Shown: positions 1 to 64,000 of the stretch, piece after piece | How the letters are laid out: each line of letters begins with the position of its first letter | Numbering within the stretch: position 1 is the stretch's first letter | IMG/VR virus record: IMGVR_UViG_3300028734_000016 | DNA from: a virus | Taxonomy: Duplodnaviria; Heunggongvirae; Uroviricota; Caudoviricetes | Reading direction: 5' to 3' (one strand) | DNA: 64,000 nt | The notes under the pieces: generated by a model | What the model saw: only the letters and a program-made list of their open reading frames with translations | Told to the model about the DNA's origin: nothing | Database searches by the model: none | Program-made: the position numbers and the translations under genes

Positions 1-113
1 TTGAATATGTTGAAAATTTTGGATATATATGGCAAACAACTTTAAGTGAGTATGATAAAATTAGAACTGAATATGACCCGTTGTATAGAGATTCTAAAAA
101 ATTTAATTTATAA
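1..113 (+). CDS. 3' end of a gene entering from the left edge; C-terminus ...DSKKFNL
   Basis: frame open from base 3 to TAA at 111-113; ends with the K-F-N-[ILV] tail shared by many plus-strand genes here. Confidence 0.5.
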   Translation, partial: EYVENFGYIWQTTLSEYDKIRTEYDPLYRDSKKFNL

Positions 114-117
114 AAAA

Positions 118-146
118 ATAGCAGATTGTTAATCTGCTATTTTTTT
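118..146. terminator. intrinsic-terminator-like hairpin between convergent genes
   Basis: ATAGCAGAT-tgtta-ATCTGCTAT stem-loop followed by a T7 run. Confidence 0.55.
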
Positions 147-1956
147 ATGCATTTGCATCTACAATTATCATTCTATTATATTGTAATTTTTTAGTATTTG
201 TATCATCAACATACAATTCTTTTGTATAAGGTAAATATACGTAACTTGCTAATGTAAAATCTAATCCTCCAAAATTATCACAAACACTATTCATTTGAAA
301 ATAATCAGAAATTGTATTTATTCTAAAAGAATTTCCAATACTATTATTTGTAAATCCAATACCTACTATATTTGAATCAAATGTACTACCTATGTTATTT
401 GAAGTAAATAAATTGGAAATGTTATTACTAGAGAAAGATGAATTTATACTATTTGACGTGAAATGATCAGCAATTATATTATTTGTAAAAAAATCTCCTA
501 TATTATTATATAAAAATTGTATTCCAATAGAATTAATCTGAAACGTATTTCCAATAGAATTACGGGTAAATTCTGTATTTATAATATTAATGTTGAAATT
601 GTTTCCAATGACATTAGCATTAAAATTGCTATCGATAACGTTATTATAACAGTCATCACCAAGTGTATTACTAGAAAAAGATTTACAAATCATATTATTA
701 TAGAATCTATCACCTATATTATTTCCAGTGAATTCTGTACTAATAATGTTATTATTACATATTCTACCAATTTTATTATATGAGCCAGCAGAACCAATAG
801 AGTTATATTTAAACTCATATCCAATAGAATTAGCCTGAAATGTATCTCCAATAGAATTGTTTTTAAAATTATCATCAATTAAATTGTTTTTAAAATTATC
901 ACTAATACTATTACCAATAAAATTACGACCAATAGTATTGTTATTAAAATCATTACCAATAGTATTGTTATAGAAATTCACATTTATATTATTATCTCTG
1001 AAATTGACACCTAATATAACATTATTTGATCCATTTATTATATTTGAGTTTAATTCAGATATATTAATTATATTTGAATATGATGTTGAATAATAGTAGT
1101 CAAAATCACTCCACATATAACTATCAGTATATCCTGTTGAACATGGCATGGTTATATCACCAAAAATTAGATTATATTCAGTACAACTTATATAAGATAG
1201 ATTATAATACTCAAATAACTGCCAAATACCATTTGAATCATCATTATTATTTGGATTTATATTTGTTGTATTATTTTTTATGCAAATATAAATTTGATTG
1301 GTTTCAGAAAATAATACAACATCTTTGGAATTGTATGTTGTTCCTGAATTCCATATATTTGTAACATTAATTTGCCATCTTCTAAATTTAACATTTCTAA
1401 AATCAAAAGGAAAATCGTTATTTTGTATTGTATCAATTCTTCTGTAAATATAGCCAGTTGTGCATCCTGGTACAACTGTTTGATTATTATTAAAATTATA
1501 ATAAATTACATCTTGTGAATATAAATAAGAATGAGCTTCTGGTTTCAATTTATCTAATCCAATTGCGGTAACTAATAATGGTTCAGTTATACCTGAATTT
1601 AAATCACTAGTATATGGAATTATATGTACTGTACTATAATCAGTAATTAAATATTGTGTACCAATAGTTAATGATAAAGTATTTATCAAATCTAATAATT
1701 CACTATATGTAACATTAGTTACTGATGCTCCTCCTGAAGATCCATTTAAACCTGAAGTTCCAGAAGTACCTGTAGTTCCGTTTATTCCTGATGTGCCATT
1801 AGTTCCGTTTATTCCTGATGTTCCAGAAGTACCTGTATATCCTGTAAAAGAATAAACATCATTAAAATTGGAATTTATTTTAATGAATGATTCTCTTAAA
1901 TTATCTCCAGTTCCATCGTTTGGAGATGAGCCAATATTAATTAATTGTTTGCTCAT
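145..1956 (-). CDS. fibre-like repeat protein: short collagen-like block (GTSGTSGINGTNGTSG...) followed by ~25 tandem 11-residue N-x-I-G-x-x-F repeats
   Basis: 603-aa ORF; repeats read directly from the translation; antisense ORFs 517-783, 1074-1364, 1278-1475 lie inside it and are judged artefacts. Confidence 0.8.
   Translation of the reverse strand: MSKQLINIGSSPNDGTGDNLRESFIKINSNFNDVYSFTGYTGTSGTSGINGTNGTSGINGTTGTSGTSGLNGSSGGASVTNVTYSELLDLINTLSLTIGTQYLITDYSTVHIIPYTSDLNSGITEPLLVTAIGLDKLKPEAHSYLYSQDVIYYNFNNNQTVVPGCTTGYIYRRIDTIQNNDFPFDFRNVKFRRWQINVTNIWNSGTTYNSKDVVLFSETNQIYICIKNNTTNINPNNNDDSNGIWQLFEYYNLSYISCTEYNLIFGDITMPCSTGYTDSYMWSDFDYYYSTSYSNIINISELNSNIINGSNNVILGVNFRDNNINVNFYNNTIGNDFNNNTIGRNFIGNSISDNFKNNLIDDNFKNNSIGDTFQANSIGYEFKYNSIGSAGSYNKIGRICNNNIISTEFTGNNIGDRFYNNMICKSFSSNTLGDDCYNNVIDSNFNANVIGNNFNINIINTEFTRNSIGNTFQINSIGIQFLYNNIGDFFTNNIIADHFTSNSINSSFSSNNISNLFTSNNIGSTFDSNIVGIGFTNNSIGNSFRINTISDYFQMNSVCDNFGGLDFTLASYVYLPYTKELYVDDTNTKKLQYNRMIIVDANA
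276..1056 (-). repeat. coding tandem repeat, ~33-nt period (11-aa NNxIGxxF units)
   Basis: periodicity visible in the ORF translation. Confidence 0.55.
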
Positions 1957-1990
1957 ATTTATTTGATTTATTTTTTTATGTTAATATAAA

Positions 1991-2422
1991 TTAAAAGGTA
2001 TCTGCTGTTATTAATGTAGTATCTGCTGTTATTAATGTAGTATCTACCGTTATTGATGCTCTAGACTTAGTTTCTACTATTATATTGGATATTTTCCAAT
2101 TTAAATTGTTTTTAATTTTAATTTTAATTTTAGCATCATCAATATATCTAAAATCTAACAAATATATGAAATATAGCAAAAATGATTGTATCAAATTCAT
2201 ATTGCTGCTATTATTCGATAAATATTCCAACAAATTTTGACTTTTACCATTTCCTCTTATTGGAATTGGAATTTTATTAAAATCTATAGGAAATTCTTTA
2301 ATAAAAGATAATTTGCTATTATCTAAAAATGTTATAATATTAGTGTGAGAACCAGTTTTAATTTTAAAATTTATCCAATTATTATTTATCCAAACCTTAG
2401 CTTGTTTTTCAACATTATTCAT
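1991..2422 (-). CDS. hypothetical protein (C-terminal TTLITADTTLITADTF duplication)
   Basis: 143-aa ORF co-oriented with neighbours. Confidence 0.45.
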   Translation of the reverse strand: MNNVEKQAKVWINNNWINFKIKTGSHTNIITFLDNSKLSFIKEFPIDFNKIPIPIRGNGKSQNLLEYLSNNSSNMNLIQSFLLYFIYLLDFRYIDDAKIKIKIKNNLNWKISNIIVETKSRASITVDTTLITADTTLITADTF

Positions 2423-2493
2423 ATTCTAAATTGTTTTTTATTATATATAAAAATAAATAAATAAAATATCAACACATCTTATTCAATAACAAT

Positions 2494-2712
2494 TTATGCT
2501 ATATTCAATGTTGTTGTTGTTGTATTTATTATATTTTCTCTATACTCATAACTACCATTTTCCATCATTAAAAAGTTTCCATTTTCTGATAGCATATGAT
2601 TTTCAGTTACATTTAATTCTAACTCTAATTTGCCAGATGTTTTTGAGAAATTGATATAATATTTACTAGTATTATTAGATTTAGATTTTAACACTATTTT
2701 ATTTTTAGCCAT
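2494..2712 (-). CDS. hypothetical small protein
   Basis: 72-aa ORF. Confidence 0.3.
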   Translation of the reverse strand: MAKNKIVLKSKSNNTSKYYINFSKTSGKLELELNVTENHMLSENGNFLMMENGSYEYRENIINTTTTTLNIA

Positions 2713-3209
2713 TATAAAACTTTGTATGATTTTTTATTATATATAATTTTTTATTACGATAAAATATTATTATTTATAAATTTTTTGTTTGACTCAATAA
2801 TATATAATATATAGATTATAAAAAATGTTTTATTTATGAAATGTAAAGTTATAAATTCAAATAAAAATACATTAGAAGAGAAAATAAATGATTGGTTGAG
2901 TACAGAAACAGTTGAAATATTTAATTTTGTACAAACTCAACATAACGAATATATAACTATTACATTTTTTTATTATGATAAATCTGAATTGAGAAAAATT
3001 AAATTGAAAAAATTAGAAAGCAATAAATAAATGGACATAAGAATCCAGTTAGAAAAAGACTTGATAGTCGAAGATGTTGTAGGTACACTTGTATCAGAAG
3101 ATGAATCGTCTAATATTATAGGTGAAATAATATATTATGATGAGATAACTGGTATATCTATCTGTGAATTATATAAAAAATAGAATCAATATTGATTCTA
3201 TTTTTTATT

Positions 3210-3404
3210 TTAATCTTTATCAACTTCTGAGTCAAATTCATGAGAATAATCTTTTTCTGGTTCTTCTTCTGGTTCTTTATCTTCAAGATTTTCTTTAATG
3301 ACATCAATTCCTGTGTCTGTTCTTTTTGTCTTATTTGCTTGCTGTGGGTTATAATTACCAGTGAAGTCAGTAAAACTTAATAAGTTTTCTAGTTTTGTTT
3401 TCAT
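3210..3404 (-). CDS. hypothetical small acidic protein
   Basis: 64-aa ORF, D/E-rich. Confidence 0.3.
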   Translation of the reverse strand: MKTKLENLLSFTDFTGNYNPQQANKTKRTDTGIDVIKENLEDKEPEEEPEKDYSHEFDSEVDKD

Positions 3405-3512
3405 TATTTTTAAATTGTTTTTTATTGTTTATATATAAAAAAAATATAATTTACTTTTTTTATAAATAATATCTCAATAATTTATATATAATATATAAAA
3501 TAATTTAAAATC

Positions 3513-3782
3513 TTGAAATATATAAAAAAATTTGAAAATAAAAAAGATGAACCAAAAGTAGGTGATTATGTAATTTTTGACTGTCCTATGTCATATGATG
3601 TAAAAATGAATAATCTATACAATTATACAGTTCATAAAATTATAAATATATATTGGGATTCATATGAAACAAATCTAGGACTTAATATAAATAAATCTTA
3701 TCTATTAGATTTTTCAGATAACAAAAGAAAATTACAACAATATGTTAAACTAAAAAAAAATACAGATAAATTTAATATATGA
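3513..3782 (+). CDS. member of MK-x-IKKFE ... KFNI small-protein family; apparent TTG start
   Basis: in-frame TAA directly upstream; N-terminus LKYIKKFEN matches paralogs MKHIKMFE/MKFIKKFE; ends KFNI with stop overlapping the next ATG (ATATGA). Confidence 0.55.
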   Translation: MKYIKKFENKKDEPKVGDYVIFDCPMSYDVKMNNLYNYTVHKIINIYWDSYETNLGLNINKSYLLDFSDNKRKLQQYVKLKKNTDKFNI

Positions 3783-4396
3783 AACACATAAAAATGTTTG
3801 AAACATTTACAAATAAAATTACAATAGGAATAGATATTGATGGTACGATATGTGATTTCGTTAATGCATACAATACACTATATAAAAGATACTTTCCTGA
3901 TAAAGAAATAAATCAGGATCAAAATTGGCATTGGTATGAAACAATGGACTATAATGGTGAATCATCAAAAACATGGTTTAATAATAAAAAATCTGAAGTT
4001 TTTGATATTGCTCAACCATATAAAGGTGCTGTTGATACTATAAACAATATATATGATTTTATAAAAACTCATGGTTTCAAATTAAACATAGTAACTAAAC
4101 AACCTACTGAAGAATCTAAAGAATCTGCTAAGAAATGGTTAGACCATTATGGATTTAAATACGATGACATCATTTTTGCTAATTCATCAATGGATAAATG
4201 GAAATATGCTGATATATTAATAGATGATTCTCAAAAAGTTATTGGAAGTAAACCATTAAGTAAAGTATCAATTAAAATTGAACACCCTCATAATACAGAA
4301 ATTGAAGGAGATTTTAATATTCTTGAAATTAATAATCTAACAATTGATATAATTCAGAAAGCTATATCTAAACTTAAAAATAAAACTACTGTATGA
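3779..4396 (+). CDS. HAD-superfamily hydrolase, 5'(3')-deoxyribonucleotidase-like
   Basis: N-terminal IGIDIDGTICDF (DxDGT motif I). Confidence 0.65.
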   Translation: MKHIKMFETFTNKITIGIDIDGTICDFVNAYNTLYKRYFPDKEINQDQNWHWYETMDYNGESSKTWFNNKKSEVFDIAQPYKGAVDTINNIYDFIKTHGFKLNIVTKQPTEESKESAKKWLDHYGFKYDDIIFANSSMDKWKYADILIDDSQKVIGSKPLSKVSIKIEHPHNTEIEGDFNILEINNLTIDIIQKAISKLKNKTTV

Positions 4397-4860
4397 AATT
4401 TATAAAAAAATTTGAAGATAGATATTCTGATATCTTTTTTAATAGTGATGATAGTGTATTTGAAGCTTGTAGAAGAGGAGATTTAGAAGTTGTACAAGAA
4501 TATATAGAAGTTGAAAAAGGTGATGTGAATAATATAGATAAATATGGATATACACTATTAATACTAGCAGCAGATAACAATAGGATAGATGTGGTGAAGT
4601 ATTTAATAGGAAAAGGAGCTGATATAAACTATCAAGATATCTATAATAGAACAGCATTAAATTATGCTACATTAAGAGAAAACAATGATATAGTAAGATT
4701 TTTAATAGAAGCTAATGCTAATTGGAACTTAAAAGATAATTTGGGTAATGATTTTTTGACGTATTTACTACCAATTAATAAGATTAATATAATTGAAGAA
4801 TATCCAGAACAATATCAAAAATATCTAACTATAAAAAAATCCGAAAAATTTAATTTATGA
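4393..4860 (+). CDS. ankyrin-repeat protein
   Basis: G-x-TLL-x-A repeats with DVVKYLIGKGADIN / TALNYA / IVRFLIEANAN motifs. Confidence 0.8.
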   Translation: MKFIKKFEDRYSDIFFNSDDSVFEACRRGDLEVVQEYIEVEKGDVNNIDKYGYTLLILAADNNRIDVVKYLIGKGADINYQDIYNRTALNYATLRENNDIVRFLIEANANWNLKDNLGNDFLTYLLPINKINIIEEYPEQYQKYLTIKKSEKFNL

Positions 4861-4888
4861 AAAAATATAATCAATTCATTAATGAAAA
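4849..4888 (+). repeat. conserved ~40-45-nt gene-junction repeat (AAATTTAAyATATGAAAAAATATAAyCAATTCATTAATGAA); copies also at ~5274, ~5634, ~6046
   Basis: four near-identical copies read directly in the sequence at consecutive gene boundaries. Confidence 0.8.
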
Positions 4889-5288
4889 TAGAGCATACGG
4901 TAAAGATAATAAAACCAATGATTTTAATTTTAATTTTTTTATATTATTAGAAAATGCGACAGAAGAAAACCAAAGTAAAGCATTTGAAGAATTTAATAAA
5001 TATGTAAATTTAGAATCACATAATATAAAAAATTTATTAATAACTAAATCAAATATTGATGATTTTAAAAATACAGAAATTGAATGGCTTTGGTATATTA
5101 ATGTATATGAGAGTTGGGGTAATGTACGAATACCAAGAGATACAATTGATTTCTTTAAAATGAGATCTACTGATCTTCGTAGTAGTGATAATTTAATTAT
5201 TTCATTAGATGAATTTATTAAAATTGGATTGAAAGGAGTTGAAACTCTTTATAAAGTAAAAAAAGATGCAAATAAATTTAATATATGA
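4857..5288 (+). CDS. MKKYNQFINE...KFNI paralog 1
   Basis: identical 10-aa N-terminus and KFNI tail; ATATGA stop/start overlap. Confidence 0.7.
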   Translation: MKKYNQFINENRAYGKDNKTNDFNFNFFILLENATEENQSKAFEEFNKYVNLESHNIKNLLITKSNIDDFKNTEIEWLWYINVYESWGNVRIPRDTIDFFKMRSTDLRSSDNLIISLDEFIKIGLKGVETLYKVKKDANKFNI

Positions 5289-5650
5289 AAAAATATAACC
5301 AATTCATTAATGAAAAAAATTCTGATGTATTTAAAGTTTCAATAGATATTAAAAATATCACAGATGACGATTTATATAAGCTCAATGAAATATTCAAAAA
5401 ATATTTTGACATTTATGATATTATAAGTCAATATGCGTCATATAGTAATAAACCTCATACATTGGTTTTAGATATAAGTAACAATAAAATAACTACTTGG
5501 TGTATTACAACACCTGATTGGGGTTATGATGAAGATTATATTATAAATATTATTAAACCTGAAGAATTGTTAAATGCTAGATCAAATGGAATTAAAGATA
5601 TTGTAGAATATCTTGAAGCAAGAAATAATACAAATAAATTTAATATATGA
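5285..5650 (+). CDS. MKKYNQFINE...KFNI paralog 2
   Basis: as above. Confidence 0.7.
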   Translation: MKKYNQFINEKNSDVFKVSIDIKNITDDDLYKLNEIFKKYFDIYDIISQYASYSNKPHTLVLDISNNKITTWCITTPDWGYDEDYIINIIKPEELLNARSNGIKDIVEYLEARNNTNKFNI

Positions 5651-6063
5651 AAAAATATAATCAATTCATTAATGAATCAAAAGATATATGGCAAAGAGAA
5701 TCAACAAAAGATGAAACATATGGTCCTATTTTTTACATAAAAAGACCAGGATTTAAGACTGGAGTGTATGATGGAGATATAGTTAAATTAGATAAAGAAT
5801 ATATTGAAAAATTAGACTCTGTATTATATAATAGACATAATGAAAAAAAGACGACTGACAAATTTACTGATAATGATTATAGTAAAGAATATGTTCTAGT
5901 TGATTATGTATGGTATTATGGGTATGTATTAAGAAATTCACTATCTGATATAGAAGATAATGATTTCTTAGGATGGGTACCAACAGGATATGTTAGACAC
6001 CTAACAGACGAAGAAATGAAAGATTATCAATATAAAATACATGCAAAAAAATTTAACATATGA
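5647..6063 (+). CDS. MKKYNQFINE...KFNI paralog 3
   Basis: as above. Confidence 0.7.
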   Translation: MKKYNQFINESKDIWQRESTKDETYGPIFYIKRPGFKTGVYDGDIVKLDKEYIEKLDSVLYNRHNEKKTTDKFTDNDYSKEYVLVDYVWYYGYVLRNSLSDIEDNDFLGWVPTGYVRHLTDEEMKDYQYKIHAKKFNI

Positions 6064-6434
6064 AAAAATATAATCAATTCATTAATGAAAGTTCTAAAAC
6101 TAAATTCAGGTTTGCAATAAATATTAAAGGCATAACAGATGAACAAACAGATCAAGTTATTGATAAACTCAAAAAATATAATCTAAGTCAAAGTGATGAA
6201 CACACTATAAGAAATGATGTAAAAATACAAGGTTTTTATTCAATAATTGTTGATGTGTCAAATTATCCAAATAATACACATATATTTATAATTGCTGTTT
6301 CCACACGAGGATGGGGTAATAATATTGATTATATGCAAAATATGCTATCAATAGATAATTTTTTAGTTATACCATTTGATGATATATATGATAATATTCA
6401 ATATAGAATATACGCAAAAAAATTTAACATATGA
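6060..6434 (+). CDS. MKKYNQFINE...KFNI paralog 4
   Basis: as above. Confidence 0.7.
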   Translation: MKKYNQFINESSKTKFRFAINIKGITDEQTDQVIDKLKKYNLSQSDEHTIRNDVKIQGFYSIIVDVSNYPNNTHIFIIAVSTRGWGNNIDYMQNMLSIDNFLVIPFDDIYDNIQYRIYAKKFNI

Positions 6435-6976
6435 TACATATTAAAAAATTCGAATTCTACGATACCAAAGAATTTACACGTGATTCAGAACCAGAAATAA
6501 ATGATTACGTTAGACTTGATGAAGATTTCTATGAATCTAAAATACCTGAATATTTTATACCTAGAGAAAATGACACAGACTATAAATATAGAATAGGTAA
6601 AATAATTGGATATAATGAACATACAGAACACTATAACGTTAAATTTGATAAATATGAATTGTGGAATAATAATTTTTTAGTTAAACGTGAACAAATAAAA
6701 AGCTATTCTAAAAAAATTGAAGATCTGGAAAATCTGCCATCTGTTGGAGATTATTGTCTGCTTGGTTGGGATAATACGGAATTGTGTAAAGTAATAAAGA
6801 AAGAAAGAGTTGAAAATTTTAGATGGGCTTCAATTGATTATAAGGTTAAAAAAATGAATCCTGGTCCTCACGATGGCACAGGAATTGTTCAAACTGATGA
6901 TGATTCAATGAAATATTGGTCAAGCGATATAAATGATATGAAATCAATTATAGCATCAAAGAAATTTAATGTGTAG
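6431..6976 (+). CDS. hypothetical protein (MIHIKKFE...KKFNV); TAG stop overlaps tRNA 3' end
   Basis: 181-aa ORF, family-type termini. Confidence 0.6.
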   Translation: MIHIKKFEFYDTKEFTRDSEPEINDYVRLDEDFYESKIPEYFIPRENDTDYKYRIGKIIGYNEHTEHYNVKFDKYELWNNNFLVKREQIKSYSKKIEDLENLPSVGDYCLLGWDNTELCKVIKKERVENFRWASIDYKVKKMNPGPHDGTGIVQTDDDSMKYWSSDINDMKSIIASKKFNV

Positions 6977-7046
6977 CTTGAGAGGGATTCGAACCCTCAC
7001 TGAAACGCATTTGAAACGCCGTCCTCTGCCGTTGGGATACCAAGCC
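6975..7046 (-). tRNA. tRNA, anticodon loop UUCAAAU (CAA, leucine-type), short variable loop, A73
   Basis: hand fold: 7-bp acceptor (G1·U72), perfect T-arm GAGGG-TTCGAAT-CCCTC, anticodon stem rich in G·U; identity uncertain. Confidence 0.5.
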
Positions 7047-7047
7047 A

Positions 7048-8145
7048 TTATTTTAACCACTTCTTAACTGCTTTACCAGTTACTCCATAAACTCTACCAA
7101 CAGCTTCTAAACTTGTATCAGATATCATTAATCTTAACTCATCTTTTGTTGGTCTGTTCTTTACTTTTCTTTCAGATAATCTGTAGCAGTCATAACATTG
7201 TTTAGAATTGTGTTTAATTTCTTTTCCACATGCACAATAATTTTTTATTAAATTATTGTTTATTTTAATTTCTTTTTTACCTGATTTTAATTTTTTTATT
7301 CTATCATTTCTAATTATATTATAATAATATTCATCAACTTCACTTTTGATATTTAAATTTTTAACACCAAGAAACTCATACATTTTTTTGAAATCTACTC
7401 TTCTATTTACGTTTATTCTATAACAGTTATCTTTACTTATTTGTATAGTATAATGAATATTTATAATATCAAGTGAGTTACAATAAATATCTACTATATC
7501 TTTAGACATATTAGAAAAATTATAATAATAACCGAAATATTTTTTTCCTTCTTTTTTAATTATTGTATTTTTATATAAGCAACCATCTGAATGAAACAAT
7601 CCACGTATTATGTTTTTGTGATTTATATTTTTTATTTGAAAATCTTCTAGTATTATTTTTCTTTTGTGCTTTACTCCTTTTCCTATTTGAGGAAATAAAT
7701 ATTTTAAAGAGTTGGAATATACTGAAACAATAAACATATTATATTTAGTTTTATGAATATTTATTTTATTAAATGGAAATAATATTTTTAAATTATTTTC
7801 ACATTCAGTTACTATATTATAATACTTACTATCTAAAAATATTCGAATTTGATATGATGATCTTTTTGTTTTTATTATATGACCATCTCCTAAATATAAT
7901 CCTAATATATAATTATATTCTAATTTTTTATCAGATAAATAATTATTAATATCACAATTATTTTTTAATTTTTTTTGATTTTCTAATTTATTATATTGAT
8001 TGAATTTTTCATTGTTATTTAACCAATATCTAATATTACTTCTTGGTATATTATATTTTTTACTTAATTCTGACTGTTTTGATCCATTATTATATTCTTC
8101 TATTATTTTTATGATTTCACTAACTTCATATACTCTATATGTCAT
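7048..8145 (-). CDS. LAGLIDADG homing endonuclease (two LAGLIDADG motifs) with N- and C-terminal HTH-like regions
   Basis: YILGLYLGDGHI and IIRGLFHSDGCL motifs; tracked ORF extends to 8295 but that extension translates the tRNA gene, so the ATG at 8145 (MTYRVYEV) is preferred. Confidence 0.85.
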   Translation of the reverse strand: MTYRVYEVSEIIKIIEEYNNGSKQSELSKKYNIPRSNIRYWLNNNEKFNQYNKLENQKKLKNNCDINNYLSDKKLEYNYILGLYLGDGHIIKTKRSSYQIRIFLDSKYYNIVTECENNLKILFPFNKINIHKTKYNMFIVSVYSNSLKYLFPQIGKGVKHKRKIILEDFQIKNINHKNIIRGLFHSDGCLYKNTIIKKEGKKYFGYYYNFSNMSKDIVDIYCNSLDIINIHYTIQISKDNCYRINVNRRVDFKKMYEFLGVKNLNIKSEVDEYYYNIIRNDRIKKLKSGKKEIKINNNLIKNYCACGKEIKHNSKQCYDCYRLSERKVKNRPTKDELRLMISDTSLEAVGRVYGVTGKAVKKWLK

Positions 8146-8249
8146 ATTATTTTTTATTTTATATATAAAAAATTCTATGACAAAAAGAATAAAAATTGAA
8201 CATATTTTTAAATAAATTGTATCATAATGATTAATCATTGAATATATTG

Positions 8250-8337
8250 TACTCCTGGTCGGACTTGAACCGACACGCCTACTATTGTTCAGCACATGTT
8301 TCTAAAACATGGATGTCTACCATTCCATCACAGGAGC
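8250..8337 (-). tRNA. tRNA-Leu (anticodon TAG), type II with long variable arm, A73
   Basis: hand fold: acceptor GCTCCTG/CAGGAGT, D-loop GGAATGGTAGAC, anticodon stem CATGT/ACATG loop TTTAGAA, T-arm GTCGG-TTCAAGT-CCGAC. Confidence 0.85.
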
Positions 8338-8346
8338 GATTTTTTG

Positions 8347-8433
8347 TACCGATGACGGGACTTGAACCCGTATAAGCATATAGCTTGCAAAATTTTAAGT
8401 TTTGAATGTCTACCAAGATTCCATCACATCGGC
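8347..8433 (-). tRNA. tRNA-Leu (anticodon TAA), type II, A73
   Basis: anticodon stem CAAAA/TTTTG loop CTTAAAA; ~16-nt variable arm; T-arm ACGGG-TTCAAGT-CCCGT. Confidence 0.85.
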
Positions 8434-8441
8434 ATATTTTG

Positions 8442-8521
8442 TACTCCTAGAGGTATTCGAAACCTCATCCAAATGGACATCATCTTAAGTGATGCGTGTA
8501 TACCAATTCCACCATAGGAGC
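8442..8521 (-). tRNA. tRNA, anticodon TAA (leucine-type) with only ~11-nt variable region, A73
   Basis: acceptor GCTCCTA/TAGGAGT, Leu-like D-loop GGAATTGGTATAC, anticodon stem CATCA/TGATG loop CTTAAGA, T-arm GAGGT-TTCGAAT-ACCTC. Confidence 0.6.
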
Positions 8522-8530
8522 ATTTTATTA

Positions 8531-8566
8531 TAAAAGAAAAAACCTCAGTCAAATAAATGACTGAGG
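8531..8566. terminator. perfect 9-bp hairpin (CCTCAGTCA-aataaa-TGACTGAGG) flanked by T/A runs on both strands
   Basis: read directly; followed by TTTTTTCTTTT on the minus strand. Confidence 0.6.
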
Positions 8567-8778
8567 TATTTTTAATATGCTTATATTATTTGTTACAATA
8601 GATATGACATAATATTCTCAGTCCGATTATTCTGTAATAATAGGTTTAAGAGTAGCAAGTTCATTATGTTATTGTAGTTTTTCATATCAGTATATATTAT
8701 CTTAAAAATGTGATTTTTTTCTATTTTTATTATGTAGTACAAAAGTACAAAAAAGTTTTCAATCTACCAAACTTTTTA

Positions 8779-8997
8779 TTAAAAAGTTTCATCTTTTTTA
8801 TATTCTTTATTTATAATAGCATCAAGTATATTTTTTTGTTCATTTTCATAAAGAGCATCAAATGGAAAATCTAAGCCCAAGTCTATACAATATATATCAT
8901 TTTTATATGTATAAATAGCTTCAACATCTTGTTTACTTGTGAACACACAAGGTGTTGTATGATTGTTACCTAGTATTTCTAAAATTTTTTCTTTCAT
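8779..8997 (-). CDS. hypothetical protein
   Basis: ORF 8779-9069 trimmed to an internal ATG to remove overlap with the next gene. Confidence 0.4.
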   Translation of the reverse strand: MKEKILEILGNNHTTPCVFTSKQDVEAIYTYKNDIYCIDLGLDFPFDALYENEQKNILDAIINKEYKKDETF

Positions 8998-9001
8998 ATT
9001 T

Positions 9002-9265
9002 TTAATTGTTTTCAAAAAATGAATTATAATCGTTTTTACTTTCACTATGAGAAATAAAATTTTCATCATTTCTAAGTTTTATATAATTTTTCCATTCCTT
9101 TAAATATAACTTATTATTCTCAGGAAACAAATTCATCATATTTTTCATTTTATGTAGCATTTTAACATCTGAATGAAAACTTTGTAATTCAACAATTCCT
9201 AATTTACCATCTTTAATGAGAGGTATATCACACAATGCATTTAATATTTTTTTCTCTATGCTCAT
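9002..9265 (-). CDS. hypothetical protein
   Basis: ORF trimmed to an internal ATG. Confidence 0.4.
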   Translation of the reverse strand: MSIEKKILNALCDIPLIKDGKLGIVELQSFHSDVKMLHKMKNMMNLFPENNKLYLKEWKNYIKLRNDENFISHSESKNDYNSFFENN

Positions 9266-9269
9266 TTTT

Positions 9270-9626
9270 TTAATTATTTGGGCCAACTTCTTCAATTCCA
9301 ATTGTTTTCAAATAACTTAAGCATTCGAATTCAGTTTTAAATTTTATTGGTTTATAAGAGTTATTATAATCTCCTTTTATTTTTCTTGTTTTTTTGAAAT
9401 TTTTATAGAAATCATCATTATCAACTTTGTATATAACATCATGATCATCAAAATATGGAAATTCATAACTAAAATAATTAGAATTAAATAATGTGACATA
9501 TATTTGTTTTTGTCTTGTTTCTACGTTACAAAGTAATCTTATATTTTCATATAATTTTTCGTGCTGTTGTTCGTGTACTGTTTTTATTTTGCTAGATGAT
9601 ATTACATCTTTGGTATAATCAATCAT
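9270..9626 (-). CDS. hypothetical protein
   Basis: 118-aa ORF. Confidence 0.5.
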   Translation of the reverse strand: MIDYTKDVISSSKIKTVHEQQHEKLYENIRLLCNVETRQKQIYVTLFNSNYFSYEFPYFDDHDVIYKVDNDDFYKNFKKTRKIKGDYNNSYKPIKFKTEFECLSYLKTIGIEEVGPNN

Positions 9627-9868
9627 ATATTATTTAAATTTTGTAATTTTTCTTTTCTTATATTATTCAATTTTAATTTTTTTTTTAAAATAGTTAATTC
9701 CTTGTTCAACTCAGCTCTACTATTTATAGTGTCTATATATTCAGAGTTACTTATGTAGTGGCTATTTACCTTTAACTCCAAACCAAATATTCTATTTACC
9801 TTTAACTTCAAACCAAATATTCTATTTTCTATAAATAATATTCTATTGTAAATATCTTTTGATGTCAT
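9623..9868 (-). CDS. hypothetical small protein with ...IRKEKLQNLNNI tail
   Basis: 81-aa ORF; internal direct repeat (RIFGLKLKVN x2). Confidence 0.45.
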   Translation of the reverse strand: MTSKDIYNRILFIENRIFGLKLKVNRIFGLELKVNSHYISNSEYIDTINSRAELNKELTILKKKLKLNNIRKEKLQNLNNI

Positions 9869-9897
9869 GTTATCTGAGTTTATTTAATTTATTCATG

Positions 9898-10239
9898 TCA
9901 AATTATTTCTCCTCTTTTGATTTCTGCTCGTCTATTTATCAAATCTACTTTTTCTTTAATAGCCATTCTTACTTTATTCTTAGTGAATATTTCTGATTCA
10001 ATATGTCCAGTTAGTTTAAATAGTAATTTAGGAATGGTTGTTATAATAACATCTCCAAATAGTAAATATTTACGATGAGTAAAATATTCAGTACCGTAGT
10101 AAAATAGTGTTTTATAGCCATATTCATCTTCTATTTGATTATATTTATATGTTTTACCATCATATACAATTTCTTTATAATTTGGCTCTTTATATTCTTT
10201 GAAGATAAAGGTTTTATTGTTGAGTTTTTTGACTATCAT
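9898..10239 (-). CDS. hypothetical protein
   Basis: 113-aa ORF. Confidence 0.5.
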   Translation of the reverse strand: MIVKKLNNKTFIFKEYKEPNYKEIVYDGKTYKYNQIEDEYGYKTLFYYGTEYFTHRKYLLFGDVIITTIPKLLFKLTGHIESEIFTKNKVRMAIKEKVDLINRRAEIKRGEII

Positions 10240-10240
10240 G

Positions 10241-10465
10241 TTACAAGGTATTAGTTTCTAATATAGCTTCTGCTACATGTAGATATTCAACAGATGTCAT
10301 ATCACATTCAAATGATTTTTTATCATCTCCGTAGTATTTTGATTTACCAAGATATCTACGAATACCGATATAATTAGATTTAATTCTAGATTTAAAAACA
10401 TCACAATCAGGGTAAAGTAATTTTACTTTATCTAATAATTCAGGTGTTATATTATATTTGCTCAT
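10241..10465 (-). CDS. hypothetical small protein
   Basis: 74-aa ORF. Confidence 0.4.
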   Translation of the reverse strand: MSKYNITPELLDKVKLLYPDCDVFKSRIKSNYIGIRRYLGKSKYYGDDKKSFECDMTSVEYLHVAEAILETNTL

Positions 10466-10814
10466 TTTTTTTAATTTTTAATATTTATTTATAAAAATCT
10501 AATGTTTCATAAAAATCTAAACCAGTGATTATTCACCAAATTACTGCTGGTAGTATAGTAGTAATTCCAATTACAAACAGAAATCTAAATAGTATTTTCA
10601 TGTTTAATCAAGTTTCTTTTTGTATTTTTTATATGCTTCTGTTGAAATGTCTCCGTTGTTGAAAATTTCATTAAGCATATCCTTTTTGCCATCATTTGAA
10701 ATTTTTAATATTTGAGCTATTAATAACACAATGATAAAAATAACAAAAAATCCGATATACACATAATTTGGTCCTTCCATGATTTGTTTATTTTAATTGA
10801 TTGTTTATATTAAA

Positions 10815-10824
10815 TACAAAGATA
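10815..10824 (-). promoter_or_regulatory. TAtcTTTGta box (plus-strand TACAAAGATA), Bacteroidota -7-like element
   Basis: ~35 nt upstream of a short unlisted minus-strand ORF starting at 10783. Confidence 0.4.
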
Positions 10825-10875
10825 AAAAAAAATCCTCACATAAGCAAGGATTTTTAATTTATTTATATATTATTA

Positions 10876-11211
10876 TTAGACTTCTTTTGTGTCATCTTCT
10901 TTTATGTCAGTTTCTTTTGTTTCAGTTGAACCATCTTCCATGATATTATCTAGTTTAACTAGTTTTTTTGGTTTCCAAATAAAATAGAAGAGACTTGAAG
11001 CTGCAATAACAGAAAAGAAATATATCACATTAATAATATCAACTGCTGAATTTTGAGTTTTTAATTCATAAATTGCGTTGTCATCAGTGAATTGCTGTGC
11101 TGCTATTTTTGAATAGTCTTGTGTATTCTTATTGATTACCAATTTGTATGATGCTCCAAGGCAAATCAAAAGAATGAAAACTAATAATGATTTTAATATT
11201 TTACTTTTCAT
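10876..11211 (-). CDS. small membrane protein (N-terminal hydrophobic segment plus internal TM), possible NfeD-like partner of the upstream SPFH protein
   Basis: hydrophobic stretches LLVFILLICLGA and VIYFFSVIAASSLFYFIW; sits immediately downstream of the SPFH gene. Confidence 0.5.
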   Translation of the reverse strand: MKSKILKSLLVFILLICLGASYKLVINKNTQDYSKIAAQQFTDDNAIYELKTQNSAVDIINVIYFFSVIAASSLFYFIWKPKKLVKLDNIMEDGSTETKETDIKEDDTKEV

Positions 11212-12170
11212 TATCGTTTTGCTTTTGTTGTGCTAGTGTTCATACTTTTCAAGCCATATAATTCAAGCATTGAAAAATTTCCACCTGCAATAGTAAGATT
11301 ATCAGGTACTTGAAGCTTACCATTTTTTACTGCTTCAGCAAATGCTAATTTTATTGCGATATCTGCATCAAGGTGACTCTGTGCTTCAATGGAAGCTTTT
11401 GCTTTGGCAAATTTATTAGCTGCAATTACCTTATTCTCAGCAGTTTTAATATTCATTTCAGACGAATATTTTTCATTTATTGCACTTTGAATACTAGGAT
11501 TAGAATATGTAAATTGTCCAGCAGAACCAATGTTCATAATTTTTATACCATATAATGCAAAATGTTCTGTTACGTCTTTTGACATTTGAGAGAAAATAGC
11601 ACTTCTATCATTCTGTCCTTGTGTTAAATTTCTATCACCAAATTGGGTAGTTAAACATTTTTGGACGTATCCCCTAACATCAGTATCCATCAAATCTGCT
11701 AACGTTCTTCCACTATATGAATATAAAAATAGTGATGTCCAATCATCTGGAATTGAAGCTGTTGCTGTTATACAAACTGAAAATCCAATTGATTCTTTTG
11801 ACTCTACTTCAATTGCTTCATTTGATGTTTTATTTGAACCACTTCCTGAACCATTCCATTCACGTGTAACAGGAGTACGGTCAACAGTAATAACTCTAAC
11901 TGATGGAATCCATTCACCACTATTTGACATCCTGCCTGTTTTGTGCCATTGAGTTGGAATGTAAATACGTTTTGCAATTACTTTGTTTTGTTCAAGATAA
12001 GCTTGTGATTTCAATTTAGTTTGATTGACTTGTGTGCCATTTTCCAATGGGATCACATAAACAGATTCATTAGGTTTAATCTCTTGGTACTTTTGTACCT
12101 GATAAGGTTTCATACAAGATGACATCAATGCTACTACGAGCACACATACTAAAATCAATTGTTTTTTCAT
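11211..12170 (-). CDS. SPFH/band-7-like lipoprotein
   Basis: lipoprotein-type signal MKKQLILVCVLVVALMSSC; A/K-rich C-terminal helical region typical of SPFH; tracked ORF start (12254) judged an upstream extension. Confidence 0.65.
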   Translation of the reverse strand: MKKQLILVCVLVVALMSSCMKPYQVQKYQEIKPNESVYVIPLENGTQVNQTKLKSQAYLEQNKVIAKRIYIPTQWHKTGRMSNSGEWIPSVRVITVDRTPVTREWNGSGSGSNKTSNEAIEVESKESIGFSVCITATASIPDDWTSLFLYSYSGRTLADLMDTDVRGYVQKCLTTQFGDRNLTQGQNDRSAIFSQMSKDVTEHFALYGIKIMNIGSAGQFTYSNPSIQSAINEKYSSEMNIKTAENKVIAANKFAKAKASIEAQSHLDADIAIKLAFAEAVKNGKLQVPDNLTIAGGNFSMLELYGLKSMNTSTTKAKR

Positions 12171-12221
12171 ACTTTTTTTGTTTTTGTTTTTAATAATAAT
12201 TAATTTTGTTTTTAATTGAGA

Positions 12222-12231
12222 TACAAAGATA
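12222..12231 (-). promoter_or_regulatory. TAtcTTTGta box upstream of the SPFH lipoprotein gene
   Basis: ~50 nt upstream of the ATG at 12170. Confidence 0.45.
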
Positions 12232-12300
12232 CTTCGTTTATTTGAATTTACCAAACTTATTTATGATTATTTTATATAATAAACAAAATAAACATATTAA

Positions 12301-13092
12301 ATGGCTAAAATAGAAAATGATAAGTATTACACACCAATAGAAATTTCTAAATATTGTATAGACAAAACTTTAGAAATTATTGATAATCAGAATATTACAG
12401 ATATTATTGAGCCAAGTGCTGGTAACGGGTCATTTTCAAATCAATTAATATGTACATCATATGATATTGAACCAGAATCTGAAAATATCATTAAACAAGA
12501 TTATTTACAATTAAACATACCATATAAGAAAGGCAGATTGATTATAGGAAATCCTCCGTATGGTACTAAGATGCACTTGGTAATTAAATTTTTCAAAAAA
12601 TCAATTGAGATTGGTGATTATATATCTTTCATATTACCAATTTCTCAATTAGATAATGTGGCAAGTTTATATGAATTTAATTTGGTGTATAGTGAAGATT
12701 TAGGTTTACAATATTATACAGATAGAAAAATTCATTGTGTTTTAAATATTTATAAAAGACCTGATATTGGATTAAATTCGAAGCCTGATTTTAAAATGAA
12801 AGATTTGACTATATTTAGAGAGACATACAAAGGATATAATGATATTGACAATTTTGATTTGAGAATGGTTTATTGGGGGTCAGGATGTGCAGGAAGGATA
12901 TTAACAAAAGATGATAAGAGATATGCTGGAGAATATAAAATTTTTATACATAATGAAAAATTAAAAAGCAGAATAATTGAAGTTCTATCAACTACAAATT
13001 GGAAAAAAGAATTAAAAACAATTGCTATGATGAGAATTAAGCATTATCACATATATAATGTACTAAAAAGAGAAATACCTGAAATATTATAG
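12301..13092 (+). CDS. N6-adenine DNA methyltransferase, gamma-type motif order
   Basis: motif I IIEPSAGNGSF precedes motif IV IIGNPPYG; no adjacent restriction endonuclease. Confidence 0.85.
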   Translation: MAKIENDKYYTPIEISKYCIDKTLEIIDNQNITDIIEPSAGNGSFSNQLICTSYDIEPESENIIKQDYLQLNIPYKKGRLIIGNPPYGTKMHLVIKFFKKSIEIGDYISFILPISQLDNVASLYEFNLVYSEDLGLQYYTDRKIHCVLNIYKRPDIGLNSKPDFKMKDLTIFRETYKGYNDIDNFDLRMVYWGSGCAGRILTKDDKRYAGEYKIFIHNEKLKSRIIEVLSTTNWKKELKTIAMMRIKHYHIYNVLKREIPEIL

Positions 13093-13112
13093 TTTCAGGT
13101 ATTTTTATTTGA

Positions 13113-13502
13113 TTATATACTTTTAAAATCTTCCAGTATTTTATCTATCATTTCACCACTGTGAATCTCGTCATATATATGTCCAGTTTCTGTGTTATAT
13201 GGTATTGCATATACATCAAAAACTTCATCAACAATTGAATAAATACACACAAAATCATTTTCAATGTCTAGTGATGCAGGAAAATCCAATGACATGAAAA
13301 TTTTCTTAGCTCCGTCATCTAAATATTGTTTTGCCATTTTATAGCATGATTCAACATCACCTCCCAATGCTAATGAATTCATTTCGAATTTACCATCATT
13401 TGTTTCTACAAATAATTGAAATGGATAATGTCCATAACAATCTTCACTTTCAATTAATTCAATTTTAACTAATTGTTCTACAAATTCTTTTACATTTTTC
13501 AT
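13113..13502 (-). CDS. hypothetical protein
   Basis: 129-aa ORF. Confidence 0.5.
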   Translation of the reverse strand: MKNVKEFVEQLVKIELIESEDCYGHYPFQLFVETNDGKFEMNSLALGGDVESCYKMAKQYLDDGAKKIFMSLDFPASLDIENDFVCIYSIVDEVFDVYAIPYNTETGHIYDEIHSGEMIDKILEDFKSI

Positions 13503-13515
13503 ATTATATTATTTT

Positions 13516-14010
13516 CTATTTTATAATTTTTAATTTAAATTTTCTTAATGACGTATAGGTATAAAAATAATTATCATAATCAATTCTTTCAACTCTTGAT
13601 TTTTCTATTGCTACTTTATCTGATATTACTGAAACTATAAAAGATGAAATAAATATTAATCTTTGGTTTGATATGCCGTTAAATATATTAAATGAATTAT
13701 CGTTTTTGAAATATTTACACAAAAAAATAACAGTACAATTTGAATTAGAATCTACAAAAGAATAATCAAAAATAGATTTTGTCATATCCTCAATAAAAAT
13801 AACAGTTTTTTCACGTATTTGGTTTGTTATACTTTGTAATTTTTCAAAACTACTAATATAATTTATAGTTTTTATTTTATATTTCATTTTTAATAAATCT
13901 TCTTTGATCATCATCAAGAACCATTTATTATTAGCATTTGAATCCATTATGAATGTTATTTTTTGTCCTTCATATCTTTTTATATTATTTATTAAATCTT
14001 TATATACCAT
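13516..14010 (-). CDS. hypothetical protein
   Basis: 164-aa ORF. Confidence 0.5.
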   Translation of the reverse strand: MVYKDLINNIKRYEGQKITFIMDSNANNKWFLMMIKEDLLKMKYKIKTINYISSFEKLQSITNQIREKTVIFIEDMTKSIFDYSFVDSNSNCTVIFLCKYFKNDNSFNIFNGISNQRLIFISSFIVSVISDKVAIEKSRVERIDYDNYFYTYTSLRKFKLKIIK

Positions 14011-14115
14011 ATTTAATTGTTGAATAACGAATATAAGGAATATATTTCACATAAAAAAATAGTTAGATAAAAATCTAACTATTTTTTTATAAATCTCTAT
14101 TTAATATATTTTTTA

Positions 14116-14634
14116 TTATAAATCTCTATTTAATTTATCAAGTTTAATTTTTCTGACTTCTTTTATAGTATCACTATATGAAAGATTGTTTTTACGTTCA
14201 GTCCAAACTCTATTTTTAATATTATCTCCTGAATTGTCATAGCATGATTTGCATATAATAGAAATCCAACCTTTTGTTGAACCAATATCTTCAGTAGAAC
14301 CACAAAACTCACAAACACTACCAGACATATTTTCTGTCATACTTATCATACCATCAATCTGTGAATTGCCTCCATAATAATAGAAACAAAGAATTCCAAA
14401 TTTTTCTTTTACTTGTGATGCTACAACTTGCGGAATTTTTTCATCATCAGATAAAAACTTATTATTAGTATCTATATAACTTTGAATAGAATAGCATAGT
14501 TGATCTAATAACCAAAACCATCCATCACCATGTTCAAACCCCCAACACATTGCAGTCTTGGTCATATTTTCATACCGATTTACAAAAATTTTAGGATATT
14601 TTTCAACTAAATAGCTATCTAAATTTTCAGTCAT
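14116..14634 (-). CDS. hypothetical protein, immediately downstream of clpP
   Basis: 172-aa ORF abutting the clpP stop. Confidence 0.55.
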   Translation of the reverse strand: MTENLDSYLVEKYPKIFVNRYENMTKTAMCWGFEHGDGWFWLLDQLCYSIQSYIDTNNKFLSDDEKIPQVVASQVKEKFGILCFYYYGGNSQIDGMISMTENMSGSVCEFCGSTEDIGSTKGWISIICKSCYDNSGDNIKNRVWTERKNNLSYSDTIKEVRKIKLDKLNRDL

Positions 14635-14635
14635 A

Positions 14636-15391
14636 TTATTTTACTTGTTTAAATACATATTTCATATAATATTCATCAAAACCATCCATCATAGTTGTAA
14701 TTGAATTGGATTTATTATCAGCTAATCCAATGACATTATCTATCAAACCATAATTCAAAGCTTCATCAGAATTTAACCACATATCTCTTTGACAAAAATC
14801 ATGAATTTCTTCAAATGACTTGTCAGTATTAAGAGCAAGAATTTTGAATAGTAAAAAATTGTATTTTTCAGTTTCCATTTGACTAATACGAGTATCATCT
14901 ACTTTGCCACTAGTTCCTGCTGCAACGTGATGTAGCATAACTGTTGAATTAATTAATGATGAACGCTTACCTTTTGCTCCAGATGATAGAAGTACACTAC
15001 CCATTGAAGCGCACATTCCTAAATTGACTGTGGCTACATTAGGTTTAATATAGTTCATAACATCTATGATTCCTAACCCATGAGTCACACTACCGCCTCC
15101 TGTATTAATTTGCATTGTAATGTCCTTTTGAGGATCAGAATCTTCTAAATATAATAATTGTGCTTGAATAATATCAGACATTGTATCATCAACGTCACCA
15201 GACACCCATAAAATTCTATCCATCATAAGTCTATCAAACACAGATAGTTGAGTTACATTCAATTGTCGTTCTTCTAAAACATGAGGAGATAAGCCATAAT
15301 TTTCAGCTTGATATTTTGTTGCATCATCTACTAATGTAGAACTCATTCCTAAATGTTTGGTAGCAAACTTTTTAAATTCATTTTTGTGCAT
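14636..15391 (-). CDS. clpP: ATP-dependent Clp protease proteolytic subunit ClpP
   Basis: GMCASMGS (Ser), MLHHVAAG (His), ILWVSGDVDD; full-length canonical ClpP. Confidence 0.9.
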   Translation of the reverse strand: MHKNEFKKFATKHLGMSSTLVDDATKYQAENYGLSPHVLEERQLNVTQLSVFDRLMMDRILWVSGDVDDTMSDIIQAQLLYLEDSDPQKDITMQINTGGGSVTHGLGIIDVMNYIKPNVATVNLGMCASMGSVLLSSGAKGKRSSLINSTVMLHHVAAGTSGKVDDTRISQMETEKYNFLLFKILALNTDKSFEEIHDFCQRDMWLNSDEALNYGLIDNVIGLADNKSNSITTMMDGFDEYYMKYVFKQVK

Positions 15392-15427
15392 AATTTAATA
15401 TTTTAATTATTAATTGATTGATTGAAT

Positions 15428-15436
15428 GCAAAGATA
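15428..15436 (-). promoter_or_regulatory. TAtcTTTGc box ~36 nt upstream of the clpP ATG
   Basis: plus-strand GCAAAGATA. Confidence 0.45.
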
Positions 15437-15558
15437 AGGAAATTTTTTGATTTACCAAAGGAAAATCATTATTATTTATATAAATAAACCTATAATTGAA
15501 TAATAAACTGATATGATTTATTGTACGATTATAGGTTTATTATAAAGTTGATTCAGAT

Positions 15559-15903
15559 TTAATCTTCTACTGGTTCATCTGTGCTAATTGAATCATCAGA
15601 ATTTTCTTCATCATCATTGAGTTGTGCTATCATCAAATCTTTCATTTTTTGCATCCTTTCGTCAGCAAAAAGTGATTTCACTTTTTCATCATCAATTGGA
15701 TATGAAATTTCATTATCTAATACATGATAAAGATAGTCAATAGCTAAATCTTGATCAGCTTTTTCGCAAATAAAATCAAGTAAAGCTAACTTTTCAGTCT
15801 CATTAAGATCAAAGATTTTAATTTCTTTAACCTCATTTAGAAATGTTTTCTGTTCTTCAGTTGATGGATTAACCATTTCTGACAATTTTTCTGTAATATT
15901 CAT
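15559..15903 (-). CDS. hypothetical acidic protein
   Basis: 114-aa ORF, D/E-rich C-terminus. Confidence 0.5.
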   Translation of the reverse strand: MNITEKLSEMVNPSTEEQKTFLNEVKEIKIFDLNETEKLALLDFICEKADQDLAIDYLYHVLDNEISYPIDDEKVKSLFADERMQKMKDLMIAQLNDDEENSDDSISTDEPVED

Positions 15904-15956
15904 AATTTTTTATTTAATTAATTTGTTTGTTGTTTAATTTTAATATTATAATTTAA

Positions 15957-16199
15957 TTAATATTCTTCTTCCTCAATTTCTGCTCCATCTTTATCTAAGT
16001 TTCTAAAATCATCATAATCATTAAGATCTTGAATGTCATTTGCTACCACCTCTACTATTTCAATATCATCATATGGTACGGGATTATCTTGAATAAGACT
16101 CTCTGCCAGTTCTTGTGCAAATTGTTCTACTCTCTCATAATCAGCTTCTTCTGATTCTATTGATAATGTCAATTGAATTTTGTATTCTTTTATTTTCAT
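15957..16199 (-). CDS. hypothetical acidic protein
   Basis: 80-aa ORF. Confidence 0.45.
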   Translation of the reverse strand: MKIKEYKIQLTLSIESEEADYERVEQFAQELAESLIQDNPVPYDDIEIVEVVANDIQDLNDYDDFRNLDKDGAEIEEEEY

Positions 16200-16214
16200 A
16201 TTTTGTTTTTGTTT

Positions 16215-16418
16215 TTATTTTATTTTATTATCTTCTAATACATAAATATTTCTTATCTTATGTGAAGGAGTGAATGTATAATTCTCTCCTATGTGTTGCC
16301 AAACACCATTATTTCCTATTGCTGTTACATTTTGTTTTAAACTATATTCATTCTCATATTCTGCAGGTATAGTAATTACTGTATTATCTTCAAGATTTAC
16401 AATTATATTATAATTCAT
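16215..16418 (-). CDS. hypothetical small protein
   Basis: 67-aa ORF. Confidence 0.4.
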   Translation of the reverse strand: MNYNIIVNLEDNTVITIPAEYENEYSLKQNVTAIGNNGVWQHIGENYTFTPSHKIRNIYVLEDNKIK

Positions 16419-16465
16419 AGATTTAATTTTTTCTTATATACTATAATAAAATAAATAAGTTTATA

Positions 16466-16780
16466 TTATTTATTGAATATTAGAGTTAATTCATCATTTG
16501 GGTAAGGATGCTTCAATAATTGTCTTTTGAATATTTTCAACATACTATCTTGCTTTGTTTTACAAATTGGAAAATTATTATTTGTTGTATTATTAAATTC
16601 CATCAATGTGTTATTGTCAAAATCTAAATCCATTGTATTATCAAAATTTATTGTTAATTCTAATAAAATATCATCATAAGAACTATCAAATCCTAATTGA
16701 TATGGATAAAAATTAATATTATATTTTTTATTACCATCAACATCTTCTAAATGTGAGTATTTTTTATCGTTAAATTTCAT
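16466..16780 (-). CDS. hypothetical protein
   Basis: 104-aa ORF. Confidence 0.45.
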   Translation of the reverse strand: MKFNDKKYSHLEDVDGNKKYNINFYPYQLGFDSSYDDILLELTINFDNTMDLDFDNNTLMEFNNTTNNNFPICKTKQDSMLKIFKRQLLKHPYPNDELTLIFNK

Positions 16781-16785
16781 AATTA

Positions 16786-17034
16786 TTATTCATAATAGAA
16801 TGCAGCAAATGGGTCATTCTTTATTGATTTTATTAAATCATATTGTTTATTTTTTGGTGTATTATCCAATATAATTCTAATCTCTGGTGTATCTTGAATT
16901 AAAAATCCACCAGTTATAAACTGTTCTCCATTTTTCTCAATTACAGCTAATCCATTTGTTCTTGATACCCTATTTGCAATAAGTTCAATTTCTTCGTAAC
17001 CATTAGTTTCTGGTGTGATGTGTAATGCTTTCAT
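16786..17034 (-). CDS. hypothetical protein
   Basis: 82-aa ORF. Confidence 0.45.
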   Translation of the reverse strand: MKALHITPETNGYEEIELIANRVSRTNGLAVIEKNGEQFITGGFLIQDTPEIRIILDNTPKNKQYDLIKSIKNDPFAAFYYE

Positions 17035-17579
17035 ATGTCTACGTTTATTATTATATTTGGTGTATATTTTTCTTCTATTGAATTAATATAATATTTATTT
17101 TTTGTATAAGTTATATTATAATTGGTTGTTTTATTATCATCATATCCAATTATTGCAATTACAACAATATCATCAATAGTGAAAATAGCGTCAATTCTAA
17201 TATAATTGTGAATTCTCTTATAATGACTTTCTAATTCAGTACAATATTTTTTATTGTTGTCACATATTTCTTTTTCCAAAGTTGAAATAATATTCAGTTC
17301 GTGTTTTATATAATTCAAATTTTTATAAATACTGCGTAAATAATTTTTACTTGATATTGATGTTTTTAATCTTTTGATATTTGGAATATCACGATTTGAA
17401 TAATATTTTACTACTGATTGATTATTTTTTTTTTCAATTAAAATATTAATAATATAATCTAAGTTATTTGAATTATAAAAAAATGATATTTTTTTTTCAT
17501 GACAACCTACAAATTCAACATCAAAATTCTTTTTGAATATATATTCTTCTATTTTTTTTATAGTCTCTGTGTCAGTCAT
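17031..17579 (-). CDS. hypothetical protein
   Basis: 182-aa ORF, ATGA overlap with upstream gene. Confidence 0.5.
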   Translation of the reverse strand: MTDTETIKKIEEYIFKKNFDVEFVGCHEKKISFFYNSNNLDYIINILIEKKNNQSVVKYYSNRDIPNIKRLKTSISSKNYLRSIYKNLNYIKHELNIISTLEKEICDNNKKYCTELESHYKRIHNYIRIDAIFTIDDIVVIAIIGYDDNKTTNYNITYTKNKYYINSIEEKYTPNIIINVDI

Positions 17580-18282
17580 CAGTCATCAGTTTAATAAGTT
17601 TTTCTTTTCTTATTATTTTAGTTATATCATTGCTAAACGTCTTGTTTGTTTCAATTTTTGAAATTAATGCTAATTTTTTTGACTCTCCATCATAATATAA
17701 CTGTAATAATATATTTGAATTATTATTATTTAAAAATACTGAAATATTATATCTTGAATAATGTTCTAATGATGTGTCAAATAATTTATCATTATATGTT
17801 TTTTTGCTATTTATTCTTAATATACTATTTTTTGATGAAAATTGAATAGTTATATAATCAGAATGAAATCCTCTAACTGAAAAATCATTATACTTTAAAT
17901 CATCATAATGATTATATGTTTTTTTAATATAATTATTTATTGTATCTTTTATACCTATTTTATCAATTTCTCTTTTTTGTATATAAATATCTAATTTTAT
18001 AATCTTTTTTAAAAATGTTTTGAAACTAGATATGATTTTTTTTTCTACACAAAAATCATTAATAATAGTAAATTCTAACTCTTTAATATCTGAAAATGGA
18101 TGACAGTTAAAAAAGGAGAACTTATAATCATCAGTGACAGATATAATATATTCTGATTCATTTATAATATATTTTATTTCTGCAAATGAAGAATATCTAA
18201 CATTTGAATTTGTTTCCCCAAAAATCAAATTTGGAAATTTTCCTGAATTTCTTAAAATATTATATACTTCTAATGATGTCAT
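17572..18282 (-). CDS. hypothetical protein
   Basis: 236-aa ORF. Confidence 0.55.
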   Translation of the reverse strand: MTSLEVYNILRNSGKFPNLIFGETNSNVRYSSFAEIKYIINESEYIISVTDDYKFSFFNCHPFSDIKELEFTIINDFCVEKKIISSFKTFLKKIIKLDIYIQKREIDKIGIKDTINNYIKKTYNHYDDLKYNDFSVRGFHSDYITIQFSSKNSILRINSKKTYNDKLFDTSLEHYSRYNISVFLNNNNSNILLQLYYDGESKKLALISKIETNKTFSNDITKIIRKEKLIKLMTDD

Positions 18283-18334
18283 TTATATTTAATCTTATCT
18301 TATAAAGATAATATATTTATTTGTAATTACCAAA

Positions 18335-20218
18335 TTAATTGTTCAACATTTTTTCTAAATCTTCAACACTTAACAATTTCACTCCAATCTCTTCTGCTTT
18401 AACTGCCTTGCTTGATAAAGAATTTTTATCTTTCATAACTAAGTATGTTAAATTTTTAGATACACCAGATGCAACTTTACCTGATTTTGAAATTATGATT
18501 TCTTCTAAATCTTTTCGTCGTATTCCAGTAAAACAAAAAGACACATTTTCTAATTCGTTTGTTACCATAATAATATTTTCTTTTTTTGTTTCAATTGTTA
18601 TTTGAGGTTTATCTTGTAACCATTCATAAAATGTATCATAAGCATCAAGATATGCATGTGCAGATTTATCTGAGAATCCTTTAATTGATAGAATTTCGTC
18701 AAGTGATGGTTTACCTTCAAAATGCATTAGTAATTCAATTTTTTTACTACCAAGATTCACAAAGAAATTTGAAGAATGCATTAATTTAGATAATTTGACA
18801 TTTTTTATAGAAGATTGAATACTATTATATATAATTTCAGCCCTTCTCTCACCAAATCTATCTAATGATTCTAATTCTGATTGTGTTAATTCCAATATTT
18901 GTTTAACAGTCTTATATCCAGAGTTATATAACTGATTGATAATACCTTCTGATACATTATCAGCTTCAAGTATTTCAAAGAAAGATATCAATTTCTTAAT
19001 TTCTTGTTCTTCAGTTCCTTCAACCATTAATTCTACTTCATTTTCATTCCAGAAAACTTTTGAACTACCAAAAGTTGGCATTTCAAATCCAGTTGCAGAA
19101 ACAATTTGAACAATCTTTGGTATTACCAAACCTGACCGAATTATTTTTACAATACTTCCAACTCCTAAATCATGTTTTTTTACAAATTTATAGTTATTTA
19201 AGGTGACACGTGATACTGTAGCACCATCAATATTCACTGGAATTATTCGCCCAACTGGCTTAAGTAATCCGTTTTTCGAAACTTCTTTTACAATTTCAAG
19301 TATGGTTGTTTCTGCTGATTCTGCCCATTCAGGATTCTTATATGCTCTTGCGTATGATGGATTATTGTTAGTTTCACGACCAAGTTTTTTTCTGATGTCT
19401 TTGTCATTTATATCAAAAACAAGTCCATCAATATCATAATCTTTACCCCATTCAATAAAAATATCATTTAGCTCATCAAAATTCAAATCTTTTGCTTTGA
19501 ATATTTTGTATGGTACATTAGATAAATTAGTACTGATGAAATCTAATTGTTCAGATTTATCTTGAGTGAAATCTTCGCTTGCATAACCATAACGAATATG
19601 TTTAGCAAATTTCAAATCTTCGGATGGAGTATCAGAATTTTTAAGTCCAGCAATCATATTACGAGCATTCTTAAATGGCTTACCATTATCTCTATAAAAT
19701 ACTCTACTATTAAAAACTTGTTTTGGAAAAATCATTTCTCCAATAGTAAACAAATTAATATTTTTACTATCATCATTCAACTTTTTGTAGTGCAAATGCA
19801 TAGTTTCGCCAGTGATGCCATTTCCTCTTGACCAAGCAAGTTGTTTATATTCATCTTTAAGAATTGACATACCATCATATTTTGATGTACAAACCAATTC
19901 TGTTTCTAATGGTAACCCTTTATTTTTCAACCATTTGTGAATTTCTACAATTGTGTGATATTTATCCAATGAATACATTGGAAATTTTAAATTTTCTTTT
20001 CTGTCTGGATTGACATCTTCGCTATCTTCAATAACGCCAGATTCAAATATTTCATTATCTGGGTCTAATTTTTGAAATGTAGAAATTACTTTATCATATT
20101 CAGGATCACTGATTTCAGGTTCTCCGTCACGATATTTCTTATTTAGTTTTTTGACTTCAACTGCTGCAGACTCAAACATACCGTATTCTAATAATCGATA
20201 AATTTCTGATAATTCCAT
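18335..20218 (-). CDS. ligA: NAD-dependent DNA ligase
   Basis: N-terminal YRDGEPEISDPEYDKV, adenylation motif SKYDGMS, C-terminal BRCT-like region. Confidence 0.9.
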   Translation of the reverse strand: MELSEIYRLLEYGMFESAAVEVKKLNKKYRDGEPEISDPEYDKVISTFQKLDPDNEIFESGVIEDSEDVNPDRKENLKFPMYSLDKYHTIVEIHKWLKNKGLPLETELVCTSKYDGMSILKDEYKQLAWSRGNGITGETMHLHYKKLNDDSKNINLFTIGEMIFPKQVFNSRVFYRDNGKPFKNARNMIAGLKNSDTPSEDLKFAKHIRYGYASEDFTQDKSEQLDFISTNLSNVPYKIFKAKDLNFDELNDIFIEWGKDYDIDGLVFDINDKDIRKKLGRETNNNPSYARAYKNPEWAESAETTILEIVKEVSKNGLLKPVGRIIPVNIDGATVSRVTLNNYKFVKKHDLGVGSIVKIIRSGLVIPKIVQIVSATGFEMPTFGSSKVFWNENEVELMVEGTEEQEIKKLISFFEILEADNVSEGIINQLYNSGYKTVKQILELTQSELESLDRFGERRAEIIYNSIQSSIKNVKLSKLMHSSNFFVNLGSKKIELLMHFEGKPSLDEILSIKGFSDKSAHAYLDAYDTFYEWLQDKPQITIETKKENIIMVTNELENVSFCFTGIRRKDLEEIIISKSGKVASGVSKNLTYLVMKDKNSLSSKAVKAEEIGVKLLSVEDLEKMLNN

Positions 20219-20250
20219 ATTTTTTTGTTTTATATTTTTTGTTTATGAAG

Positions 20251-20260
20251 TACAAAGATA
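20251..20260 (-). promoter_or_regulatory. TAtcTTTGta box ~33 nt upstream of the ligase ATG
   Basis: plus-strand TACAAAGATA. Confidence 0.45.
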
Positions 20261-20320
20261 AAAAATATATCTTGAATAAAAAAATTATTCAAGATATATT
20301 TATGAAATATATGAAATTTA

Positions 20321-21121
20321 TTATATTTTAACTTTTACCTGTTCTGTGTTCCTATTAATTGCATTAGATATGCTATAAAATTCAGGAAAGTCTAATGATT
20401 TTTCCATACTAACAAATGAATCTATCGTGCCAGGAGAAATATCTTTAACGTAATTTGAAAATTTATTAGTAGCATCCTGTATAGCTAATTGTCTTGTTTT
20501 CATTGTAGGTGTAAAATAAAACTCATCTTTAAATGCTTGAGACATTAATCCAATAAAATAACAGCAATCTAAATAATTTTCTATTTGATCAGTTGATTCA
20601 AATTTAAATAATTGATTATATTTTTGAATATTTGTCAACATTATATTTTTATCATCAGAATCTAGTACATTATCAATTATATATCTAACTGAAGAACGAA
20701 TTGTAGTTGGTTCATGTCCTCTTGTTGTAATAATCGCAAATAATCTTCCTTCTTTTAAAGTTGATAGTAATGATTTCCATGATGGTCCGAAGTCTTTATT
20801 TTTTATTGCTTTTTTGATATCATCAAGTAGTGAATTATCTCCTCTTGCTCCGCTGTCTACAAATTCTGAAAAAGTATATTTAGTATCAGCTTTCCATTCA
20901 TTATTATCTATATAATTATCTGGATATTTTTCACGTATTTTAGAAAAATCTTGTATTGATATGTCTTTATTTATCCATTTGTCATTTTCAAAATGTTGAA
21001 AGTGTAAAGGAGTATTCATGATAAGCAAATTATCATCAATATCAAATATAGAATATTGTGAATTACCTACACTTTGTTGCTCTAAAATAAATGAATTCCA
21101 ATCTTTGACTATTTTGCTCAT
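20321..21121 (-). CDS. hypothetical protein
   Basis: 266-aa ORF. Confidence 0.55.
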   Translation of the reverse strand: MSKIVKDWNSFILEQQSVGNSQYSIFDIDDNLLIMNTPLHFQHFENDKWINKDISIQDFSKIREKYPDNYIDNNEWKADTKYTFSEFVDSGARGDNSLLDDIKKAIKNKDFGPSWKSLLSTLKEGRLFAIITTRGHEPTTIRSSVRYIIDNVLDSDDKNIMLTNIQKYNQLFKFESTDQIENYLDCCYFIGLMSQAFKDEFYFTPTMKTRQLAIQDATNKFSNYVKDISPGTIDSFVSMEKSLDFPEFYSISNAINRNTEQVKVKI

Positions 21122-21447
21122 TATAAATTAAATTTTTTTGTAGATTTATACAATTCTGTATCTTTCATATATTCAACTATATCATTATATTCTTCGTCTG
21201 TTATAGATATTGTACCTTTTTGATAATTTTTCAAGGCAAAAGATATTTTATAACCGCCTGGTTTAAGTGAACTTTTATATATGCTGTCTGATTTTATAAT
21301 AAAATCAGGTGAATTTTGAAATCCGTGATTTTTTCTAAATTCATCATTTGTATTTACATAATCATCAACAACTCTCATCATATTATCATAATATCGATCT
21401 AATTGAATTTTCTTTGAATAATATTCGCCAAAACTATATACTGTCAT
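21121..21447 (-). CDS. hypothetical protein (ends ...KKFNL)
   Basis: 108-aa ORF. Confidence 0.5.
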   Translation of the reverse strand: MTVYSFGEYYSKKIQLDRYYDNMMRVVDDYVNTNDEFRKNHGFQNSPDFIIKSDSIYKSSLKPGGYKISFALKNYQKGTISITDEEYNDIVEYMKDTELYKSTKKFNL

Positions 21448-21495
21448 TTAATAATTTATTTTTATTTAATGTATATATAAAAATAAAAATCCATC

Positions 21496-22341
21496 TTAAA
21501 CAGATGGATTTTTCAATAATTTTGTTTTAATAAATTCTTCATCAATTTTAACTAATTGAATATCATGTGAGTTTATATAATCATCAATTTCAGTGTTACC
21601 TTCTTTTTTTAATTCTCCCATTATATTCCAAACATTCGAATAATCATTATCACCTTTTGATTTCTCAGAAATTAAAAGGTTAGTTACAATTTTTCTTTTT
21701 CTTTTTTCGTCTGAAGGAATATTTTCTAGTATCTTTTGATACAAGATATCTCCTCTGAAATACTCATTAAAGTTATTGTAATAATGTGTTGGATCGAATA
21801 TCATAATCTTCATTGATAAACCTTTATTATTATTAAATGCATACCAATCTTTTTCTCTTTCGTTCCATTCATCTTCTGATACATTTTCATCTGCATCACA
21901 TTGATTTTGACAATACCAATCTGTTAGAAATTCTAAAAGAATTTTTCTATGCTCTCCTACATTAATATTAGGAAACACTAATATTTTATCATTTTTACAA
22001 TCAATTGATAAACTAAGATCAACCATAAATTCATTTTTGTATTGTCCTTTTGATAATATGTTACCAGCTTGAAATAAATAAGAAATTACTGTTGTGTTAT
22101 CTTCAATTGAGATGTTTTTTATTTCATTTTTTATTGAATTGATTTCATTGATAGCTGAATATTCCATTTGATGAATAATATTACATTTTTCATCAACATG
22201 TAATATAATATTTCTAGCATAACACTTTGCTAATTCATTTTGTGATGCTCCTTCAAATCTATCAAATCTTTTCAAAATTTCTTCTTGTATATATGCTAAA
22301 CCATTTCTGGTCATCATGCCATCATATGCTTTTAAACTCAT
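21496..22341 (-). CDS. hypothetical protein
   Basis: 281-aa ORF. Confidence 0.55.
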   Translation of the reverse strand: MSLKAYDGMMTRNGLAYIQEEILKRFDRFEGASQNELAKCYARNIILHVDEKCNIIHQMEYSAINEINSIKNEIKNISIEDNTTVISYLFQAGNILSKGQYKNEFMVDLSLSIDCKNDKILVFPNINVGEHRKILLEFLTDWYCQNQCDADENVSEDEWNEREKDWYAFNNNKGLSMKIMIFDPTHYYNNFNEYFRGDILYQKILENIPSDEKRKRKIVTNLLISEKSKGDNDYSNVWNIMGELKKEGNTEIDDYINSHDIQLVKIDEEFIKTKLLKNPSV

Positions 22342-22601
22342 AATTCTTTATTTATATTGTTTAATTCTTTCAATTTGAATTTTCTTAATTCAGAATATTT
22401 TATAAATCTTTGCTTTCGAAAACTAAATCCTGGTATTTCAAATAAAGCAATTTCTCCATAACTATTTATGTTATTAAATGTATAAATATTACCAATTTTT
22501 AATAATCTTAAAGAGCAGTAGCCTAATTCCGCTCCAGTGTATTTTGATGTATTATCAATGCAAACAAATTTTTCACCTTTTTTATATTGAATTGATTTCA
22601 T
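22338..22601 (-). CDS. SH3-like small-protein family member (YKKGEKFVCIDN...LRKFKLKELNNI)
   Basis: alignable by eye with 24160, 24404 and 28346-29203. Confidence 0.55.
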   Translation of the reverse strand: MKSIQYKKGEKFVCIDNTSKYTGAELGYCSLRLLKIGNIYTFNNINSYGEIALFEIPGFSFRKQRFIKYSELRKFKLKELNNINKEL

Positions 22602-22603
22602 AT

Positions 22604-22828
22604 TTAATATTCTAGTTTTTCTCTATTATTTTTTAGATATTTATAGATACTTCCGAATATTTTATAAAAACTACCAATTTCACATATTACTTTTCTATTC
22701 TCAATTATCATTTTAACTAACTTAGATTGATTACCTGTCAAATTTTTTATATTTGATTCTTTAACCCAGTTAGAATATATTTCATTATCTTTCATATTCA
22801 AGTATATTATTTCACAAATATACAACAA
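22604..22828 (-). CDS. hypothetical small protein
   Basis: 74-aa ORF. Confidence 0.4.
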   Translation of the reverse strand: MLYICEIIYLNMKDNEIYSNWVKESNIKNLTGNQSKLVKMIIENRKVICEIGSFYKIFGSIYKYLKNNREKLEY

Positions 22829-22846
22829 AAAATTGATATAAAAAAA

Positions 22847-23209
22847 TTATTTATTTTTTATATCAATTATTGTATTAAATAATTTGTTAAATTTAGATTT
22901 CAAATCATTTAAATCTTTTTCGTATTCATTCATTTCATCTATAACAGCATCTATATCGCAGAAGAAATATTTATTGTTGTGTTCTATTTTTGAGTTTTTG
23001 AACTCTGTTTTATTTAATGGAAAACATAATCCAGTACCTTCAAAATCTTTATCATTTGCTAATCTTTCAACATAATAACCAATTGCTACTGCATATCCTA
23101 TATTATCAAAACCTATACATTTTGTTTTAATAAAACTATTTATATTATCATTATAATATTCTAAAATATATATTGGCTCTCCTACCAATAAATCTGTCCA
23201 TTTTTTCAT
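22847..23209 (-). CDS. hypothetical protein
   Basis: 120-aa ORF. Confidence 0.5.
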   Translation of the reverse strand: MKKWTDLLVGEPIYILEYYNDNINSFIKTKCIGFDNIGYAVAIGYYVERLANDKDFEGTGLCFPLNKTEFKNSKIEHNNKYFFCDIDAVIDEMNEYEKDLNDLKSKFNKLFNTIIDIKNK

Positions 23210-23220
23210 AATTTATAAAA

Positions 23221-23463
23221 TTAAAATTCATCATAACACCAAATTGGTGTGTGTTCTCCCATATAAGCACCAGCGGTATTGAATTCAAAGAATTCTAATG
23301 CTTCTTCTTCTGTCATACCATCAGTAATAAATATTTCTATACATTTTGATACTGAGTAAATTAATCTCATTGAATTCATTTCTAAACCAATTACTGCATC
23401 ATCCAAACCATCAGCAGATAATATTCCTTCATCTGGATAATTGTTTATAATTTCTTCTAACAT
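23221..23463 (-). CDS. hypothetical small protein
   Basis: 80-aa ORF. Confidence 0.45.
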   Translation of the reverse strand: MLEEIINNYPDEGILSADGLDDAVIGLEMNSMRLIYSVSKCIEIFITDGMTEEEALEFFEFNTAGAYMGEHTPIWCYDEF

Positions 23464-23478
23464 TTTTTACTATTATTT

Positions 23479-23913
23479 TCATATTATCAATTTACCATTG
23501 ATATGATCAAATTGATGTTGAACAGCTATTGAGTTCAAATCTTTTAATGTCAACAATTTATAATTCCAATTTATATCATAATATTTAATCATAACAATTG
23601 ACCTTCTATTAATAGGAAATTCCAAATTAGGTAAACTTAGACATCTCTCCTTATTTTGAATAAAAAGTCCATCAAGATATATTTCTGGATTAATAAATAC
23701 TTCCTTTAAATCAGGATTATCAATTATAAATAAATTTAAATTGTGTCCAACTTGAGGAGCAGACAATCCAAATTCAAATTTGTGATAATTAAGAGTTTCA
23801 AACATGTTTTTGATTAAGGAAAGTAGAAATGGATTCTCCTTTTTTACGTTCACGTTTATTTTTCTTAATTTTCCTGAGTTTAAATCATCATATTTAATTA
23901 TATCTAAAATCAT
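23479..23913 (-). CDS. def: peptide deformylase homolog with HQxDH in place of HExDH
   Basis: motif 1 GLSAPQVG, motif 2 ERCLS (metal Cys present), motif 3 QHQFDH; codon 23512-23514 is CAA (Gln) where the catalytic Glu is expected. Confidence 0.8.
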   Translation of the reverse strand: MILDIIKYDDLNSGKLRKINVNVKKENPFLLSLIKNMFETLNYHKFEFGLSAPQVGHNLNLFIIDNPDLKEVFINPEIYLDGLFIQNKERCLSLPNLEFPINRRSIVMIKYYDINWNYKLLTLKDLNSIAVQHQFDHINGKLII

Positions 23914-24131
23914 TTACCGTGCTTCTTTTCTTTCTTCTTTTCTTTAATTTCAGATTTCTCAATCGTCTTTTCTTCTAATTTCTCAGATGTTTCTGATTTG
24001 AAAAAATCCTTATATTCTTTTTTTGAACAATATTTCCATCCTTGTTCAATGTAAGATTTTATTGATACAACATCATTTATACTAGCATCAGGTAATTTCT
24101 TAAAGGTGTCTTTTTTTCTTAAAATTTTCAT
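23910..24131 (-). CDS. hypothetical small lysine-rich protein
   Basis: 73-aa ORF. Confidence 0.4.
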   Translation of the reverse strand: MKILRKKDTFKKLPDASINDVVSIKSYIEQGWKYCSKKEYKDFFKSETSEKLEEKTIEKSEIKEKKKEKKHGK

Positions 24132-24159
24132 ATCCTATTTTATTTTTATTATTTATATG

Positions 24160-24414
24160 TTATACTAAATTTAATCTATTTAGTTTGTCTTTTCTTTCTT
24201 TTCTTTCAAATTCATTGGGTGACAAAAACATTGTTCCTAATGGATTTACAAATAATACATGTTTTGCGTCAGATAATATTCTAAAATGATCTAAGTTAGT
24301 TATTTTTCCTTTGTAAATACAACAAATTTCATATGTTTTACCAATTGTTAAATATTTTTCATATCCTCCTGTATTATCAATACACACAACTTCATCTCTT
24401 TTTTTAAAATTCAT
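24160..24414 (-). CDS. SH3-like small-protein family member (...ERKDKLNRLNLV tail)
   Basis: RDEVVCIDNTGGYEKYLTIGKTYE core. Confidence 0.55.
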   Translation of the reverse strand: MNFKKRDEVVCIDNTGGYEKYLTIGKTYEICCIYKGKITNLDHFRILSDAKHVLFVNPLGTMFLSPNEFERKERKDKLNRLNLV

Positions 24415-24676
24415 TTGATAATAAATTATTTATATTTTCTAATTTTTCTTTTCTTTGAATTTTTTTATATTCAGTAGTTGATATAAATCTACTTAAAAAA
24501 ACAGTAACTCGTCCTTCATCAAAATCATCTGATTTTACTTGAACATGATAAGCACCATCTATTTTATCAATATACATAACTTTATAAGATTCTCCAATTG
24601 TTAATGAATTTTCATATCCTCCATCATTTCTAATACAAATAACTTTATCTCCTTTTTTATAATTTGTGTTATTCAT
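24404..24676 (-). CDS. SH3-like small-protein family member (...QRKEKLENINNL tail)
   Basis: KGDKVICIRNDGGYENSLTIGESYK core. Confidence 0.55.
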   Translation of the reverse strand: MNNTNYKKGDKVICIRNDGGYENSLTIGESYKVMYIDKIDGAYHVQVKSDDFDEGRVTVFLSRFISTTEYKKIQRKEKLENINNLLSNEF

Positions 24677-24696
24677 TCAAACCTAATTTTTTAAGG

Positions 24697-25413
24697 TTAT
24701 TTATCTACCAATTTTTTTCTATCTTCACTCAAATAATTTATAAGCAATTCTGACGCTTTTATTGAACCTGGAGTAGTTATACTACCAAGATACATATCTA
24801 ATTCAGGATATTGTAAATATATCGGTAATTCTTTATTTAAATTGAAATCTAAATTATTTTTATGAAAAAAATCTAATTCAGATAATGACATTTTAAAGTA
24901 ATAATTATCTTCACTAAAATATTCTTTTGTCATTCCTGACTTAAACATTGTTCTCAATATAATATAGACTACATCATTTTCAAAATCAATTTTTTCTATA
25001 AAAATATCATTACGATCACATAATGTACCAAATGTATATTTTTTATCCAATATTATATTTATATGATTACTTGATTTTAGATATTCATAATAGCCATCAT
25101 TAATATCTTTTTTCTCTTCTTCATTTAAATCATTATACCCTACACAAATCAAATCTGATGGTGAATTATAGCAACCTTTATTTCTATATGATGTTATAAT
25201 AGAACTCTTTATTTCAGAAGCAGATAATTTATCTTCATCGCTTAGAAAATTGGTATTTCTATGAGTAATATTTTGTTGAATATATTTCTTTATAAAAGAA
25301 TAATCCAAATCTTCAAATTTTAAAGATAAATCTAAATTTTCTTTATTGTGTTTACTTTCTAATTCCGCTGATTCTTTTTTAAAATCTAAGTGATGTTGAA
25401 AAAAATTATTCAT
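24697..25413 (-). CDS. hypothetical protein
   Basis: 238-aa ORF. Confidence 0.55.
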   Translation of the reverse strand: MNNFFQHHLDFKKESAELESKHNKENLDLSLKFEDLDYSFIKKYIQQNITHRNTNFLSDEDKLSASEIKSSIITSYRNKGCYNSPSDLICVGYNDLNEEEKKDINDGYYEYLKSSNHINIILDKKYTFGTLCDRNDIFIEKIDFENDVVYIILRTMFKSGMTKEYFSEDNYYFKMSLSELDFFHKNNLDFNLNKELPIYLQYPELDMYLGSITTPGSIKASELLINYLSEDRKKLVDK

Positions 25414-25672
25414 TTTTAATATTTTTTAATTTGTTGAGTTTTTCTATTCTTTCTTCTTTTAATCTTGCGATCTTATTTTCTCTTGATTCTATAAGATCTG
25501 ATATTGTTGTAGACATCATTATATAAGGAACAAAAATATATCCTTGTTCTAATGATCCTGTTGAACCAGAAACAACACTATTTGTATTCGCACTTACTGA
25601 AATATTACTATAACAATTTGGTGATATTTTAGATACACTATATCTTGATTTTACTGTTTTTAATGAATTCAA
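25406..25672 (-). CDS. hypothetical small protein (...RIEKLNKLKNIKNE tail)
   Basis: 88-aa ORF. Confidence 0.45.
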   Translation of the reverse strand: MNSLKTVKSRYSVSKISPNCYSNISVSANTNSVVSGSTGSLEQGYIFVPYIMMSTTISDLIESRENKIARLKEERIEKLNKLKNIKNE

Positions 25673-26109
25673 TCTCTATACATTAATTTTTTATTGTAGT
25701 ATATACTACCACAGGTTCCTTGTCCATATGTCATAGCAAATTGCCATCCTTTATATTCACATATATCAGACTGAAAATGTTCTGTGAAATCATCAATAGT
25801 TTCAGTAATTTCAACTCCTTCTTGTTCTGCTAAATCAAATAATGAGTTTAATAGATTAGTTGGATATGGCATACAACCATTTTTCCAGCATTTGTCTCTC
25901 CATTCATCACCATTTTTACATATTATTCTATTAACTAAAGAATCAAAAGTTTCTTGATCATTAAACATTTTTTTAATTCTTTCAATGTTATTATCCTTAA
26001 TATCTACTTCTAATTGTAATTTTGCTTTAAATTCACGAATACTTTCTTCTCCCTCAGGAGTTTTTAAAAACTCTAAATATTCGCTCATTTTCTCTGTAAC
26101 ACTTGACAT
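25669..26109 (-). CDS. hypothetical protein
   Basis: 146-aa ORF. Confidence 0.5.
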   Translation of the reverse strand: MSSVTEKMSEYLEFLKTPEGEESIREFKAKLQLEVDIKDNNIERIKKMFNDQETFDSLVNRIICKNGDEWRDKCWKNGCMPYPTNLLNSLFDLAEQEGVEITETIDDFTEHFQSDICEYKGWQFAMTYGQGTCGSIYYNKKLMYRD

Positions 26110-26127
26110 AATATTATAATTTATTTG

Positions 26128-26448
26128 TTAATCAAACCACATTCTAAAGTGGTTATTTGTTTCTTCTGAAAACTCATCAGGATGTTTTGATAAAATTAAC
26201 AACAGAAGTTTTTTGTAATTTGTGTTATCTGTTGTTTCAATATATAATGTTGACGAGAATTTATTTTCATTTTCTCCATCTTCAACATCAAAAACAATTT
26301 CTGATACACCGTATTCTTCAAGCTGTTCACAAAAAATTGAAGTCTCTCTCTCACTCCAATCTGAATATATCATATGTGTAGTGTAGTCAAACTCAACTAA
26401 TTCTCCATAATATATTCCATATTTTTCACTTTTATGTTCTATTATCAT
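26128..26448 (-). CDS. hypothetical acidic protein
   Basis: 106-aa ORF. Confidence 0.5.
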   Translation of the reverse strand: MIIEHKSEKYGIYYGELVEFDYTTHMIYSDWSERETSIFCEQLEEYGVSEIVFDVEDGENENKFSSTLYIETTDNTNYKKLLLLILSKHPDEFSEETNNHFRMWFD

Positions 26449-26450
26449 AT

Positions 26451-27128
26451 TTATAATTTTAATTTTTTGACTCCTTTTGTTGCTGTTTCTTTAATATGAG
26501 TGAAATTTCGAATATCAATACCAACATCAGAATCAGATGGATCAATATAATATGTGTGTGTTCTGAAATTTACTTTATATAACAAATTTGCTGCAGGATA
26601 AACTTGTAATGATGTTCCAATTACAATAAGAATATCTGCTTCTTTTGTTAATTTTTCAGCTTTACCCATATTTGGTACATCTTCACCGAACCAAACAATA
26701 TGTGGTCGTAATGTATCACCATTTTCATCTACACTATCTGTTTGAATATCAAAGTCTTTTGGCCAATCATAAACAGTATTATTGTTAAATGCTCTCATCT
26801 TTGTTAATTGTCCATGGAGATGTAACACATTTGTACTGCCTGCTCTCTCATGTAAATCGTCCACATTTTGCGTCACTATCTGAACATCATATTTCTGTTC
26901 TAATTCAGCAAGAAAGTAATGTGCAGAATTAGGTTCTACTGTATCTAATTGTTTATGCCTTTCATTGTAAAATTTTAATACCAATTTTCTATCTTTCCTC
27001 CAACCATCAATCGTTGCGACGTCTTTAACATCATATTGCTCCCAAAGTCCGTCAGAATCCCTGAAAGTTTGAATTCCGCTTTCTGCACTTATTCCAGCAC
27101 CAGTAAATACTACTATTTTCTTTTTCAT
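26451..27128 (-). CDS. cobB: Sir2-family NAD-dependent deacylase (CobB-like sirtuin)
   Basis: GAGISAESGIQTFRDSDGLW, QNVDDLHERAG, LHGQ; 225 aa. Confidence 0.85.
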   Translation of the reverse strand: MKKKIVVFTGAGISAESGIQTFRDSDGLWEQYDVKDVATIDGWRKDRKLVLKFYNERHKQLDTVEPNSAHYFLAELEQKYDVQIVTQNVDDLHERAGSTNVLHLHGQLTKMRAFNNNTVYDWPKDFDIQTDSVDENGDTLRPHIVWFGEDVPNMGKAEKLTKEADILIVIGTSLQVYPAANLLYKVNFRTHTYYIDPSDSDVGIDIRNFTHIKETATKGVKKLKL

Positions 27129-27132
27129 AATA

Positions 27133-27396
27133 TTATTGTATTTCTTTTAATTTAACTAGTTTTTCTTTTCTTAATATATTATTTGCATTATTATAATATT
27201 TAGAATATTTGAGTTCACTAAAATATTTATAATTAATCCAACTTTGATTAGGTGGCTCATAATCCATATTTGGTAGAAATGGTATAGAATCTTTATAATC
27301 TTTCACATAATCTTGGACCAAAAGATAATATGCAATGTCATCAAGTCTTGTTGGATTTATCAAATCCCAGCAGCCCCAACCTTTATCTATTTTCAT
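27133..27396 (-). CDS. hypothetical small protein (...RKEKLVKLKEIQ tail)
   Basis: 87-aa ORF. Confidence 0.45.
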   Translation of the reverse strand: MKIDKGWGCWDLINPTRLDDIAYYLLVQDYVKDYKDSIPFLPNMDYEPPNQSWINYKYFSELKYSKYYNNANNILRKEKLVKLKEIQ

Positions 27397-27786
27397 TTAA
27401 AATTCAACTGTATTTACCATTCTTAAATATAATGGCAATTTTTGGTGTAATTCTTTTCTATATTTAATAAAAATATTATTTATATTTAAAAAATCCTTTT
27501 TTTCAATAATTTTAACTAAATAGTAATCATATTTAACTGACCATTGTCCTAAAGTATTATCAATGAACGTGTTGTTTTTTGATATGTTAACAAAATGTAT
27601 AATACAATTATCACTATTAATACAAACACACATACCAACAGTTGGTTGATTGCTACTTAGTGCGTCATTAACAGCATTCATTTGACATCTGAAATTATAT
27701 CTACATCTACCACTTTTAACGTTTATTTTTGTCGCCGTGTGAATGATATGTTCTTTAATACACTGAGTTGATTTTTTATCTAACAT
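27397..27786 (-). CDS. hypothetical cysteine-rich protein
   Basis: 129-aa ORF. Confidence 0.5.
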   Translation of the reverse strand: MLDKKSTQCIKEHIIHTATKINVKSGRCRYNFRCQMNAVNDALSSNQPTVGMCVCINSDNCIIHFVNISKNNTFIDNTLGQWSVKYDYYLVKIIEKKDFLNINNIFIKYRKELHQKLPLYLRMVNTVEF

Positions 27787-27792
27787 ACTTAT

Positions 27793-28371
27793 TTATTTTT
27801 TAGGATTATATAATTCTTTTAAATCTTTAGGAATAGGTATCAAATGCCAAAAGCCGTCATCATCAATTGTGAAACTTTCTGGTTTCATGGAATAATAGCC
27901 CCATGTACAGAATCCATTACATTCATTATTTTCACAAGTATTTGTAAACTTATTCTCAATACCCCAATCTTGTCCACATAGAACGCAAATTAATTTTTTT
28001 TCTGGCTCATCAACAAAAATATCATCTGATGATTTGACTATATTTTTTAATTTATCTCTTCTCTCATATTTTATTGAATACATAAATCTATTTATCGTGC
28101 TCCAAATTTTTTTATTTCCGTCATTTAAAATTTTAATTTTGCCTTTTTTATGATCTAATATTTCATATGATTTACCAATTGTTAAATCACAATGACTAGA
28201 TGAATTATAATATCTAATATCTGAGCAGTAGTTTTCGTTATCAAAACATATGTATGTTTTTCCTATTACGCAATATTTATCAGATAATATGGATCTTTTT
28301 AATATTTTTCTTTTATCAAATTGATTCTTTTCTAAAAAATCAGGATTATTTAACCACTGCTGAAGTATCAT
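27793..28371 (-). CDS. hypothetical protein containing SH3-like family-type segments and a Cys-rich C-terminal half
   Basis: 192-aa ORF; CVIGKTYICFDN and LTIGKSYEILDHKKGKIKIL resemble the small family. Confidence 0.55.
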   Translation of the reverse strand: MILQQWLNNPDFLEKNQFDKRKILKRSILSDKYCVIGKTYICFDNENYCSDIRYYNSSSHCDLTIGKSYEILDHKKGKIKILNDGNKKIWSTINRFMYSIKYERRDKLKNIVKSSDDIFVDEPEKKLICVLCGQDWGIENKFTNTCENNECNGFCTWGYYSMKPESFTIDDDGFWHLIPIPKDLKELYNPKK

Positions 28372-28591
28372 TCAATTGAATTAATTTTTGTTTTCTTGTA
28401 TATTGTTTATCTAATTCTGAATATTCATCTAAATATTTAGATTCAATAGATTTTTTCCTTACTGTATGAACTGATTTATTTGCTGGTATATCATGACTAT
28501 ATACATAATTATCATTTAAAATTTTTAATATTACTATTTTAAATACCATACCTTTTGTACCAACAACAACAGCTCCAACTTTATATCTCAT
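28346..28591 (-). CDS. MKYKVGD-type SH3-like small protein (tandem array member 1)
   Basis: MRYKVGAVVVG...TRKQKLIQLN. Confidence 0.6.
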   Translation of the reverse strand: MRYKVGAVVVGTKGMVFKIVILKILNDNYVYSHDIPANKSVHTVRKKSIESKYLDEYSELDKQYTRKQKLIQLNDTSAVVK

Positions 28592-28784
28592 TTAATTTTA
28601 TTAATTTTTGTTTTCTCATTGATTTAATATCCAATTCAGAATTATAGTCTAAATAATCGAAATGTACACGTTTAGACAAATTCAGACTTTTATTATCTAC
28701 ATAATAATAATATCCATCCCAAATTTTTAATATTACTAATTTACTATTCTTTCCGTCTACAATATCACCAACTTTATATTTCAT
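28581..28784 (-). CDS. MKYKVGD-type small protein (array member 2)
   Basis: MKYKVGDIVDG...MRKQKLIKLNEI; 11-nt overlap with next gene. Confidence 0.6.
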   Translation of the reverse strand: MKYKVGDIVDGKNSKLVILKIWDGYYYYVDNKSLNLSKRVHFDYLDYNSELDIKSMRKQKLIKLNEI

Positions 28785-28989
28785 ATAATTGTTTCAATTT
28801 TTCTTTTCTAGTAGATTTGATATCTAATTTTGATTCATTGTCTATTATTAATGCGTTGTAGTTGTGTACAAATTTTGATATTTCATTTAAATAATTTATT
28901 ACACAATATTTATATTCGTCATATTCATAAGATAAAATCATTATTCTAAAATAATCACCTATAACAATATCTCCAGCTTTATATTTCAT
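28774..28989 (-). CDS. MKYKVGD-type small protein (array member 3)
   Basis: MKYKAGDIVIG...TRKEKLKQLYEI. Confidence 0.6.
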   Translation of the reverse strand: MKYKAGDIVIGDYFRIMILSYEYDEYKYCVINYLNEISKFVHNYNALIIDNESKLDIKSTRKEKLKQLYEI

Positions 28990-29203
28990 GTAATTTATAC
29001 AATTTTTGCTTTCTCATAAATTTAATATTCAATTCTGTTTGATTTTCTATATAATCATAAGTAATGATATGTGTATCATCATTATCAAGAAATCTAAATT
29101 TATACTGAGGTTTTTTGTGAGTATAAATCATAATATCTAATATTATTGATTCACTATCATACATTTGTTTAAAATAAATAATGTCTCCTACTTTATATTT
29201 CAT
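28979..29203 (-). CDS. MKYKVGD-type small protein (array member 4)
   Basis: MKYKVGDIIYF...MRKQKLYKLHEI. Confidence 0.6.
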   Translation of the reverse strand: MKYKVGDIIYFKQMYDSESIILDIMIYTHKKPQYKFRFLDNDDTHIITYDYIENQTELNIKFMRKQKLYKLHEI

Positions 29204-29699
29204 TTAAACATTTCAATTTTAATGCTCTTATTTCTTTATTAGAAAAAATATTCAATTTTGTTTCATTGATAATATATGAAAATAATTTATTTTTAGTTAA
29301 TTCATATCTATTATCTATAGATATTGATTTTATAACGCTTTCTATATCAGATATTTCTCCAAATTGTTCATTGATAAATAGTTTATTTTTATCATAGCTA
29401 TATTCTAATGTCATATATATGTCAAATATTGGCTCACCATAAACATTATTATGAGTACTTTCTAAATAATCTCCTACTATTCTATCAAAACAATTGGACA
29501 AATAGCATAAATAATTTTCTAATAGAACTGATACAAATTCAGTTCCAGTAAAATCATCAACTTGTCTACGTAAGAAATTTTCAGTGAACCATTTTTGAGG
29601 ATTAATATCAGTTTCAGATGAAATGTTGTCTATTATTTCTAATTGATGTTTTACTTTTTTGTTCATCCAAACATTAAATGTATCTTCAAATGTTGTCAT
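29193..29699 (-). CDS. hypothetical protein heading the array (...IRALKLKCLNEI tail)
   Basis: 168-aa ORF; TAtcTTTGta box at 29725-29734 upstream. Confidence 0.55.
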   Translation of the reverse strand: MTTFEDTFNVWMNKKVKHQLEIIDNISSETDINPQKWFTENFLRRQVDDFTGTEFVSVLLENYLCYLSNCFDRIVGDYLESTHNNVYGEPIFDIYMTLEYSYDKNKLFINEQFGEISDIESVIKSISIDNRYELTKNKLFSYIINETKLNIFSNKEIRALKLKCLNEI

Positions 29700-29724
29700 A
29701 TTTACTTTATTAAATTATTAGATT

Positions 29725-29734
29725 TACAAAGATA
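29725..29734 (-). promoter_or_regulatory. TAtcTTTGta box ~26 nt upstream of the ATG at 29699
   Basis: plus-strand TACAAAGATA. Confidence 0.45.
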
Positions 29735-29785
29735 CAAAAAAGATTTGGAATAATAATATATAATGTATAAAATAAAAAATAATTT

Positions 29786-30907
29786 ATGAAATATTTAAAA
29801 ACTTTTGAAAAAATGATGTCAAATTTTACGTTATATCATGGCTCACCATACTTATTTTCTGAGTTTAAAAATAAAATTACATTTTTTTCAGATAATTCTC
29901 AATTTGCGTATGATTATGCTAGTGAGAAATCTAGTGATAATGAATTAGATCAATCACCAGTCATATATACATGCAAATTAAATGGTAAGATATTTGATGC
30001 TAACATAGATGAACATTTAAAAAAATTAGATGATATATTACCAGATAAAATAACATGCTATATGAGTAATTTTTGCTTTCCTGCTGATTATACAAAACAG
30101 GATATTTTAAAATTATTGAAAGGTGATGATACAATTGAGCCAATTGATTATATATCAAATGCTAAAGTTGGAGATATAGTAGATGACCCATATTATAAAA
30201 TTGATAAATTAATTGTAGTTGATGTTGATTCTGAAAATGTTTATACTATTGACAAAAAGAATTTTAATTATCATTTAAGTGGAGCTGACTCAATAAGATA
30301 TGGTGATAATCATTTTGGATATGAATATCGTAAATACTTTGATGATTTTAGAAATTATATTAAAGAAATTTTTAAAGGAAAGGAAATTTATGGAATATCG
30401 GATCATTTGACTGGTATATTTCTGGACAAAAAATATCACAAAACATATTTAAAATTTGAAATTCCTGATGAACAGTATATAAAAGGAGTTGAATTATATG
30501 ATATAGCAAAAGAAAATATGATGAAAGATTATGCGTCTAAACTCAAAAAATCATGGAACAAAAAACCAAAAAAAATAAAATTGGATGACACATGGAGATA
30601 TTATGAAAATGATTCTGTTTCTAGCGCAATTGAAAAATTAGGATTTGCTGGTTATGTTGCAAAAGAAAAAAAGCATAATACATATGCCATATTCAATCCA
30701 AAAGAAACTATTACAATCGAATCAATTTATTATGAAGTTGGTGAGTTTAAAAACTTAGAAGAAATAGGAGATTACAACAAAATGATAAACAAACTTTATA
30801 AGCATTATGATTCATCATTTGGTTATGAGAGATATAATGTATATAAATATATGAAAAAAGGATTTACATTAGAAGAAATAATATCTGAAATTGATAATAA
30901 AAAATAA
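29786..30907 (+). CDS. hypothetical protein (MKYLKTFEKM... start type)
   Basis: 373-aa ORF. Confidence 0.6.
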   Translation: MKYLKTFEKMMSNFTLYHGSPYLFSEFKNKITFFSDNSQFAYDYASEKSSDNELDQSPVIYTCKLNGKIFDANIDEHLKKLDDILPDKITCYMSNFCFPADYTKQDILKLLKGDDTIEPIDYISNAKVGDIVDDPYYKIDKLIVVDVDSENVYTIDKKNFNYHLSGADSIRYGDNHFGYEYRKYFDDFRNYIKEIFKGKEIYGISDHLTGIFLDKKYHKTYLKFEIPDEQYIKGVELYDIAKENMMKDYASKLKKSWNKKPKKIKLDDTWRYYENDSVSSAIEKLGFAGYVAKEKKHNTYAIFNPKETITIESIYYEVGEFKNLEEIGDYNKMINKLYKHYDSSFGYERYNVYKYMKKGFTLEEIISEIDNKK

Positions 30908-30912
30908 AAATA

Positions 30913-31218
30913 ATGATAGATTTTATAATATTCTCATTATCTACAATTGGATTGACATTAATAATAACTCAATCATATATATTTAAGAATTTAAGAGATA
31001 AAGCACAGCAAATGAGTCCATCATTGGGTAAACTATTAAAGTGCTGTCAGTGCAGCGGTATGTATTCAGGTGCTATATTAAAAACATTACTACTAATTTA
31101 TTATCAGCAATTAACAGCAAATAGTTTTATTATAATATTTATTTATGGATTAATTGGTAGTTTTTTGTGTTATTTAACTTACTTATTAATTAAGCCTTTA
31201 ATTAATAAATATGACTAA
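30913..31218 (+). CDS. small membrane protein (2-3 TM; CCQCSG motif)
   Basis: hydrophobic segments in the translation. Confidence 0.5.
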   Translation: MIDFIIFSLSTIGLTLIITQSYIFKNLRDKAQQMSPSLGKLLKCCQCSGMYSGAILKTLLLIYYQQLTANSFIIIFIYGLIGSFLCYLTYLLIKPLINKYD

Positions 31219-31352
31219 AAAAGGGCATATTAATATGCCCATATCTAACAGCCATTAGAACAATGAGCAGTTGGTCTTAAAAAAAATCTAATATTTATAG
31301 TTTTCATTTTATTTGTATATATTGATTTTAATATATACAAATAAAAAATATT

Positions 31353-31763
31353 ATGAGTCTTAAAAAATTTAATGAGTTTGAATATATTAAAGAAAATATA
31401 TTTGACGAAGAAGAAATAGAAAATACAGATAATGATGACATTGAAAATAAATGGGAAATAAGGGTAAATAACGAAACTGAATCATACTGGGAATATAAGC
31501 ATGATGCTATTGATCAAGTATTGGAGATATTAGATAATCAAGGTGCCAATAGTTTAGAAGGTTATAAAGATGAAGATGATTATGAACCATCAAAAAATGA
31601 ATTAGCTGATCTTCTTGATAGTTTAGATGAATCTGATTTTTATGATATGATAGAAGAATTGAAAAGTTTCGTAGATTATCATGCTGACATAAAATTGATA
31701 AATATTGATGATGAAGATGAGATTGAATTTTTAGATGATATTGAAAATTTGGATGAGGAGTAA
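31353..31763 (+). CDS. highly acidic protein
   Basis: 136 aa, D/E-rich. Confidence 0.5.
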   Translation: MSLKKFNEFEYIKENIFDEEEIENTDNDDIENKWEIRVNNETESYWEYKHDAIDQVLEILDNQGANSLEGYKDEDDYEPSKNELADLLDSLDESDFYDMIEELKSFVDYHADIKLINIDDEDEIEFLDDIENLDEE

Positions 31764-31767
31764 TAAT

Positions 31768-31799
31768 AAAAAAGATTCATAATTTATGAATCTTTTTTA
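31768..31799. terminator. hairpin AAGATTCATAA-ttt-ATGAATCTT + T6 between convergent genes
   Basis: read directly. Confidence 0.55.
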
Positions 31800-32257
31800 T
31801 TTATATTATAAAGTTTAATTTTTCTTATGAATTTCTTATGATTTTTTGCTGTGACAACAATCATTTTATCATATTTAAATTTTACGCATAGCTTCTTAAT
31901 TTCTTCTCCTTTTATTGAAGTTTCTAAATCAAAATCAAGAAATCCTACAAATTCAACGAATGAGAATTTTTTCAAAAATGTAATGTAATTAATTGTACCA
32001 TCCTTTTTAAAATTTGATATTTCTAAATAATCTAATACAGCATTTTCACTAATCATATTATTTATAAAACTGAAAGGAATCAAATCTTCTTCATAAAGAT
32101 TAAGATTAAAAATCATGATATCATTTTTAATAGAAATACAATTATCACGCATATATGCATCATTGAATTTAACTTCAAATAAACTTTTATAAATAGCATC
32201 AAAATTATAATGATAATGATAATGATAATGATTTCCTGGAAACTGTTGTAATGGCAT
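31784..32257 (-). CDS. hypothetical protein (HYHYHYHY near N-terminus)
   Basis: 157-aa ORF. Confidence 0.5.
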   Translation of the reverse strand: MPLQQFPGNHYHYHYHYNFDAIYKSLFEVKFNDAYMRDNCISIKNDIMIFNLNLYEEDLIPFSFINNMISENAVLDYLEISNFKKDGTINYITFLKKFSFVEFVGFLDFDLETSIKGEEIKKLCVKFKYDKMIVVTAKNHKKFIRKIKLYNINKKDS

Positions 32258-32275
32258 AATTATTTATTTATTTAA

Positions 32276-32518
32276 TTAAATATTATTTAATTTTTTAAGT
32301 TTATCTCTTCTAATATTTATAATATCAGTACTCAGAATTTTATATGTATTTTCTCTTATCTCATTTCTGACTTTTTCTGTATCAAATTCAAAAAAATAAC
32401 TACTTATCATATTTTCTATTTCTACCTTTTTTCTATTGAATAATTTAATTGATTCTACATCTATAGTAAGTTTATTCATTCCATTACCTACACCAATATT
32501 TATATCTAATGTTATCAT
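32276..32518 (-). CDS. hypothetical small protein (...RRDKLKKLNNI tail)
   Basis: 80-aa ORF. Confidence 0.45.
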   Translation of the reverse strand: MITLDINIGVGNGMNKLTIDVESIKLFNRKKVEIENMISSYFFEFDTEKVRNEIRENTYKILSTDIINIRRDKLKKLNNI

Positions 32519-32606
32519 ATTTATTTTATTTATTTATTATACTTAAAATAATAATAAAAGTTTTTATTTATATATATATATCAATGAAAAATATAATTTA
32601 TAAAAA

Positions 32607-33230
32607 ATGAAGGAAAATCTTAAATTTCTAGCTAAAAATATTTCGTATTATTCTTGGGAATATGACTACAATTCTGTTGAAGCTAAAATATTATTAGATA
32701 TGAATGATGATAATTTATATCTTAAATTGACTATTATTAAAATAAAATCTGGATTAGGAAAAGGTGAGTGGAAAAATGAATTGGAATTAGTTAATATTGG
32801 TAATTTGAACACTAAAATTGATACGGTTTTAGTAAATTCTTTATTAAAAAAATATGCAATATCTCAGCACAAATTTTCTAAACATTGGAACGATGAAGAA
32901 GGAAATCAAATGTTATTAACTGAAATTCAATTAATGTATAAACCAGAAATTATAGAAAAATCAGAAAAAGAAAAATCAGAACTAAAACACATAAAATCAA
33001 TATCTTCATTTGATAAAAAAGAAGTAAGCAGCATAGAAATTACCAAATATTCTGATAAAGCATATGCAATTTTTGGTGAAGAAACAAGAAATATTAAAGA
33101 TAATTTGTTGGAAATTGGATGTAGATATAATAAATTTTTAACTGATCCTAAAACAGGAGATAAAAGAGCTGGTTGGATTTTTCCAATCAGTAAATTAGAT
33201 ATAATAAATAATTTAATAAAAAATATATAA
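32607..33230 (+). CDS. hypothetical protein
   Basis: 207-aa ORF. Confidence 0.55.
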   Translation: MKENLKFLAKNISYYSWEYDYNSVEAKILLDMNDDNLYLKLTIIKIKSGLGKGEWKNELELVNIGNLNTKIDTVLVNSLLKKYAISQHKFSKHWNDEEGNQMLLTEIQLMYKPEIIEKSEKEKSELKHIKSISSFDKKEVSSIEITKYSDKAYAIFGEETRNIKDNLLEIGCRYNKFLTDPKTGDKRAGWIFPISKLDIINNLIKNI

Positions 33231-33364
33231 TGTCACATTGAAATTAACTAAAAATATAGTATGACAAACTCAACAACATTGACTCCAACTACCACAATCA
33301 ACAACTACATTGTATCATAAAAAAGTTATTTAACATATAAAGAATATTTATTAATCTTATTTTA

Positions 33365-34075
33365 TTAATCTTTTAATGACTTAAGTGTACTTAATTTCAA
33401 TCTTCTAAATCCATAAGATGCATCAATAATATCTAAATATAATCCATAATAATTATTAGATTCTTCTATTATATTTTTATATTTTTTGTATAACGAAATG
33501 TCTTCTATGTAATTGTTCACTTTAAATAACAAATCTGTTTGTTTCTCATTGTATGTATTTAGTGATGTTAGTGTTTCATTTGATTTATTTAATATATCGT
33601 CAAAATTATCGTCACAAATATTAAGGGTATAAATTTTATTTATGAAAAAATTGTTCTTGATATTATTATATATATTTTGAATATTTTTTGAATCTTCAAT
33701 TAGTGTTATATTTAAAGTTTCTATATTTTTGTTTGCGGATATTAAATTTATTTTTGATCTAACATTTTTAATTGAATCAATAACATAATAATATTTCTTT
33801 CTGGATTGTATTATATTATCTGTATATTCATATTCATTTTTTGTACCAAGAGATAAATATATTTTACCTTTATTGCATTCCATTTTTGATATGATTATAT
33901 TTATTTGTTTTTCTGAGAATTTTTCTGTCTTCCAAGTTTGAACTTTGGATATATCTTTAGTGAATACAAACGTATTATATTTTTCTGTGAGTCCACCATA
34001 TGAAAAATAAAAAATTCCAAATTCTGGGTGATTTATTCTTATTGCACACTCATTATTTATTTTTATCTTAGACAT
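33365..34075 (-). CDS. hypothetical protein
   Basis: 236-aa ORF. Confidence 0.55.
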   Translation of the reverse strand: MSKIKINNECAIRINHPEFGIFYFSYGGLTEKYNTFVFTKDISKVQTWKTEKFSEKQINIIISKMECNKGKIYLSLGTKNEYEYTDNIIQSRKKYYYVIDSIKNVRSKINLISANKNIETLNITLIEDSKNIQNIYNNIKNNFFINKIYTLNICDDNFDDILNKSNETLTSLNTYNEKQTDLLFKVNNYIEDISLYKKYKNIIEESNNYYGLYLDIIDASYGFRRLKLSTLKSLKD

Positions 34076-34322
34076 TTTATTATTGTATATTTAATTGATA
34101 TATACACATACTCTATTTTTAGTAAAATGTTTATGAAATTAAATTTAAATAACGTTATAAAAGGCTTATAGAACCTTATTATCATAAAAATTTGCATCAT
34201 TATCATAGATGATGATAATGATGCAAAACCATAAAAACTATAGTATTTAAAATAAATAATAAACTTATTTGAAAATAAAAAATACATAGTTCTTAATATA
34301 AAAATAAAAAATTGTAACAGTC

Positions 34323-34874
34323 ATGAAAAAATTAGCATGGAAAAAAGTAAATGGTGAAAAAATTGAAAGCATAAATGATTATGTATTAAATTATGTAAAA
34401 AATATTGATAATGACACCAAAGTAATAGTTGGTTGTGATTCAGATAGTCATATGCATAGAACCAAATATGCTATTTCTGTTGTTTTTTACAATGATCAAA
34501 AAAATAATGGTGCTCATGTGGTTTATGCAACATATACTGAGCCTAAAGTTAAAGATATTGTGACTAAATTGTGGAATGAAGCGTTGTTAGCTCATGATGT
34601 AGCAGAATCTATTAATGAAACATTAAGTGATAATAATTACAAGTATAAATTTAATAAAAATCATTATGATGACTCAACTCCAAATAAGTTGGTAGAAATT
34701 CATGTGGATTTGAATGAAAAAAAAACAACAAGGAATGGTGCAAAAATGTCAAATAACAAATCAAATAAGGTTTATAACGATGTTATGGGATGGTTATGTG
34801 GAGAAAAATATAAAGTAATGGGAAAGCCAGATAGTTTTGCATCAAGTTCTGCATCAGATCGTTTGTGTAAATAA
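34323..34874 (+). CDS. hypothetical protein
   Basis: 183-aa ORF. Confidence 0.55.
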   Translation: MKKLAWKKVNGEKIESINDYVLNYVKNIDNDTKVIVGCDSDSHMHRTKYAISVVFYNDQKNNGAHVVYATYTEPKVKDIVTKLWNEALLAHDVAESINETLSDNNYKYKFNKNHYDDSTPNKLVEIHVDLNEKKTTRNGAKMSNNKSNKVYNDVMGWLCGEKYKVMGKPDSFASSSASDRLCK

Positions 34875-34980
34875 TTTTTTATTTTAAGAGTTAAAATAGA
34901 AAAAAATCAATTAAAAATGTTTATATATAAGTCATATAATTATGATTAAAAATCTGATAATAAAAAATATTAACTGCTCT

Positions 34981-35020
34981 AACCTAGTGAGACTTTTTTA
35001 AAGTTTACTAGGTTTTTGTA
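34981..35020 (+). terminator. hairpin AACCTAGT...ACTAGGTT followed by TTTTTG
   Basis: 8-bp stem, 18-nt loop, T-run. Confidence 0.4.
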
Positions 35021-35024
35021 TTTA

Positions 35025-35158
35025 TATCAAATGAGAGATCCAGGTTAATGTCCTGGCTAAGTAATATAAAAGTTACCTTAGGTGTGTGTGAGCTATCTCT
35101 CTTTTTTAAATTTTACAAAGAAAGAAGGTGAAACATTAGGTTGTTTCACTTTTTTTTA
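35025..35158 (+). ncRNA. candidate structured small RNA of unknown class, ORF-free and relatively GC-rich, ending in a hairpin+T8 terminator
   Basis: nested stems: GAGAGAT(35033-39)/ATCTCTC(35095-101) enclosing CCAGG-TTAATGT-CCTGG and CTAAG-(15 nt)-CTTAG; 3' hairpin GTGAAACA-ttaggt-TGTTTCAC then T8. Confidence 0.45.
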
Positions 35159-35218
35159 TTATATTTGTTATAGTAAAAAAATATAGTAAAAAATATAATA
35201 ATTAAGATTTTTAAATAG

Positions 35219-36070
35219 ATGATTGAAAATGATAAAAGTGATATATTATTTTGTTGGAAAGACGATGATAATATATATGTACAGGTTAATATTCCGTATG
35301 ATGAATTTACGAAAATAAAAAATATGGTTAGTCATTATGTCTACAGAGTATATCAAACACATGGATATAAAAATCCATTATATAGCAATAATATTGAGGA
35401 TAAATTATTAGAAATTGGTGGTTTTTATTATCACACAGAATATATTAATAAATTCACAAATAATAGAAAAGTATATGAGAATATGATGAAGATTAATGAT
35501 ATAAGAGATAAAGAATCATTCATTAGATTTTTAAGATATGGAGAATTATTCAATCAATATCATTATTCTGGTAAAATGTTTTTTAATAATTATCATACTG
35601 TTGAAGAGTGCTCTACAAAAGGAACAAGAGCTGAAATATATGCAAGAGGTAATTTTGAACTGTATATTAATGACAAATGTAAAAAACTAAAAAATATAGA
35701 TGATGAAAAAAACAACATCACAAATCCAAATAAAAACATAACAGATTTGATTAAAGTTAATTTTCCAAAAAATGCAAAAGAAGATTTTAATGGAATAGAT
35801 GGATCATTTACTTTTAATAATCAAATATTTACAGTTCAAGTAAAACCATTTTTACACAAAAAAGAGAATGGTGATAATATTGAAATCAATTCTAATGGAT
35901 CAATGACATTTAATACTCATTATCTGGTATTATACAAAGAGACATGTATTAATAAAAAATTCACATATGATATTATAATACTACAAAATGGATATAATAA
36001 AGATAAAATAAAAATTGATGGTAATAATTATATTACAAATAAAAGAAATCAAGTAAACGAAAAAGAGTAG
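35219..36070 (+). CDS. hypothetical protein
   Basis: 283-aa ORF. Confidence 0.6.
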   Translation: MIENDKSDILFCWKDDDNIYVQVNIPYDEFTKIKNMVSHYVYRVYQTHGYKNPLYSNNIEDKLLEIGGFYYHTEYINKFTNNRKVYENMMKINDIRDKESFIRFLRYGELFNQYHYSGKMFFNNYHTVEECSTKGTRAEIYARGNFELYINDKCKKLKNIDDEKNNITNPNKNITDLIKVNFPKNAKEDFNGIDGSFTFNNQIFTVQVKPFLHKKENGDNIEINSNGSMTFNTHYLVLYKETCINKKFTYDIIILQNGYNKDKIKIDGNNYITNKRNQVNEKE

Positions 36071-36095
36071 ATTTTTAAATCTACTCTTTTTTATT
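36061..36095. terminator. bidirectional hairpin AAAAGAGTAGAT...ATCTACTCTTTT + T-run
   Basis: near-identical copy at 56481-56514. Confidence 0.6.
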
Positions 36096-36504
36096 CATTT
36101 TTAAATTTCTTCAGTCTTTTAATATCATCTTTCAAATCTTTACTATAATATTTAATTAAAAATTCAACATCACTATTTTTTATTTCATAGTAATCTTTAA
36201 TTAAATTTATATCATTATTATTAAATTCTGATTTTATTTTATTTTTTGATGGTTGTTTTGTTTTCCACCACCAATCAGGTGTACCATTTGTTGTACCATA
36301 AAAAATCTGATACCAAATATCCAAAGATGATGATTTGTCAATATTTTTATTGTTGAAAAATTGAGCCTTTCTTATATCTTTATAAGCAAACTTTCTATTC
36401 AATACAAAAAAAGCATCTTTTTTCTCATCATCTGTTATAAATTTATACTTATCTTTATCTTTAAATATAATATTTGCAAGTGTTATGAAATCTACTTTCG
36501 CCAT
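36091..36504 (-). CDS. hypothetical protein
   Basis: 137-aa ORF. Confidence 0.5.
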   Translation of the reverse strand: MAKVDFITLANIIFKDKDKYKFITDDEKKDAFFVLNRKFAYKDIRKAQFFNNKNIDKSSSLDIWYQIFYGTTNGTPDWWWKTKQPSKNKIKSEFNNNDINLIKDYYEIKNSDVEFLIKYYSKDLKDDIKRLKKFKNE

Positions 36505-36695
36505 ATTCTCATTGTTATTTTAGGTGATGATAATACTCCAACAATACACCAAATCATCCACGCAATTACAAATATTGGAATGTCATGTTCACTGAATAAG
36601 AACACCAATGGAGCAGTTATTGATGACCAAATCATATTTACTATACAAAGTCTTTTATGTCCTTTTTCTAATTTATTTTCTAAATTATCTTTCAT
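36492..36695 (-). CDS. small two-TM membrane protein
   Basis: 67-aa ORF between tdk and the 137-aa gene, overlapping both. Confidence 0.4.
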   Translation of the reverse strand: MKDNLENKLEKGHKRLCIVNMIWSSITAPLVFLFSEHDIPIFVIAWMIWCIVGVLSSPKITMRIWRK

Positions 36696-37288
36696 TTTTG
36701 TTCTTTTAATAATTTTTTATAACATTTTCTACATAACGGTTTGTAACTATCATTACCTCCTATTATAATTTCTTCTCCATCAGTAACAATTTTACCATCA
36801 GTTATCTTTGTATTAATGATTGCCTTTTTAGTTTTGCATTCGAAACAAATTGTTTTTATCTCTTCAATTTGATCAGATAACGCCATTAAATATTTTGAAC
36901 TTTCAAAGGGTTGTAACATATAATTTGACCTCAAACCATACGCCATAACAGGAATATTAAATTCATCTACTATATCTAATAGTTGAAATATATGAGATTT
37001 AGTTAAAAATTGAACCTCATCGACAAAAATGCAAGAAATTTCTAACTTATTATTATCTTTGATGTCTTTATCTACTATATCAAATATATCAGTATCATCA
37101 TAAACTGGTGTAGCATCAATTGAAATACCTATTCTTGATGTTATTTTTCCAACTCCATATCTATCATCTTTACCTGATGTGAAACACATTGTTCGTTTAC
37201 CATTTTCAATATAATTATGATTACATCTTAATATATCAATAGATTTTCCAGCATTCATAGTTGAATATCTATAAAAAAGTTTAGCCAT
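36692..37288 (-). CDS. tdk: thymidine kinase (TK1 type)
   Basis: P-loop STMNAGKS, FVDEVQFL, C-terminal CxxC...CxxC zinc ribbon. Confidence 0.85.
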   Translation of the reverse strand: MAKLFYRYSTMNAGKSIDILRCNHNYIENGKRTMCFTSGKDDRYGVGKITSRIGISIDATPVYDDTDIFDIVDKDIKDNNKLEISCIFVDEVQFLTKSHIFQLLDIVDEFNIPVMAYGLRSNYMLQPFESSKYLMALSDQIEEIKTICFECKTKKAIINTKITDGKIVTDGEEIIIGGNDSYKPLCRKCYKKLLKEQK

Positions 37289-37500
37289 TTATTTTTAATT
37301 ATTTTTAATTATTTTTTTAATCTCTACTAATCAACAACTTATAATCATCTAATTATCAGAACAATACGTAAAATGAAAAAATCTGATAGATGTTATTTAA
37401 TATATACTTGAGTGAGAAATTCTATAATTATATATCAAAATATTTTAAAAAGTTGGATAATATCTAACTTAATTAACAATAAAAAAATAAAAAATTCTCT

Positions 37501-37707
37501 ATGAAAAAAAATGAAAAAGACAATGTATGGAAATTGGTTTGGGATTTTGAAACAAAAGATGTTTTGTTATTAAAACAGATTGAAGGTGAGTTTGAAACAG
37601 TAAATGAGATTTTTGAAACAAAAAATAAAAATGATATTTATGATAAAATATATGAACTTGGTTTAAGATATGATCCTGAACTTCTTGAAGAAGAAGAATG
37701 GATATAA
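37501..37707 (+). CDS. hypothetical small acidic protein
   Basis: 68-aa ORF. Confidence 0.4.
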   Translation: MKKNEKDNVWKLVWDFETKDVLLLKQIEGEFETVNEIFETKNKNDIYDKIYELGLRYDPELLEEEEWI

Positions 37708-37742
37708 AAAAAGAGTCCTGTTTTTACAGGACTCTTTTTTAT
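37706..37742. terminator. hairpin AAAAAAGAGTCCTG-ttttt-CAGGACTCTTTTTT
   Basis: read directly; between convergent genes. Confidence 0.6.
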
Positions 37743-38014
37743 TTAAATGTTAATTTGTCTTTGTTTTTAATTGCTTTATTTAATAGATATTTAACAACAT
37801 CATTAAGTTTAATTTTTTTACTTTTACACATTTCTAAACTTTGGTCAAATGTTTCATTGTCTATATCTAATAGAATGATATTTTTTCCATTATTGTATGT
37901 TTTGATAAATGCTCTCATGACTTCACTCATAGTTTTTCCTTTATTTTCGCACACATCTTGAAATTTTTGATATTCATCATCATCAATTCTCAATTTTAAG
38001 AAAGAATTTTTCAT
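37739..38014 (-). CDS. hypothetical small protein, possibly ribbon-helix-helix-like
   Basis: 91-aa ORF; weak RHH resemblance only. Confidence 0.4.
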   Translation of the reverse strand: MKNSFLKLRIDDDEYQKFQDVCENKGKTMSEVMRAFIKTYNNGKNIILLDIDNETFDQSLEMCKSKKIKLNDVVKYLLNKAIKNKDKLTFK

Positions 38015-38224
38015 TCTAATAATTTATTATTTTTCTATTTCATTAATCTTCTTCAATTCATTAATTAATATAATGTTAGATTGCATTCTTTTCTTATTCT
38101 TATAATAATTTTGATTATTTCTCTTGACTTTTGATACTTTTACTTTTCTTGTTTTTCCCATTAAATATAAATCATTTTTTATAATATATAAAAAATAATA
38201 TAAAAAGTTTTATATATATACTAT

Positions 38225-38695
38225 ATGAAAAATATTAAAACATTTGAAAACTGGAAAGATAATATAATAGATGATAAATTATTTACTAGCGGTAAAGCTA
38301 AATATGATCCAACTGTATTTGGTGGAATTATTAAATATAAGTCAGGAAACGTTGAACCATATTATTTTGCTAGAATACAGAAAAAAGGAGGAATTTTTAT
38401 TTGTAAAATTTTCAAGAAAAATAAAGATGGTGAAAGTATAAGATTGAGAAATAAAAAGAAAGATGATTTGAAATCTGCTCATAATTATGTTAGAGAATTT
38501 ATAAATCAAAGGTTGAAAAGAGATGAAGAAAAAGTAGAAACAAATGACACTTTTTTTGAACCTAAAAAAAGACATCATAATATAGACAATGACAAATTAT
38601 TCACTGATGATTATAGTGATGATAAGCCTATTGATCCTTATATACAACCAATAATAGAGCCACAAAAAAGAAAAACTATCATTAGAAGATTTTAA
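38225..38695 (+). CDS. hypothetical basic protein (MKNIKTFENW start type)
   Basis: 156-aa ORF. Confidence 0.55.
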   Translation: MKNIKTFENWKDNIIDDKLFTSGKAKYDPTVFGGIIKYKSGNVEPYYFARIQKKGGIFICKIFKKNKDGESIRLRNKKKDDLKSAHNYVREFINQRLKRDEEKVETNDTFFEPKKRHHNIDNDKLFTDDYSDDKPIDPYIQPIIEPQKRKTIIRRF

Positions 38696-38784
38696 AAAAA
38701 TTCCTTATATAAAAATATAAGGAATTTTTATTTGAACTTTTTACGTAATTGTTAATATAACAATTATAAAAATAATTTTAAAAA

Positions 38785-39300
38785 ATGAAATACTATGTTG
38801 TAAAAGTTGCCAATGGCAAAGAAAAGAAAGTTAAAGAATCAATTGAAACAGAATTGAAAGTTAATCCGATTGAAAATATAATTTCTAATATATTAGTACC
38901 ATCATCAAAAACACAACAGTTAAGAAATGGTAAAAAAATTAATGTAGAAAAAATAAATATACCTGGATATATTTTTATTGAATGTGAATCAATTGATAAT
39001 GCTGAAGGATATATTAAACATATTAGTGGTGTACAAAGTGTATTAAAAAAACCTTTAAGACAATCTGAAGTCGATAGATTATTAGATAAAAAAACTACTG
39101 AGGAAGTTATTGTAAATGAAAATGCATATTACATTAAAGAAAGAGTAAAAATAATTGATGGACCTTTTAATACATTTAAAGGAGTCATTAAAACATTAGA
39201 CAACTCTAAACAAAAATCTAAAATATCTGTTAATGTATTTGACAGAGAAGTAATTTTAGATTTGACATATTCTCAATTCATAAAAGATATTGAACAATAA
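38785..39300 (+). CDS. NusG/Spt5-like transcription factor (NGN + KOW domains)
   Basis: N-terminal YYVVKVANGKEKKVKESIE (NGN-like), C-terminal IIDGPFNTFKGVIKTLD (KOW). Confidence 0.75.
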   Translation: MKYYVVKVANGKEKKVKESIETELKVNPIENIISNILVPSSKTQQLRNGKKINVEKINIPGYIFIECESIDNAEGYIKHISGVQSVLKKPLRQSEVDRLLDKKTTEEVIVNENAYYIKERVKIIDGPFNTFKGVIKTLDNSKQKSKISVNVFDREVILDLTYSQFIKDIEQ

Positions 39301-39450
39301 TATATTTTTAAATTCATGTTAAGCTTAAAACAAAAAACCTTGAAAAAATTTTCAAGGTTTTTTTATTATAATAAGTGTTAAATAATCTTAATTAAGTTTA
39401 AATGATAATATATTTTATTGATATTGTAAATATATACATCGAAAAAAGTC

Positions 39451-39960
39451 ATGAGAAAATTAAAAACATTCAATGAGAATATTGCTGATAATGTCATACA
39501 AAAGGAATACATATCAACAGATGAATTAGAAGAACAATTAGAATCTATAATTAAATTAAACAATTTTGAAGCTTCTATAAAACTTCTCAGAAGTATAAAA
39601 TCAGATTATCCTTATATAAAAACAGAATCACCATATAAAGAGATATATACATCGTTTTTAAAAAAATGGTATGATAAATTTAAAACAGAATTGGATTTAT
39701 ATGAACCAGAAAATACATTTGAAAAAATCGATTATACAGTAGAGAAAGATTATATATCAATCGTAGAATTGAAATCTATGCTGACTGCAGCATTAAAGCC
39801 TTATAATTTTGAAGCATCAACAAAACTATTTAGAACATTAAGAAATAATTATCCATATATAAAAACATCTCAACCATATAAGGCGTTATATGAGGAGTAT
39901 TTGGAAAAATGGAACAATAAATTCAAAGAAGAAATACAAATTTATGTTCTTGAAAAATAG
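39451..39960 (+). CDS. hypothetical protein with internal duplication (YPYIKT...PYK... x2)
   Basis: two ~75-aa repeats in the translation. Confidence 0.55.
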   Translation: MRKLKTFNENIADNVIQKEYISTDELEEQLESIIKLNNFEASIKLLRSIKSDYPYIKTESPYKEIYTSFLKKWYDKFKTELDLYEPENTFEKIDYTVEKDYISIVELKSMLTAALKPYNFEASTKLFRTLRNNYPYIKTSQPYKALYEEYLEKWNNKFKEEIQIYVLEK

Positions 39961-39965
39961 TTAAT

Positions 39966-39998
39966 AAAAAAAAGAGAATCATATGATTCTCTTTTTTT
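39966..39998. terminator. hairpin AAGAGAATCAT-atg-ATTCTCTT + T7
   Basis: read directly. Confidence 0.6.
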
Positions 39999-40004
39999 AA
40001 TATA

Positions 40005-41162
40005 TTATTCGTCTATTTTTGTCTTCACATCAGCAAAGTTTAGATAAATTTTTCTATCATCTTTTATTAATGATATGACTTTAACTTTAACTTCATCTCC
40101 GACATTATATTTTTTCTCATTTCTGTTAATATATGCAGTCTGGATTAATCCAGTCGTTTCATCATCTAATGTGATAAGTGCTCCAAAGTTTTTAATATCT
40201 CTAATTTTACCAGTTAATATTTTACCAACTTTAATACTATCCCACATTGATTCTTTTAAAATTTGAGTAAGAATAATTTTATTATTTTTGATAACTTCTT
40301 TGACATAAAACTCAATTGTCATACCAGGCAAAATTTCATTCCATTTATTTTGCCATTTCTCGCCAATATTAGCTTTGTGAACCATACCTGTTAAACAATT
40401 AGGACCATTTTCAGTAGCTTTGAATTGTACAAAAACTCCAAAAGGTGTTGTTCCTGTAATAATTCCTTGATATGTAATATCATGCTTCAATTTTCGTACT
40501 TCATCTGGAATTAATGATTGTAAATATTTCTTTCTTGATACTACATAAACGCCTTTTTCTTGCTGTAATGTTTCTAGCATTACTTCAAATGTCATACCTA
40601 ATATAGATTCAGAATCTGTTAATTTATTTACATCTGCTAACGTATTAGGCATAAATGCTTCAATTCTAACATTATCCATAAGAATATCCATCATATAACC
40701 TGCTGGTATCATTGATTTAACTTCTGAGATAAGTGGTAATCTTTGTTCATAATATTCTTTCATTTTATTATGAACATTTTGCTTAATGAGTTCTGTGATA
40801 GAACCTTTAATTAGGTAAGGTTTTTCTGAAACAGAAGTAATTAACACATCAATTGAATCACCAACCAATAATTCTGTTATAACTGTATTCAATTTTGGTT
40901 TTTCTACGTAGATAAAATCTTTAAATCCAAAATCAATTAAGATTTCTTTTTGACTGATTGATGATATTGTACCAGTAACAACTTGATTTTCTTTAATCTC
41001 TTTTATACCTGATAAAGACATTTCCATCTTTTCATACATATCTCTATATTCTTGATTCAAATCACCAGAACTTTTTACTTTTCTGATTTTATTATTTGTC
41101 AATTCTGGAAATGGATCAGGTAAACTACCGATATTCACACCTACTATTAATTCTGTATTCAT
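40005..41162 (-). CDS. ribosomal protein S1-like protein with ~4 S1 RNA-binding domains
   Basis: S1-type segments VVTGTISSISQKEILIDFGFKDFIYV, GIITGTTPFGVFVQF, ILTGKIRDIKNFGALITL, VGDEVKVKVISL. Confidence 0.75.
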   Translation of the reverse strand: MNTELIVGVNIGSLPDPFPELTNNKIRKVKSSGDLNQEYRDMYEKMEMSLSGIKEIKENQVVTGTISSISQKEILIDFGFKDFIYVEKPKLNTVITELLVGDSIDVLITSVSEKPYLIKGSITELIKQNVHNKMKEYYEQRLPLISEVKSMIPAGYMMDILMDNVRIEAFMPNTLADVNKLTDSESILGMTFEVMLETLQQEKGVYVVSRKKYLQSLIPDEVRKLKHDITYQGIITGTTPFGVFVQFKATENGPNCLTGMVHKANIGEKWQNKWNEILPGMTIEFYVKEVIKNNKIILTQILKESMWDSIKVGKILTGKIRDIKNFGALITLDDETTGLIQTAYINRNEKKYNVGDEVKVKVISLIKDDRKIYLNFADVKTKIDE

Positions 41163-41207
41163 TTTATTTTTTTTTAAAAGTTAATAATTTATTTTGTTTG
41201 TTTGTTT

Positions 41208-41459
41208 TTATTGTATGATATAATTATTAGAAAGTTTATTTATTTCTAATTGATTTATTTTTTTTGCCCTAATTTTTCTGTTTGCATTTTTATAATATTT
41301 ATCGTCATCTTTATAATACATACGAAAAGTTTTTTGATCTAAATATGGAGAACCTTTTAAATATTTTTCATTAAATTCAATAAGATACAATTCATATGAT
41401 ATATTATCAATTTCTGTTGAATTCTCTATATTCCATTTGCCGTTATTTTTAGCTTTCAT
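41208..41459 (-). CDS. hypothetical small protein
   Basis: 83-aa ORF. Confidence 0.4.
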   Translation of the reverse strand: MKAKNNGKWNIENSTEIDNISYELYLIEFNEKYLKGSPYLDQKTFRMYYKDDDKYYKNANRKIRAKKINQLEINKLSNNYIIQ

Positions 41460-41511
41460 AATATAATTATTATGATAGATTATATCAATTTAAAATAAAA
41501 AGTTTAAAATA

Positions 41512-42159
41512 TTAAAATTTATAATTGTTCTGAGGTCTTTTCATTGGTAAAATTTCATTAGTGTGATCCCAAGTTTCAGATGTGAATATATTCTCTTGTT
41601 TATAATCAGGTGTTTCAGTTATATCCCAATAAACATCCATGAAATTAAATTTGAATTGCACTGTGAAAGTTTGTTCAGATACATCCATTGCCTGATACAT
41701 AAATCTAACTTCTGATAATGATTTAAATAGGGCAGTTCTAAATACTACAGAATATAGAAAATCTCCATCCTTATCCAAAATAAATAAATTAATATGAGGT
41801 AAAAAATGTTTTCTAGTATTGTTATAATATTCATTGAATATTTGTTGCATCATAAAATAATTAGAATGTGAATCAACACTTCTAAATGTAATATCCAAAG
41901 TATTATTATATGTATCATAAATATTTGTTGATGGCTTATACTCAAGTTTCTTACCATATTTGAGTACTTGTTCAGATCCTTCATATGTGATACTTGGAAA
42001 CACAATTTCTTTTATTGTAGAGTTAAGGTATGATATTGGATCTAAATATGGTATCCAGTTTTTATGTAAATATTTACTCATTCTATCGTTAACTTCTTTG
42101 GACACAATATCAGTTGGCAATTGAAAAAGTACCTGATTGTTTTGCGAACTTATTCTCAT
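41512..42159 (-). CDS. hypothetical protein
   Basis: 215-aa ORF. Confidence 0.55.
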   Translation of the reverse strand: MRISSQNNQVLFQLPTDIVSKEVNDRMSKYLHKNWIPYLDPISYLNSTIKEIVFPSITYEGSEQVLKYGKKLEYKPSTNIYDTYNNTLDITFRSVDSHSNYFMMQQIFNEYYNNTRKHFLPHINLFILDKDGDFLYSVVFRTALFKSLSEVRFMYQAMDVSEQTFTVQFKFNFMDVYWDITETPDYKQENIFTSETWDHTNEILPMKRPQNNYKF

Positions 42160-42221
42160 ATTTTTATTTCATTTTTTATATAAATTTAAATATAACTATG
42201 ATTTAATTATATATATTTTAT

Positions 42222-43294
42222 GTGTTGTATATTGTATATATAAAAAAACTAATAGTAAAAATGATAAAAGAAAAAATCATAAAAATAAAAATATCGACAA
42301 AAAAAATAAAAATTTATAATGATCTTGGATATAATGTAAATTTTAATGATATATTAGAAATTCCTATTGAACATTTACAAAAAGGATATCAAATAATGAT
42401 AATAGGTATATGTGATTCTTGTGGAAAAGAGAAAAGTATGATGTATAAAACATATTTATATTGCATTAATAATTCATATTTATATTGTCATGAGAATATA
42501 TATTATTGTAAAAAATGCGCTTCAGAAAAAATTAAAAAAATTATGAAGAAAAAATATGGAGTTGAATATGCAATGAAAAGTGAATTATTTAAAAATAAAG
42601 CTAAAACTACATGGTTAAAAAATTTAGGAGTTGATCATCCATCTAAATCGAAAAAAATAAGATCAAAATTTAATAACACCATGATTGAAAGATATGGATG
42701 CAAAAATGCATTAGAAAATACTAAAATAAAAAATAAAATGTTTTTAAAACAATTTAATGATAATAATGGAATGTACTTTGTACAAACTGAATCATTTAAA
42801 GAGAAAAGTAAAATAACATGTTTAGAAAAATATGATGTTGAAAAATATTTACAATCTGAAGATAAAAAAGAAAAAACTAAATCTACATGTTTAATTAAAT
42901 ACGGAGTAAATCATTCGAGTCAATGTACAGAAATTTTAAATAAAATTTTAAATACTTCTAAAAAGATGATAAAATTTAAAGATACCAATTTATTTTATCA
43001 AGGATCATACGAAAAAAATTTTTAGAATTGTGTGAAAAAATAGGAATATTAAGAAATATAAAAAGAGGGTTTTCTATAAAATACAAATTAAATAATGATA
43101 ATTTAATTTATTTTCCAGATTTTTATTTAGAAAAATTAAATATGATAATTGAAATAAAATCATCATATTGGTATAAATTTCATGAAGATAGGAACATAGA
43201 AAAAGAAAAAGAATGTAAAAAATTGGGATATATTTACATTTTAATTGTAAATAAAGATTATTCTGAATTTAATAAAAAAATATTTAATTTATAA
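42222..43294 (+). pseudogene. zinc-finger + repeat + PD-(D/E)xK-like nuclease gene split into two frames (42222-43025, 43028-43294) at an A7 run; frameshifted or slippage-dependent
   Basis: N-terminal CxxC...CxxC, KYGV...H.S repeats, C-terminal FPDFYLEKLNMIIEIKS; frame shift of +1 next to cgAAAAAAAttttTAG. Confidence 0.5.
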
Positions 43295-43685
43295 TTTGTT
43301 TTATTTTATAAAAATTGTTGCTATAATTTGGAGACTCTTCTTCAAAATTCAGAACATTTTTAATATAATTAGCAAATCTATCAGTTAGAACAGATTCAAT
43401 AAAAATGTTTTTATCTGGATATATTTCTTCAAATTTTTTAAGTATTTTAGTAAATAATCCATTATTTGGTTCTGTCACATCTATACTAGCAAAATCAAAA
43501 AAATCATATACATTACCTTTAAATGATCTTTTAGATCTTCTGATATATATACTTATTTCATCATTAGATATCCAAAGATTTCTTGTGTTTGAATCTAAAA
43601 AATTTGATATTTGATTTAATATATCATCTATATCAGATATATCATATTTTTCAAAAGTTTTCAAATAATTCATAGTATATTTCAT
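43284..43685 (-). CDS. hypothetical protein (MKYTMNYLKTFEKY start type)
   Basis: 133-aa ORF. Confidence 0.5.
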   Translation of the reverse strand: MKYTMNYLKTFEKYDISDIDDILNQISNFLDSNTRNLWISNDEISIYIRRSKRSFKGNVYDFFDFASIDVTEPNNGLFTKILKKFEEIYPDKNIFIESVLTDRFANYIKNVLNFEEESPNYSNNFYKIKQIIN

Positions 43686-43688
43686 ATT

Positions 43689-43937
43689 TTATATAGTTGT
43701 TGTTATGCTAGTAGAAGTAATTCCTTCATTTCCATATCTTTTTAATGGTAGAACTTCCAGTTTTAATATATTTGGGTTATTTAACAATGATCTATATTCA
43801 GCTTCAGAAATTTCAGATGCCATTATGACGTTATCCCTAGTAAACACTATAGTACCTCCACTTGATATAATTTCATTTGTTATGTCATCATTATATGTTA
43901 ATCCTTTAAATAGTGAACTTTGTGTTGATGTTGCCAT
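43689..43937 (-). CDS. small protein sharing an N-terminal domain with 43954-45228
   Basis: GGTIVFTRDNVIMASEISEAEY...NPNILKLEVLPLKRYG vs GGTILYSYDNMIIASEITDSFY...NPNIEYIDSLPLKKYG. Confidence 0.5.
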   Translation of the reverse strand: MATSTQSSLFKGLTYNDDITNEIISSGGTIVFTRDNVIMASEISEAEYRSLLNNPNILKLEVLPLKRYGNEGITSTSITTTI

Positions 43938-43953
43938 TTGTTAAGTTGTTATT

Positions 43954-45228
43954 TTATATATTAAAATTCGGAATTGTAATTGTTAAATCTTTAGTTGAAT
44001 CACCAAATGCATTAATGGCTTTTATTTTTATATTTGATATTCCAGGATAATTAGGTGTACCACTTATTATATTACCCAGAAGATTTAATCCGCTAGGCAA
44101 TTTACCTATTATTTTATATGTTGAATTTATATCTGTTGATTCTATTGTGTAATTAAAAGGAAAATAATAACTACCTAAAACAGAACCAGAACTAGTAATA
44201 ATAGGAATGTAGCCAACACCAATAGATAACTGTTTAGAATCAACCCCTGTTATTCCAGATGCTATTAGATTCACAATCGTACTACCTGTTTCAGAACAAA
44301 TTCCATTAATTACTCCAGTTAAATTATTTATACTTAATCCTGATGGTAACGGAGTTGCATCATATGAACTAGGATAACCATTTGATGATATTTGATATGT
44401 AATAGTTGTTCCAAATTTGCTATTAATTACTAAATTTGTATTAGTTATTTTAACATAATCTATGACAGTTAAAACTAAATTTTTTGATGCTGATCCGTAA
44501 TAATTTATTGCACTATATCTAAAATTATATACTCCACTTACAGATGATGTTACTCCACTTATTCTGTTCAAATTTATTCCTACTGTTCCAGTATAATTAC
44601 CTGGAGATATGAGTTCATATTTTATAGGTGAAGTTCCAGTTGCAGTTATAAGATAATCAAATTTACTATTTGTTTCTACACTTAAATCGAAATATTCATT
44701 TGTGATGATAGGATGTATTATTGTTCTAGTTGGAATATTAGAATTTCCTGATACTCCATCTTGTAGTGTAGTGGTAAGTGTATTTAATGTATTTATAGAA
44801 TTCGTGATATCATTGGTATAACCAGTTACATTTATACCAGTTGTGAATACGTTATTATATTTACTACCTGAGCCAGTGATAGTTGATCCGGAATTTGTAA
44901 TCGGGTTAGAACTCAAATTAGAACTATTACCTGTATCAATTTTAATTTGGTTTATTAAGTCATAATTTATATCACCATATTTTTTTAATGGCAAAGAATC
45001 TATATACTCAATATTAGGATTTTTTATTAATTCACTATAGAATGAATCTGTAATTTCAGATGCTATTATCATATTATCATATGAATATAAAATAGTACCT
45101 CCTTGTAAATTTATAATACTCTCAATTGATGAATTATAACTTAATGTTGTACCAGATGACATATTTAATACATTAAGTAAATCAACTTTACCATTTAATA
45201 TTGTTGTAGTTGTAGTTGTAGTTATCAT
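43954..45228 (-). CDS. Ig-like (He_PIG-type) repeat surface/adhesin- or fibre-like protein
   Basis: three LP-x-GL-x(5)-TG-x-I-x-G repeats; S/T/N-rich. Confidence 0.7.
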   Translation of the reverse strand: MITTTTTTTILNGKVDLLNVLNMSSGTTLSYNSSIESIINLQGGTILYSYDNMIIASEITDSFYSELIKNPNIEYIDSLPLKKYGDINYDLINQIKIDTGNSSNLSSNPITNSGSTITGSGSKYNNVFTTGINVTGYTNDITNSINTLNTLTTTLQDGVSGNSNIPTRTIIHPIITNEYFDLSVETNSKFDYLITATGTSPIKYELISPGNYTGTVGINLNRISGVTSSVSGVYNFRYSAINYYGSASKNLVLTVIDYVKITNTNLVINSKFGTTITYQISSNGYPSSYDATPLPSGLSINNLTGVINGICSETGSTIVNLIASGITGVDSKQLSIGVGYIPIITSSGSVLGSYYFPFNYTIESTDINSTYKIIGKLPSGLNLLGNIISGTPNYPGISNIKIKAINAFGDSTKDLTITIPNFNI

Positions 45229-45239
45229 TATTAATTATT

Positions 45240-47126
45240 TTAATTTGATGTAGAAGATGTATCTTTATATTTTGTATAAATAATAACTGTTCTGCCTGCC
45301 ATAGGCCATATAGATTCTGATGATGTAGTAGTGTTAGTAGATGAACTACCTGATGATATAGGAACAGAGCTACTTGAATCAGAAATATAATTTGTATTAT
45401 TATCAACAAATGTTATATCTTCAAATAGTGTAAATGTACCAGAATATAATAATGTTCTTACTTTATCTATTCCAATGACTTGATTAGTGCCATTTGATGA
45501 TTGATTGTTTGATACCAATGTCAAATAAAAATTAGTAAATCCTTTATTGTAAATTGATTTTAATACTGTTAGATCATTTTCTATAATTTTAAAATTCACT
45601 ATACCATTTACATAATCATTTGATGCCTCTTTATATATAGATTTTTCTATGGTTTCTGAATCAGATTTAAATATCAATACCAATTCAGAATTATTTAATA
45701 TAGTAGATAAATCATATATAACTAATTGGTTAGTAGTACCATTTGTTGACTGAAGAGATGCTAATCTAAATTGAATAATATTATCAAATGGTGTGATTAC
45801 GATATTTAATAATCCCATAGTTTTATAATCATTATTAGTCAATGCTGTTGATGAACTATTAGATGAACTATTAACTATTAATTTTCCAACTTCTATTAAT
45901 TGAGGAGAATTAACCTTCACAATTTCAGTTGTTATATTACCAGATAAGTAGTCTTTTCCCAAAACAATTTCATCTGGTTTTGCATTATATATTTTAAGTT
46001 TGTTTAAATTTTGTATATTTAAACTGATTAATTTTTTACCATATTTTTGAATATTGTTATCTAAACCTAATGTAGATGTTCTTTCAATTGTGCTCATATC
46101 TACTAAATCAATAACTCTCATAACAACTCTAATTGCAGCAGTTGTATTTGAGAAAGTTAAAATTGGTCTATATAATATAGTTTTTGTGAAATCATCATTT
46201 GATCCATTACCTGACACAACAACAGTTTGCATATTTGTTTGAATATTTTCTTCTAATAGATAAATATCATATTCAATACGCATTCTACGACCTTTATTTT
46301 CCATTTCTCTTATGAAATTATCCAAATTTTGACTTGAATTACCATATGTTCCTTTAATTTCAAAGAAATCTCCTTCCAATGATTCATTTATATTTACAGC
46401 TAATGTATTGTAATCTGCACTTTTTGAAAATGATGTATTATAAGATTCTGATGAATAAAAATATGTTGTACCAAGAACAGTTTCTTTTGTAACTAAATAT
46501 TTAAAATCCACAAAAATTGGTGATGTTTGACTTAATCCTACACCAAGAGTAAAATTATCATTGATTGTATTATTTGAGACTATATTTTCTTTTAATGAAG
46601 TTATTCTTTGATTAGAAACATAATCAATTGACGGTATTTGAAATTCATAATATTTACCCCATTCTTGTTCATCATACAAAAATGGAATAGATAATGTCAT
46701 ACCTGAAGTTGATTTTGTGGTTGAATCAAAAAATATGTTAGCTAATTCGTACACTTTTTCATTATAATAATCATATGTGTAAATTTTAACATATAATCCA
46801 ACATATCCATTTAAAACAAAATTATAATTAGTTGGTAAATATAACTTAACTTTATCATATGGAATAGGAGCAGTATTATAATCTTGATATTGTAAAAAAT
46901 TATACTTTGATACGTCAATCTGAGTATATTTTCTTAAAACAGTATCTAATAAAAATAAGTTATTATTTGTATTGTTATTATTTGAAGTAGATATAAAACT
47001 TCTTTTTTTATTTTCATTAAGATTTGTTATAACTTTGTAATTTTCTGTCACGTTATTTTCATTATCAAATGTCCATTCCATTAAGACATTTGGATTAATC
47101 TTTATTATTTTCTTAGTACTGGACAT
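45240..47126 (-). CDS. large S/T/N-rich structural-type protein, function unknown
   Basis: 628-aa ORF directly upstream of the Ig-like protein. Confidence 0.65.
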   Translation of the reverse strand: MSSTKKIIKINPNVLMEWTFDNENNVTENYKVITNLNENKKRSFISTSNNNNTNNNLFLLDTVLRKYTQIDVSKYNFLQYQDYNTAPIPYDKVKLYLPTNYNFVLNGYVGLYVKIYTYDYYNEKVYELANIFFDSTTKSTSGMTLSIPFLYDEQEWGKYYEFQIPSIDYVSNQRITSLKENIVSNNTINDNFTLGVGLSQTSPIFVDFKYLVTKETVLGTTYFYSSESYNTSFSKSADYNTLAVNINESLEGDFFEIKGTYGNSSQNLDNFIREMENKGRRMRIEYDIYLLEENIQTNMQTVVVSGNGSNDDFTKTILYRPILTFSNTTAAIRVVMRVIDLVDMSTIERTSTLGLDNNIQKYGKKLISLNIQNLNKLKIYNAKPDEIVLGKDYLSGNITTEIVKVNSPQLIEVGKLIVNSSSNSSSTALTNNDYKTMGLLNIVITPFDNIIQFRLASLQSTNGTTNQLVIYDLSTILNNSELVLIFKSDSETIEKSIYKEASNDYVNGIVNFKIIENDLTVLKSIYNKGFTNFYLTLVSNNQSSNGTNQVIGIDKVRTLLYSGTFTLFEDITFVDNNTNYISDSSSSVPISSGSSSTNTTTSSESIWPMAGRTVIIYTKYKDTSSTSN

Positions 47127-47206
47127 ATTGTCGTTATTGTATTTTTTTCTATATATAAAAAAATAAACTTTGTAATATAAAAATAATAAAAATAATAAAA
47201 ATTTTT

Positions 47207-47932
47207 ATGTCTATATTCAATACATTATTAAATAACTCACCAGGTGAACTTTCACATACTTCAACTTCACCTACATCAGATAAATACAGCAAAAAAGAAG
47301 TGTCTTTCTCAGAATTTGAAACACCAATAGATGGAACTACAGCAACAGCGACATGTCAATTAAGTTCATTAATTACATCAAGTGCATCAATTGGATTATC
47401 TAATTCATATATGTATGGATCAATTGACACGTCTAGTGTTAGTTCTAATCCATATTATTCAAATATTTATAATGGAAATTATAATGGAAATTATATTGGA
47501 AGTTTTACATCTAATATGTGGAAAACATCAGAAGAATTGAATCAATTGGAATCAATGAGTTATATTGTTGATTTTGAATTAGATGATGGATCACTATCTA
47601 AATCATTATGTGAAATAACTGATAACTCTTTTATATTTGATTGTAAAATGGATGGAAATAGAATTCAGCCATATGAAAAATTAATGGAATTGATAAATGA
47701 TAAAATTAAAATGTCTGTTAAAATAGAAATTTCGGATGTATTGACATTACACTATACAAATTTACAATTCACAAAAATTGAAAACAATTTCAAATTCAAA
47801 AACGGTTATTGCAGTCTAAGCAAATTGAAAGTTAATTTTAAGTTTGAACAAGTATTATATGAAAATGAAAAACTGTCGATAAAAGAAAAAAGAGCAGATA
47901 AACTAAATAACATATTAAAAAACAATGAGTAA
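47207..47932 (+). CDS. hypothetical protein
   Basis: 241-aa ORF. Confidence 0.55.
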   Translation: MSIFNTLLNNSPGELSHTSTSPTSDKYSKKEVSFSEFETPIDGTTATATCQLSSLITSSASIGLSNSYMYGSIDTSSVSSNPYYSNIYNGNYNGNYIGSFTSNMWKTSEELNQLESMSYIVDFELDDGSLSKSLCEITDNSFIFDCKMDGNRIQPYEKLMELINDKIKMSVKIEISDVLTLHYTNLQFTKIENNFKFKNGYCSLSKLKVNFKFEQVLYENEKLSIKEKRADKLNNILKNNE

Positions 47933-48539
47933 TACAAATAAAACAATTGAGGAATTTGATAATGTAATAAGTATTTGTTCAAATATTTATATGAAGAAAA
48001 TGAAAGATTATGGCGCATCTTGGAGAATTTTAAGACAAAAATCTGTCACAGATCAAATATTCATAAAAGCGAGACGAATTAGAAGTATAGAAACTAAATT
48101 AGATAAAAAAATTGATGAAGGAATAAATTCTGAGCTAATAGCAATTGTGAATTATGGTATAATGGGGCTAATTCAATTAGAACTTGGATATTCTGATTCA
48201 GATGATTTATCATATGATAAAGGTATTGAATTATATACTAAATATATACAGAATGCTAAAGAATTGATGCTAAATAAAAATCATGATTATGATGAGGCTT
48301 GGAGAACAATGAGAATGGAATCATACACAGATTTAATTTTAATGAAGATTTATAGAACTAAACAAATTGAAGATAATGATGGAAAAACTACAATTTCTGA
48401 AGGTATAGATGCAAATTATTTTGATATGATTAATTATGCTATATTCGGATTAATTAAGCTTAACGAACATGATGAAATACTAAAAAATAAAATAACAAAA
48501 ACTACTGAAAGACCTAAAATTAGAATAATACCAGAATGA
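47925..48539 (+). CDS. hypothetical protein with two homologous halves (SWRILRQKSVTDQIFIKARRIRSIE / AWRTMRMESYTDLILMKIYRTKQIE)
   Basis: internal duplication in the translation. Confidence 0.55.
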   Translation: MSNTNKTIEEFDNVISICSNIYMKKMKDYGASWRILRQKSVTDQIFIKARRIRSIETKLDKKIDEGINSELIAIVNYGIMGLIQLELGYSDSDDLSYDKGIELYTKYIQNAKELMLNKNHDYDEAWRTMRMESYTDLILMKIYRTKQIEDNDGKTTISEGIDANYFDMINYAIFGLIKLNEHDEILKNKITKTTERPKIRIIPE

Positions 48540-48621
48540 TCTATTAGTCTTAAATAATATTTATAACACTGGCTTGTTATAAAAGAAAATATAACCTAAT
48601 AAGGTTATATTTTCTTTTTAT

Positions 48622-49725
48622 TTAATTTTTAAGCATGTGAGCCAATTCAATAGTCATTGCTATACTCCAACTTAGAGGATTATTATCATTTGGAGTTTTT
48701 GTTCCATGATAATACAATTCGGGTATTTCATAGTCAATAGATTCATTTACAATTTTTTCATAAAAATATTTTGCTTTCTCTTTTTCCCCTAATTGACAAT
48801 ATATTAAGCCTAAATAGCTTAGTCCGAATAACCAAGTTGCTTCGCCATTTGTGTTATAATATTTATCATCTAAATATCTATATACTCCATTCTCATCTAA
48901 TAAATTATCCTCTATATTTTTTAATATAGTTTTTGACATTTCTACAGTTAATAAATTAAATGGATAGATAAGAAATAATTGAGCTAAATCATATTTTCGT
49001 GTTGGTGTTTCATTTGGTAATATACCATTCAATGTTTCAATACCATTTTCTATTAAATGTTCAGGAATATTGACGTCAATTTTATCACACATTTTAATTG
49101 ATGTTAATCCAGCAACAATCACTCCAATAGTAGATGCTCTTGGCGCCTCTTTACCTTCTTCCCATGCACCAGATTCTGGTACAGTATGATAATCAATAGC
49201 ATCTAATAATTTAATCACAGTTGATATAATATCGATGTCAGTTTTATCTCTAATTATATTTAACCCATTTTTTTCACCAATAGCTATTCCATATAGAAAA
49301 TATCCTATTTGATCAATTTGAATATGATTCCAACCAGAATGAATTTCTGTTAAATCTATATTTATTCTTGGATTTGGAAATTCCCAATCAAAATCTATTT
49401 TTTTCTTATTGATTAGAGATGAAAATTTTCCATATTGTGTTTCAATATTTTTATAATAATCTAACCAGGTTTGATATGTTTGAATATATTTTTCTGTATC
49501 ATTCCACAATTCTGGAAATGAACAAAAAAAATTATCTCTCAACCAACTATAACTATAATCGTTAGAAACTGATGCTTTATAAAAACCATTAGGTAATCTT
49601 AACTTATGTAAAACCTCAAATAAATTTTTGATATCTAAATCTAATAATGTATTGTAAAAGTCATTATATTTTTTACTGGTTTTAAATTTTCTTTGAAAAT
49701 ATATTCTATAATGTTCATCTGACAT
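48622..49725 (-). CDS. glycoside hydrolase family 15-like (glucoamylase-type) protein
   Basis: SWLRDNFF and PESGAWEEG motifs resembling GH15 W-x-RD and catalytic WEE segments. Confidence 0.5.
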   Translation of the reverse strand: MSDEHYRIYFQRKFKTSKKYNDFYNTLLDLDIKNLFEVLHKLRLPNGFYKASVSNDYSYSWLRDNFFCSFPELWNDTEKYIQTYQTWLDYYKNIETQYGKFSSLINKKKIDFDWEFPNPRINIDLTEIHSGWNHIQIDQIGYFLYGIAIGEKNGLNIIRDKTDIDIISTVIKLLDAIDYHTVPESGAWEEGKEAPRASTIGVIVAGLTSIKMCDKIDVNIPEHLIENGIETLNGILPNETPTRKYDLAQLFLIYPFNLLTVEMSKTILKNIEDNLLDENGVYRYLDDKYYNTNGEATWLFGLSYLGLIYCQLGEKEKAKYFYEKIVNESIDYEIPELYYHGTKTPNDNNPLSWSIAMTIELAHMLKN

Positions 49726-49845
49726 ATTTTTTGATATTTTTTTATGATAATTACTTAATAAATGTTAAATATTATATATAAAAAAATCATTTAATTTTTT
49801 AACAAAAAAGCCTCTGATTATCAGAGGCTTTTATCAAAATATATG

Positions 49846-50151
49846 TTATCTCAATTTTCTTAATATTTTTGTTAATTCTGTTATTATTCCAGAATGATCT
49901 GTTGATATTATAACAAGTGAGTCATCTAAATATGAAGTAATATAACTAACATAATTATATTCATTGTATGTCATTTCAACATCACCAAGTATGTCAGTAT
50001 TAAATAGAATATTTTTATTATTGTCAATAATGTTAATTATTGTCATTTCTTCTATTTTCATTTCACTATTAAGAAATATTTCTATGTTATCTTTATTTAA
50101 GATAACATAGAATATTTTATCATTAACATTTAAATTTTTCCATGTAATCAT
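49846..50151 (-). CDS. hypothetical protein downstream of the Clp ATPase
   Basis: 101-aa ORF. Confidence 0.45.
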   Translation of the reverse strand: MITWKNLNVNDKIFYVILNKDNIEIFLNSEMKIEEMTIINIIDNNKNILFNTDILGDVEMTYNEYNYVSYITSYLDDSLVIISTDHSGIITELTKILRKLR

Positions 50152-50153
50152 TA

Positions 50154-52682
50154 TTAAACTTTAGTATTTTCTGTCAATATGTTACCATTCTTAATTTCGT
50201 TATTTGAAATTTTAAAGATTTTAACTGAAGAACTTTCTTTATCATATATCAATGATAATGTATCACCAACTGATATTTCTTGATCAATAATAGCATCAGT
50301 AAGTTTATCTTCAATATTACTCTGAATGACTCTCTTTAATGGTCTTGCACCATAATTTTCATCATAACCATTTTCAAATAAATAATCTTTAAGTGATTGA
50401 GATATAATTACATCATATCCTTTTTCTTTAAGATTTGAAATTAAAGATTTACATTCAACATCAACAATGCTACAAATGTTTTCTTTACTCAAAGAATTGA
50501 AATTGATAACTTCATCTACACGATTTAAAAATTCAGGACTAAAAACTTTTTCTAATTCTTTTTTAAGAACTGAATTTTTAGAGTCTTGATTATTTTTATT
50601 AAGTCCAAATCCAATACCAGTACCAAAATCTTTCAATTTTCGTGAACCAGCATTTGTTGTCATAACAATAATAGTATTTTTAAAATCGACTTTACGTCCA
50701 TTACTATCTGTCAATACACCATCATCCAACACTTGAAGAAGGATATTTTGAACATCAGGGTGAGCTTTTTCAATTTCATCAAGAAGAATAATAGAATAAG
50801 GCTTACGTCTAACTGCTTCAGTTAATTTACCACCATCTTCATATCCAACATATCCAGGAGGTGCTCCTACTAATCTAGATACTGAGAATTTTTCCATAAA
50901 TTCACTCATATCAATTCTAATCATAGCATCTTCAGAACCAAATAACTCCTTTGCCATAATTTTAGCAAGATATGTTTTACCTACTCCAGTAGGTCCTGAG
51001 AAAATAAATGTGCCAACTGGTTTATCATGACTATTTATACCAACTCTTGATCTCTTAACTGATTGAACTATTTTGTCAACTGCTTCATCTTGTCCAATAA
51101 CAATAGTTTTAACTTTATTAGCCATATATTTAAGCTTATTGTTTTCATCAACAGAAACATTATCTACAGGTATTTTTGTTATAAGAGCAACAACTTCAGC
51201 TATATCCTGTTGTGTTACCAAAGGACGATTATCAGAATGTGATTGACTCCATGTTTCTTTTTCAGTTTCAAGTTCAGATTTCCATTGTTTTTCATTATCT
51301 CTATGTTCAGCAGCAATTTCATATTTCTGATTTGAAATACAATCAAGTTTTTCCACAATAGATATTTTTATTTTTTTGCTGAGTTCAACAATTTTTACAG
51401 GAATAGCACTTGTACCATTAACGTGAACCATAGCGCCAGCCTCATCAAGAACATCAATTGCCTTATCTGGAAAGAATTTTTCTGATATATATTTACCAGA
51501 CAAATTAACACAAGCTTCTAATGCATCATCAGTATATGTAACTTTGTGATGATCTTCATATTGTTTTTTTATATTTTTCAGAATTTCTAAAGTTTCTGAC
51601 TTACTGGTTGCCTCAACAACAACTTTCTGAAATCTACGTTCTAATGCAGCATCTTTTTCTACATACTTACGATATTCTTCAAGTGTAGTAGCACCAATAC
51701 ATCTAAATGTACCTCTTGCTAATCCTGGTTTCAACATATTGGAAGCATCGAGTGAACCTTGGGCTGAGCCAGCACCTATAATAGTATGAATTTCATCAAT
51801 AAAAAGAATAATGTCAGGATTTTCTTCCATTTCTTTGACAATACCTCTTAATCTTTGTTCAAATTCACCACGATATTTAGTTCCTGCTACTAAAGAACCC
51901 ATATCAAGAGTAATAATTTTCTTATCCTGTAAATTTTCAGGAACAAGTCCATCTACGATTAACTGAGCCAATCCTTCTACAATAGCAGATTTTCCTACTC
52001 CAGGTTCTCCTACCAAAACAGGATTGTTTTTCTTACGTCTTGATAAAATCTGTGAGATTCTTTTAATTTCATCTGCACGTCCTACTACTGGATCAAGTTT
52101 ACCTTCTTTTGCAAGATTGGTCAGATTTGTACCAAATTGATCAATCAATTTAGTTTTTGATTTGCTCTTTCCTTTTACTTCTTGTTCTTGTTCTTCGTCC
52201 ATGTTACTATTTTCTAATTCATCATTAATATTAAGTTCATCTTCTTCATTTTTTAATTTGTTTTTTAAACTTCTTAAAATTTCAGGTGATTTATTAAATA
52301 AATCTGAAACAAGGTTATTATTATTATCCAATATTGCATAAAAAACATGCTCAATACAAACTTCATCTGAGTCCATTGATTTGGCAAAAACCACAGATTC
52401 TTTTAGAATTTTTTCAGTTTCTAATTCTAATGGAATAGAAGCATTCTTTCTAAGAGAATTCAAACCATTCTGTTTTTGTAAATCTTTAGACCAATCACGA
52501 ATTGTTGATTTGATAGCATTAATATTGAGATTTAAATCTCTCATTATATTAGATGCTTCAGAATATTCCTCATCTATCATTGCTAAGAATAAATGCTCAG
52601 GCCTGATTGTGTTAGATTGAATAATAATTGCAATTCCCTTACTTAGTTTAATAACTTCTTCTACTTCTTTCGAGTAATTCAT
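50154..52682 (-). CDS. clpC: ClpA/ClpC-type AAA+ unfoldase (two Clp_N repeats, D1 and D2 ATPase modules, short middle region, IGF-type ClpP-docking loop)
   Basis: [15 protein letters not shown] + ILFIDEIH (D1); [15 protein letters not shown] + [14 protein letters not shown] (D2); GTGIGFGL loop. Confidence 0.9.
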
Positions 52683-52686
52683 AGGC

Positions 52687-52965
52687 TTAATTAATTTTAT
52701 TATTGTTATTTGTTATGTTATTATATTTGACAATTTCTCTCATTAATTGAAATTTCTTAATTTTCAATTTTTCGCCAATAGTCATTGAAATCAATAAAAA
52801 TGGTAAGTATAATATTAAAGCGAAAATAAAAATGTACAAATTATATGTCCATTCTAATAATGTCATAAATGGAATTGCCCATTTTTTATAAATATCACCA
52901 CTTTTATTTTTTAATATAAAAGTAGTATAAATATACAAAATATAATCTATTGTATTTTTTTTCAT
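52687..52965 (-). CDS. small two-TM membrane protein between clpS and the Clp ATPase
   Basis: 92-aa ORF with hydrophobic segments. Confidence 0.45.
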   Translation of the reverse strand: MKKNTIDYILYIYTTFILKNKSGDIYKKWAIPFMTLLEWTYNLYIFIFALILYLPFLLISMTIGEKLKIKKFQLMREIVKYNNITNNNNKIN

Positions 52966-52966
52966 T

Positions 52967-53260
52967 TTATTGTTCTATTGTGAGAGATAATCCTTTCTCT
53001 TCTAATAATTTTTTGTAAGGCTCCAATGATTCTTTTGAGCCAGTTTTAATAATATCTTTACCTATAAGATGAACATTATAAGCTGATGCTTGACCTCTTT
53101 CAAATGAAAATTTTAAATATGCCATTAGACAAGTTATTACCCATTCGAATGAATTCACATCATCATTCCACAATATTAATTTATACTCTTCTTCAGTATT
53201 ACTAGAAATACCATTTTCTGATAAAATGTCTTCCAATGATTTTGTTTTTATTTTCTCCAT
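52967..53260 (-). CDS. clpS: ClpS-like N-degron adaptor
   Basis: YKLILWNDDVNSFEWVITCLMAYLKFSFERGQASAYNVHLIGKDII matches the ClpS core. Confidence 0.75.
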   Translation of the reverse strand: MEKIKTKSLEDILSENGISSNTEEEYKLILWNDDVNSFEWVITCLMAYLKFSFERGQASAYNVHLIGKDIIKTGSKESLEPYKKLLEEKGLSLTIEQ

Positions 53261-53468
53261 AACTTATTATATATGTATATACTTTACTATATAGTTTATT
53301 TAATTATCTATTGTAATTGATAGTGCAAATTTACAACATTTTTTCCTAATAACAAAACATTTTATGATATTATTTCAATAATATATTCAATTGTCTGATT
53401 ATAAGTAAAATTTATACTAAATATATCACAATATGAATCACTCATAGTTATATTTACTGCTTGTCCTG

Positions 53469-53690
53469 TCATAATTTATCATCATTTCTTCTAAATAAAC
53501 ATTTTTCGTAATATTCCTTTTCCATGTTATGTAAAGTGGATAATATAATTTCAACGAAATCTATTTTTTTCTTACCCTCATTCTTGTATTCAATACTAAA
53601 ATTACTAGCCTCTTCAACTTCTCCAATTAAATCTTCTAATGAAATATATGGTTTACCATCATCTCCTTTAATAGTTCTTATAAAACCCAT
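53469..53690 (-). CDS. hypothetical small protein
   Basis: 73-aa ORF in an otherwise ORF-poor AT-rich spacer. Confidence 0.35.
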   Translation of the reverse strand: MGFIRTIKGDDGKPYISLEDLIGEVEEASNFSIEYKNEGKKKIDFVEIILSTLHNMEKEYYEKCLFRRNDDKL

Positions 53691-54010
53691 TCAATCGTAT
53701 TATTTTTATTTAATCATAACTAATTATACTATTTATTTTTTAAAAAGTTTATTGCTATTACTGATTCAAATATATTTATGAAAAATTATATATATTATGT
53801 GGAAAACGTTTTTTATCTATAATAGAATAAAAACTCATTTAAATCAGTGTAATTTGTCATTAAATGAAAAATCAACAAATTATATATCATAAAAACACCA
53901 CAATCAAAAAAAATATTATATTTTAGTGATTGTTTCTATTATATTTTTAATTTAAAAATAAAATAACATTAATAAAAAAGTTAAAAAACATTAAAAAACA
54001 TTAAAAAAAT

Positions 54011-55651
54011 ATGAGTTTAATTTTAAGACAACAAAAAGGAGAAAGATTAACTATAACCGAAATGGACGGTAATTTTTCATATTTAGAATCTCTATCTGGC
54101 ATTTCTCACACATCAGGAACAAATGGAAGTTCAGGAACAAATGGAAGTTCAGGAACAGATGGAACATCAGGAACAGATGGAACATCAGGTACAAATGGAA
54201 GTTCAGGAACAAATGGAAGTTCAGGAACAAATGGATTAAGTGGAGATAAATATACTACATTTTCGAATAATACATTAGAAATATCAACAGGAGGTACAAT
54301 ATCATTTTTTGTTGAGCCTAATTTATCATTATCTACAGGACAAGATATTATAATAACACATGACTCATCAAATTTAATGATAAATTATATATTATCATAT
54401 AATAAAATAACAGGTGAAATATTTTCAAATATTACTTCATCTATTGGTAGCGGAACATATAATTTTTGGAATGTATCATTAAATGGTGCTCCTGGTCCTT
54501 CAGGAATAGATGGAACATCAGGAATAGATGGAACATCAGGAATTTCAGGAACAGATGGAACATCGGGAAGTTCAGGAACAGATGGAACATCAGGAATAGA
54601 TGGAACATCAGGAATAGATGGAACATCAGGAATAGATGGAACATCAGGAATAGATGGAACATCAGGAACGAATGGAACATCAGGAAGTTCAGGAACAGAT
54701 GGAACATCAGGAACGAATGGAACGTCAGGAACAAATGGAACGTCAGGAACAAATGGAACATCAGGAACAAATGGAACATCAGGAAGTTCAGGCACAAATG
54801 GAACATCAGGAACGAATGGAACGTCAGGAACAAATGGAACGTCAGGAACAAATGGAACATCAGGAAGTTCAGGCACAAATGGAACATCAGGAACGAATGG
54901 AACGTCAGGAAGTTCAGGAACCAATGGAACATCAGGAAGTTCAGGAACCAATGGAACATCAGGAAGTTCAGGAACAGTATCATTAAATGGTACAACGAAT
55001 TATGGACTACTTACATTAAATGTATCATCTCCAAATGTAAATGTTGAAAGTGGATTAACATATCATAATTCATTATTAAATTTAAATGGTAATTTAATAT
55101 TACCAAAGTTGTCAGGAACAGGTATAATGATAGACAATACAACACCGACATTTGGATATAAAGATTTAATCGGTCAGATAATACCAAGGGTTGGTGGATC
55201 TACTGCTCCTTCATTATCACCGTTAAGAGGAACTAATATACTTAATTATACATTTCAAGTTAATGATAAGATAGATAATATTACATATCATATGCCACAT
55301 GATTATTTACCAAACTCTGATATATATTTACACACACATTGGAGTCATAATGGTACAGCAATTTCAGGAACATTTGCATTAAACTATTATGTAAATTACA
55401 GTAAAGGTTATAACCAATCAGGACAAACATTCAATTCTGAATTGACTATACCACAAACAATTTCTGTAACAGGAACAACAGATCGTCCAAGATGGGGACA
55501 TTTTATAGATGAAATCAAATTAAGTAATATAGGTGGAGATTCAACTCATTTAAATACATCATTATTAGAAATTGATGGAATTATTGAAATTGCATTAAAT
55601 GTAAATAGTATACCTACTATAACAGGGGTACAACAACTAATCCATTTATAA
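54011..55651 (+). CDS. collagen-like repeat protein (two G-T-S-G-x-x-G blocks) with a non-repetitive C-terminal domain; fibre/fibril candidate
   Basis: 546-aa ORF; preceded by (AAAAAACATT)x3. Confidence 0.8.
   Translation: MSLILRQQKGERLTITEMDGNFSYLESLSGISHTSGTNGSSGTNGSSGTDGTSGTDGTSGTNGSSGTNGSSGTNGLSGDKYTTFSNNTLEISTGGTISFFVEPNLSLSTGQDIIITHDSSNLMINYILSYNKITGEIFSNITSSIGSGTYNFWNVSLNGAPGPSGIDGTSGIDGTSGISGTDGTSGSSGTDGTSGIDGTSGIDGTSGIDGTSGIDGTSGTNGTSGSSGTDGTSGTNGTSGTNGTSGTNGTSGTNGTSGSSGTNGTSGTNGTSGTNGTSGTNGTSGSSGTNGTSGTNGTSGSSGTNGTSGSSGTNGTSGSSGTVSLNGTTNYGLLTLNVSSPNVNVESGLTYHNSLLNLNGNLILPKLSGTGIMIDNTTPTFGYKDLIGQIIPRVGGSTAPSLSPLRGTNILNYTFQVNDKIDNITYHMPHDYLPNSDIYLHTHWSHNGTAISGTFALNYYVNYSKGYNQSGQTFNSELTIPQTISVTGTTDRPRWGHFIDEIKLSNIGGDSTHLNTSLLEIDGIIEIALNVNSIPTITGVQQLIHL
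54470..54970 (+). repeat. coding 9-nt G-x-x collagen-like repeat block (second block; first at ~54100-54240)
   Basis: antisense ORFs 54385-55047 are repeat artefacts. Confidence 0.8.
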
Positions 55652-55734
55652 TAATGATTGATATACATTATCAAAGTAATGGTATATTAGGAACAAAAAA
55701 TAAAAACTATCCATTTTATATATAATTTTTAAAA

Positions 55735-56061
55735 ATGTTATTAAATGTTAATATTATAATATATTCAATAAAAATAAAAAAATATTTATATATAAACAAA
55801 AGAAAAATAAAAAATATTATTATGATGAATCTTGATGATATGTATAAGGAAATTGAGAACGAAAAATATCATAAACTTGAAAAGCAAAGAATTCAAGAAC
55901 AAAAAATATGGGAATTAAATGAAAAATTTAGACTATATTATATGACTGAAAATAACATGAATAATCATTTTAGAAGTAGCTATAATAGTGGAGGGTATAC
56001 CAAAAAAAATAATAGTACTACTTATGTTGATGAGGATTATGTTTTTGATTACGTTGACTAA
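55735..56061 (+). CDS. hypothetical protein
   Basis: 108-aa ORF. Confidence 0.4.
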   Translation: MLLNVNIIIYSIKIKKYLYINKRKIKNIIMMNLDDMYKEIENEKYHKLEKQRIQEQKIWELNEKFRLYYMTENNMNNHFRSSYNSGGYTKKNNSTTYVDEDYVFDYVD

Positions 56062-56076
56062 AAAAAATAAGTAAAT

Positions 56077-56478
56077 ATGAATTTAGAATATAAATTATGT
56101 AGAATATTTCACAATGATAAATATACAATAGGTAAACTATATGAAAACGGTATATATATTTGTGACACTATTGAAGATGTTGTTAGAAATATTAAAATAA
56201 AAGACAAAACTGCAATTCCAATTGGAAAATATAAAGTAATTGTAAACATGTCAAATAGATTCAAAAGATTACTACCTTTATTAATAGATGTACCAGGATT
56301 TGATGGTATTCGTATTCATAATGGAATAAATGAAACATCTACATCAGGTTGTGTAATTGTAGGAGAAAATAAAGTTAAAGGAGAAGTTACAAATTCTAGA
56401 TTTTGGATGAATAAAGTATGTGACAATATGATAGCAGCACAAAAAAAAGGAATCAAAATCACAATTGAAATAGTTTAA
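56077..56478 (+). CDS. hypothetical protein with an H...S-x-G-C-V motif (IRIHNGINETSTSGCVIV) reminiscent of L,D-transpeptidase catalytic sites
   Basis: motif only; weak. Confidence 0.45.
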   Translation: MNLEYKLCRIFHNDKYTIGKLYENGIYICDTIEDVVRNIKIKDKTAIPIGKYKVIVNMSNRFKRLLPLLIDVPGFDGIRIHNGINETSTSGCVIVGENKVKGEVTNSRFWMNKVCDNMIAAQKKGIKITIEIV

Positions 56479-56480
56479 TA

Positions 56481-56514
56481 AAAAAAGAGCAGATAAAAAT
56501 CTACTCTTTTTTTG
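56481..56514. terminator. hairpin AAAAGAGCAGAT...ATCTACTCTTTT + T-run (paralog of 36061-36095)
   Basis: read directly. Confidence 0.6.
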
Positions 56515-56517
56515 TTT

Positions 56518-59500
56518 TTAATAAACTAATTCTAAGTGAGAAACTAATTCTTCGTCTTTATCAACTTCAATTGATGCATCAAAATTTATACTATGCACCT
56601 GTTCAATAATTACAATTTTATTTACTTTATTTTTCAACTCATCAATAAATTCTAAAAATTGCTGAACAGATTTTGTTTTTTTACCATCAATTAATTTACC
56701 CATAATTTCATCCAATACAATAAACGTAGATTTTGATTTGACATTTATTTGTCGTAATGCTATCTTCAATGCAAGAGCACAAAATGTTCTTTCTTTTCCA
56801 GAACTTTCAATTGCATTTTGACTGGAATCTAGCCTATCATCTGCACTAAGCCTTAAATTTAAATTATCATCAAAAAATAATGTAAAATTAACATTTATTA
56901 ATAATTCATTCAATTCTTTATTAATTAAATGAATAGACTTTTTCAATAAAAAAGTAGGTAATCCATCACGACTAATACATTTTTGATACTCCTTTAATAA
57001 CTCATCTTTTTTCTTTTGTTTTAAATATTTTTTTATCTTAGTTGAAATTATAAAAATATCATTTTCTTTGAGTATAATATTTTTTTCCATTTCTATATTT
57101 ATTTGTGATAAATTTTTTATTTGTTCTTTAACGACTTTAATATTATTATCCACATCATCTATTGATAATTGAATAATTTTATTTTCATCTATTTTAACTT
57201 TATATTCTTGATATTTTTCTATTTCTAATTTTAGTTCTTTTATTTTAAAATTAAAATTTTCGATTGATAAAATAATATTATCTCTATTTGACATTTTTCT
57301 GTTTCTTAACTCAAAATTATCTTTCTTAGTTTCCTCAATTGAAATATCATCATCTATACCTTCAACATTAAAATTTTTCAATTCAGACTCAATATTTTTT
57401 ATTACAATTGATGTATCTAATTTGCCTTTTTCTATGTTTTTTATTAGTTCTTTCCCTTTCTCAATATTTTCATTTAATGTTTCAGATTCATCAAATATGT
57501 TATTCTCAATTTTTTCTATTAATTTATTTAAATCTAAATTGTCTTGAGTCAACTTCTTACTGCTACCAATTTCTTTCAATTTAGATAATATATCATCAGG
57601 GTATTCTCCTTGAATTAACCTTTTTTTCATGTCTTCCAAATTAAGAATATTTGTATTACATTCAATAGATTCATTTTTTAAATCTTTATACTTTAATATA
57701 CAATCTTTAATTATCAAAGAATTTGGTTCTTTTTTAATTTCAAGACTTTTAATTTTATCTTCTAAATGAGCTAAGTGTTCTGAATATTTTGGATCATTTT
57801 TATCATAATCTCTACCACAGCTAGGACAAGATTTTGAATTTTTGAATGTTTCTATTTCTTTATCTAATTCCTCATTTGAATTTTTAGCGTTAACTCCATC
57901 TTTTTGTAATAATTTTATATTAGATGATAATTCTTTTAAATTTAATTCTAATTCTTGAATTTCTGATGTTATTTTTTTTATTTCATCCTTTATGATATTA
58001 GATTTATTATTTTTAATAACTTCAATTTGTAAATCATTTGCATTTATTTTTGATGATATTTTTCTAATTTCAGATTGTTTTAATTCATCAATTTTAATAT
58101 TAACTTTATCTATTTTATTATCAGATTCTAATAATGAAGTTTTCAAATTTGAAATTTCATCTTTTCGTTCAGAAATTTTCAAGTTCGTTTGCTTCAATTT
58201 AATTTTATATTCATCAAGTTTAGATGAATCGAATTCAGTAGGTAATTTATCAATGTCTCTATCTAAAATTGTGCTTTGAATTTTAGATTCTTCAATTTTA
58301 GATTCATAATTGTTGATGGTATTCAAATTTAAATCTTCATTAAAAGTTAACATTGATAAATCAATATTATTTAATTTTTTATTTAAATTATCTCTATCTG
58401 TATTATAATCAGATAATTCTTTTTCATGCTTCTCAATATCAGAATTATTAGTATCAATAATATCTTTAATATCAATAATTTCAGTATTCAATTCTTTCAC
58501 ACGAGATTCAGAATCTTGAATATTTACTATTAATTTTTCTTCTACTAATTCTTTTTTATATTCTTTAAATTCATTCAATTTAATTTCAAAAATATCATAA
58601 CCAGCATCTCTGATGATGTTATCCATAAATACACTTCTATTTTCTGATAATAAATCATTTAAATTATCAGCATTAGTGAATGACAATCTAATAAAATCTT
58701 TCAAATCTCCTAAAATAGAGTCCAATTCTTTTTGAGTCTTAGCTTTAATTTCATCTGTTAATTTATTTTCTTCACAAATATTCTCGCTTTTATAAAAATC
58801 CAATGATGTAGGACAGCTTGTTAATGCCGTGTGATTCTTATTCCAAACTCTTTCTGTCTTTCTCTGAATAACGAATTTATTACCATTTGAATTAATAATT
58901 GCACCACCATTAACATAATCTAAATCTCTTTTGTTATTTATATATCTTGAATCTCCAAATTTTTCAGGACTTAATGTTGTCGTAGTCTTACCATAAAGAA
59001 TATAAGTAAGTGCATCTAAAATAGTTGTTTTACCTTCCTGATTTTCTCCATGAATTTGTACAATTCCATTAATATCAGCCCAATCTATAACATTATCATC
59101 TCCATAAGATTTAAAATTACTAAACCAGAATTTATCAATACTCCATTCAGTATTTTTTAAGCATTCTACCAATTGAACTCTACTATTTATTATATCATCA
59201 ATTTTAAGAATAGATTCAATATCATCTTTTTTGTATTTTTGCTCTTCTAAATATTCATTAAATATTTCTTTCTGTGTTTCAGTATCAGTCAAATCAATTG
59301 ATTCTGATAGCATTTTTGATGATAATATATCTGTGTATAAATAAACTTTTTCAAAAATAACTTTAGTTGTGCTAAATTTATTTTTAATATAATCTCTTAT
59401 TTTCTTTTCATTAACAGTATTTATAATTGATGAATATTCTTTCCAATGAACTTTAATTTCAGTATCTGTTCCAATTTTATCAGCAGACAAATTTAAATTG

Positions 59501-60273
59501 TCATAATCTGATGATTCATCAATATAAAGATTTATGAAAGTGTGTTCATTGTCAATATCATATTCAGTGACATCAAAATCTGATGGTGATTTTATATCCC
59601 ATAATAAAAAACCATGATTTTCAATTGTTTCACCATATGATTGTTGTATAGTTGAGCCACAATATGCAGCAGATTTATCATTTCTTAAATACTGACGCTT
59701 GTGGATATCACCTATTAGCACAAAATCATTATTATTAAAATAATTCATATTTTTGTACTTGTTTGCATCATTAAAAACTTTACCAGTATTTGATGTTACA
59801 TTTAAAACTGGGTCATGAAATAACCCAATATATATTTTACCATCATATTTTTTAATATTTTTCCATGGATCGTTGTCTTTATCTGAGTGTTCATAAACAA
59901 CCCAAACAAAATTGTTATCTTGCTTATCATCATAAAATCCAGTTTTATCATAATAAGTAACATTTGGATTATTCATTAGTTTAACTACAGTTTCTATGCT
60001 GTCGATTCTATTTAAATTTTTCTTACGAATATCATGATTACCACGAACTATTATAACTTTAGCAATTTTTGATAATTCATTTAAGAAATTTCCAGCTATA
60101 ATTTCAGCTTCATTTGAAATTTCAATATAACTTTCAAATAAATCACCAACAATAACAATTCTATCTGGTGTAATTTTGCGTAATTTTTTTATTATTTTTT
60201 GAAAAATATCATTATATTCTTCATGTCTTTCAAGGTTTCTAATGTGAACATCAGCTAAGTGAGCAATTTTCAT
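56518..60273 (-). CDS. fused SbcD/Mre11-type nuclease + SbcC/Rad50-type ATPase, single 1251-aa polypeptide
   Basis: N-terminal phosphoesterase motifs HLADVH, VGDLF, RGNHD, IGDIHKRQ; Walker A GENQEGKTT; long coiled coil with CPSCGR zinc hook; C-terminal SSGKERTF...IVLDEIMGKLID and VHSINF. Confidence 0.85.
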   Translation of the reverse strand: MKIAHLADVHIRNLERHEEYNDIFQKIIKKLRKITPDRIVIVGDLFESYIEISNEAEIIAGNFLNELSKIAKVIIVRGNHDIRKKNLNRIDSIETVVKLMNNPNVTYYDKTGFYDDKQDNNFVWVVYEHSDKDNDPWKNIKKYDGKIYIGLFHDPVLNVTSNTGKVFNDANKYKNMNYFNNNDFVLIGDIHKRQYLRNDKSAAYCGSTIQQSYGETIENHGFLLWDIKSPSDFDVTEYDIDNEHTFINLYIDESSDYDNLNLSADKIGTDTEIKVHWKEYSSIINTVNEKKIRDYIKNKFSTTKVIFEKVYLYTDILSSKMLSESIDLTDTETQKEIFNEYLEEQKYKKDDIESILKIDDIINSRVQLVECLKNTEWSIDKFWFSNFKSYGDDNVIDWADINGIVQIHGENQEGKTTILDALTYILYGKTTTTLSPEKFGDSRYINNKRDLDYVNGGAIINSNGNKFVIQRKTERVWNKNHTALTSCPTSLDFYKSENICEENKLTDEIKAKTQKELDSILGDLKDFIRLSFTNADNLNDLLSENRSVFMDNIIRDAGYDIFEIKLNEFKEYKKELVEEKLIVNIQDSESRVKELNTEIIDIKDIIDTNNSDIEKHEKELSDYNTDRDNLNKKLNNIDLSMLTFNEDLNLNTINNYESKIEESKIQSTILDRDIDKLPTEFDSSKLDEYKIKLKQTNLKISERKDEISNLKTSLLESDNKIDKVNIKIDELKQSEIRKISSKINANDLQIEVIKNNKSNIIKDEIKKITSEIQELELNLKELSSNIKLLQKDGVNAKNSNEELDKEIETFKNSKSCPSCGRDYDKNDPKYSEHLAHLEDKIKSLEIKKEPNSLIIKDCILKYKDLKNESIECNTNILNLEDMKKRLIQGEYPDDILSKLKEIGSSKKLTQDNLDLNKLIEKIENNIFDESETLNENIEKGKELIKNIEKGKLDTSIVIKNIESELKNFNVEGIDDDISIEETKKDNFELRNRKMSNRDNIILSIENFNFKIKELKLEIEKYQEYKVKIDENKIIQLSIDDVDNNIKVVKEQIKNLSQINIEMEKNIILKENDIFIISTKIKKYLKQKKKDELLKEYQKCISRDGLPTFLLKKSIHLINKELNELLINVNFTLFFDDNLNLRLSADDRLDSSQNAIESSGKERTFCALALKIALRQINVKSKSTFIVLDEIMGKLIDGKKTKSVQQFLEFIDELKNKVNKIVIIEQVHSINFDASIEVDKDEELVSHLELVY

Positions 60274-60442
60274 ATATTTATCTAATATTATTTTATTTTA
60301 TTTTTAAGTTTATATTTTTACAAATATAATGAATTTATTTCATAAATCAAAATATTTATAGTTTAACTTTATTTTATATGATCAAAAACATTAATTGTTT
60401 TATAATATATAATAAATTATTAAAAAATAAACAATAAAAACT

Positions 60443-61621
60443 ATGAAATGGACATTAGAAATATGTCAAAAAGCAGCATTAAAATATGAATATAGAAGTG
60501 ATTTTAAAAAATTAGATAATTTAGCATATAATGCTTGTGTAAAAAATAAATATTTAAATATTGTTTGTTCACATATGAAATATAAAATTAATACTCCAGG
60601 ACATTGGACACACAATAAATGTCAAGAAGCAGCATTAAATTATAATTCTATATCAGATTTTCAAAAAAATGAAGCAACTGCATATAATAAGTCATTAAAA
60701 AATAATTGGCTAAATAGTATTTGTTCTCATATGAATTTAAGTCATAAACCTAATAATTACTGGACAATAGAAAAATGTCAAGAAGTAGCATTAAAATATT
60801 TAACCAGAACTGATTTTAGAAAAAATGATGCTAGTGCATATAGAATATCTATTTCAAAAAAATGGATAGAAAAAATTTGTAATCATATGACTTATGTTAA
60901 TAATTATTGGAATTATGATAAATGCAAAGAAGAAGCATTAAAGTGTAATAGTAGAAATGATTTTCAAAAAAAATATAGAGGTGCTTATAATTTTTCAAAT
61001 GTAAATAATATATCTAATGATATCTGTTCACATATGATAAAAATTGGTAGTAAAGAATTTAGATGTATTTATGCTTTTGAATTTGATGATAATTGTGCAT
61101 ATATTGGATTGACATATAATATAAAAATTAGAGAGCAGGAGCATATTAAAAAAGGTCCAATTTACAAACATTTACAAAAAGCAAGCAATAAATATAAATT
61201 GATACAATTAACTGACTATATTAATAAATCAGAAGCACAGAAATTGGAAGAATATTATATGAATGAATACAAAAATAATAATTGGAAATTATTAAATACT
61301 AACAAAAAAAGTACATTAGGAGGATCTGCTAAATTTTGGACATATGAAAAATGTAAATACGAGGCATCAAAATATATTTATAAAGATGATTTTCTAAAAA
61401 ACAATAGTAGTGCAGCAGCATCTGCAATTAAAAATGAATGGTATAAAGATATATGCTCTCATATGATAGCAAAAAAAAGAAAAAATTCATGGCCAGAAGA
61501 TGATATTATTTTTTTAATTGAAAATTATCATATAGGAATAAAATGTTGTGCTAAAAAATTAAATAGGTCTTATTATTCTGTTAAATCTCAATATCAAGTA
61601 TTAAAAAACAAATTCAAATAA
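60443..61621 (+). CDS. GIY-YIG endonuclease with 5 tandem ~48-aa W-T-x-EKCQEAALKY...ICSHM repeats
   Basis: GIY-YIG core IYAFEFDDNCAYIGLTYNIKIREQEH; repeats read from the translation (4 before, 1 after the catalytic core). Confidence 0.75.
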   Translation: MKWTLEICQKAALKYEYRSDFKKLDNLAYNACVKNKYLNIVCSHMKYKINTPGHWTHNKCQEAALNYNSISDFQKNEATAYNKSLKNNWLNSICSHMNLSHKPNNYWTIEKCQEVALKYLTRTDFRKNDASAYRISISKKWIEKICNHMTYVNNYWNYDKCKEEALKCNSRNDFQKKYRGAYNFSNVNNISNDICSHMIKIGSKEFRCIYAFEFDDNCAYIGLTYNIKIREQEHIKKGPIYKHLQKASNKYKLIQLTDYINKSEAQKLEEYYMNEYKNNNWKLLNTNKKSTLGGSAKFWTYEKCKYEASKYIYKDDFLKNNSSAAASAIKNEWYKDICSHMIAKKRKNSWPEDDIIFLIENYHIGIKCCAKKLNRSYYSVKSQYQVLKNKFK

Positions 61622-61635
61622 TTATATATATCAGC

Positions 61636-62055
61636 ATGATAACAGAATTCAAATTATTCGAGAACTCAGATGATAAAGTCACATTGGTATTGGATGATAT
61701 TGTAGATTACTTTGATAGTCATGAAGATTCAATACGAAATTTCATTTTCAAATTATTTAATTTCAACAATAACATTGTTGAATTTAATTGTAATAAATGT
61801 ACAGATGATATAAATGGTGTTACAAATTTTATACATTCAAATAAACATCATAAAGGAATTATAAACGGTAGAAGTTATGGATTTAATTATGATCTTAAAC
61901 ATATATACTTAACATTGAGATTGAAAAGAATAAAATTTAGTCATATAGTAGACACAAATTCTCAGATGACAATTTATGGAAATATTCCTGGTGATATAAA
62001 AAAAATAATAAATGATATTAATATAAAAAGACAAGCAAATAAATTTAACATATGA
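61636..62055 (+). CDS. MIxEFKLFEN...CNKC...NKFNI family protein
   Basis: paralog of 62470-62907. Confidence 0.6.
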   Translation: MITEFKLFENSDDKVTLVLDDIVDYFDSHEDSIRNFIFKLFNFNNNIVEFNCNKCTDDINGVTNFIHSNKHHKGIINGRSYGFNYDLKHIYLTLRLKRIKFSHIVDTNSQMTIYGNIPGDIKKIINDINIKRQANKFNI

Positions 62056-62468
62056 TACTAACTACTTCAGCAATTTTAAACATTTTAATAATACTTTTTT
62101 TATTATTAATATCTGGTATATCTAAATCTATAACTGATATATCATCTTCTCCTAATTTATTTTACAAGTCAAGATTATATTTAAAATATAAATTAAATCC
62201 AAAATTTTGGGAACAAGGATTGGGGTCTCTCAATAAATATAAAAATGCCAATCCATTAAATGGAGAAAAATTCATAGGAAGTACTACTATTTTTGTTGTG
62301 TTTACTGATGCATGGCATTTATTTTGGTTTATATCTGAAATAACTATGATTCTTGCATCTGTTATAATCACATTGAATACATCTATTTGGTTTGTTATGT
62401 TGGCATTTTCAATTAAACTGATATTTTTTGAAATTGTTTTTAATTATTTAAGGAAAAAAATTAATTAA
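62052..62468 (+). CDS. multi-pass membrane protein
   Basis: 138 aa, 3-4 hydrophobic segments; ATATGA overlap. Confidence 0.5.
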   Translation: MILTTSAILNILIILFLLLISGISKSITDISSSPNLFYKSRLYLKYKLNPKFWEQGLGSLNKYKNANPLNGEKFIGSTTIFVVFTDAWHLFWFISEITMILASVIITLNTSIWFVMLAFSIKLIFFEIVFNYLRKKIN

Positions 62469-62469
62469 T

Positions 62470-62907
62470 ATGATTATAAATTTCAAAATATTTGAAAATA
62501 CAGAAACCGAAACAACATTCATACTAAATGATTTGTTAAATTACTATTCTGGTAGTTACACGAAAATTAAAAAATTTCTTAGTAATTTGTTGATAGTTGA
62601 TACATTAGTTGAATTTAATTGTAAGAATTGTTATGATAAAGAAAAAAATATTTTTATAGATGTACCTCAAATAGTTAAAGGTAGAATCAACACCATAACA
62701 GAGTGTACGACTGGATATCAAGGCACTTTACAACACAAGAAAAGAATATTTGTTCTATTATCATTAATATTAACTACAAATGATAATTATATTTACCATG
62801 TTGACAATAAATCATCATTTACTATTTATGGTAATATTACAGAAAAACAGAAAAAAGTAATCAATGAAATGAATTTAACAAGAATCTCAAATAAATTCAA
62901 CTTATAA
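62470..62907 (+). CDS. MIINFKIFEN...CKNC...NKFNL family protein
   Basis: paralog of 61636-62055. Confidence 0.6.
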   Translation: MIINFKIFENTETETTFILNDLLNYYSGSYTKIKKFLSNLLIVDTLVEFNCKNCYDKEKNIFIDVPQIVKGRINTITECTTGYQGTLQHKKRIFVLLSLILTTNDNYIYHVDNKSSFTIYGNITEKQKKVINEMNLTRISNKFNL

Positions 62908-62952
62908 TAATATAAAAGATGATAATTATTAGTAAAGGTTATATTTTTTTTG

Positions 62953-62960
62953 TATCTTTG
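62953..62960 (+). promoter_or_regulatory. plus-strand TATCTTTG box ~30 nt upstream of the ATG at 62990
   Basis: TTTTTTGTATCTTTGCG. Confidence 0.45.
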
Positions 62961-62989
62961 CGAAATATAATTATAAATAAAAATAATAT

Positions 62990-63421
62990 ATGAACTCAAA
63001 AATAAATTCCTCTATAAAAATTAGTTCTGATACTGAAAAATTTCTAAATAATTATGAAGAAATATATAAAAAGAAATATGAAGAAAATATAACTGATAGT
63101 TTCACATATAGAGGTATACCATATTCTTGTTATGATGAATTCGCACTATTAATATTTATGTATAAATATCCATATATTTGGAAAACAGATAATAAAAAAA
63201 CAAATAAAAAAATACAAAGAGAAGTAAAAAAATATACATTAGATTCTGTGATAACGAAAATAGAAGAAACACCAAAATTATATTATGAAATAGAAGAATA
63301 TACAAATAAAACATCACTGGTTTGGAAAAGTTCATATTTCATTTTTTCATACTATTTATTTTTAAATGCTGTAAATTATACTCCATCATGGATAATATCA
63401 ACAAGAAAATTTAATATATAA
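62990..63421 (+). CDS. hypothetical protein (...RKFNI tail)
   Basis: 143-aa ORF. Confidence 0.5.
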   Translation: MNSKINSSIKISSDTEKFLNNYEEIYKKKYEENITDSFTYRGIPYSCYDEFALLIFMYKYPYIWKTDNKKTNKKIQREVKKYTLDSVITKIEETPKLYYEIEEYTNKTSLVWKSSYFIFSYYLFLNAVNYTPSWIISTRKFNI

Positions 63422-63530
63422 TTATGATAATTGAAAAATTTAATATATTTAAAAGAAAAAAGAAAATATATAATTATGATAATTGAAAAATTTAATATAT
63501 TTAAAAGAAAAAAAGAAAAAGAAAAATATT
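63421..63530 (+). repeat. tandem direct duplication (~52 nt x2) of a gene start AATTATGATAATTGAAAAATTTAATATATTTAAAAGAAAAAAG
   Basis: two copies read directly; first copy gives a 20-codon truncated ORF. Confidence 0.8.
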
Positions 63531-63820
63531 TCTTAGTTTTATTCAAACCAGATGAAGGAGATTATTTTATATTATATAAAATAATTCTTGGAATTGAAGA
63601 ATTTGTTCTTACTGACAAAATTGATTCAAGTAATATAGATATCCTTAAAAAGAAAAATACCAACATTGAAAGTTTTACTACAATTGAATTAGCCAACGAT
63701 AGATTAGATATTGTAATACACAAATACAATGATCACCAATGGGCTAATAGAAATAATTGGATGATAAAAACTTTTGATGAGTTGAATTTTTTATTCACTA
63801 CAAATAAATTTAATATATAA
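63476..63820 (+). CDS. MIIEKFNIFK...NKFNI family protein (start placed at the ATG of the second repeat copy)
   Basis: tracked ORF 63431-63820 begins at a non-ATG codon inside the duplicated leader. Confidence 0.55.
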   Translation: MIIEKFNIFKRKKEKEKYFLVLFKPDEGDYFILYKIILGIEEFVLTDKIDSSNIDILKKKNTNIESFTTIELANDRLDIVIHKYNDHQWANRNNWMIKTFDELNFLFTTNKFNI

Positions 63821-63840
63821 AAAAAAAACATAAATAATAA

Positions 63841-64000
63841 TGAAAAAATTAGTAGATTTTGGCGAATATGTAAAAGAAAAAATTGAATTTCCTCAGGGTG
63901 GTGATATTGGTGGTAATCACAAAAAAAAGATTTCTGATGAAGAATTTGAAAAAAATCCAAGCGTAAAAGGAATAACATCAAACGCTTATACTGTGGAAAG
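63841..64000 (+). CDS. 5' part of a gene running off the right edge (MKKLVDFGEYVKEK...)
   Basis: ATG at 63841, open to the window end. Confidence 0.4.

Follow-up and report, generated by a model that had tools for sequence, protein, structure and literature searches.

A diverged, single-gene NusG in a huge AT-rich phage and its possible role as a genome-wide factor on the host RNA polymerase

It is known that phages reprogramme transcription elongation with small accessory proteins whose targets are host NusG, Rho or RNA polymerase. A phage that brings along a diverged NusG, the only transcription factor with universal conservation, follows another strategy. No paper analysing a phage-encoded NusG was found in the literature searched. 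The closest described sequences come from other huge phages (records LR745206 and LR756501-4; 634-735 kb, AT-rich), which are predicted to infect Bacteroidetes (PMC7162821) and which encode full-length NusGs outside any ribosomal-protein context. One huge-phage NusG was auto-annotated in a supplementary GenBank file of Al-Shayeb 2020, the text of which does not take it up. The NusGs of the LR records have a host-like length of 178-186 aa and mostly an FGRKTPVE loop (FQRQTPVE in LR756504). NusG genes away from ribosomal-protein genes were likewise seen on about 30 further large, AT-rich contigs of IMG/VR, and here too the length is host-like and the loop mostly a host-like FGRKTP. Many database matches labelled as phage NusG are bacterial contamination; record MaAM05, for instance, has the gene order secE-nusG-rplK-rplA. 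A tblastn search of E. coli beta' against phage records likewise returned mainly bacterial contamination, with host-like rpoC in other records. Within the literature searched, huge-phage NusG had been auto-annotated only.

The sequence studied is a 64,000-nt stretch (the window) of the IMG/VR virus record IMGVR_UViG_3300028734_000016. Its GC content is 23% overall and stays between 20 and 30% throughout. The window encodes a T4 gp9/10-like baseplate protein, a NAD-dependent ligase, a ClpB/A-like ATPase, an SbcD-SbcC-like fusion and homing endonucleases of the LAGLIDADG and GIY-YIG types. Further genes code for ClpP, Sir2, NT5C, ClpS, an ankyrin protein, thymidine kinase (TK), DUF1599 and DUF7487, and there are four tRNA-Leu genes. 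Of 50 window ORFs scanned with Pfam, comprising almost all ORFs of at least 140 aa, none was an RNA polymerase or sigma gene. A 24 kb segment searched by Megablast had no match among phage records. The NusG protein of the window is recorded in identical form on nine contigs, the longest of 711,471 bp. Metagenomes contain about 50 further 90%-identity clusters of related proteins, with 49-99% identity and lengths of 162-173 aa, and some of the contigs concerned are as long as 400-531 kb. Ten loci of this NusG clade are present in IMG/VR. The window is thus DNA of a huge phage and not of a bacterial chromosome.

The nusG-like coding sequence occupies positions 38785-39300 on the plus strand and encodes 171 aa from ATG to TAA, as supported by the ORF list, HMMs, PDB matches and dN/dS. 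The original prediction had described NGN- and KOW-like segments in this protein, and both are borne out by domain, full-length and structural matches. Pfam PF02357 (NGN) matched residues 1-99 with 48.1 bits (cut-off 22.2, E 1.7e-12). The Pfam KOW match was weak by itself (residues 119-145, E 0.041, 14.2 bits against a cut-off of 22.3). The NCBIfam nusG model TIGR00922 aligned over the full length (profile positions 1-169 of 172) with 109.5 bits and an E-value of 1.5e-31, which is below its equivalog cut-off of 135.7 bits. NusG chains in the PDB aligned end to end, with E-values of 9.7e-21 for B. subtilis 8ehq_G and 4.3e-17 for E. coli 2jvv_A, and chains consisting of an isolated KOW domain also matched (6duq_M, 5.5e-7). 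The protein further matched PHROG 6386 (E 4.8e-21, 76.3 bits, profile positions 14-175 of 179). The label of that group, 'transcription antiterminator', is an annotation only.

Models of the specialised relatives scored lower. The LoaP model NF033641 gave 79.8 bits (cut-off 125), the UpxY model NF033644 39.2 bits (cut-off 100), the RfaH model TIGR01955 31.3 bits (cut-off 144.5) and the archaeal Spt5 model TIGR00405 30.2 bits (cut-off 69.95). By these scores the protein is of the general NusG type and not a specialised paralogue of the UpxY, LoaP or RfaH type, which is what had been suggested; its placement relative to UpxY and LoaP was made by NCBIfam scores. It is a member of the NusG family that falls below the cut-offs for housekeeping NusG, RfaH, UpxY, LoaP and Spt5 and lacks their defining contexts.

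An AlphaFold2 model was built on an alignment of 49 sequences, with a mean pLDDT of 83 and a pTM of 0.51. It contains an alpha/beta NGN domain (residues 1-99), a disordered linker at residues 103-111 (pLDDT <50) and a five-strand KOW barrel at residues 120-167 (pLDDT 86-93). In a Foldseek search with this model, NusG chains ranked first (9a56_B, 6.6e-17), and the modelled NGN superposed on 8ehq_G with an rmsd of 2.1 A. The NGN domain (38785-39081, plus strand), delimited from PF02357, the AlphaFold2 secondary structure and a column comparison, keeps the universal signature W/Y-Y-V, G-x-E-x-K and PGY(60-62)-x3-E66. It is without the loop of 6-9 residues after beta-4 that is present in the NusGs of Bacteroidota, E. 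coli and B. subtilis. The interdomain linker (residues ~100-118; 39082-39138, plus strand) is shortened and predicted to be disordered, as judged from pLDDT and alignment, and the conserved VDELAE segment of Bacteroidota is missing from it. The KOW beta-barrel (residues ~119-167; 39139-39285, plus strand), placed from the AlphaFold2 strands and the KOW-only PDB chains, conserves G126-P-F128-x-x-F131-x-G133, F152 and R154. The C-terminal domain is predicted as a beta-barrel and not as the alpha-helical autoinhibitory hairpin that packs on the NGN in RfaH. The open reading frame at 38785-39300 therefore encodes a genuine full-length NusG, composed of NGN, flexible linker and KOW barrel.

The relationship of this NusG to bacterial homologues was examined by a GTDB scan with one genome per species, which gave 529 relatives. 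The best 80 of the 529 were all housekeeping NusGs of Bacteroidota, from Flavobacteriales, Crocinitomicaceae, Cryomorphaceae, Bacteroidales and Sphingobacteriales. The maximum identity to a NusG from a bacterial genome was 42%, and no bacterial genome in the scan held a close copy. A neighbour-joining tree with RfaH as outgroup recovered the bipartition of the phage clade in only 29 of 60 bootstraps and singled out no sister group; the outgroup attached to the phage clade by a long branch, and the tree is used only for the separateness of the clade. These data agree with the earlier proposal that the gene is not the housekeeping copy of a host. Aligned identity of the window protein was 39-46% with Bacteroidota NusG, 32% with B. 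subtilis NusG, 26% with E. coli NusG and 20% with E. coli RfaH.

Fifty members of the phage clade were compared column by column with 80 Bacteroidota NusGs. The median length is 167 aa in the phage clade as against 183 aa in Bacteroidota, and the phage proteins are without the N-terminal extension, part of the linker and the loop of 6-9 residues that follows NGN strand four. Residues retained in the NGN include W/Y-Y-V, G-K-E-K-K, P39, K42, Q45, R47, G49-K-K, P60-G-Y, E66, E95 and R98, and those retained in the KOW domain include V-K-I-I-D-G-P-F-x-x-F-x-G-x-I, K142, K144, K146, F152, R154, L160 and Q164. About 15 positions are fixed differently in the phages, among them A8V, I24L, K54V, L64F, A67C, L69S, G85S, F86I/V, G88K, V123I, N139D, K155E and E159D.

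In E. coli NusG the loop I164-F165-G166 contacts Rho (PMC7593976). The equivalent loop of the window protein is V151-F152-D153, followed by R154-E155. In Bacteroidota the loop reads I-F-G-R-[K/R] in 79 of 80 sequences, whereas the phage clade has [I/V]-F-[G/D/E]-R-E, with glycine kept in 28 of 50 members and replaced by aspartate or glutamate in the other 22 (V-F-D-R-E in the window). The equivalents of F165 and R167 are invariant in the clade. From this alignment, the Rho-contact loop appears to be relaxed in phage NusG, and the adjacent lysine or arginine is replaced by glutamate. Rho binding may nevertheless be retained, given the glycine in more than half of the clade and the two invariant residues.

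The gene lies in a conserved order, TK(-), Arc/RelB-like(-), orf156(+), NusG(+), convergent S1(-), orf215(-), orf82(-), orf424(-), orf628(-), orf241(+), DUF1599(+) and ClpB(-), which was the same in every related locus examined. These include loci whose NusG is only 50-55% identical to that of the window (L005 on a 531 kb contig, L007/L022 on 501 kb, and L009). In the same loci S1 is 71-77%, orf215 70-72% and ClpB 65-73% identical, and NusG thus changes faster than its neighbours. Purifying selection acts on it all the same, as dN/dS values of 0.075 and 0.115 against relatives of 90% and 83% identity show. Neither the ORF list nor the domain scan showed secE, rplK or rplA near the window nusG, and rplK, rplA and secE were not found in any locus of the clade examined. 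The description of the gene as a NusG paralogue on a mobile element, outside a secE-nusG-rplK context, is accordingly upheld.

Two hairpins with perfect stems, each with an A-tract and a T-tract at its flanks, bracket nusG. The first (38696-38729) lies between orf156 and nusG and is a terminator hairpin with a 15 bp stem flanked by an A-tract and a T-tract (RNA folding energy -14.5 kcal/mol, z -5.1). The second (39332-39363), directly 3' of nusG, resembles an intrinsic terminator, its 14 bp stem running into a stretch of T (-14.3 kcal/mol, z -5.0). Between orf169 and the convergent S1 gene stands a third hairpin (39967-39998). In all, the window has about 15 hairpins of this kind, every one intergenic, and an equivalent hairpin follows nusG in five of eight relatives (L005, L015, L018, L020 and L021). 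The hairpins come from a custom scan, as the stock terminator scan needs at least three G-C pairs and gave only three sites. The nusG gene is monocistronic and lies between two terminator hairpins.

The convergent neighbour of nusG throughout the clade is a bS1-like gene with four S1 domains (40005-41162, minus strand; Pfam S1 5.6e-22), to which rpsA models gave 105-116 bits over the N-terminal four domains. Beyond it, genes for large proteins at 41512-47126 on the minus strand are transcribed towards nusG. The original prediction had placed nusG upstream of the S1 gene and of a structural-looking block, as a sign of late-gene processivity control. That an S1-domain gene adjoins nusG is correct; the S1 gene and the large-protein block (40005-47126) are not downstream of nusG, because they are encoded on the other strand and read towards it. 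Scans with Pfam, PHROG and NCBIfam found no family in the block said to look structural, and with this and the terminators on both sides of nusG, late-gene control is left without support.

The region between the first hairpin and the start codon (38730-38784, plus strand) is the nusG leader and candidate promoter region, which is A-rich and has no Shine-Dalgarno sequence. The sequence TTTATTTG at 38727-38734 is one mismatch away from the Bacteroidota -7 element TAnnTTTG, and TTATAAAAATAAT is found at 38764-38776 in the leader. In one relative (L020) the octamer TATCTTTG, which we take to be the Bacteroidota -7 promoter element, stands at the equivalent distance upstream of nusG. The nusG upstream regions of eight relatives have only AT-rich TATAAA(A)ATA-like strings in common. 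The window has eight copies of the octamer. Six lie between genes, and in five the orientation is right and the distance to the gene start downstream is 28-54 nt. The full Bacteroidota -33/-7 pattern was not significantly enriched in the window (10 sites against 5.9 +/- 2.3), and neither was TTTGGTARAT; only the -7 octamer shows clear placement in intergenic DNA and in the right orientation. A scan for sigma-70 promoters was uninformative (131 sites against 126.6 expected). Shine-Dalgarno sequences precede two of 101 ORFs as against 5.0 +/- 2.2 in random 20-mers, and the leaders of these 101 ORFs are 59% A. Huge phages with a possible rpS1 rarely have Shine-Dalgarno sequences, and phages of more than 634 kb are predicted to infect Bacteroidetes (Al-Shayeb 2020; PMC7162821). 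To judge from the -7 octamers, the lack of Shine-Dalgarno sequences and the Bacteroidota NusGs that match best, the host of the present phage is probably a member of the Bacteroidota, an assignment that is circumstantial.

We propose that the phage NusG is a trans-acting factor that replaces host NusG on the host RNA polymerase across the whole genome rather than at one operon, a reading from sequence to which we give about an even chance. The gene would have arisen long ago from a housekeeping NusG of the Bacteroidota type and is now a conserved single-gene unit in a clade of very large AT-rich phages. Its product would be made as a free, trans-acting factor, the NGN of which, by homology, would bind the host RNA polymerase at the site of host NusG and compete with it. 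Elongation would thereby be kept processive over a phage genome of 77% A+T. The KOW domain keeps the hydrophobic G-P-F..F..G / F-R face, which would bind partners such as ribosomal protein S10. With its relaxed Rho loop the protein is predicted to recruit Rho poorly. Phage transcripts, which are poor in C, would thus escape silencing by NusG and Rho, yet could still be coupled to ribosomes, which the phage would remodel with its own S1.

A free factor acting genome-wide is favoured over an operon-specific paralogue because the NGN signature is intact, the prediction gives a beta-barrel KOW domain joined by a flexible linker, the gene is monocistronic and the HMM profile is of the nusG type. 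The host RNA polymerase is the most economical target since host-type promoters are present and the scanned ORFs hold no polymerase or sigma gene. Poor recruitment of Rho is advanced only as a hypothesis, because the glycine is still present in 28 of 50 clade members and the F165 and R167 equivalents do not vary. A more ambitious version holds that the protein is a dedicated hijacker, which would displace host NusG, would have lost productive Rho recruitment through its acidic and relaxed Rho-contact loop and would couple polymerase to phage-S1 ribosomes through the S10 face, so that transcription and translation would form one phage-specific machine and an AT-rich, C-poor genome of 0.7 Mb would be immune to the silencing of xenogenes by NusG and Rho. 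This version is improbable. If true, it would amount to functional convergence with RfaH, but on a genome-wide scale and with no need of a recruitment site.

The alternative that survives best is one of dosage, in which the phage copy works just as host NusG does, Rho stimulation and ribosome coupling included, and only adds to the supply of an essential factor during massive phage transcription, in the way that huge phages supplement tRNAs, S1 and translation factors. The best family match is indeed to housekeeping nusG, the core signature residues of NGN and KOW are conserved, and the bS1-like, tRNA and Clp genes of the window are typical of the supplementation of host functions, such repertoires of huge phages having been described by Al-Shayeb 2020 (PMC7162821). 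A simple supplement is harder to reconcile with an identity of at most 42% to any bacterial NusG, with a score of 109.5 bits where the equivalog cut-off is 135.7, and with deletions and substitutions fixed in the clade where Bacteroidota do not vary, among them F86 to I/V and K/R to E beside the Rho loop. It also sits poorly with the faster change of NusG than of S1 in the same loci (50-55% against 71-77% identity). The strong divergence, the clade-fixed surface changes and the relaxed Rho loop thus favour specialisation over mere dosage, and we regard the dosage explanation as unlikely, while still giving it serious weight.

The protein might instead be the cofactor of a multisubunit RNA polymerase encoded elsewhere in the roughly 0.7 Mb phage genome, for which we see a slim chance. 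Some jumbo phages do encode their own RNA polymerases, as annotated phage beta' matches indicate, and both the fast evolution of this NusG and the altered surface residues of its NGN could reflect a partner other than the host enzyme. Against this, the Pfam scan of 50 window ORFs gave no polymerase or sigma gene, and host-type Bacteroidota -7 motifs precede several phage genes. We know of no case in which a phage multisubunit RNA polymerase uses a NusG.

The original prediction suggested a role in operon-specific antitermination, of the UpxY, LoaP or RfaH kind, for the adjacent S1 gene and a late or structural block. Across the clade, NusG does keep the S1/orf215/orf628 block as its neighbour, as this explanation would have it. 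The block, however, is convergent on the opposite strand and has no recognisable structural family, nusG is insulated by terminators, the KOW domain is predicted as a beta-barrel, and the UpxY, LoaP and RfaH scores (39.2, 79.8 and 31.3 bits) are far below their cut-offs and below that of nusG. The proposed search for ops-like motifs found none in any leader. The one exact ops 12-mer, at 15086-15097 on the minus strand, lies inside the ClpP coding sequence, where it encodes G-G-S-V and is explained by the coding constraint. The operon-specific role is accordingly very improbable.

Fainter still is the prospect that the protein helps pausing or termination in the manner of B. subtilis NusG, which stimulates terminators with weak A-U stem bases and whose pause-eliciting residues Y77, N81 and T82 read a TTNTTT motif in the non-template strand (PMC8060035). 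The window does offer about 15 intergenic hairpins with stems lengthened by A-tract/T-tract pairing as possible sites of such action, but the three residues are not conserved, their equivalents being G75, H79 and I80 in the window, x-H-I/V in the phage clade and H-N-I in Bacteroidota. Although several 'phage' NusG records in the databases are bacterial contamination, a host chromosomal fragment or assembly contaminant with a housekeeping nusG has a negligible chance here and is refuted by the phage hallmarks of the window, the absence of secE, rplK and rplA nearby, the lack of any bacterial copy above 42% identity, and the independent assembly of the locus in many samples with a conserved phage gene order.

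The annotation of this gene is solid, and the proposed action in trans on the polymerase of the host is a reasonable hypothesis. Should polymerase binding prove to be uncoupled from Rho activation, the clade would be a natural experiment on which surfaces of NusG matter, and the uncoupling would help to explain how genomes of 0.5-0.7 Mb and high A+T content are transcribed inside a Bacteroidota cell.

Among known systems, the housekeeping NusG of Bacteroidota (TIGR00922) is the nearest. The two are alike in NGN-linker-KOW architecture and length class, it provides the best HMM and PDB match, and both have the PGY, E66, G-P-F-x-x-F-x-G and F-x-R motifs. The phage form differs in being phage-borne, monocistronic, outside secE-nusG-rplK-rplA and below the equivalog cut-off; it has lost the N-terminal extension, the NGN loop and part of the linker, and the neighbour of its Rho loop is reversed in charge. 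The NusGs of other huge phages and IMG/VR contigs are 29-39% identical to the window clade (31-39% for the LR records) and have no gene order in common with it. By length and loop sequence, the window clade is more derived than the huge-phage NusGs of the LR records.

With E. coli RfaH the proposed likeness is functional, in that the phage protein would occupy the NusG site on RNA polymerase without activating Rho, and both the window NusG and RfaH have a residue other than glycine at the equivalent of NusG G166. Unlike RfaH, to which it is 20% identical, the window protein has no ops site in the leaders, a KOW domain predicted as a beta-barrel, and the equivalents of F165 and R167. UpxY of Bacteroides capsule operons and LoaP of Firmicutes resemble the phage protein in being NusG paralogues encoded away from the housekeeping locus, and the presumed host belongs to the phylum in which UpxY is found. 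Whereas UpxY and LoaP head or adjoin a co-directional target operon, the window nusG stands apart between terminators, with convergent neighbours. The lambda N complex and Xp10 p7 serve the same goal of processive, termination-resistant phage transcription (PMC7819879; PMC4513864). Those phages use small unrelated proteins that reprogramme host factors, whereas the phage described here carries its own version of the universal factor.

Flanking nusG, the phage-encoded NusG-family gene, are several genes conserved to different depths. A bS1-like protein of 385 aa is encoded at 40005-41162 (-), convergent on nusG, and is matched at 105-116 bits by rpsA models over the N-terminal four of six S1 domains. 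This gene is the best conserved of the block, with 71-96% identity across the clade of related huge-phage loci that share the gene order. Directly upstream of nusG on the same strand is orf156 (38225-38695 +), which matches no family and encodes a protein with a basic C-terminus; its position next to nusG is kept in the closest relatives, at 52-88% identity. A conserved 91-aa Arc/RelB-like ribbon-helix-helix protein is encoded just upstream on the opposite strand (37739-38014 -). Either this protein or the orf156 product could be a regulator. The product of orf169 (39451-39960 +) contains an internal duplication in which N-F-E-A-S-x-K-L-x-R-x-x-x-x-x-Y-P-Y-I-K-T...P-Y-K-x-x-Y occurs twice. This gene is limited to the window's closest relatives: nusG locus L013 has it, and L015 and the more distant loci lack it.

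Some 30 further large viral contigs, all AT-rich (loci L023-L050 and L151-L153; 166-735 kb, 23-35% GC), also encode a full-length NusG. These proteins share 29-39% identity with the window NusG, and their loci have no gene order in common with the window's clade. Among all viral loci, a secE match adjoins nusG only in L039, and rplK and rplA were found in none. NusG thus seems to recur in huge phages and was possibly acquired more than once. Several NusG-containing 'phage' records look like bacterial DNA, namely MW495066.1 (L154), CAKLQF020000005.1, CAKLQH020000005.1, OR84xxxx and MT836236.1. In MaAM05, metabolic genes accompany secE-nusG-rplK-rplA, 'Acinetobacter phage MD-2021a' carries rpoC at 72% identity to that of E. 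coli, and the Staphylococcus, Enterococcus and Listeria 'phage' contigs carry rpoC at 50-63% identity.

The E. coli ops consensus, GGCGGTAGTGTG, has one exact match in the window, at 15086-15097 (-), where base composition predicts roughly 0.002. This match was judged a coding coincidence, since it falls inside the ClpP gene, where it specifies the residues G-G-S-V of the TGGGSV segment. ClpP itself (14636-15391 -; 184.9 bits) belongs to a phage-encoded Clp set, together with a ClpB/ClpA-like double-AAA ATPase (50154-52682 -), which scores 858 bits against the ClpB model, under its cut-off, and a ClpS adaptor (52967-53260 -). The ClpB-ClpS adjacency is also present in the 531 kb relative, a contig of the same clade.

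Four tRNA-Leu genes (CAA, TAG, TAA and TAA) lie at 6973-8521 (-). Among them sits a LAGLIDADG/HTH homing-endonuclease-like ORF (7048-8295), whose 5' end overlaps tRNA-Leu(TAG) at 8249-8337. The window also encodes a 1251-aa SbcD(Mre11)-SbcC/Rad50-like fusion (56518-60273 -), a gp9/10-like baseplate protein that contains a collagen repeat (145-1956 -), a 546-aa collagen-repeat protein (54011-55651 +), a Sir2 homologue (26451-27128 -) and an ankyrin-repeat protein (4393-4860 +).

About 15 perfect hairpins of 12-18 bp occur across the whole window, all of them intergenic and each lying between an A-tract and a T-tract. Examples are at 110-148, 3173-3208, 14051-14090, 20263-20301, 31765-31801, 36060-36091, 37707-37740, 48581-48618 and 49806-49832. 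They look like bidirectional intrinsic terminators, with A-U pairs at the stem base.

The octamer TAnnTTTG, a Bacteroidota-type -7 promoter element, is found 28-66 nt ahead of gene starts, including those of the SPFH, ClpP, NAD-ligase and SbcCD-like genes and others, and ahead of the tRNA cluster. Sites are at 12224-12231(-), 15429-15436(-), 20253-20260(-), 29727-29734(-) and 62953-62960(+), with further ones at 22815-22822(-), 35160-35167(+), 53326-53333(-), 60321-60328(-) and 8740-8771(-). The commonest form is TATCTTTG, some copies having TTTGGTAAAT upstream; six of its eight copies are intergenic, in a window with just 10% intergenic DNA. This placement suggests transcription by host sigma-A and a Bacteroidota host. 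A second upstream motif, TTTTATATATA(A), occurs ten times; eight copies are intergenic, and all eight face the downstream gene. Its sites include 2441-2449(-), 2737-2745(-), 3429-3437(-), 42235-42243(+), 47150-47158(+), 49772-49780(-) and 55717-55725(+), and TTTTTTTATATATAG, of the same motif class, lies upstream of orf628, a large-protein gene of the minus-strand block convergent on nusG. This motif is a candidate phage-specific promoter class, perhaps middle or late.

Across all 101 predicted gene starts of the window, GGAG, GAGG or AGGA was found at -20 to -4 in only two, compared with 5.0 +/- 2.2 at random, with A making up 59% of the leaders and G 4.7%. The absence of Shine-Dalgarno motifs and the A-rich leaders fit S1-dependent, Shine-Dalgarno-independent initiation, as in Bacteroidota.

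Follow-up and report, generated by a model that had tools for sequence, protein, structure and literature searches.

The window analysed here, a 64,000-nucleotide stretch of the IMG/VR virus record IMGVR_UViG_3300028734_000016 (Caudoviricetes), encodes at positions 40005..41162 a protein with repeated S1 domains, and this raises the question of whether the phage carries its own form of the ribosomal protein bS1 and what such a protein might do during infection. The idea that phages carry rpS1 in connection with an absence of Shine-Dalgarno sequences goes back to Al-Shayeb et al., 2020 (PMC7162821), who reported ‘possible rpS1s’ in huge phages that rarely have identifiable Shine-Dalgarno sites and remarked on the difficulty of confirming a true rpS1 protein. 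In the supplementary files of that study, homologues of the present protein are labelled ‘RNA binding S1 domain protein’, and S1-domain proteins were set aside as ambiguous by Mizuno et al., 2019. A multi-S1 protein encoded in a phage genome of >200 kb, i.e., the combination by which a ‘possible rpS1’ is recognized in huge phages, is what we find at this locus.

The coding sequence (40005..41162, minus strand) begins with ATG and specifies a protein of 385 aa (43.9 kDa, pI 6.1); the position and length given in an initial annotation of this DNA agree exactly with the ORF listing, and to these we add the strand, which the annotation had left out. Because the N-terminus, MxxELIEGVNIGxLPDPFP, is kept in the homologues of a 40-sequence family alignment, the annotated start codon is right. 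Likewise, the end of the gene is natural, since the homologues are 372–403 aa in length, a range that includes 385 aa, and a hairpin and a convergent gene follow the stop codon. The dN/dS ratios of the gene, calculated by the Nei-Gojobori method against six relatives, were 0.04–0.19. A chance ORF is excluded by these values together with the composition of the window, which at 20–30% GC (about 23% overall) contains many stop codons. We conclude that this is a real gene on which strong purifying selection acts. Recoding of stop codons is not indicated for this DNA, with 87% of the window coding in genetic code 11. A PHROGs search with the protein gave no match.

An AlphaFold2 model (mean pLDDT 75.6), built on the same 40-sequence alignment, contains four OB folds, at residues 61–121, 144–209, 230–299, and 315–376. 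The four S1 domains that the initial annotation had counted are all seen in the model, while Pfam scores only three: the S1 family (PF00575) matched the protein with E=5.6e-22 and three stretches above threshold. Residues 1–36 (41055..41162; all features of the protein are on the minus strand) form an N-terminal extension with a conserved, nearly invariant motif, L5-G8-N10-I11-L14-P15-D16-F18; the extension is predicted to be disordered, and residues 1–31 have a pLDDT below 50 in the model. It is followed by a helix, assigned by DSSP on the model to residues 37–51 (41010..41054), in which an aromatic pair, Y39 (35/40 family sequences) and Y43 (33/40), is spaced at i, i+4. Domain 1 (residues 61–121, 40800..40982) is an acidic OB fold of the bS1-D1 type (pI 4.8); in the model its strands 3 and 4 (E83–87 and E103–112) are joined by a 15-residue loop without a helix, and its ‘IDFGFKD’ loop, with D77 in 36 of the 40 sequences and K81 in all of them, matches the ‘VDAGLKS’ of E. 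coli that contains D39/K43. Domain 2 (residues 144–209, 40536..40733), of the bS1-D2 type (pI 4.9), shows the highest conservation of all domains in the phage family (mean majority fraction 0.81), and its ‘AFMPNTLADV’ aligns with ‘AFLPGSLVDV’ of E. coli. Domain 3 (residues 230–299, 40266..40475) is a basic, canonical RNA-binding S1 domain (pI 8.8) that keeps the F-G-x-F...H RNA-binding signature, with F241, G242, and F244 invariant and H262 present in 38/40 sequences. Domain 4 (residues 315–376, 40035..40220), the strongest Pfam match, is again a basic S1 domain (pI 9.2), in which G327, L329, and Q341 are invariant and F326 occurs in 39/40 sequences. The charge of the protein is split accordingly, with D1–D2 acidic (pI 4.8–4.9) and D3–D4 basic (pI 8.8–9.2). 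In the Pfam and NCBIfam searches no domain other than S1 was found in the protein, i.e., a catalytic core or a KH/NusA core is absent.

The initial annotation had placed the protein with RpsA, as opposed to the S1 domains of PNPase, RNase E, or NusA, and our comparisons agree with this. All full-length NCBIfam RpsA models align with the protein collinearly, from their own domain 1 onwards and with a best score of 115.8 bits: residues 39–375 correspond to positions 26–372 of 580 in NF004952, residues 52–380 to positions 12–346 of 516 in TIGR00717, and residues 42–382 to positions 2–353 of 391 in a third RpsA model. The best PDB sequence match is E. coli bS1 over residues 11–350, i.e., domains D1–D4 (E=3e-19 with the single sequence, 5e-28 with the family profile), and a Foldseek search of the PDB ranked 30S-bound E. 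coli bS1 first (9gut_B, E=2e-22). Following the same logic as the S1-domain typing of Salah et al., 2009, we made a profile of each phage domain, for which the six domains of E. coli bS1 were the sole targets. The phage D1 profile scored 21.7 bits with E. coli D1 and 9.1 bits with the next domain, and the phage D2 profile 20.0 bits with E. coli D2 and 5.0 bits with the next; the first two domains thus pick out specifically the ribosome-binding domains 1 and 2 of rpsA. The D3 and D4 profiles fall into the RNA-binding class of E. coli D3–D6 without a clear preference. PNPase and RNase R matched the last domain only, at 27–40 bits (32–40 bits with the NCBIfam models) versus about 101–116 bits for bS1, and the S1 domains of RNase E and NusA were not among the significant matches.

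Judged by its sequence, then, the protein is a D1–D4 homologue of bS1 without D5–D6. Its whole-protein score of about 116 bits is far below all NCBIfam RpsA equivalog cut-offs (368–918 bits); it is a divergent bS1 homologue and not an equivalog by the NCBI standard. The earlier wording, ‘short S1 paralog’, holds as regards homology to bS1, and ‘paralog’ is loose for a protein that falls below these cut-offs and shares at most about 20–31% identity with the cellular bS1 proteins examined.

The carrier of the gene is a phage. Elsewhere the window encodes a T4 gp9/10-like protein and collagen-repeat proteins, homing endonucleases (LAGLIDADG, GIY-YIG, and DUF7487), ClpP and a ClpB-like ATPase, an NAD-dependent DNA ligase, thymidine kinase, SIR2, a Mre11/Rad50-like fusion protein, and four tRNA-Leu genes. 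In tblastn searches with the S1 protein, high-coverage matches were solely to huge uncultured phage genomes, the best of them 462–735 kb in size. With LR756501/LR756503 (735 kb) the protein shares 46.5% identity across 94% of its length; further matches are to LR745206, LR756502, LR756504, and LR756500, with 32–52% identity to the other huge-phage homologues, and the Prevotella Lak phages (540–552 kb) match over part of the length. Contigs as long as 711,471 bp encode an identical S1 protein. The largest genomes of Al-Shayeb et al., 2020, together with the Lak phages, make up the ‘Mahaphage’ clade, for which Bacteroidetes were predicted as hosts. The window belongs to a huge phage related to the 635–735 kb ‘Mahaphage’ genomes and to the Lak phages, and its host is probably a member of the Bacteroidota; weak homologues of a 215-aa protein encoded close to S1, found in Bacteroidota jumbo phages and Lak phages, support this host range.

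The protein is one of a large family. A word-indexed search gave >120 clusters at 50–100% identity, nearly all of 370–403 aa, the exceptions being a handful of fragments and a single longer fusion. An exhaustive search of 50%-identity representatives gave 113 proteins with E<1e-30, which are mainly of 340–420 aa, with some shorter fragments; in this search bacterial-length S1 proteins appeared only at about E=1e-24 to 1e-34, and the single named cellular-length S1 came from Verrucomicrobiota. A member with 35% identity lies on a 181-kb contig of phage-like content, and BFVD holds viral proteins of similar size that are named ‘30S ribosomal protein S1’. In GTDB genome contigs only three loci were detected, and among them no close cellular donor; these three homologues are in contigs binned as bacterial MAGs and all share the phage synteny.

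The absence of Shine-Dalgarno sequences from the element, as stated in the initial annotation, is likewise confirmed. Of the 93 non-overlapping gene starts examined in the window, one has GGAG upstream and 2% have GGA, compared to 12% at random positions. The leaders are A-rich and depleted of G: at positions –20 to –4, A accounts for 45–73% and G for 0–10% (≤6% at all but one position). The leader of S1 itself (41163..41207, minus strand), the 45 nt that separate the S1 start codon from the stop codon of the preceding 83-aa ORF, is likewise A-rich and without a Shine-Dalgarno sequence. In 12 related loci that carry S1, one of them with an S1 of only 35% identity, Shine-Dalgarno-like motifs precede 0–9% of starts, and in two loci from cultured jumbo phages infecting Bacteroidota they precede 0%; in an E. 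coli control locus of three genes, 2/3 starts have such a motif.

We further analyzed the neighbourhood of the gene. Upstream of S1 and on the same minus strand lies a block of five ORFs (41208..47126), i.e., those for proteins of 628 aa (45240–47126), 424 aa (43954–45228), 133 aa (43284–43685), 215 aa (41512–42159), and, directly 5′ of S1, 83 aa (41208–41459); a homing-endonuclease gene on the plus strand (42222–43025) interrupts it. The 215-aa protein has a tail-tube/Hcp-like fold in its model (pLDDT 66), for which Foldseek gave a T4 portal-neck-tail chain (E=1.8e-6), then the tube proteins of PVC and AFP and Hcp; the weak homologues mentioned above are those of the Lak phages and of cultured jumbo phages that infect Chryseobacterium and Tenacibaculum. 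The 628-aa protein gave no Pfam, PHROG, or PDB match, a 16-sequence profile included; by its position it is possibly a tail sheath. The order 628-aa, (often) 424-aa, 215-aa, and S1 on one strand recurs in nearly all of 29 IMG/VR loci. This linkage of S1 to the tail block is kept in LR756501 and LR756504 and lost in LR756502 and LR745206, and therefore it is not obligatory in the clade.

The 45-nt leader leaves no room for an obvious separate promoter, and the S1 gene appears to be co-transcribed with the contractile-tail genes. A scan for sigma-70 promoters gave 98 sites versus 91.7 expected, a result that is uninformative in AT-rich DNA. Between S1 and the convergent ORF 39451–39960 lies a hairpin (39967..39998) with a 14-bp stem flanked by A and T runs, which is the sole terminator-like site in 38600–47400, where shuffled sequences average 1.2. 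It resembles a bidirectional terminator, which is suggestive, and only suggestive, of S1 being the last gene of its transcription unit. Since S1 follows tail genes with a gap of only 45 nt, its expression is possibly late. A NusG-like gene lies convergently downstream of S1 only in relatives of at least 64% identity; as a clue to function this linkage was given little weight, being lost below about 64%.

We compared the N-terminal half of the protein with the parts of bS1 that bind uS2. In E. coli, the main S1-uS2 contact is made by F5 and F9 of a short N-terminal helix, which stack on F32 of uS2, while D39 and K43 of D1 add salt bridges, and D1 is peculiar in having no helix between strands 3 and 4 (Byrgazov, 2015). 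In the conserved loop of the phage domain 1, D77/K81 are the candidate counterparts of D39/K43. By position and spacing, helix 37–51 with Y39/Y43 is a candidate counterpart of the uS2-binding helix with F5/F9; we infer this equivalence, because the HMMER alignment to bS1 starts only at residue 48–51, so that Y39/Y43 are outside it, and because the helix follows the 36-residue extension. The initial annotation had suggested that the protein could redirect ribosomes, act as an RNA chaperone, or be a cofactor of replication or packaging; the conservation of these candidate uS2-contact features is the reason that we favour ribosome docking.

The extension itself has no detectable homology to the N-termini of bS1 from E. 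coli, M. smegmatis, or 9zcd_A, the last being a Bacteroidota-type bS1 taken from the PDB. From Bacteroides S1 sequences, we had presumed that the extension might be homologous to an N-terminal extension of Bacteroidota bS1; this was not supported, as the family profile aligns to 9zcd_A only from residue about 51. D1 scores equally against the 9zcd_A, M. smegmatis, and E. coli chains, and the single phage sequence scored 72 bits with E. coli bS1 versus 54 bits with 9zcd_A. The protein is thus no closer to 9zcd_A than to E. coli bS1, and this comparison gives no sign of an adaptation to the uS2 of the presumed host. Among the other plausible proteins encoded in the window, none contains the LPDPF motif. 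The extension is possibly an extra ribosome anchor or a site for a phage partner.

These results suggest that the protein is probably a minimal phage bS1 that docks on the host 30S subunit, captures phage mRNAs, and supplements or displaces the host bS1. In this mechanism, helix 37–51 (Y39/Y43) and the acidic D1–D2 would dock on host uS2 at the site of host bS1; the basic D3–D4 would then hold phage mRNAs, which lack Shine-Dalgarno sequences, by their single-stranded, A/U-rich leaders and keep these unfolded; and the mRNAs would be handed to the mRNA channel, so that initiation on phage messages is sustained or biased. Both ribosome binding and a preference for phage mRNA are inferred. In E. 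coli, D1–D3 retain most functions of S1 on structured mRNAs (Duval, 2013), and therefore a D1–D4 phage protein is plausibly competent; natural short forms of bS1 also arise via loss of C-terminal domains (Salah, 2009). Against docking stands the family-specific extension of 36 residues, which is without a counterpart in bS1 and could point to a different partner. A more specialized form of the mechanism, which we regard as quite doubtful, turns the extension (GxNIGxLPDPFP) into an added anchor that out-competes host bS1 on uS2, or into a recruiter of a phage factor, in a protein that, if co-transcribed with the tail genes, would be made late or even packaged in the virion and would yield phage-specialized ribosomes for the A-rich mRNAs of the structural genes, which lack Shine-Dalgarno sequences. 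If this were true, the virus would have turned a ribosomal protein into a dedicated initiation factor of its own.

The same features can be read in other ways. Off the ribosome, the protein could serve as an RNA chaperone or cofactor, with D1–D2 and the N-terminal motif bound to a phage enzyme (RNA polymerase, nuclease, or other) and D3–D4 holding RNA. There is precedent for such use of S1, in that T4 RegB is activated by S1, lambda Beta and Qbeta are further cases, and the Qbeta beta-subunit binds D1–D2 of host S1 via the same residues as uS2 (Byrgazov, 2015); the conserved extension and the phage NusG-like gene that adjoins S1 in closer relatives would fit as well. We nevertheless hold this reading to be unlikely. 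The candidate uS2-contact residues are retained, D2 is the most conserved domain while other phage genes diverge strongly, as fits a slow-evolving partner such as the ribosome, and no partner gene is consistently linked to S1, the NusG-like gene being lost below about 64% identity and the tail genes in some Mahaphage genomes. With the candidate docking features kept and D5–D6 absent, the protein might instead be a competitive decoy for host shut-off, one that occupies the uS2 site and supports host mRNAs poorly. However, the sufficiency of D1–D3 on structured mRNAs in E. coli (Duval, 2013) and the four-domain bS1 that works in many bacteria (Salah, 2009) mean that loss of D5–D6 alone does not predict a defective protein, and the RNA-binding signatures of D3–D4, for which a pure blocker has no need, are under purifying selection. 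We therefore judge a decoy to be very unlikely.

Least probable by far is that the gene is something more ordinary, i.e., a generic S1-domain protein of the PNPase, RNase E, NusA, RNase R, or Tex type, or a cellular rpsA brought in by mis-assembly or contamination. S1 domains occur in many kinds of protein that a Pfam match by itself does not separate, and three homologues do lie in contigs assigned to bacterial MAGs. This explanation is contradicted by the data: the low-scoring matches to PNPase and RNase R cover the last domain only, and D1 and D2 are bS1-specific; the gene is surrounded by phage genes (tail-tube-like, homing endonucleases, T4 gp9/10-like); contigs as large as 711 kb carry the identical protein, whose best matches are huge-phage genomes; and the MAG contigs have the phage gene order as well. 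A minimal phage bS1 acting on the host 30S subunit is the explanation that we hold to be most probable.

Compared to E. coli bS1 (6h4n_y, 9gut_B), the phage protein has the same order of OB/S1 domains, with an N-terminal helix, D1, D2, and RNA-binding domains, and it has putative counterparts of D39/K43, an aromatic i/i+4 pair, an acidic front half, and basic RNA-binding domains; it differs in having four domains instead of six, in its additional 36-residue extension, in sharing about 20% identity only, and in being phage-encoded. Four-domain bS1 is also found in Actinobacteria and Clostridia (Salah et al., 2009), where, as here, the two C-terminal domains are lost and D1 and D2 are recognizable; a specific affinity to these proteins was not found, the Firmicutes-type model PRK06676 scoring 90.8 bits versus 115.8 for six-domain models.

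Among phage proteins, the ‘possible rpS1’ of huge phages (LR756500–LR756504, LR745206, and Lak) belongs to the same protein family. The huge phages of Al-Shayeb et al., 2020 also resemble the present one in their huge, AT-rich genomes without Shine-Dalgarno sequences and in their predicted Bacteroidetes hosts, and the hypothesis proposed for them is the same; the domain identity was left unresolved there, whereas the specificity of D1/D2, the candidate uS2-contact residues, the extension, and the synteny are documented here for this branch. Phage bS21 is a different ribosomal protein, yet it is likewise a virus-borne protein of the small subunit involved in initiation; the gene is reported to lie in a conserved region of structural genes, with an expression linked to late replication (Mizuno, 2019; Chen, 2022). 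Viral ribosomal proteins other than S1 are reported to be incorporated into ribosomes (PMC13157829). The bS1 of cyanophage PhiMa05 (2026) has similarly been discussed as a replacement of the host protein; it seems to have been captured recently from a Vampirovibrio-like host, in contrast to the present family, which has diverged deeply from every cellular bS1.

The value of the present analysis is confirmation together with sharper, testable detail, and not discovery. New here are the evidence for a genuine D1–D4 homologue of bS1, the conserved candidate contacts to uS2, the family-specific N-terminal motif, and the frequent position of S1 at the end of a tail-gene block. Ribosomal proteins have long been held to be a hallmark of cells, and the occurrence of bS21 and bS1, which are related to initiation, in phages suggests a remodelling of the host ribosome itself by large phages. 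A-rich leaders that lack Shine-Dalgarno sequences are a feature of the Bacteroidota and of their phages, and this phage family offers a defined test case for whether a phage bS1 sits on the ribosome and favours such leaders.

Upstream of the S1 gene, the tail-gene block (41208-47126, minus strand) includes a gene for a 215-aa protein (41512-42159, minus strand) that has no match in Pfam or PHROG but was modelled by AF2 with a fold resembling tail-tube/Hcp proteins. The top structural match to this model was 9mkb_AC, a chain of the T4 portal-neck-tail structure (E=1.8e-6), followed by tube proteins of PVC/AFP and by the T6SS protein Hcp. Jumbo phages of Chryseobacterium and Tenacibaculum, as well as Lak phages, have weak homologues of the 215-aa protein. 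Farther upstream in the block lie genes for a 424-aa protein (43954-45228, minus strand) and a conserved 628-aa protein (45240-47126, minus strand), neither of which has a sequence match in Pfam, PHROG or the PDB; for the latter, a profile built from 16 sequences likewise returned no match in the PDB. From its position, this protein is a possible divergent tail sheath.

The block is interrupted on the opposite strand by a DUF7487/homing-endonuclease-like gene (42222-43025, plus strand). In the closest IMG/VR relatives (the loci L005, L006 and L009) this gene is absent here and the flanking genes abut, and it is present in L034, a contig that carries an identical S1. The DUF7487 gene looks like a recent mobile insertion.

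On the downstream side, the S1 gene is convergent with a gene for a NusG-like transcription factor (38785-39300, plus strand). The protein matched TIGR00922 at E=1.5e-31, under the cut-off, is also LoaP-like, and carries the PHROG label 'transcription antiterminator'. Adjacency of NusG and S1 is kept in those relatives whose S1 protein is at least 64% identical to the 385-aa protein. Between the S1 gene and the convergent ORF at 39451-39960 lies a perfect palindrome (39967-39998) with a 14-bp stem flanked by A7 and T7, which has the appearance of a bidirectional intrinsic terminator.

Elsewhere in the window, four tRNA-Leu genes with anticodons CAA, TAG, TAA and TAA are clustered at 6973-8521 (minus strand), the first being separated from the other three by a LAGLIDADG/HTH endonuclease-like ORF (7048-8295). 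Two runs of small genes on the plus strand, at 3779-6976, where neighbours overlap by 4 bases, and at 61636-63820, encode products of ~120-205 aa; each run contains paralogues (5285-5650 and 6060-6434, E=2e-12, in the former; 61636-62055 and 62470-62907, E=5e-21, in the latter). The gene for a collagen-triple-helix-repeat protein (54011-55651, plus strand; E=1.2e-31) lies in the only region of raised GC (0.30). Overlapping it on both strands and in other reading frames are several long spurious ORFs, a typical effect of Gly-X-Y repeats.

Auxiliary genes include those for a DUF1599 'nucleotide modification associated' protein (47925-48539, plus strand; E=1.4e-56), a glycosyl hydrolase family 15 domain (48622-49725, minus strand), an RNase H-like protein (34323-34874, plus strand; PF04308) and an SPFH/Band-7 protein (11211-12254, minus strand). 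A 1251-aa protein (56518-60273, minus strand), in which an N-terminal calcineurin-like phosphoesterase domain is followed by SMC/Rad50-type P-loop signatures, looks like an Mre11/SbcD-Rad50/SbcC nuclease fusion. The phage genome also encodes a SIR2-family protein (26451-27128, minus strand; PF02146, E=1.9e-46), which could act in NAD metabolism or counter-defence. Finally, a phage-encoded ClpP protease (14636-15391, minus strand; E=1.7e-54) and an 842-aa double-AAA+ ATPase resembling ClpB/ClpA (50154-52682, minus strand) are both present, and this pairing suggests a phage-borne system for protein quality control or degradation.

Follow-up and report, generated by a model that had tools for sequence, protein, structure and literature searches.

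A 64-kb stretch of viral DNA (64,000 nucleotides; hereafter the window) encodes the N-degron adaptor ClpS, an unfoldase of the ClpC type that has a loop for docking on ClpP, and a cellular-type ClpP, the combination that a sequence-only reading had proposed for an element that proves to be a phage. We favor, with a probability of about 0.6, the joint reading that the window derives from a huge tailed phage infecting Bacteroidota and that this phage took up the Clp machinery of its host lineage and runs an N-degron protease of its own. What sets its clade apart is the clpS-small ORF-clpC operon; phage-borne Clp parts as such are already known.

The Clp operon and its products

On the minus strand, clpS, a 92-aa ORF (here TM92), clpC and a 101-aa ORF (ORF101) are close-packed with intergenic gaps of 1, 4 and 2 nt and are followed by a strong terminator hairpin (Table 1); the coordinates proposed earlier for all the ORFs hold on the sequence. 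An automated terminator scan overlooked this hairpin, which was read by eye from the sequence and then folded (-19.7 kcal/mol, z = -5.8, equalled in 0 of 200 shuffles). Purifying selection acts on all four genes (dN/dS 0.08-0.43), with clpS at 0.14-0.16. The clpP gene belongs to a separate transcription unit 35 kb away. Upstream of clpS lies a candidate promoter box whose equivalent is kept in the related loci L004, L005 and L018. Neither TAnnTTTG nor the TATCTTTG box is enriched overall in the window, and it is their position upstream of genes alone that tentatively points to them as promoter elements. The element AAACTTTAT(A/T)A, conserved upstream of clpS in relatives, is likewise unenriched (4 in the window versus 1.95 expected), and a sigma-70 promoter scan of the locus, with 51 sites against 49.7 expected, is uninformative at 23% GC.

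The last gene of the operon, ORF101, falls within positions 49846-53260 yet was missing from the sequence-only reading. Its homologs are confined to close relatives, at loci with a ClpS identity of at least 81%; it has no match in the family libraries Pfam and PHROG, and its dN/dS is 0.27-0.43.

Table 1. Coordinates of the Clp genes, their motifs and the associated signals in the window
Feature	Position	Strand	Basis or remark
clpP, 251 aa, cellular-type serine protease subunit	14636..15391	-	Pfam CLP_protease (PF00574) 1.7e-54
ClpP triad	Ser129 15005-15007, His154, Asp203 14783-14785	-	aligned to H. pylori ClpP triad
TATCTTTG box near clpP	15429-15436		tentative
Intrinsic terminator hairpin	49803..49829	-	AGCCUCUGA-UAA-UCAGAGGCU then U6; closes four-gene unit; read from sequence
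ORF101, 101 aa, acidic, soluble, last operon gene	49846..50151	-	2-nt gap after clpC
clpC-type class I AAA+ unfoldase, 842 aa	50154..52682	-	Pfam AAA, AAA_lid_9, AAA_2, ClpB_D2-small, Clp_N
clpC ClpP-docking GIGFG loop, residues 689-693	50604-50618	-	aligned to ClpC loop
clpC D2 Walker B	50760-50792	-	motif read
clpC D2 Walker A	50973-50996	-	motif read
clpC short UVR-like M-domain motif	51285-51332	-	alignment to B. subtilis ClpC
clpC D1 Walker B	51786-51809	-	motif read
clpC D1 Walker A	51987-52010	-	motif read
TM92, 92-aa small hydrophobic protein	52687..52965	-	between clpS and clpC; clade-specific
clpS, 97 aa, N-degron adaptor	52967..53260	-	Pfam ClpS 2.1e-15
ClpS pocket residues	N32-D33-D34 at 53159-53167, H64 at 53069-53071	-	match E. 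coli N34/D35/D36/H66
Candidate Bacteroidota-type -7 promoter box, tentative	53326..53333	-	TAAATTTG, consensus TAnnTTTG; 73 nt upstream of clpS

The identification of the 97-aa ORF with the ClpS core, first made by eye, is upheld both by Pfam (PF02617; 56.7 bits, cutoff 23) and by its AlphaFold (AF2) model (pLDDT 86), in which the α/β core fold is present and superposes on solved ClpS structures with an rmsd of 0.7-1.3 Å and a TM score of up to 0.93. All 38 PDB chains retrieved with Foldseek at E<=1e-3 contain ClpS (36 ClpS and 2 MBP-ClpS fusion chains), the best matches being those of M. smegmatis, E. coli and Arabidopsis. The protein misses the NCBIfam equivalog cutoffs (45 bits versus 117) and is therefore a divergent member. 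Its pocket residues N32, D33, D34 and H64 are invariant in 9 of 9 aligned sequences, among them E. coli ClpS, whose numbering agrees with the solved-structure alignments. By alignment, the hydrophobic lining of the pocket differs from that of E. coli at two positions (Met40 to Phe, Met62 to Ala), and hence the specificity may differ. Residues 1-25 form an N-terminal extension ahead of the core (pLDDT about 61-63) that is strongly conserved within its own clade only. In its predicted role, the phage ClpS would bind the N-domain of ClpA or ClpC and to bring N-degron substrates to it.

The closest solved relative of the phage ClpC is B. subtilis ClpC, which aligns in a single stretch over residues 3-811 (720 bits), whereas ClpB (~655 bits) and ClpA (569 bits) align in two stretches each; the match to PHROG 4871 is at 2e-258. 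The middle domain is short and UVR-like in ClpC, a long coiled coil in ClpB and absent from ClpA, and in the phage protein a motif of 15 residues lines up with QEFEKAASLRDTEQ inside the continuous B. subtilis ClpC alignment. Both Walker A/B pairs and the pore loops (GEPGVGKS and GYVGY among them) are present with clade-invariant core residues, in agreement with the two Walker modules and the IGF-type loop first noticed in the 842-aa ORF. That loop, FGTGIGFG (residues 686-693), aligns with the 'kyVGFnv' loop of ClpC, and its pattern FG-x-G-[IV]-GF is invariant across the phage clade (G689, G691, F692), including relatives that have no N-domain; the IGF loop is needed solely for ClpP docking. 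Two Clp_N repeats had also been claimed: the whole N-domain (1-150) does align to B. subtilis ClpC residues 6-150, but Pfam scores just one stretch (24-61) and the second repeat is visible via the full-length ClpC alignment only. Two other identities were rejected, namely ClpB (TIGR03346 gives 857 bits, short of its cutoff of 1232 and split over two stretches, and the IGF loop is present) and ClpA (its 569 bits fall in two stretches and its architecture is unlike). The ATPase is thus ClpC-like in architecture and scores, with both P-loops kept, and does not group with the ClpB disaggregases. The nearest cellular ClpCs, at 48-50% identity, are those of Bacteroidota, and in a neighbor-joining tree, unbootstrapped, the phage clade nests among them. 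This comparison with host lineages, which had been suggested as a check, places the ancestry of the phage ClpC in Bacteroidota.

The phage ClpP matches NCBIfam PRK14514 over residues 4-221 (2.3e-72, 243 bits), and it has a leader of ~32 residues and the conserved N-terminal axial-loop motif P-x-V/I-x-E. Its catalytic site, taken from the outset to be intact, is so: the peptidase S14 triad S129/H154/D203, in its GxxASMG / H / D context, is kept in all 51 distinct sequences compared, those of 50 phage relatives and the window's own. Its docking pocket departs from that of E. coli at three positions (Y60 to T, Y62 to Q and F112 to S), and at the Tyr62 position most relatives have Tyr or His rather than the Gln seen here. 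The best PHROG bears the label 'head maturation protease'. A prohead protease was nonetheless rejected, given the 68 bits (6e-19) obtained with the head-maturation model versus the 243 bits for cellular ClpP, and the scanned clpP neighbors have no capsid, scaffold or portal match. These neighbors, considered as partners or structural genes, gave no family matches at all and are conserved in close relatives only.

The small hydrophobic protein between clpS and clpC

TM92 comprises a Tyr-rich N-terminal helix (2-18), a hydrophobic core at about 40-64 with an invariant Pro55, and a basic C-terminal tail. It had been described as a two-TM protein, a description that we revise: a single segment (~40-64; Kyte-Doolittle 19-residue maximum 2.59) passes the membrane-helix threshold and helix 2-18 falls short of it. 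The AF2 model contains two helices (pLDDT 82, with a low pTM of 0.41). Searches against Pfam, NCBIfam, PHROG and PADLOC found no match, and among 1.84 billion proteins the family consists of only 21 cluster representatives, all of 50-93 aa. Its gene lies in the order clpS-ORF-clpC in every case examined, and its profile, run over 185 sources, found nothing beyond such loci. Cellular loci do lack it, as had been supposed: by tblastn and HMMs, 0 of 80 bacterial clpC loci carry either TM92 or clpS within 4 kb.

At a ClpS identity of at least 56%, every locus examined also has TM92 and a ClpC of full length, the set being made up of 9 of 9 loci in the profile scan (at least 63%) plus L016, L018, L019, L021 and L102. 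The neighbors upstream and downstream vary between these loci, and the clpS-TM92-clpC linkage remains perfect down to 27-30% TM92 identity while the flanking genes are reshuffled. It is this persistence that weighs against the strongest competing view, to which we give appreciable odds, though clearly short of even: that TM92 is a passenger with no functional relation to the Clp genes, for instance a membrane protein for exclusion, lysis timing or signaling, kept by inheritance only. Such a passenger would fit the want of homology to known adaptors or regulators, an evolution faster than that of its neighbors (dN/dS 0.19-0.36) and the low pTM of the model, and a gene order kept by vertical descent within a phage clade is on its own no proof of physical contact. 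Against it, besides the linkage, stand the gaps of 1-4 nt, which imply translational coupling, and the confinement of the family to these loci.

A more specific and rather doubtful proposal is that the 50-93-aa family is a new Clp partner, a membrane anchor or gate that binds the N-terminal extension of ClpS or the N-domain of ClpC. Were this true, an otherwise soluble N-degron protease would become a machine tethered to the membrane, controlled by the phage and directed against envelope-associated host or phage proteins. Small modulators of AAA+ proteases include lambda CIII on FtsH, T4 PinA on Lon and B. subtilis SpoVM on FtsH. Like TM92, these are short, helical, partly amphipathic and genetically tied to an AAA+ protease; they share no sequence similarity with it and act on the FtsH or Lon of the host rather than on a co-encoded ClpC, and the resemblance may serve only as a lead.

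The phage and its cellular and viral counterparts

The window is assigned to a huge phage because identical genes also occur on contigs of up to 711 kb from peat and freshwater metagenomes, samples that contain contigs of 404-711 kb. An SbcCD fusion in the window has matches in Tenacibaculum and Chryseobacterium phages, and for phages of >634 kb the predicted hosts are Bacteroidetes (PMC7162821). Megablast of the Clp locus against GenBank phages retrieved nothing, an Rfam scan of the window yielded four tRNAs and nothing else, and the PADLOC defense models gave only generic AAA+ matches. The 64-kb window has no additional Clp paralogs, and neither Aat nor Bpt, the enzymes that generate N-degrons, was seen within it.

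The combination of adaptor, unfoldase and protease had been thought rare on mobile elements, a view that does not stand: scans of IMG/VR retrieved 149 ClpS-encoding and 134 ClpP-encoding viral contig stretches, and jumbo-phage cases have been published. A set of ClpX, ClpA, ClpB, ClpP and ClpS is reported for the jumbo phage Atu_ph07 (PMC6102473), ClpP, ClpS and ClpA of jumbo phages figure in a comparative review (PMC7824862), and in the Bacteroidota 'moraphages' ClpA is a core gene (PMC12619734). These sets, together with those of the Rak2-like phages and the ClpXP of phage G, likewise combine Clp unfoldases resembling those of hosts with ClpP and, in some cases, ClpS (PMC6102473, PMC7824862, PMC12484599, PMC12619734); they differ in that their hosts are of different phyla and that a clpS-small ORF-clpC operon is not described for them. 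In Atu_ph07, the Clp genes are far apart by gene number (gp2 to gp708), whereas clpS and clpC here share one operon.

Also comparable are the Mahaphage-type LR745206, LR756502 and LR756504 and the Lak phages, of the same size class and the same predicted host phylum, with identities to the window of 39-53% for ClpP, 57% for ClpC and 34-42% for ClpS. In these, ClpS is solitary, ClpC has no N-domain and the small hydrophobic ORF is absent; in LR745206, ClpS adjoins a 710-aa ORF, a putative terminase. The cellular ClpS-ClpC(1)-ClpP systems of actinobacteria, cyanobacteria and Arabidopsis plastids and the ClpS-ClpAP of E. coli have the same three parts, sharing with the phage set the ClpS fold with its NDD/His pocket and the intact ClpP triad, as well as the N-domain, short M-domain and IGF loop in the case of ClpC. 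The differences are that the system here is phage-encoded and that a conserved small hydrophobic ORF parts clpS from clpC; in Bacteroidota, the nearest cellular relatives, clpS does not adjoin clpC. The finding adds one more documented case to the host-like proteostasis genes known from huge Bacteroidota phages and leaves current understanding unchanged.

How the Clp components may work together

We infer how ClpS, ClpC and ClpP work together, what they degrade and what, if anything, the small protein does, as follows; the programmed degradation of one class of proteins and the tethering or regulating role put forward in the sequence-only reading would be conjectures of the same kind. Transcription of clpS, TM92, clpC and ORF101 up to the terminator as a single unit would co-produce adaptor and motor. 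The Asn-Asp-Asp/His pocket of ClpS would take up bulky hydrophobic N-terminal residues and ClpS would dock on the phage ClpC at its N-domain; the two active AAA+ rings of ClpC would unfold the substrate. The IGF loops would then pass it into a ClpP barrel, most likely that of the phage ClpP encoded 35 kb away and possibly that of the host; clpP copies 90% identical to it share IMG/VR contigs with the clpS operon. TM92 would be a clade-specific accessory that most plausibly places or gates ClpS-ClpC at the membrane.

Cellular ClpS switches the substrate choice of ClpA/ClpC-ClpP, and a phage ClpS might accordingly serve mainly to reprogram or block the ClpA/ClpC-ClpP of the host, the phage ClpC being an independent acquisition that lies downstream by chance. 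This we consider improbable. Solitary ClpS is the rule in 71 of 80 viral loci, with no ClpC within 4 kb, and the more distant phage ClpS stand alone, so that phage ClpS is evidently able to work with host machinery; the review mentioned above has it deliver targets to host ClpAP (PMC7824862), and LR745206, LR756502 and L007 pair ClpS with a ClpC that has no N-domain for ClpS binding. Within the clade, however, clpS is always found in one compact operon with a clpC whose product still has the N-domain, and strong conservation of the N-terminal extension of ClpS, which is what the unfoldase pore receives, is seen only there.

An equally slim chance attaches to a ClpC that works chiefly without ClpP, as an unfoldase or chaperone in virion assembly or protein remodeling, the distant ClpP being unrelated to it and working with host ClpX or as a maturation protease. 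The assembly or translocase roles proposed for phage ClpA and ClpX (PMC7824862), the location of clpP in a distant unit, its PHROG label and the Gln at the Tyr62 position would all accord with this. They are countered by the clade-wide invariance of the IGF loop even where the N-domain is missing, by the axial-loop motif and the higher score of ClpP as a cellular enzyme, and by the scanned clpP neighbors, which offer no virion-structural match; an adaptor encoded in the same operon would moreover make little sense without proteolysis.

In cells, the workings of Clp proteases and of the bacterial N-degron pathway are well known; why large phages carry them has, to our knowledge, never been put to the test. 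The clade offers a compact, self-contained case, with adaptor, motor and protease bearing intact motifs and one extra protein, from which in vitro reconstitution could reveal the benefit that an N-end-rule protease of its own brings to a phage and whether a small membrane protein steers a Clp machine.

An origin from a giant eukaryotic virus, prompted by collagen repeats, ankyrin and the 23% GC, was rejected in view of a T4 gp9/10 baseplate domain, tail-fiber matches, bacterial-type tRNAs, the IMG/VR phage relatives and the likeness to the LR74/LR75 huge phages.

Components of the phage-encoded Clp set

The window codes for ClpS, a ClpC-type unfoldase and ClpP, an observation of the sequence-only reading that ORFs, domains and motifs now confirm (table below). 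The genes clpS, a 92-aa small hydrophobic ORF, clpC and ORF101 are packed with spacings of 1, 4 and 2 nt, with a 208-nt gap 5' of clpS and, 3' of ORF101, a hairpin of -19.7 kcal/mol (z = -5.8; none of 200 shuffles folded as stably), and constitute one predicted transcription unit. Directly 3' of it lie genes for a GH15-like (glucoamylase-fold) protein, which has a weak, sub-threshold TPR match, and a double DUF1599 protein; relatives share both in synteny, with high conservation (dN/dS 0.06-0.08 for GH15).

Features of the window by coordinate, strand and basis
Feature	Coordinates	Strand	Basis
clpS, 97-aa ORF	52967-53260	-	Pfam ClpS, 2.1e-15
Small hydrophobic ORF, 92 aa	52687-52965	-	position between clpS and clpC
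clpC-type unfoldase, 842-aa ORF	50154-52682	-	alignment to B. subtilis ClpC
ORF101, 101 aa	49846-50151	-	fourth ORF of packed set
Hairpin, 9-bp GC-rich stem, then six U	49803-49829	-	3' of ORF101
clpP, 251-aa ORF	14636-15391	-	Pfam, 1.7e-54
172-aa ORF	14116-14634		CxxC...CxxC zinc-ribbon-like motif
TATCTTTG box	15429-15436	-	fit to TAnnTTTG
TATCTTTG box	20253-20260	-	fit to TAnnTTTG
TATCTTTG box	29727-29734	-	fit to TAnnTTTG
TATCTTTG box	12224-12231	-	fit to TAnnTTTG
TATCTTTG box	62953-62960	+	fit to TAnnTTTG
GH15-like protein	48622-49725		glucoamylase fold
Double DUF1599 protein	47925-48539		"nucleotide modification associated"
SbcD-SbcC fusion, 1251 aa	56518-60273		SbcD/Mre11-type phosphoesterase, SbcC/Rad50-type ATPase
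NAD-dependent ligase	18335-20218
tRNA-Leu cluster, n=4	6973-8521		anticodons CAA, TAG, TAA, TAA
Homing-endonuclease-like ORF, 415 aa	7048-8295		LAGLIDADG/HTH
Collagen-repeat protein, 546 aa	54011-55651		Pfam Collagen, 1.2e-31
gp9/10-like protein	145-1956		second collagen stretch
Seven-gene run	3779-6976		4-nt ATGA-type overlaps
SPFH/Band-7 membrane-scaffold protein	11211-12254
385-aa protein	40005-41162		S1 RNA-binding domains

The 97-aa product models as ClpS, as had been proposed: its AlphaFold model (29-sequence alignment) has pLDDT 86, and all 38 Foldseek matches in the PDB at E<=1e-3 contain ClpS, mostly at rmsd 0.7-1.3 Å, including those of M. smegmatis, E. coli, Caulobacter, Agrobacterium (ClpS2), Arabidopsis (ClpS1) and a Plasmodium ClpS fusion. 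By alignment, the invariant N32, D33, D34 and H64 correspond to E. coli ClpS Asn34, Asp35, Asp36 and His66, which hold the substrate α-amino group. At two hydrophobic positions lining the pocket, Met40 and Met62 align with Phe and Ala, so the specificity of the phage ClpS may differ from that of E. coli. The protein also bears a 25-residue N-terminal extension that is, unusually, strongly conserved within the clade; solitary phage ClpS matches mostly start around its residue 25. The extension is found together with the small ORF and a ClpC having an N-domain, which may hint at a specific contact.

The best solved relative of the 842-aa ATPase is B. subtilis ClpC (720 bits), with an unbroken alignment that spans residues 3-811 and takes in the UVR-like middle-domain motif, whereas ClpB (~655 bits) and ClpA (569 bits) align in two blocks only and their NCBIfam equivalog cutoffs are not reached. 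Five phage homologs, down to 55% identity, conserve the two Walker A/B pairs, the two pore loops and the FG-x-G-[IV]-GF ClpP-docking loop. On sequence criteria, the ATPase is a predicted ClpC-type, ClpP-coupled unfoldase; action as a ClpP-independent chaperone appears improbable. The one-piece ClpC alignment, the two-block ClpB alignment and the unreached cutoff rule out ClpB, and neither the ClpB grouping nor the P-loop loss that had been named as fatal to the assignment was found. Of the two Clp_N repeats claimed earlier, Pfam scores one, but the entire N-domain aligns to that of ClpC. The ClpCs of locus L007 and of the huge "uncultured phage" genomes LR745206, LR756502 and LR756504 differ in lacking this N-domain. 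Among more distant relatives, clpC of L016 (5539-9084) codes for a 1181-aa product whose ATPase holds inserted Hom_end_hint and Hom_end (intein/homing endonuclease) domains, and in L191-L193 the clpC match ends at residue 571, immediately past the D2 Walker A.

ClpP matches NCBIfam PRK14514 at 2.3e-72 (residues 4-221), against 6e-19 for a ClpP-related head-maturation model. Its triad S129/H154/D203 lines up with H. pylori ClpP and, with an N-terminal P-x-V/I-x-E loop motif, recurs in 51/51 distinct sequences (50 of them from viral contigs, one from the window), bearing out the intact catalytic site claimed before. Some docking-pocket positions presumably differ from E. coli ClpP, tentatively Tyr62, which is Gln here and Tyr/His in most relatives. 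The scanned clpP neighbors carry no structural-gene signature and are kept in close relatives only, so a prohead-protease role is unlikely. The IMG/VR contigs that carry the clpS operon also have clpP copies 90% identical to this one, about as far from the operon as here. The 172-aa ORF lies 1 nt 3' of clpP, has no family match, and is linked to it only in close relatives (ClpP at least 72% identical).

A clade-specific trio and its ancestry

Among the best 80 viral ClpS loci, all nine at >=63% identity have the small ORF and ClpC directly 3', and neither turns up within 4 kb in any of the 71 at 37-49%. LR745206 has a solitary ClpS. The same trio occurs in five loci of other assemblies (L016, L018, L019, L021, L102; ClpS 56-65%) with different flanks: NAD-salvage genes lie 5', ORF101 is absent and clpC is interrupted in some. 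In L016, L019, L021 and L102, a nicotinate phosphoribosyltransferase gene is immediately 5' of clpS with an isochorismatase-type gene close by, where the window has small ORFs of no assigned family.

The small ORF has no match in Pfam, NCBIfam, PHROGs or PADLOC. Among 1.84 billion representatives, a profile search recovered only 21 proteins, all of 50-93 aa, the weakest of which (E = 4.9e-4) likewise sits between clpS and clpC. A profile from all of these found nothing further in 185 loci, bacterial ones included, in keeping with the earlier view that the ORF is foreign to cellular clpS-clpA operons. The earlier "two-TM" description is not supported: there is a single strongly hydrophobic stretch (~residues 40-64, with invariant Pro55), besides an N-terminal helix rich in Tyr and a basic tail, and AlphaFold predicts helices 2-18 and 24-91 (pLDDT 82, pTM 0.41). 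The ORF is under purifying selection, with dN/dS of 0.19-0.36 versus 0.08-0.17 for clpC. That it is a passenger is possible, if doubtful.

Scanning 185,579 species genomes gave 80 clpC loci. Those with the best matches are all from Bacteroidota (48-50% identity); Firmicutes and others stand at 43-47%. A neighbor-joining tree (631 columns) groups the phage ClpCs in a single clade within Bacteroidota, beside Bacteroidales; the tree being without bootstrap, this phylogenetic check on ClpC provides moderate evidence for such nesting. Neither tblastn nor a ClpS HMM detects clpS within 4 kb of any of the 80 bacterial loci; hence, the clpS-clpC adjacency was put together in the phage lineage.

Proposed role and precedents

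The best-supported reading (probability about 0.6) is that ClpS, ClpC and ClpP would form an autonomous phage N-degron protease, of Bacteroidota gene derivation, with the small protein as a clade-specific accessory. Candidate substrates are host proteins, prohead-processing leftovers or defense proteins. A survey of 224 jumbo phages that lists ClpP, ClpS and ClpA proposed that phage ClpS delivers targets to host ClpAP (PMC7824862); that the present ClpS chiefly modulates host Clp seems unlikely.

Phage Clp sets are not rare among large phages. The supposed rarity of ClpS with unfoldase and protease in mobile elements is contradicted by that survey, by Atu_ph07, reported to carry ClpX, ClpA, ClpB, ClpP and ClpS (PMC6102473), and by our IMG/VR scans (134 ClpP-encoding and 149 ClpS-encoding stretches). 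Further, phage G packages ClpP and ClpX (PMC12484599), ClpA is near-core in the Bacteroidota-infecting moraphages (PMC12619734), and PHROGs already has a family for the ATPase (2e-258). The sequence-only interpretation is partly supported: its identified components stand, whereas the rarity does not and two TMs are not shown; what is new is the operon architecture, the kind of system being known.

The element and its host

The window (GC 20-30%, ~90% coding, genes short) encodes a T4 gp9/10-type baseplate domain with tail-fiber matches, an NAD-dependent ligase, an SbcD-SbcC fusion, LAGLIDADG and GIY-YIG endonucleases and a collagen-repeat protein. Its relatives are IMG/VR viral contigs; ClpS recurs at 100% identity on contigs as long as 711,471 bp, one of 404,781 bp being read directly. 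In GenBank, the Clp genes come closest to those of LR745206, LR756502 and LR756504 (634-642 kb) and of Lak phages, and every phage >634 kb in the study of these genomes was predicted to infect Bacteroidetes (PMC7162821). The SbcCD fusion resembles Tenacibaculum and Chryseobacterium jumbo-phage proteins. From this gene content and these contig sizes, relatives, host predictions and matches, the window is probably part of a huge phage of Bacteroidota.

The Bacteroidota -7 promoter consensus is TAnnTTTG. It is matched by TATCTTTG, whose eight copies in the window are not above chance; five are intergenic, 35-61 nt 5' of same-strand gene starts, including clpP and the ligase, and are possibly host-polymerase promoters.

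The gene for the single-chain SbcD-SbcC fusion is kept beside the Clp operon in relatives. The 415-aa endonuclease-like ORF lies between the first and second tRNA-Leu genes, its start overlapping tRNA-Leu(TAG), and no Rfam intron model matches the cluster. The 546-aa protein, with long G-T-S-G-x-x repeats and a non-repetitive C-terminal domain, is probably a fiber or decoration protein. The seven-gene run opens with an NT5C-type 5'-nucleotidase and an ankyrin-repeat protein, uncommon in phages; the other five genes have no Pfam match. The window also encodes an SPFH/Band-7 protein; in cells, HflKC and other members of that family associate with the FtsH protease.

Follow-up and report, generated by a model that had tools for sequence, protein, structure and literature searches.

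Natural fusions of Mre11 and Rad50, with Mimivirus R555 as the prototype, were described in 2011 by Yoshida, Claverie and Ogata; Bacillus phage 0305phi8-36, plasmids and some eukaryotes carry others, and metagenomic homologs of these fusions were proposed to be phage-derived (PMC3175470). The natural fusions are not monophyletic, the fusion class is compatible with the geometry of the T. maritima complex, and a linker of 9–12 residues was predicted to be necessary to span approximately 28 Å (PMC3175470). T4 (gp47/gp46) and SPO1-like phages of Staphylococcus and Listeria (SbcD/SbcC) encode the same two activities, with the same presumed role, in two genes; the coiled coil of T4 gp46 is much shorter (PMC3175470). 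SbcC and SbcD are almost universal core recombination genes among jumbo phages (PMC7824862). In the literature that we searched, we found no measured activity, oligomeric state or metal content for any natural Mre11/Rad50 fusion.

Here we analysed a 64-kb stretch of DNA (64,000 nucleotides; hereafter, the window) that contains a complete open reading frame (ORF) at 56518..60273 on the minus strand, which starts with ATG and encodes 1251 amino acids plus a stop. Pfam, PHROG and family-profile matches identify the product as a single-chain Mre11/SbcD–Rad50/SbcC protein, in agreement with the coordinates and domain order given in a sequence-only reading of the same DNA.

Single-chain relatives in large phages

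The sequence-only reading had called the fusion unusual, a description that is not supported: the 1251-aa fusion is not new, because the class was described in 2011 and many jumbo and huge phages encode it, and the single-chain design is the normal form in a large family of jumbo/huge phages. The search for further fused SbcCD proteins that it had proposed yielded more than 100 full-length homologs, and an exhaustive search with a junction-spanning query retrieved 1060 clusters at 50% identity (E ≤ 1e-30), approximately 140 of the best 150 of which cross the junction. Annotated single-gene homologs of cultured jumbo phages include PAU gp288 (1301 aa), PTm1 gp075 (1318 aa) and a Mel-JY01 protein (1066 aa); these are labelled 'metallo-phosphoesterase', and none is annotated as an Mre11–Rad50 fusion. 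Carriers of the phrog_35725 type, a single-chain family of 1376 profile positions, are Sphingomonas phage PAU, Tenacibaculum phages PTm1 and pT24, Chryseobacterium phage MA9V and Microcystis phage Mel-JY01. BLASTP aligned the window protein with PAU gp288 over its full length (23% identity, E = 1e-34), and the 735-kb phage LR756501 ('Mahaphage') encodes an unannotated, colinear 1202-aa ortholog with 38% identity over 1280 columns. The jumbo-phage proteins and the LR756501 ORF, single genes of 1066–1318 aa, can be aligned with the window protein from one end to the other and share its invariant residues, both the catalytic ones and those of the Walker, signature and CxxC motifs; they differ from it by 62–77% sequence divergence and in coiled-coil length, and the first motif V position, Asp in the window protein, is His in PAU.

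By its published description, Mimivirus R555, which is likewise viral, has the same order of parts, namely an Mre11-like nuclease, a region of capping and helix-loop-helix (HLH) length, a short linker and Rad50 with a long coiled coil, and shares the His-to-Asp change of the first motif V position (PMC3175470). R555 did not appear among the homologs listed, either in lists without names or among the best 120–150 matches. However, R555 has 1351 aa and belongs to a giant virus of eukaryotes, whereas the 1251-aa protein belongs to a huge phage, and the third position of motif II is His in R555 but Glu (E47) here. Against T4 gp47/gp46 and the SPO1-like SbcD/SbcC pairs, tblastn detected similarity in the nuclease part only (aa 1–226). 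The predicted folds of both halves match those of E. coli SbcCD and of the T. maritima and M. jannaschii Mre11–Rad50 complexes (6s6v, 7yzo, 3qg5, 3tho and 3aux), including the HLH, ABC head, coiled coil and zinc hook, but these are separate subunits with 10–20% identity to the 1251-aa protein, and their ATPases have the canonical Gln, Asp and His of the Q-, D- and H-loops, at which the 1251-aa protein has diverged.

The profile matches point to both halves and, to judge from their scores, lie far beyond chance. Among PHROG families, the protein matched SbcD-like (8.5e-26) and SbcC-like (1.1e-14) profiles and, most strongly, phrog_35725 (9e-42), and the family profile matched PDB entries for Rad50 (9e-26), E. 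coli SbcC (1e-20), SbcD (7e-17) and T. maritima Mre11 (1e-15). Foldseek matched Rad50 besides full-length Mre11/SbcD.

Domain architecture of the fused protein

The Mre11/SbcD phosphoesterase (nuclease) core spans aa 1–230 (59584..60273, minus strand, as for all features of the gene given below) and was assigned by a Pfam Metallophos match (E = 2e-11), invariant residues, AF2 and Foldseek. The translation contains DVH (aa 8–10), GDLF (43–46), GNHD (78–81) and GDIH (188–191). On the basis of phosphoesterase motifs I–V, with D8, H10, D49, N84, H173, H206 and H208 of PfMre11 as reference, the seven di-metal ligands are D8, H10, D44, N79, H153, D189 and H191, each invariant or almost invariant. 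Motif V has Asp rather than His as its first ligand in 89 of 91 sequences, and Asp is still a metal ligand. The catalytic His corresponds to H80, within a G78-N79-H80 triplet that is invariant (91/91) and followed by D81 in 87 of the 91. Across a set of 29 sequences that includes cultured jumbo phages, D8, G43-D44, G78-N79-H80, H153, H191 and H220 are invariant in this half. The AF2 model of aa 1–600 of the 1251-aa protein has a pLDDT of 84.4, with values above 90 across the nuclease core. The core is followed by a capping-like, β-rich domain at approximately aa 231–312 (59338..59583), for which AF2 predicts strands within 233–312 and a helix at 286–300; superposition on the nuclease and capping structures 7dog and 3thn gave TM-scores of 0.66–0.71. 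In Foldseek comparisons, 7dog, 3thn, 1ii7 and 4lty matched with E values between 1e-11 and 1e-14, and the TM-scores, normalised to the target, were 0.62–0.71. The curated SbcD models scored below their cut-offs (TIGR00619, 41.8 versus 77.65 bits; PRK10966, 21.9 versus 450 bits), indicating a divergent relative and not an equivalog of bacterial SbcD.

A flexible hinge at aa 313–330 (59284..59337), recognized by low AF2 confidence (pLDDT of approximately 60 in the model of the 1251-aa protein, and below 50 at 314–320 in that of homolog P0055), leads into an HLH at aa 331–365 (59179..59283), the predicted Rad50-binding domain of Mre11. In the monomer model, its helices are predicted at 331–344 and 349–365 and are placed as in Mre11, the stretch is free of gaps in 91 homologs, and Foldseek alignments extend over whole Mre11/SbcD chains including the HLH (409 columns on the 366-aa target 3qg5_D and 415 on the 386-aa target 6s6v_A). 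The modelled N-terminal part is thus composed of a nuclease core, a capping domain and an HLH, which together appear to make a complete Mre11/SbcD. The fusion joint is an 11-residue connector, aa 366–376 (59146..59178), that runs from the HLH to the first Rad50 strand in the AF2 model, is gap-free in the family alignment and fits the linker of 9–12 residues predicted for the R555 class (PMC3175470). A single ORF, a gap-free junction and this connector place the protein in that class of fusion. Structure prediction, which the sequence-only reading had suggested, gave AF2 models with Mre11/SbcD, connector and Rad50/SbcC in succession.

The Rad50/SbcC half begins with the N-lobe of the ATPase, aa 377–580 (58534..59145), and ends with its C-lobe, approximately aa 1096–1251 (56521..56988), both recognized by profile matches and aligned motifs. 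The N-lobe carries a Walker A motif, GENQEGKTT (409–417; nt 59023–59049), with G409 and G414-K415-T416, and the C-lobe carries S1158-G-K-E1161, D1188-E1189, Q1225 and H1227, with the signature SSGKE at 1157–1161 and Walker B FIVLDE at 1184–1189. S1158-G1159-(K/M)-E1161 aligns with 'SGGE' of M. jannaschii Rad50; the signature Ser, Gly and Glu are kept in 89–91 of 91 sequences, with Lys or Met in place of the second Gly. Curated SMC models matched below their cut-offs only.

Between the lobes, an outgoing coiled-coil arm at approximately aa 581–815 (57829..58533) and a returning arm at approximately aa 820–1095 (56989..57816) flank the zinc-hook CxxC (C816-P-S-C819; 57817..57828), which lies in a CPSCGR motif at 816–821. 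The AF2 model of P0055 (pLDDT 83.7), from which the arms were delimited, has unbroken helices at 586–783 and then 802–1036, between which the chain turns at the CxxC loop. In the outgoing arm, conservation is lower and gaps are almost nil across 91 homologs. C816 and C819 are invariant in both sequence sets (91/91 and 29/29), and structures of the Rad50 hook (1l8d and 6zff) are among the matches of the family profile, the zinc-hook fragments scoring 5e-8 and 1e-7. In the 29-sequence set, G414-K415, C816, C819, S1158-G1159 and D1188-E1189 are invariant. The models show a complete Rad50/SbcC half, with a two-lobed ABC head, an antiparallel coiled coil of approximately 500 residues and a predicted CxxC zinc hook.

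Departures from the canonical ATPase motifs

The motifs that the sequence-only reading had listed (DVH, GDLF, GNHD, GDIH, Walker A, CPSCGR, signature and Walker B) can all be read from the translation. Its H-loop stands in part: H1227 is present and the family has His at the H-loop position in 87 of 91 relatives, but the canonical position is occupied by Gln in this protein (Q1225, in 'IIEQVH') and likewise in P0002. In ABC ATPases, the H-loop His aids hydrolysis, and Gln is found at degenerate, low-turnover sites. Two further motifs have diverged throughout the family. None of the 91 sequences has the Q-loop Gln, the aligned position being Asn in 68 and Thr in 22 with no conserved Gln nearby; the diverged Q-loop 'TNAD' (aa 533–536, in the ATPase N-lobe) was aligned to 'KQGE' and 'SQGQ', in a remote register that might shift by one residue. 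No D-loop Asp is conserved in the 91 sequences, in which aligned position 1195 is Ile, Val or Leu and residue 1196 varies; instead, 90 of them share K1193. The minor novelties of the protein, as the alignments have them, would thus be a family-wide diverged Q-loop and D-loop and a lineage-specific His-to-Gln change in the H-loop.

Because the Q-loop, D-loop and H-loop depart from canonical Rad50, the ATP cycle may be altered or slow. A stronger version of this reading, a single-chain Mre11–Rad50 with a changed ATP cycle characterized by very slow hydrolysis, a long-lived DNA clamp or tether and a different gating of the nuclease, would draw on the Asn or Thr at the Q-loop position in 90 of 91 sequences, on the aliphatic residue where the D-loop Asp is expected and on Q1225, which is limited to the window protein and P0002, Gln being found at low-turnover sites. 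However, the Walker A Lys, Walker B Asp-Glu and signature Ser-Gly are invariant in the 91-sequence alignment, which argues for a working ATPase; H1227, two residues past Q1225, could compensate for the missing His; the register of a single motif in remote alignments can slip by 1–2 residues; and the nuclease site is fully conserved. We therefore regard this version as improbable.

Function, origin and significance

Taken together, the protein is very probably a single-chain Mre11–Rad50 (SbcDC) DNA-end-processing enzyme of a Mahaphage-clade huge phage, the host of which is probably a member of the Bacteroidota. By analogy with T4 gp46/47, it most likely acts as a homodimeric, ATP-driven nuclease of DNA ends and hairpins in recombination-dependent replication and repair. 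If the protein works as Mre11–Rad50, E. coli SbcCD and T4 gp46/gp47 are established to do, it would form a homodimer equivalent to the usual M2R2 assembly. Its two chains would be held together at the nuclease–nuclease interface, through the Rad50 heads, which engage in an ATP-dependent manner, and through Zn2+ shared by the hooks, and the HLH would dock at the coiled-coil base. On binding ATP, the complex would clamp DNA ends or hairpins, and hydrolysis would shift the nuclease dimer into cutting position for Mn2+-dependent exo- and endonucleolytic cuts. The resected ends would then feed recombination-dependent replication and repair of the approximately 0.7-Mb phage genome, as gp46/47 do in T4.

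It is very unlikely that the protein is instead a conflict module that resembles SMC/Rad50 (Lamassu, Wadjet, PbeABCD or RloC type) and acts in defence or counter-defence with the phosphoesterase as effector. Models of PbeC, LmuB and DndD match the ATPase head weakly (E between 1e-7 and 1e-5), and SMC chains of Lamassu and Wadjet are among the distant Foldseek matches; however, these matches are partial, confined to a generic ABC head or coiled coil, and 20–35 orders of magnitude weaker than those to SbcD/SbcC, Mre11/Rad50 and phrog_35725. No full-length significant match to the Lamassu LmuB, PbeC or DndD models was found, the matches being head-only with E of 1e-7 or weaker. In addition, the N-terminal 370 residues correspond to a complete Mre11/SbcD with capping domain and HLH, and the family is a conserved core gene of very many large phages, as is the case for jumbo-phage SbcCD (PMC7824862).

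The DNA around the gene belongs to a huge phage with a genome of approximately 711 kb that is related to the 735-kb 'Mahaphage'. Directly past the stop codon, a hairpin between an A-run and a T-run (56480..56513; −16.7 kcal/mol, z = −6.7, 0 of 200 shuffles as good), identified by sequence and fold, is likely an intrinsic terminator that works in both directions, for this gene and for the convergent DUF5675 gene (56077–56478, plus strand); a scan for consensus terminators did not call it, probably because the A/T runs lengthen the stem. Upstream, TATATTTG (60321..60328, minus strand) lies 48 nt 5′ of the ATG and matches the Bacteroidota-type −7 promoter box TAnnTTTG, which is modestly enriched upstream of ORFs in the window (13 versus 5.4 ± 2.3 in shuffles); we tentatively assign it as a putative promoter box.

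Some traits of the window would also suit an ortholog of R555 in a giant virus of eukaryotes (Mimiviridae): a low GC content (approximately 23%; 0.20–0.30), four tRNA-Leu genes, an NAD-dependent ligase, ORFs with collagen-like repeats, and the architecture and motif V His-to-Asp change shared with R555 (PMC3175470). However, every one of the best annotated relatives is a tailed phage, the closest being the colinear ortholog of the 735-kb phage; a 628-aa ORF of the window, unrelated to the fusion, matches only huge phages of 462–735 kb; strong matches to phage families, among them phrog_20046 (4e-60) and DUF5675, were found for neighbouring genes; and a T-run hairpin follows the fusion gene. 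Nor is there an enrichment of AAAATTGA, the early-promoter motif of Mimiviridae (38 versus 30 ± 5). On these grounds a mimivirus source was rejected as highly improbable.

The ORF is real and intact, and the two halves are confirmed to be covalently joined in one chain. The 3756-nt gene shows no mismatch between two independent assemblies from different samples (contigs L001 and L002), and the identical 1251-aa protein was called on 10 contigs; the more than 100 full-length homologs, at 38–85% identity, are each one ORF of approximately 1220–1250 aa; and the junction (approximately 59146–59400) lies in a stretch, aa 276–400, that is free of gaps in the alignment of 91 homologs and as conserved as the catalytic cores. 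Given these data and the single-gene homologs in curated complete phage genomes, the merging of adjacent sbcD-like and sbcC-like genes by a lost stop or frameshift near 59300–59400, for which the sole argument is the prior expectation of separate Mre11 and Rad50 genes, the usual arrangement, is refuted for practical purposes, as is an indel that would restore two ORFs. No second SbcCD-like frame was found within the 64-kb window of the approximately 711-kb genome.

A 1:1 stoichiometry, proposed in the sequence-only reading, follows directly from the presence of both halves in one polypeptide; the fusion also ensures their co-expression and makes the whole system one transferable gene. It is conceivable, although unlikely, that the single-chain family of huge phages is a mechanistically distinct Mre11–Rad50 branch with a rewired ATP cycle, which may be a reservoir for R555 and for the sporadic eukaryotic and plasmid fusions. 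If so, it would represent a natural, minimal one-gene M2R2 machine in which ATP hydrolysis gates the nuclease differently owing to the cis-tethered HLH and the altered motifs.

Structure of the fused gene

The fused gene, an ORF at 56518–60273 on the minus strand of the window, starts at ATG and encodes 1251 residues. The sequence-only reading had assigned it an Mre11/SbcD nuclease followed by a Rad50/SbcC ATPase, and each of the motifs it listed is present in the translation: the nuclease motifs DVH (residues 8–10), GDLF (43–46), GNHD (78–81) and GDIH (188–191), Walker A (GENQEGKTT, 409–417), the zinc hook (CPSCGR, 816–821), the signature (SSGKE, 1157–1161) and Walker B (FIVLDE, 1184–1189). 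Pfam Metallophos matched the protein (E = 2e-11), SMC_N/AAA_29 scored below threshold at residues 379–440, and NCBIfam recognised SbcD and SMC fragments. PHROG returned SbcD-like (8.5e-26) and SbcC-like (1.1e-14) matches, and phrog_35725, a phage family of 1376 positions, spanned both halves simultaneously (9e-42). A structure-matching profile built from 29 family members matched Rad50 (3aux, 9e-26), E. coli SbcC (6s6v_C, 1e-20), SbcD (7dog, 7e-17) and T. maritima Mre11 (3qg5_C, 1e-15), as well as isolated Rad50 zinc-hook fragments (6zff, 5e-8; 1l8d, 1e-7). Both halves are thus recognised by independent profile methods, which confirms the observation.

The identical protein was called on 10 contigs, 4 of them 0.2–1 Mb in size, and in two contigs from different samples the 3756-nt gene had zero mismatches to the window. 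More than 100 homologs (38–85% identity) are each a single ORF of approximately 1220–1250 aa. Residues 276–400, which hold the joint between Mre11 and Rad50, are gap-free in all of 91 aligned sequences and as conserved there as the catalytic cores. Searching all six frames of the window with the family HMM yielded the fused gene as the sole match and no second SbcCD-like frame. The covalent fusion proposed from the sequence is therefore borne out by the exact agreement of two assemblies and the gap-free joint: it is genuine, not an artefact, and under selection.

AlphaFold2 models of residues 1–600 of the window protein (pLDDT 84.4) and of the whole chain of P0055, an 1183-aa homolog with 58–61% identity to it (pLDDT 83.7), agreed with each other. 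In window numbering, the nuclease core (residues 1 to approximately 230) is followed by a β-rich capping domain (to approximately 312), a low-confidence hinge (313–330), a helix-loop-helix (331–344 and 349–365), an 11-residue connector (366–376) and the first strand of the Rad50 N-lobe, starting at residue 377. In the full-length model, the chain goes on as an uninterrupted antiparallel coiled coil, which reverses direction at the CxxC loop and leads to the C-lobe. Foldseek aligned the N-terminal approximately 410 residues with complete Mre11/SbcD chains, including their Rad50-binding helices (3qg5_D, 6s6v_A/B and 3tho_B; target-normalised TM-score approximately 0.6), and the rest of the chain with the Rad50 structures 7zr1 and 3auy. 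The length of the connector falls within the 9–12 residues that Yoshida et al. calculated to bridge the approximately 28 Å from the Mre11 C terminus to the Rad50 N terminus in the T. maritima complex (PMC3175470). Together, these results show that Mre11/SbcD and Rad50/SbcC are both present in full in one intact, conserved chain.

Spread and variation of the family

Natural Mre11/Rad50 fusions were first reported in 2011, for Mimivirus R555, along with 12 further cases, including Bacillus phage 0305phi8-36 and plasmids, and abundant metagenomic homologs that the authors considered probably of phage origin (PMC3175470). Among cultured jumbo phages, single-gene homologs are encoded by PAU (gp288, 1301 aa; full-length BLASTP E = 1e-34), PTm1 (gp075, 1318 aa) and Mel-JY01 (1066 aa), all labelled merely 'metallo-phosphoesterase' or 'AAA domain'. 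An exhaustive phmmer search of 1.84 billion representatives with the joint-spanning residues 1–600 gave 3804 matches at E ≤ 1e-3 and 1060 at E ≤ 1e-30; approximately 140 of the best 150 were single junction-crossing alignments, in proteins mostly of 1000–1260 aa. On the strength of the cultured-phage homologs and these counts, the single-chain architecture is common in large phages, and its description as unusual in the sequence-only reading did not hold. The window protein is a new, unannotated example within a published, widespread class. Within the searchable literature, nothing biochemical or structural on such fusions turned up beyond the 2011 paper, and this lack of experiments on a natural single-chain Mre11–Rad50 is mildly interesting.

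Family alignments showed the metal ligands and the catalytic His of the nuclease to be invariant or nearly so. The same holds for Gly-Lys in Walker A, Ser-Gly-x-Glu in the signature, Asp-Glu in Walker B and the two cysteines of the hook. In 89 of the 91 sequences, motif V has the form G-D-x-H, a His-to-Asp change that has also been reported for R555. A possible evolutionary connection of the phage family with R555 is mildly interesting; a homolog search seeded with the PAU, PTm1 and Mel-JY01 proteins returned no Mimivirus entry among 44 proteins.

The ATPase head appears to depart from canonical Rad50 at the Q-, D- and H-loops, assignments that depend on remote alignments and call for caution. 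At the Q-loop Gln position, within residues 533–536 ('TNAD'; 58666–58677), the residue is Asn in 68 and Thr in 22 of the 91 sequences, and the D-loop Asp position (residue 1195; 56689–56691) is hydrophobic across the family, with a conserved Lys, K1193, nearby. At the H-loop position (residue 1225; 56599–56601), 87 of 91 sequences have His, whereas the window protein and P0002, a relative with 85% identity to it, have Gln. The window protein has another His, H1227, two residues further on. These putatively diverged ATPase motifs, Q1225 of the window lineage above all, are mildly interesting.

In the homolog P0216 (L007:953–5686), the single-chain gene is split within the nuclease domain: first comes a 221-aa ORF with motifs I–IV, then a 294-aa homing-endonuclease ORF (phrog_559, 1.4e-15; NUMOD3 motif) and then the 1046-aa remainder. 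About a dozen census matches begin at the same split point (query residues approximately 195–203). The 1552-aa homolog P0079 has approximately 300 additional residues and the Pfam intein-splicing domain PF14890, suggesting that an intein has entered the fused gene. A 59%-identical homolog, P0043, is recorded at NCBI as MCK9415755.1 'metallophosphoesterase [Candidatus Dojkabacteria bacterium]' on a 16-kb contig, which is probably phage sequence wrongly binned with a bacterial MAG.

Proposed mechanism and role

By analogy with Mre11–Rad50, SbcCD and T4 gp46/47, a homodimer of the single chain would reproduce the M2R2 assembly, with its coiled-coil tips joined by the zinc hook. ATP-engaged heads would clamp DNA ends or hairpins, and hydrolysis would reposition the nuclease dimer for Mn2+-dependent cutting. 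Nearly all jumbo phages encode SbcC and SbcD, which are regarded as part of the recombination core (PMC7824862). The most likely role of the protein is therefore to resect DNA ends, both for recombination-dependent replication and for mending breaks in a genome of approximately 0.7 Mb. Its assignment to a defence module is a weak alternative, as the PADLOC matches were themselves weak and generic.

Origin of the genome and significance

An early suggestion that the window derives from a mimivirus drew on its low GC content (23%; 0.20–0.30), four tRNA-Leu genes (6973–8521; anticodons CAA, TAG, TAA and TAA), a BRCT-containing NAD-dependent DNA ligase (18335–20218; phrog_3869, 9e-102) and two collagen-like proteins with G-x-x repeats and phage tail-fibre-type N termini (54011–55651 and 145–1956). 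We rejected it because the Mimiviridae early-promoter octamer AAAATTGA is not enriched (38 versus 30 ± 5) and the annotated relatives of the window protein all belong to tailed phages whose genomes measure at least 190 kb. A 1202-aa protein of the 735-kb uncultured huge phage LR756501 shows 38% identity to the window protein in an end-to-end alignment. An unrelated ORF of the window, 628 aa long, has matches solely among the largest phage genomes known (735, 642, 636, 635 and 462 kb) and is 43% identical to its counterpart in the 735-kb phage. These five genomes form the 'Mahaphage' clade, with Bacteroidetes as predicted hosts (PMC7162821). Shine–Dalgarno-like motifs precede just 2 of 87 window ORFs, and the regions upstream of ORFs show a modest excess of the Bacteroidota −7 box TAnnTTTG (13 versus 5.4 ± 2.3), of which one copy lies 48 nt upstream of the fused gene; this pattern is consistent with a Bacteroidetes host. 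The identical protein also lies on a 711,471-bp contig, which, if it is one phage genome, is close in size to the 735-kb record.

A 'head maturation protease' (phrog_94), taken as a tailed-phage hallmark, was withdrawn because Pfam identifies a true ClpP (1.7e-54) and the same window encodes ClpS and a ClpA/B-like ATPase. ClpP, the 842-aa two-ring ClpA/ClpB-like AAA+ ATPase with Clp_N and the adaptor ClpS (14636–15391, 50154–52682 and 52967–53260) look like a complete Clp proteolysis set.

After the fused-gene stop codon lies a strong hairpin flanked by A- and T-runs, which was spotted by eye and then confirmed by folding (−16.7 kcal/mol, z = −6.7); a consensus terminator scan made no call. 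The hairpin is a further feature that argues for a phage rather than a mimivirus. The divergent neighbour of the fused gene (60443–61621, 392 aa) has internal repeats and a GIY-YIG domain (phrog_20046, 4e-60), and Microcystis phage Mel-JY01 also has a GIY-YIG gene near its fused gene, together with a gene resembling a primase. Four small tandem ORFs (61636–63820; 129–145 aa) all end in (N/R)KFN(I/L), with N-terminal similarity in at least two, and form an unannotated paralog family; the one member tested had no Pfam match. A 415-aa LAGLIDADG/HTH ORF (7048–8295) separates the first tRNA-Leu from the other three and abuts or overlaps tRNA ends. One collagen-like protein exceeds the Pfam T4_gp9_10_N threshold, and the 54011–55651 repeat region varies between independent assemblies (95.6% identity plus indels; flanks 99.6–100%). 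The window also encodes a Sir2-family protein (26451–27128; Pfam, 1.9e-46) and an NT5C-type 5′-deoxynucleotidase (3779–4396); ORF 43954–45228 had no match in the phage collection.

The finding opens no new category of biology and chiefly corrects an expectation: very large phages routinely have Mre11–Rad50 as one polypeptide, hidden by public labels such as 'metallo-phosphoesterase' and 'AAA domain protein'. A single-chain M2R2, with fixed stoichiometry and one gene to express, could suit structural and single-molecule study, and the natural Q-, D- and H-loop variation of the family could be used to probe how nuclease gating depends on the ATP cycle. For jumbo and huge phages, it improves the annotation of a gene at the core of replication and recombination.
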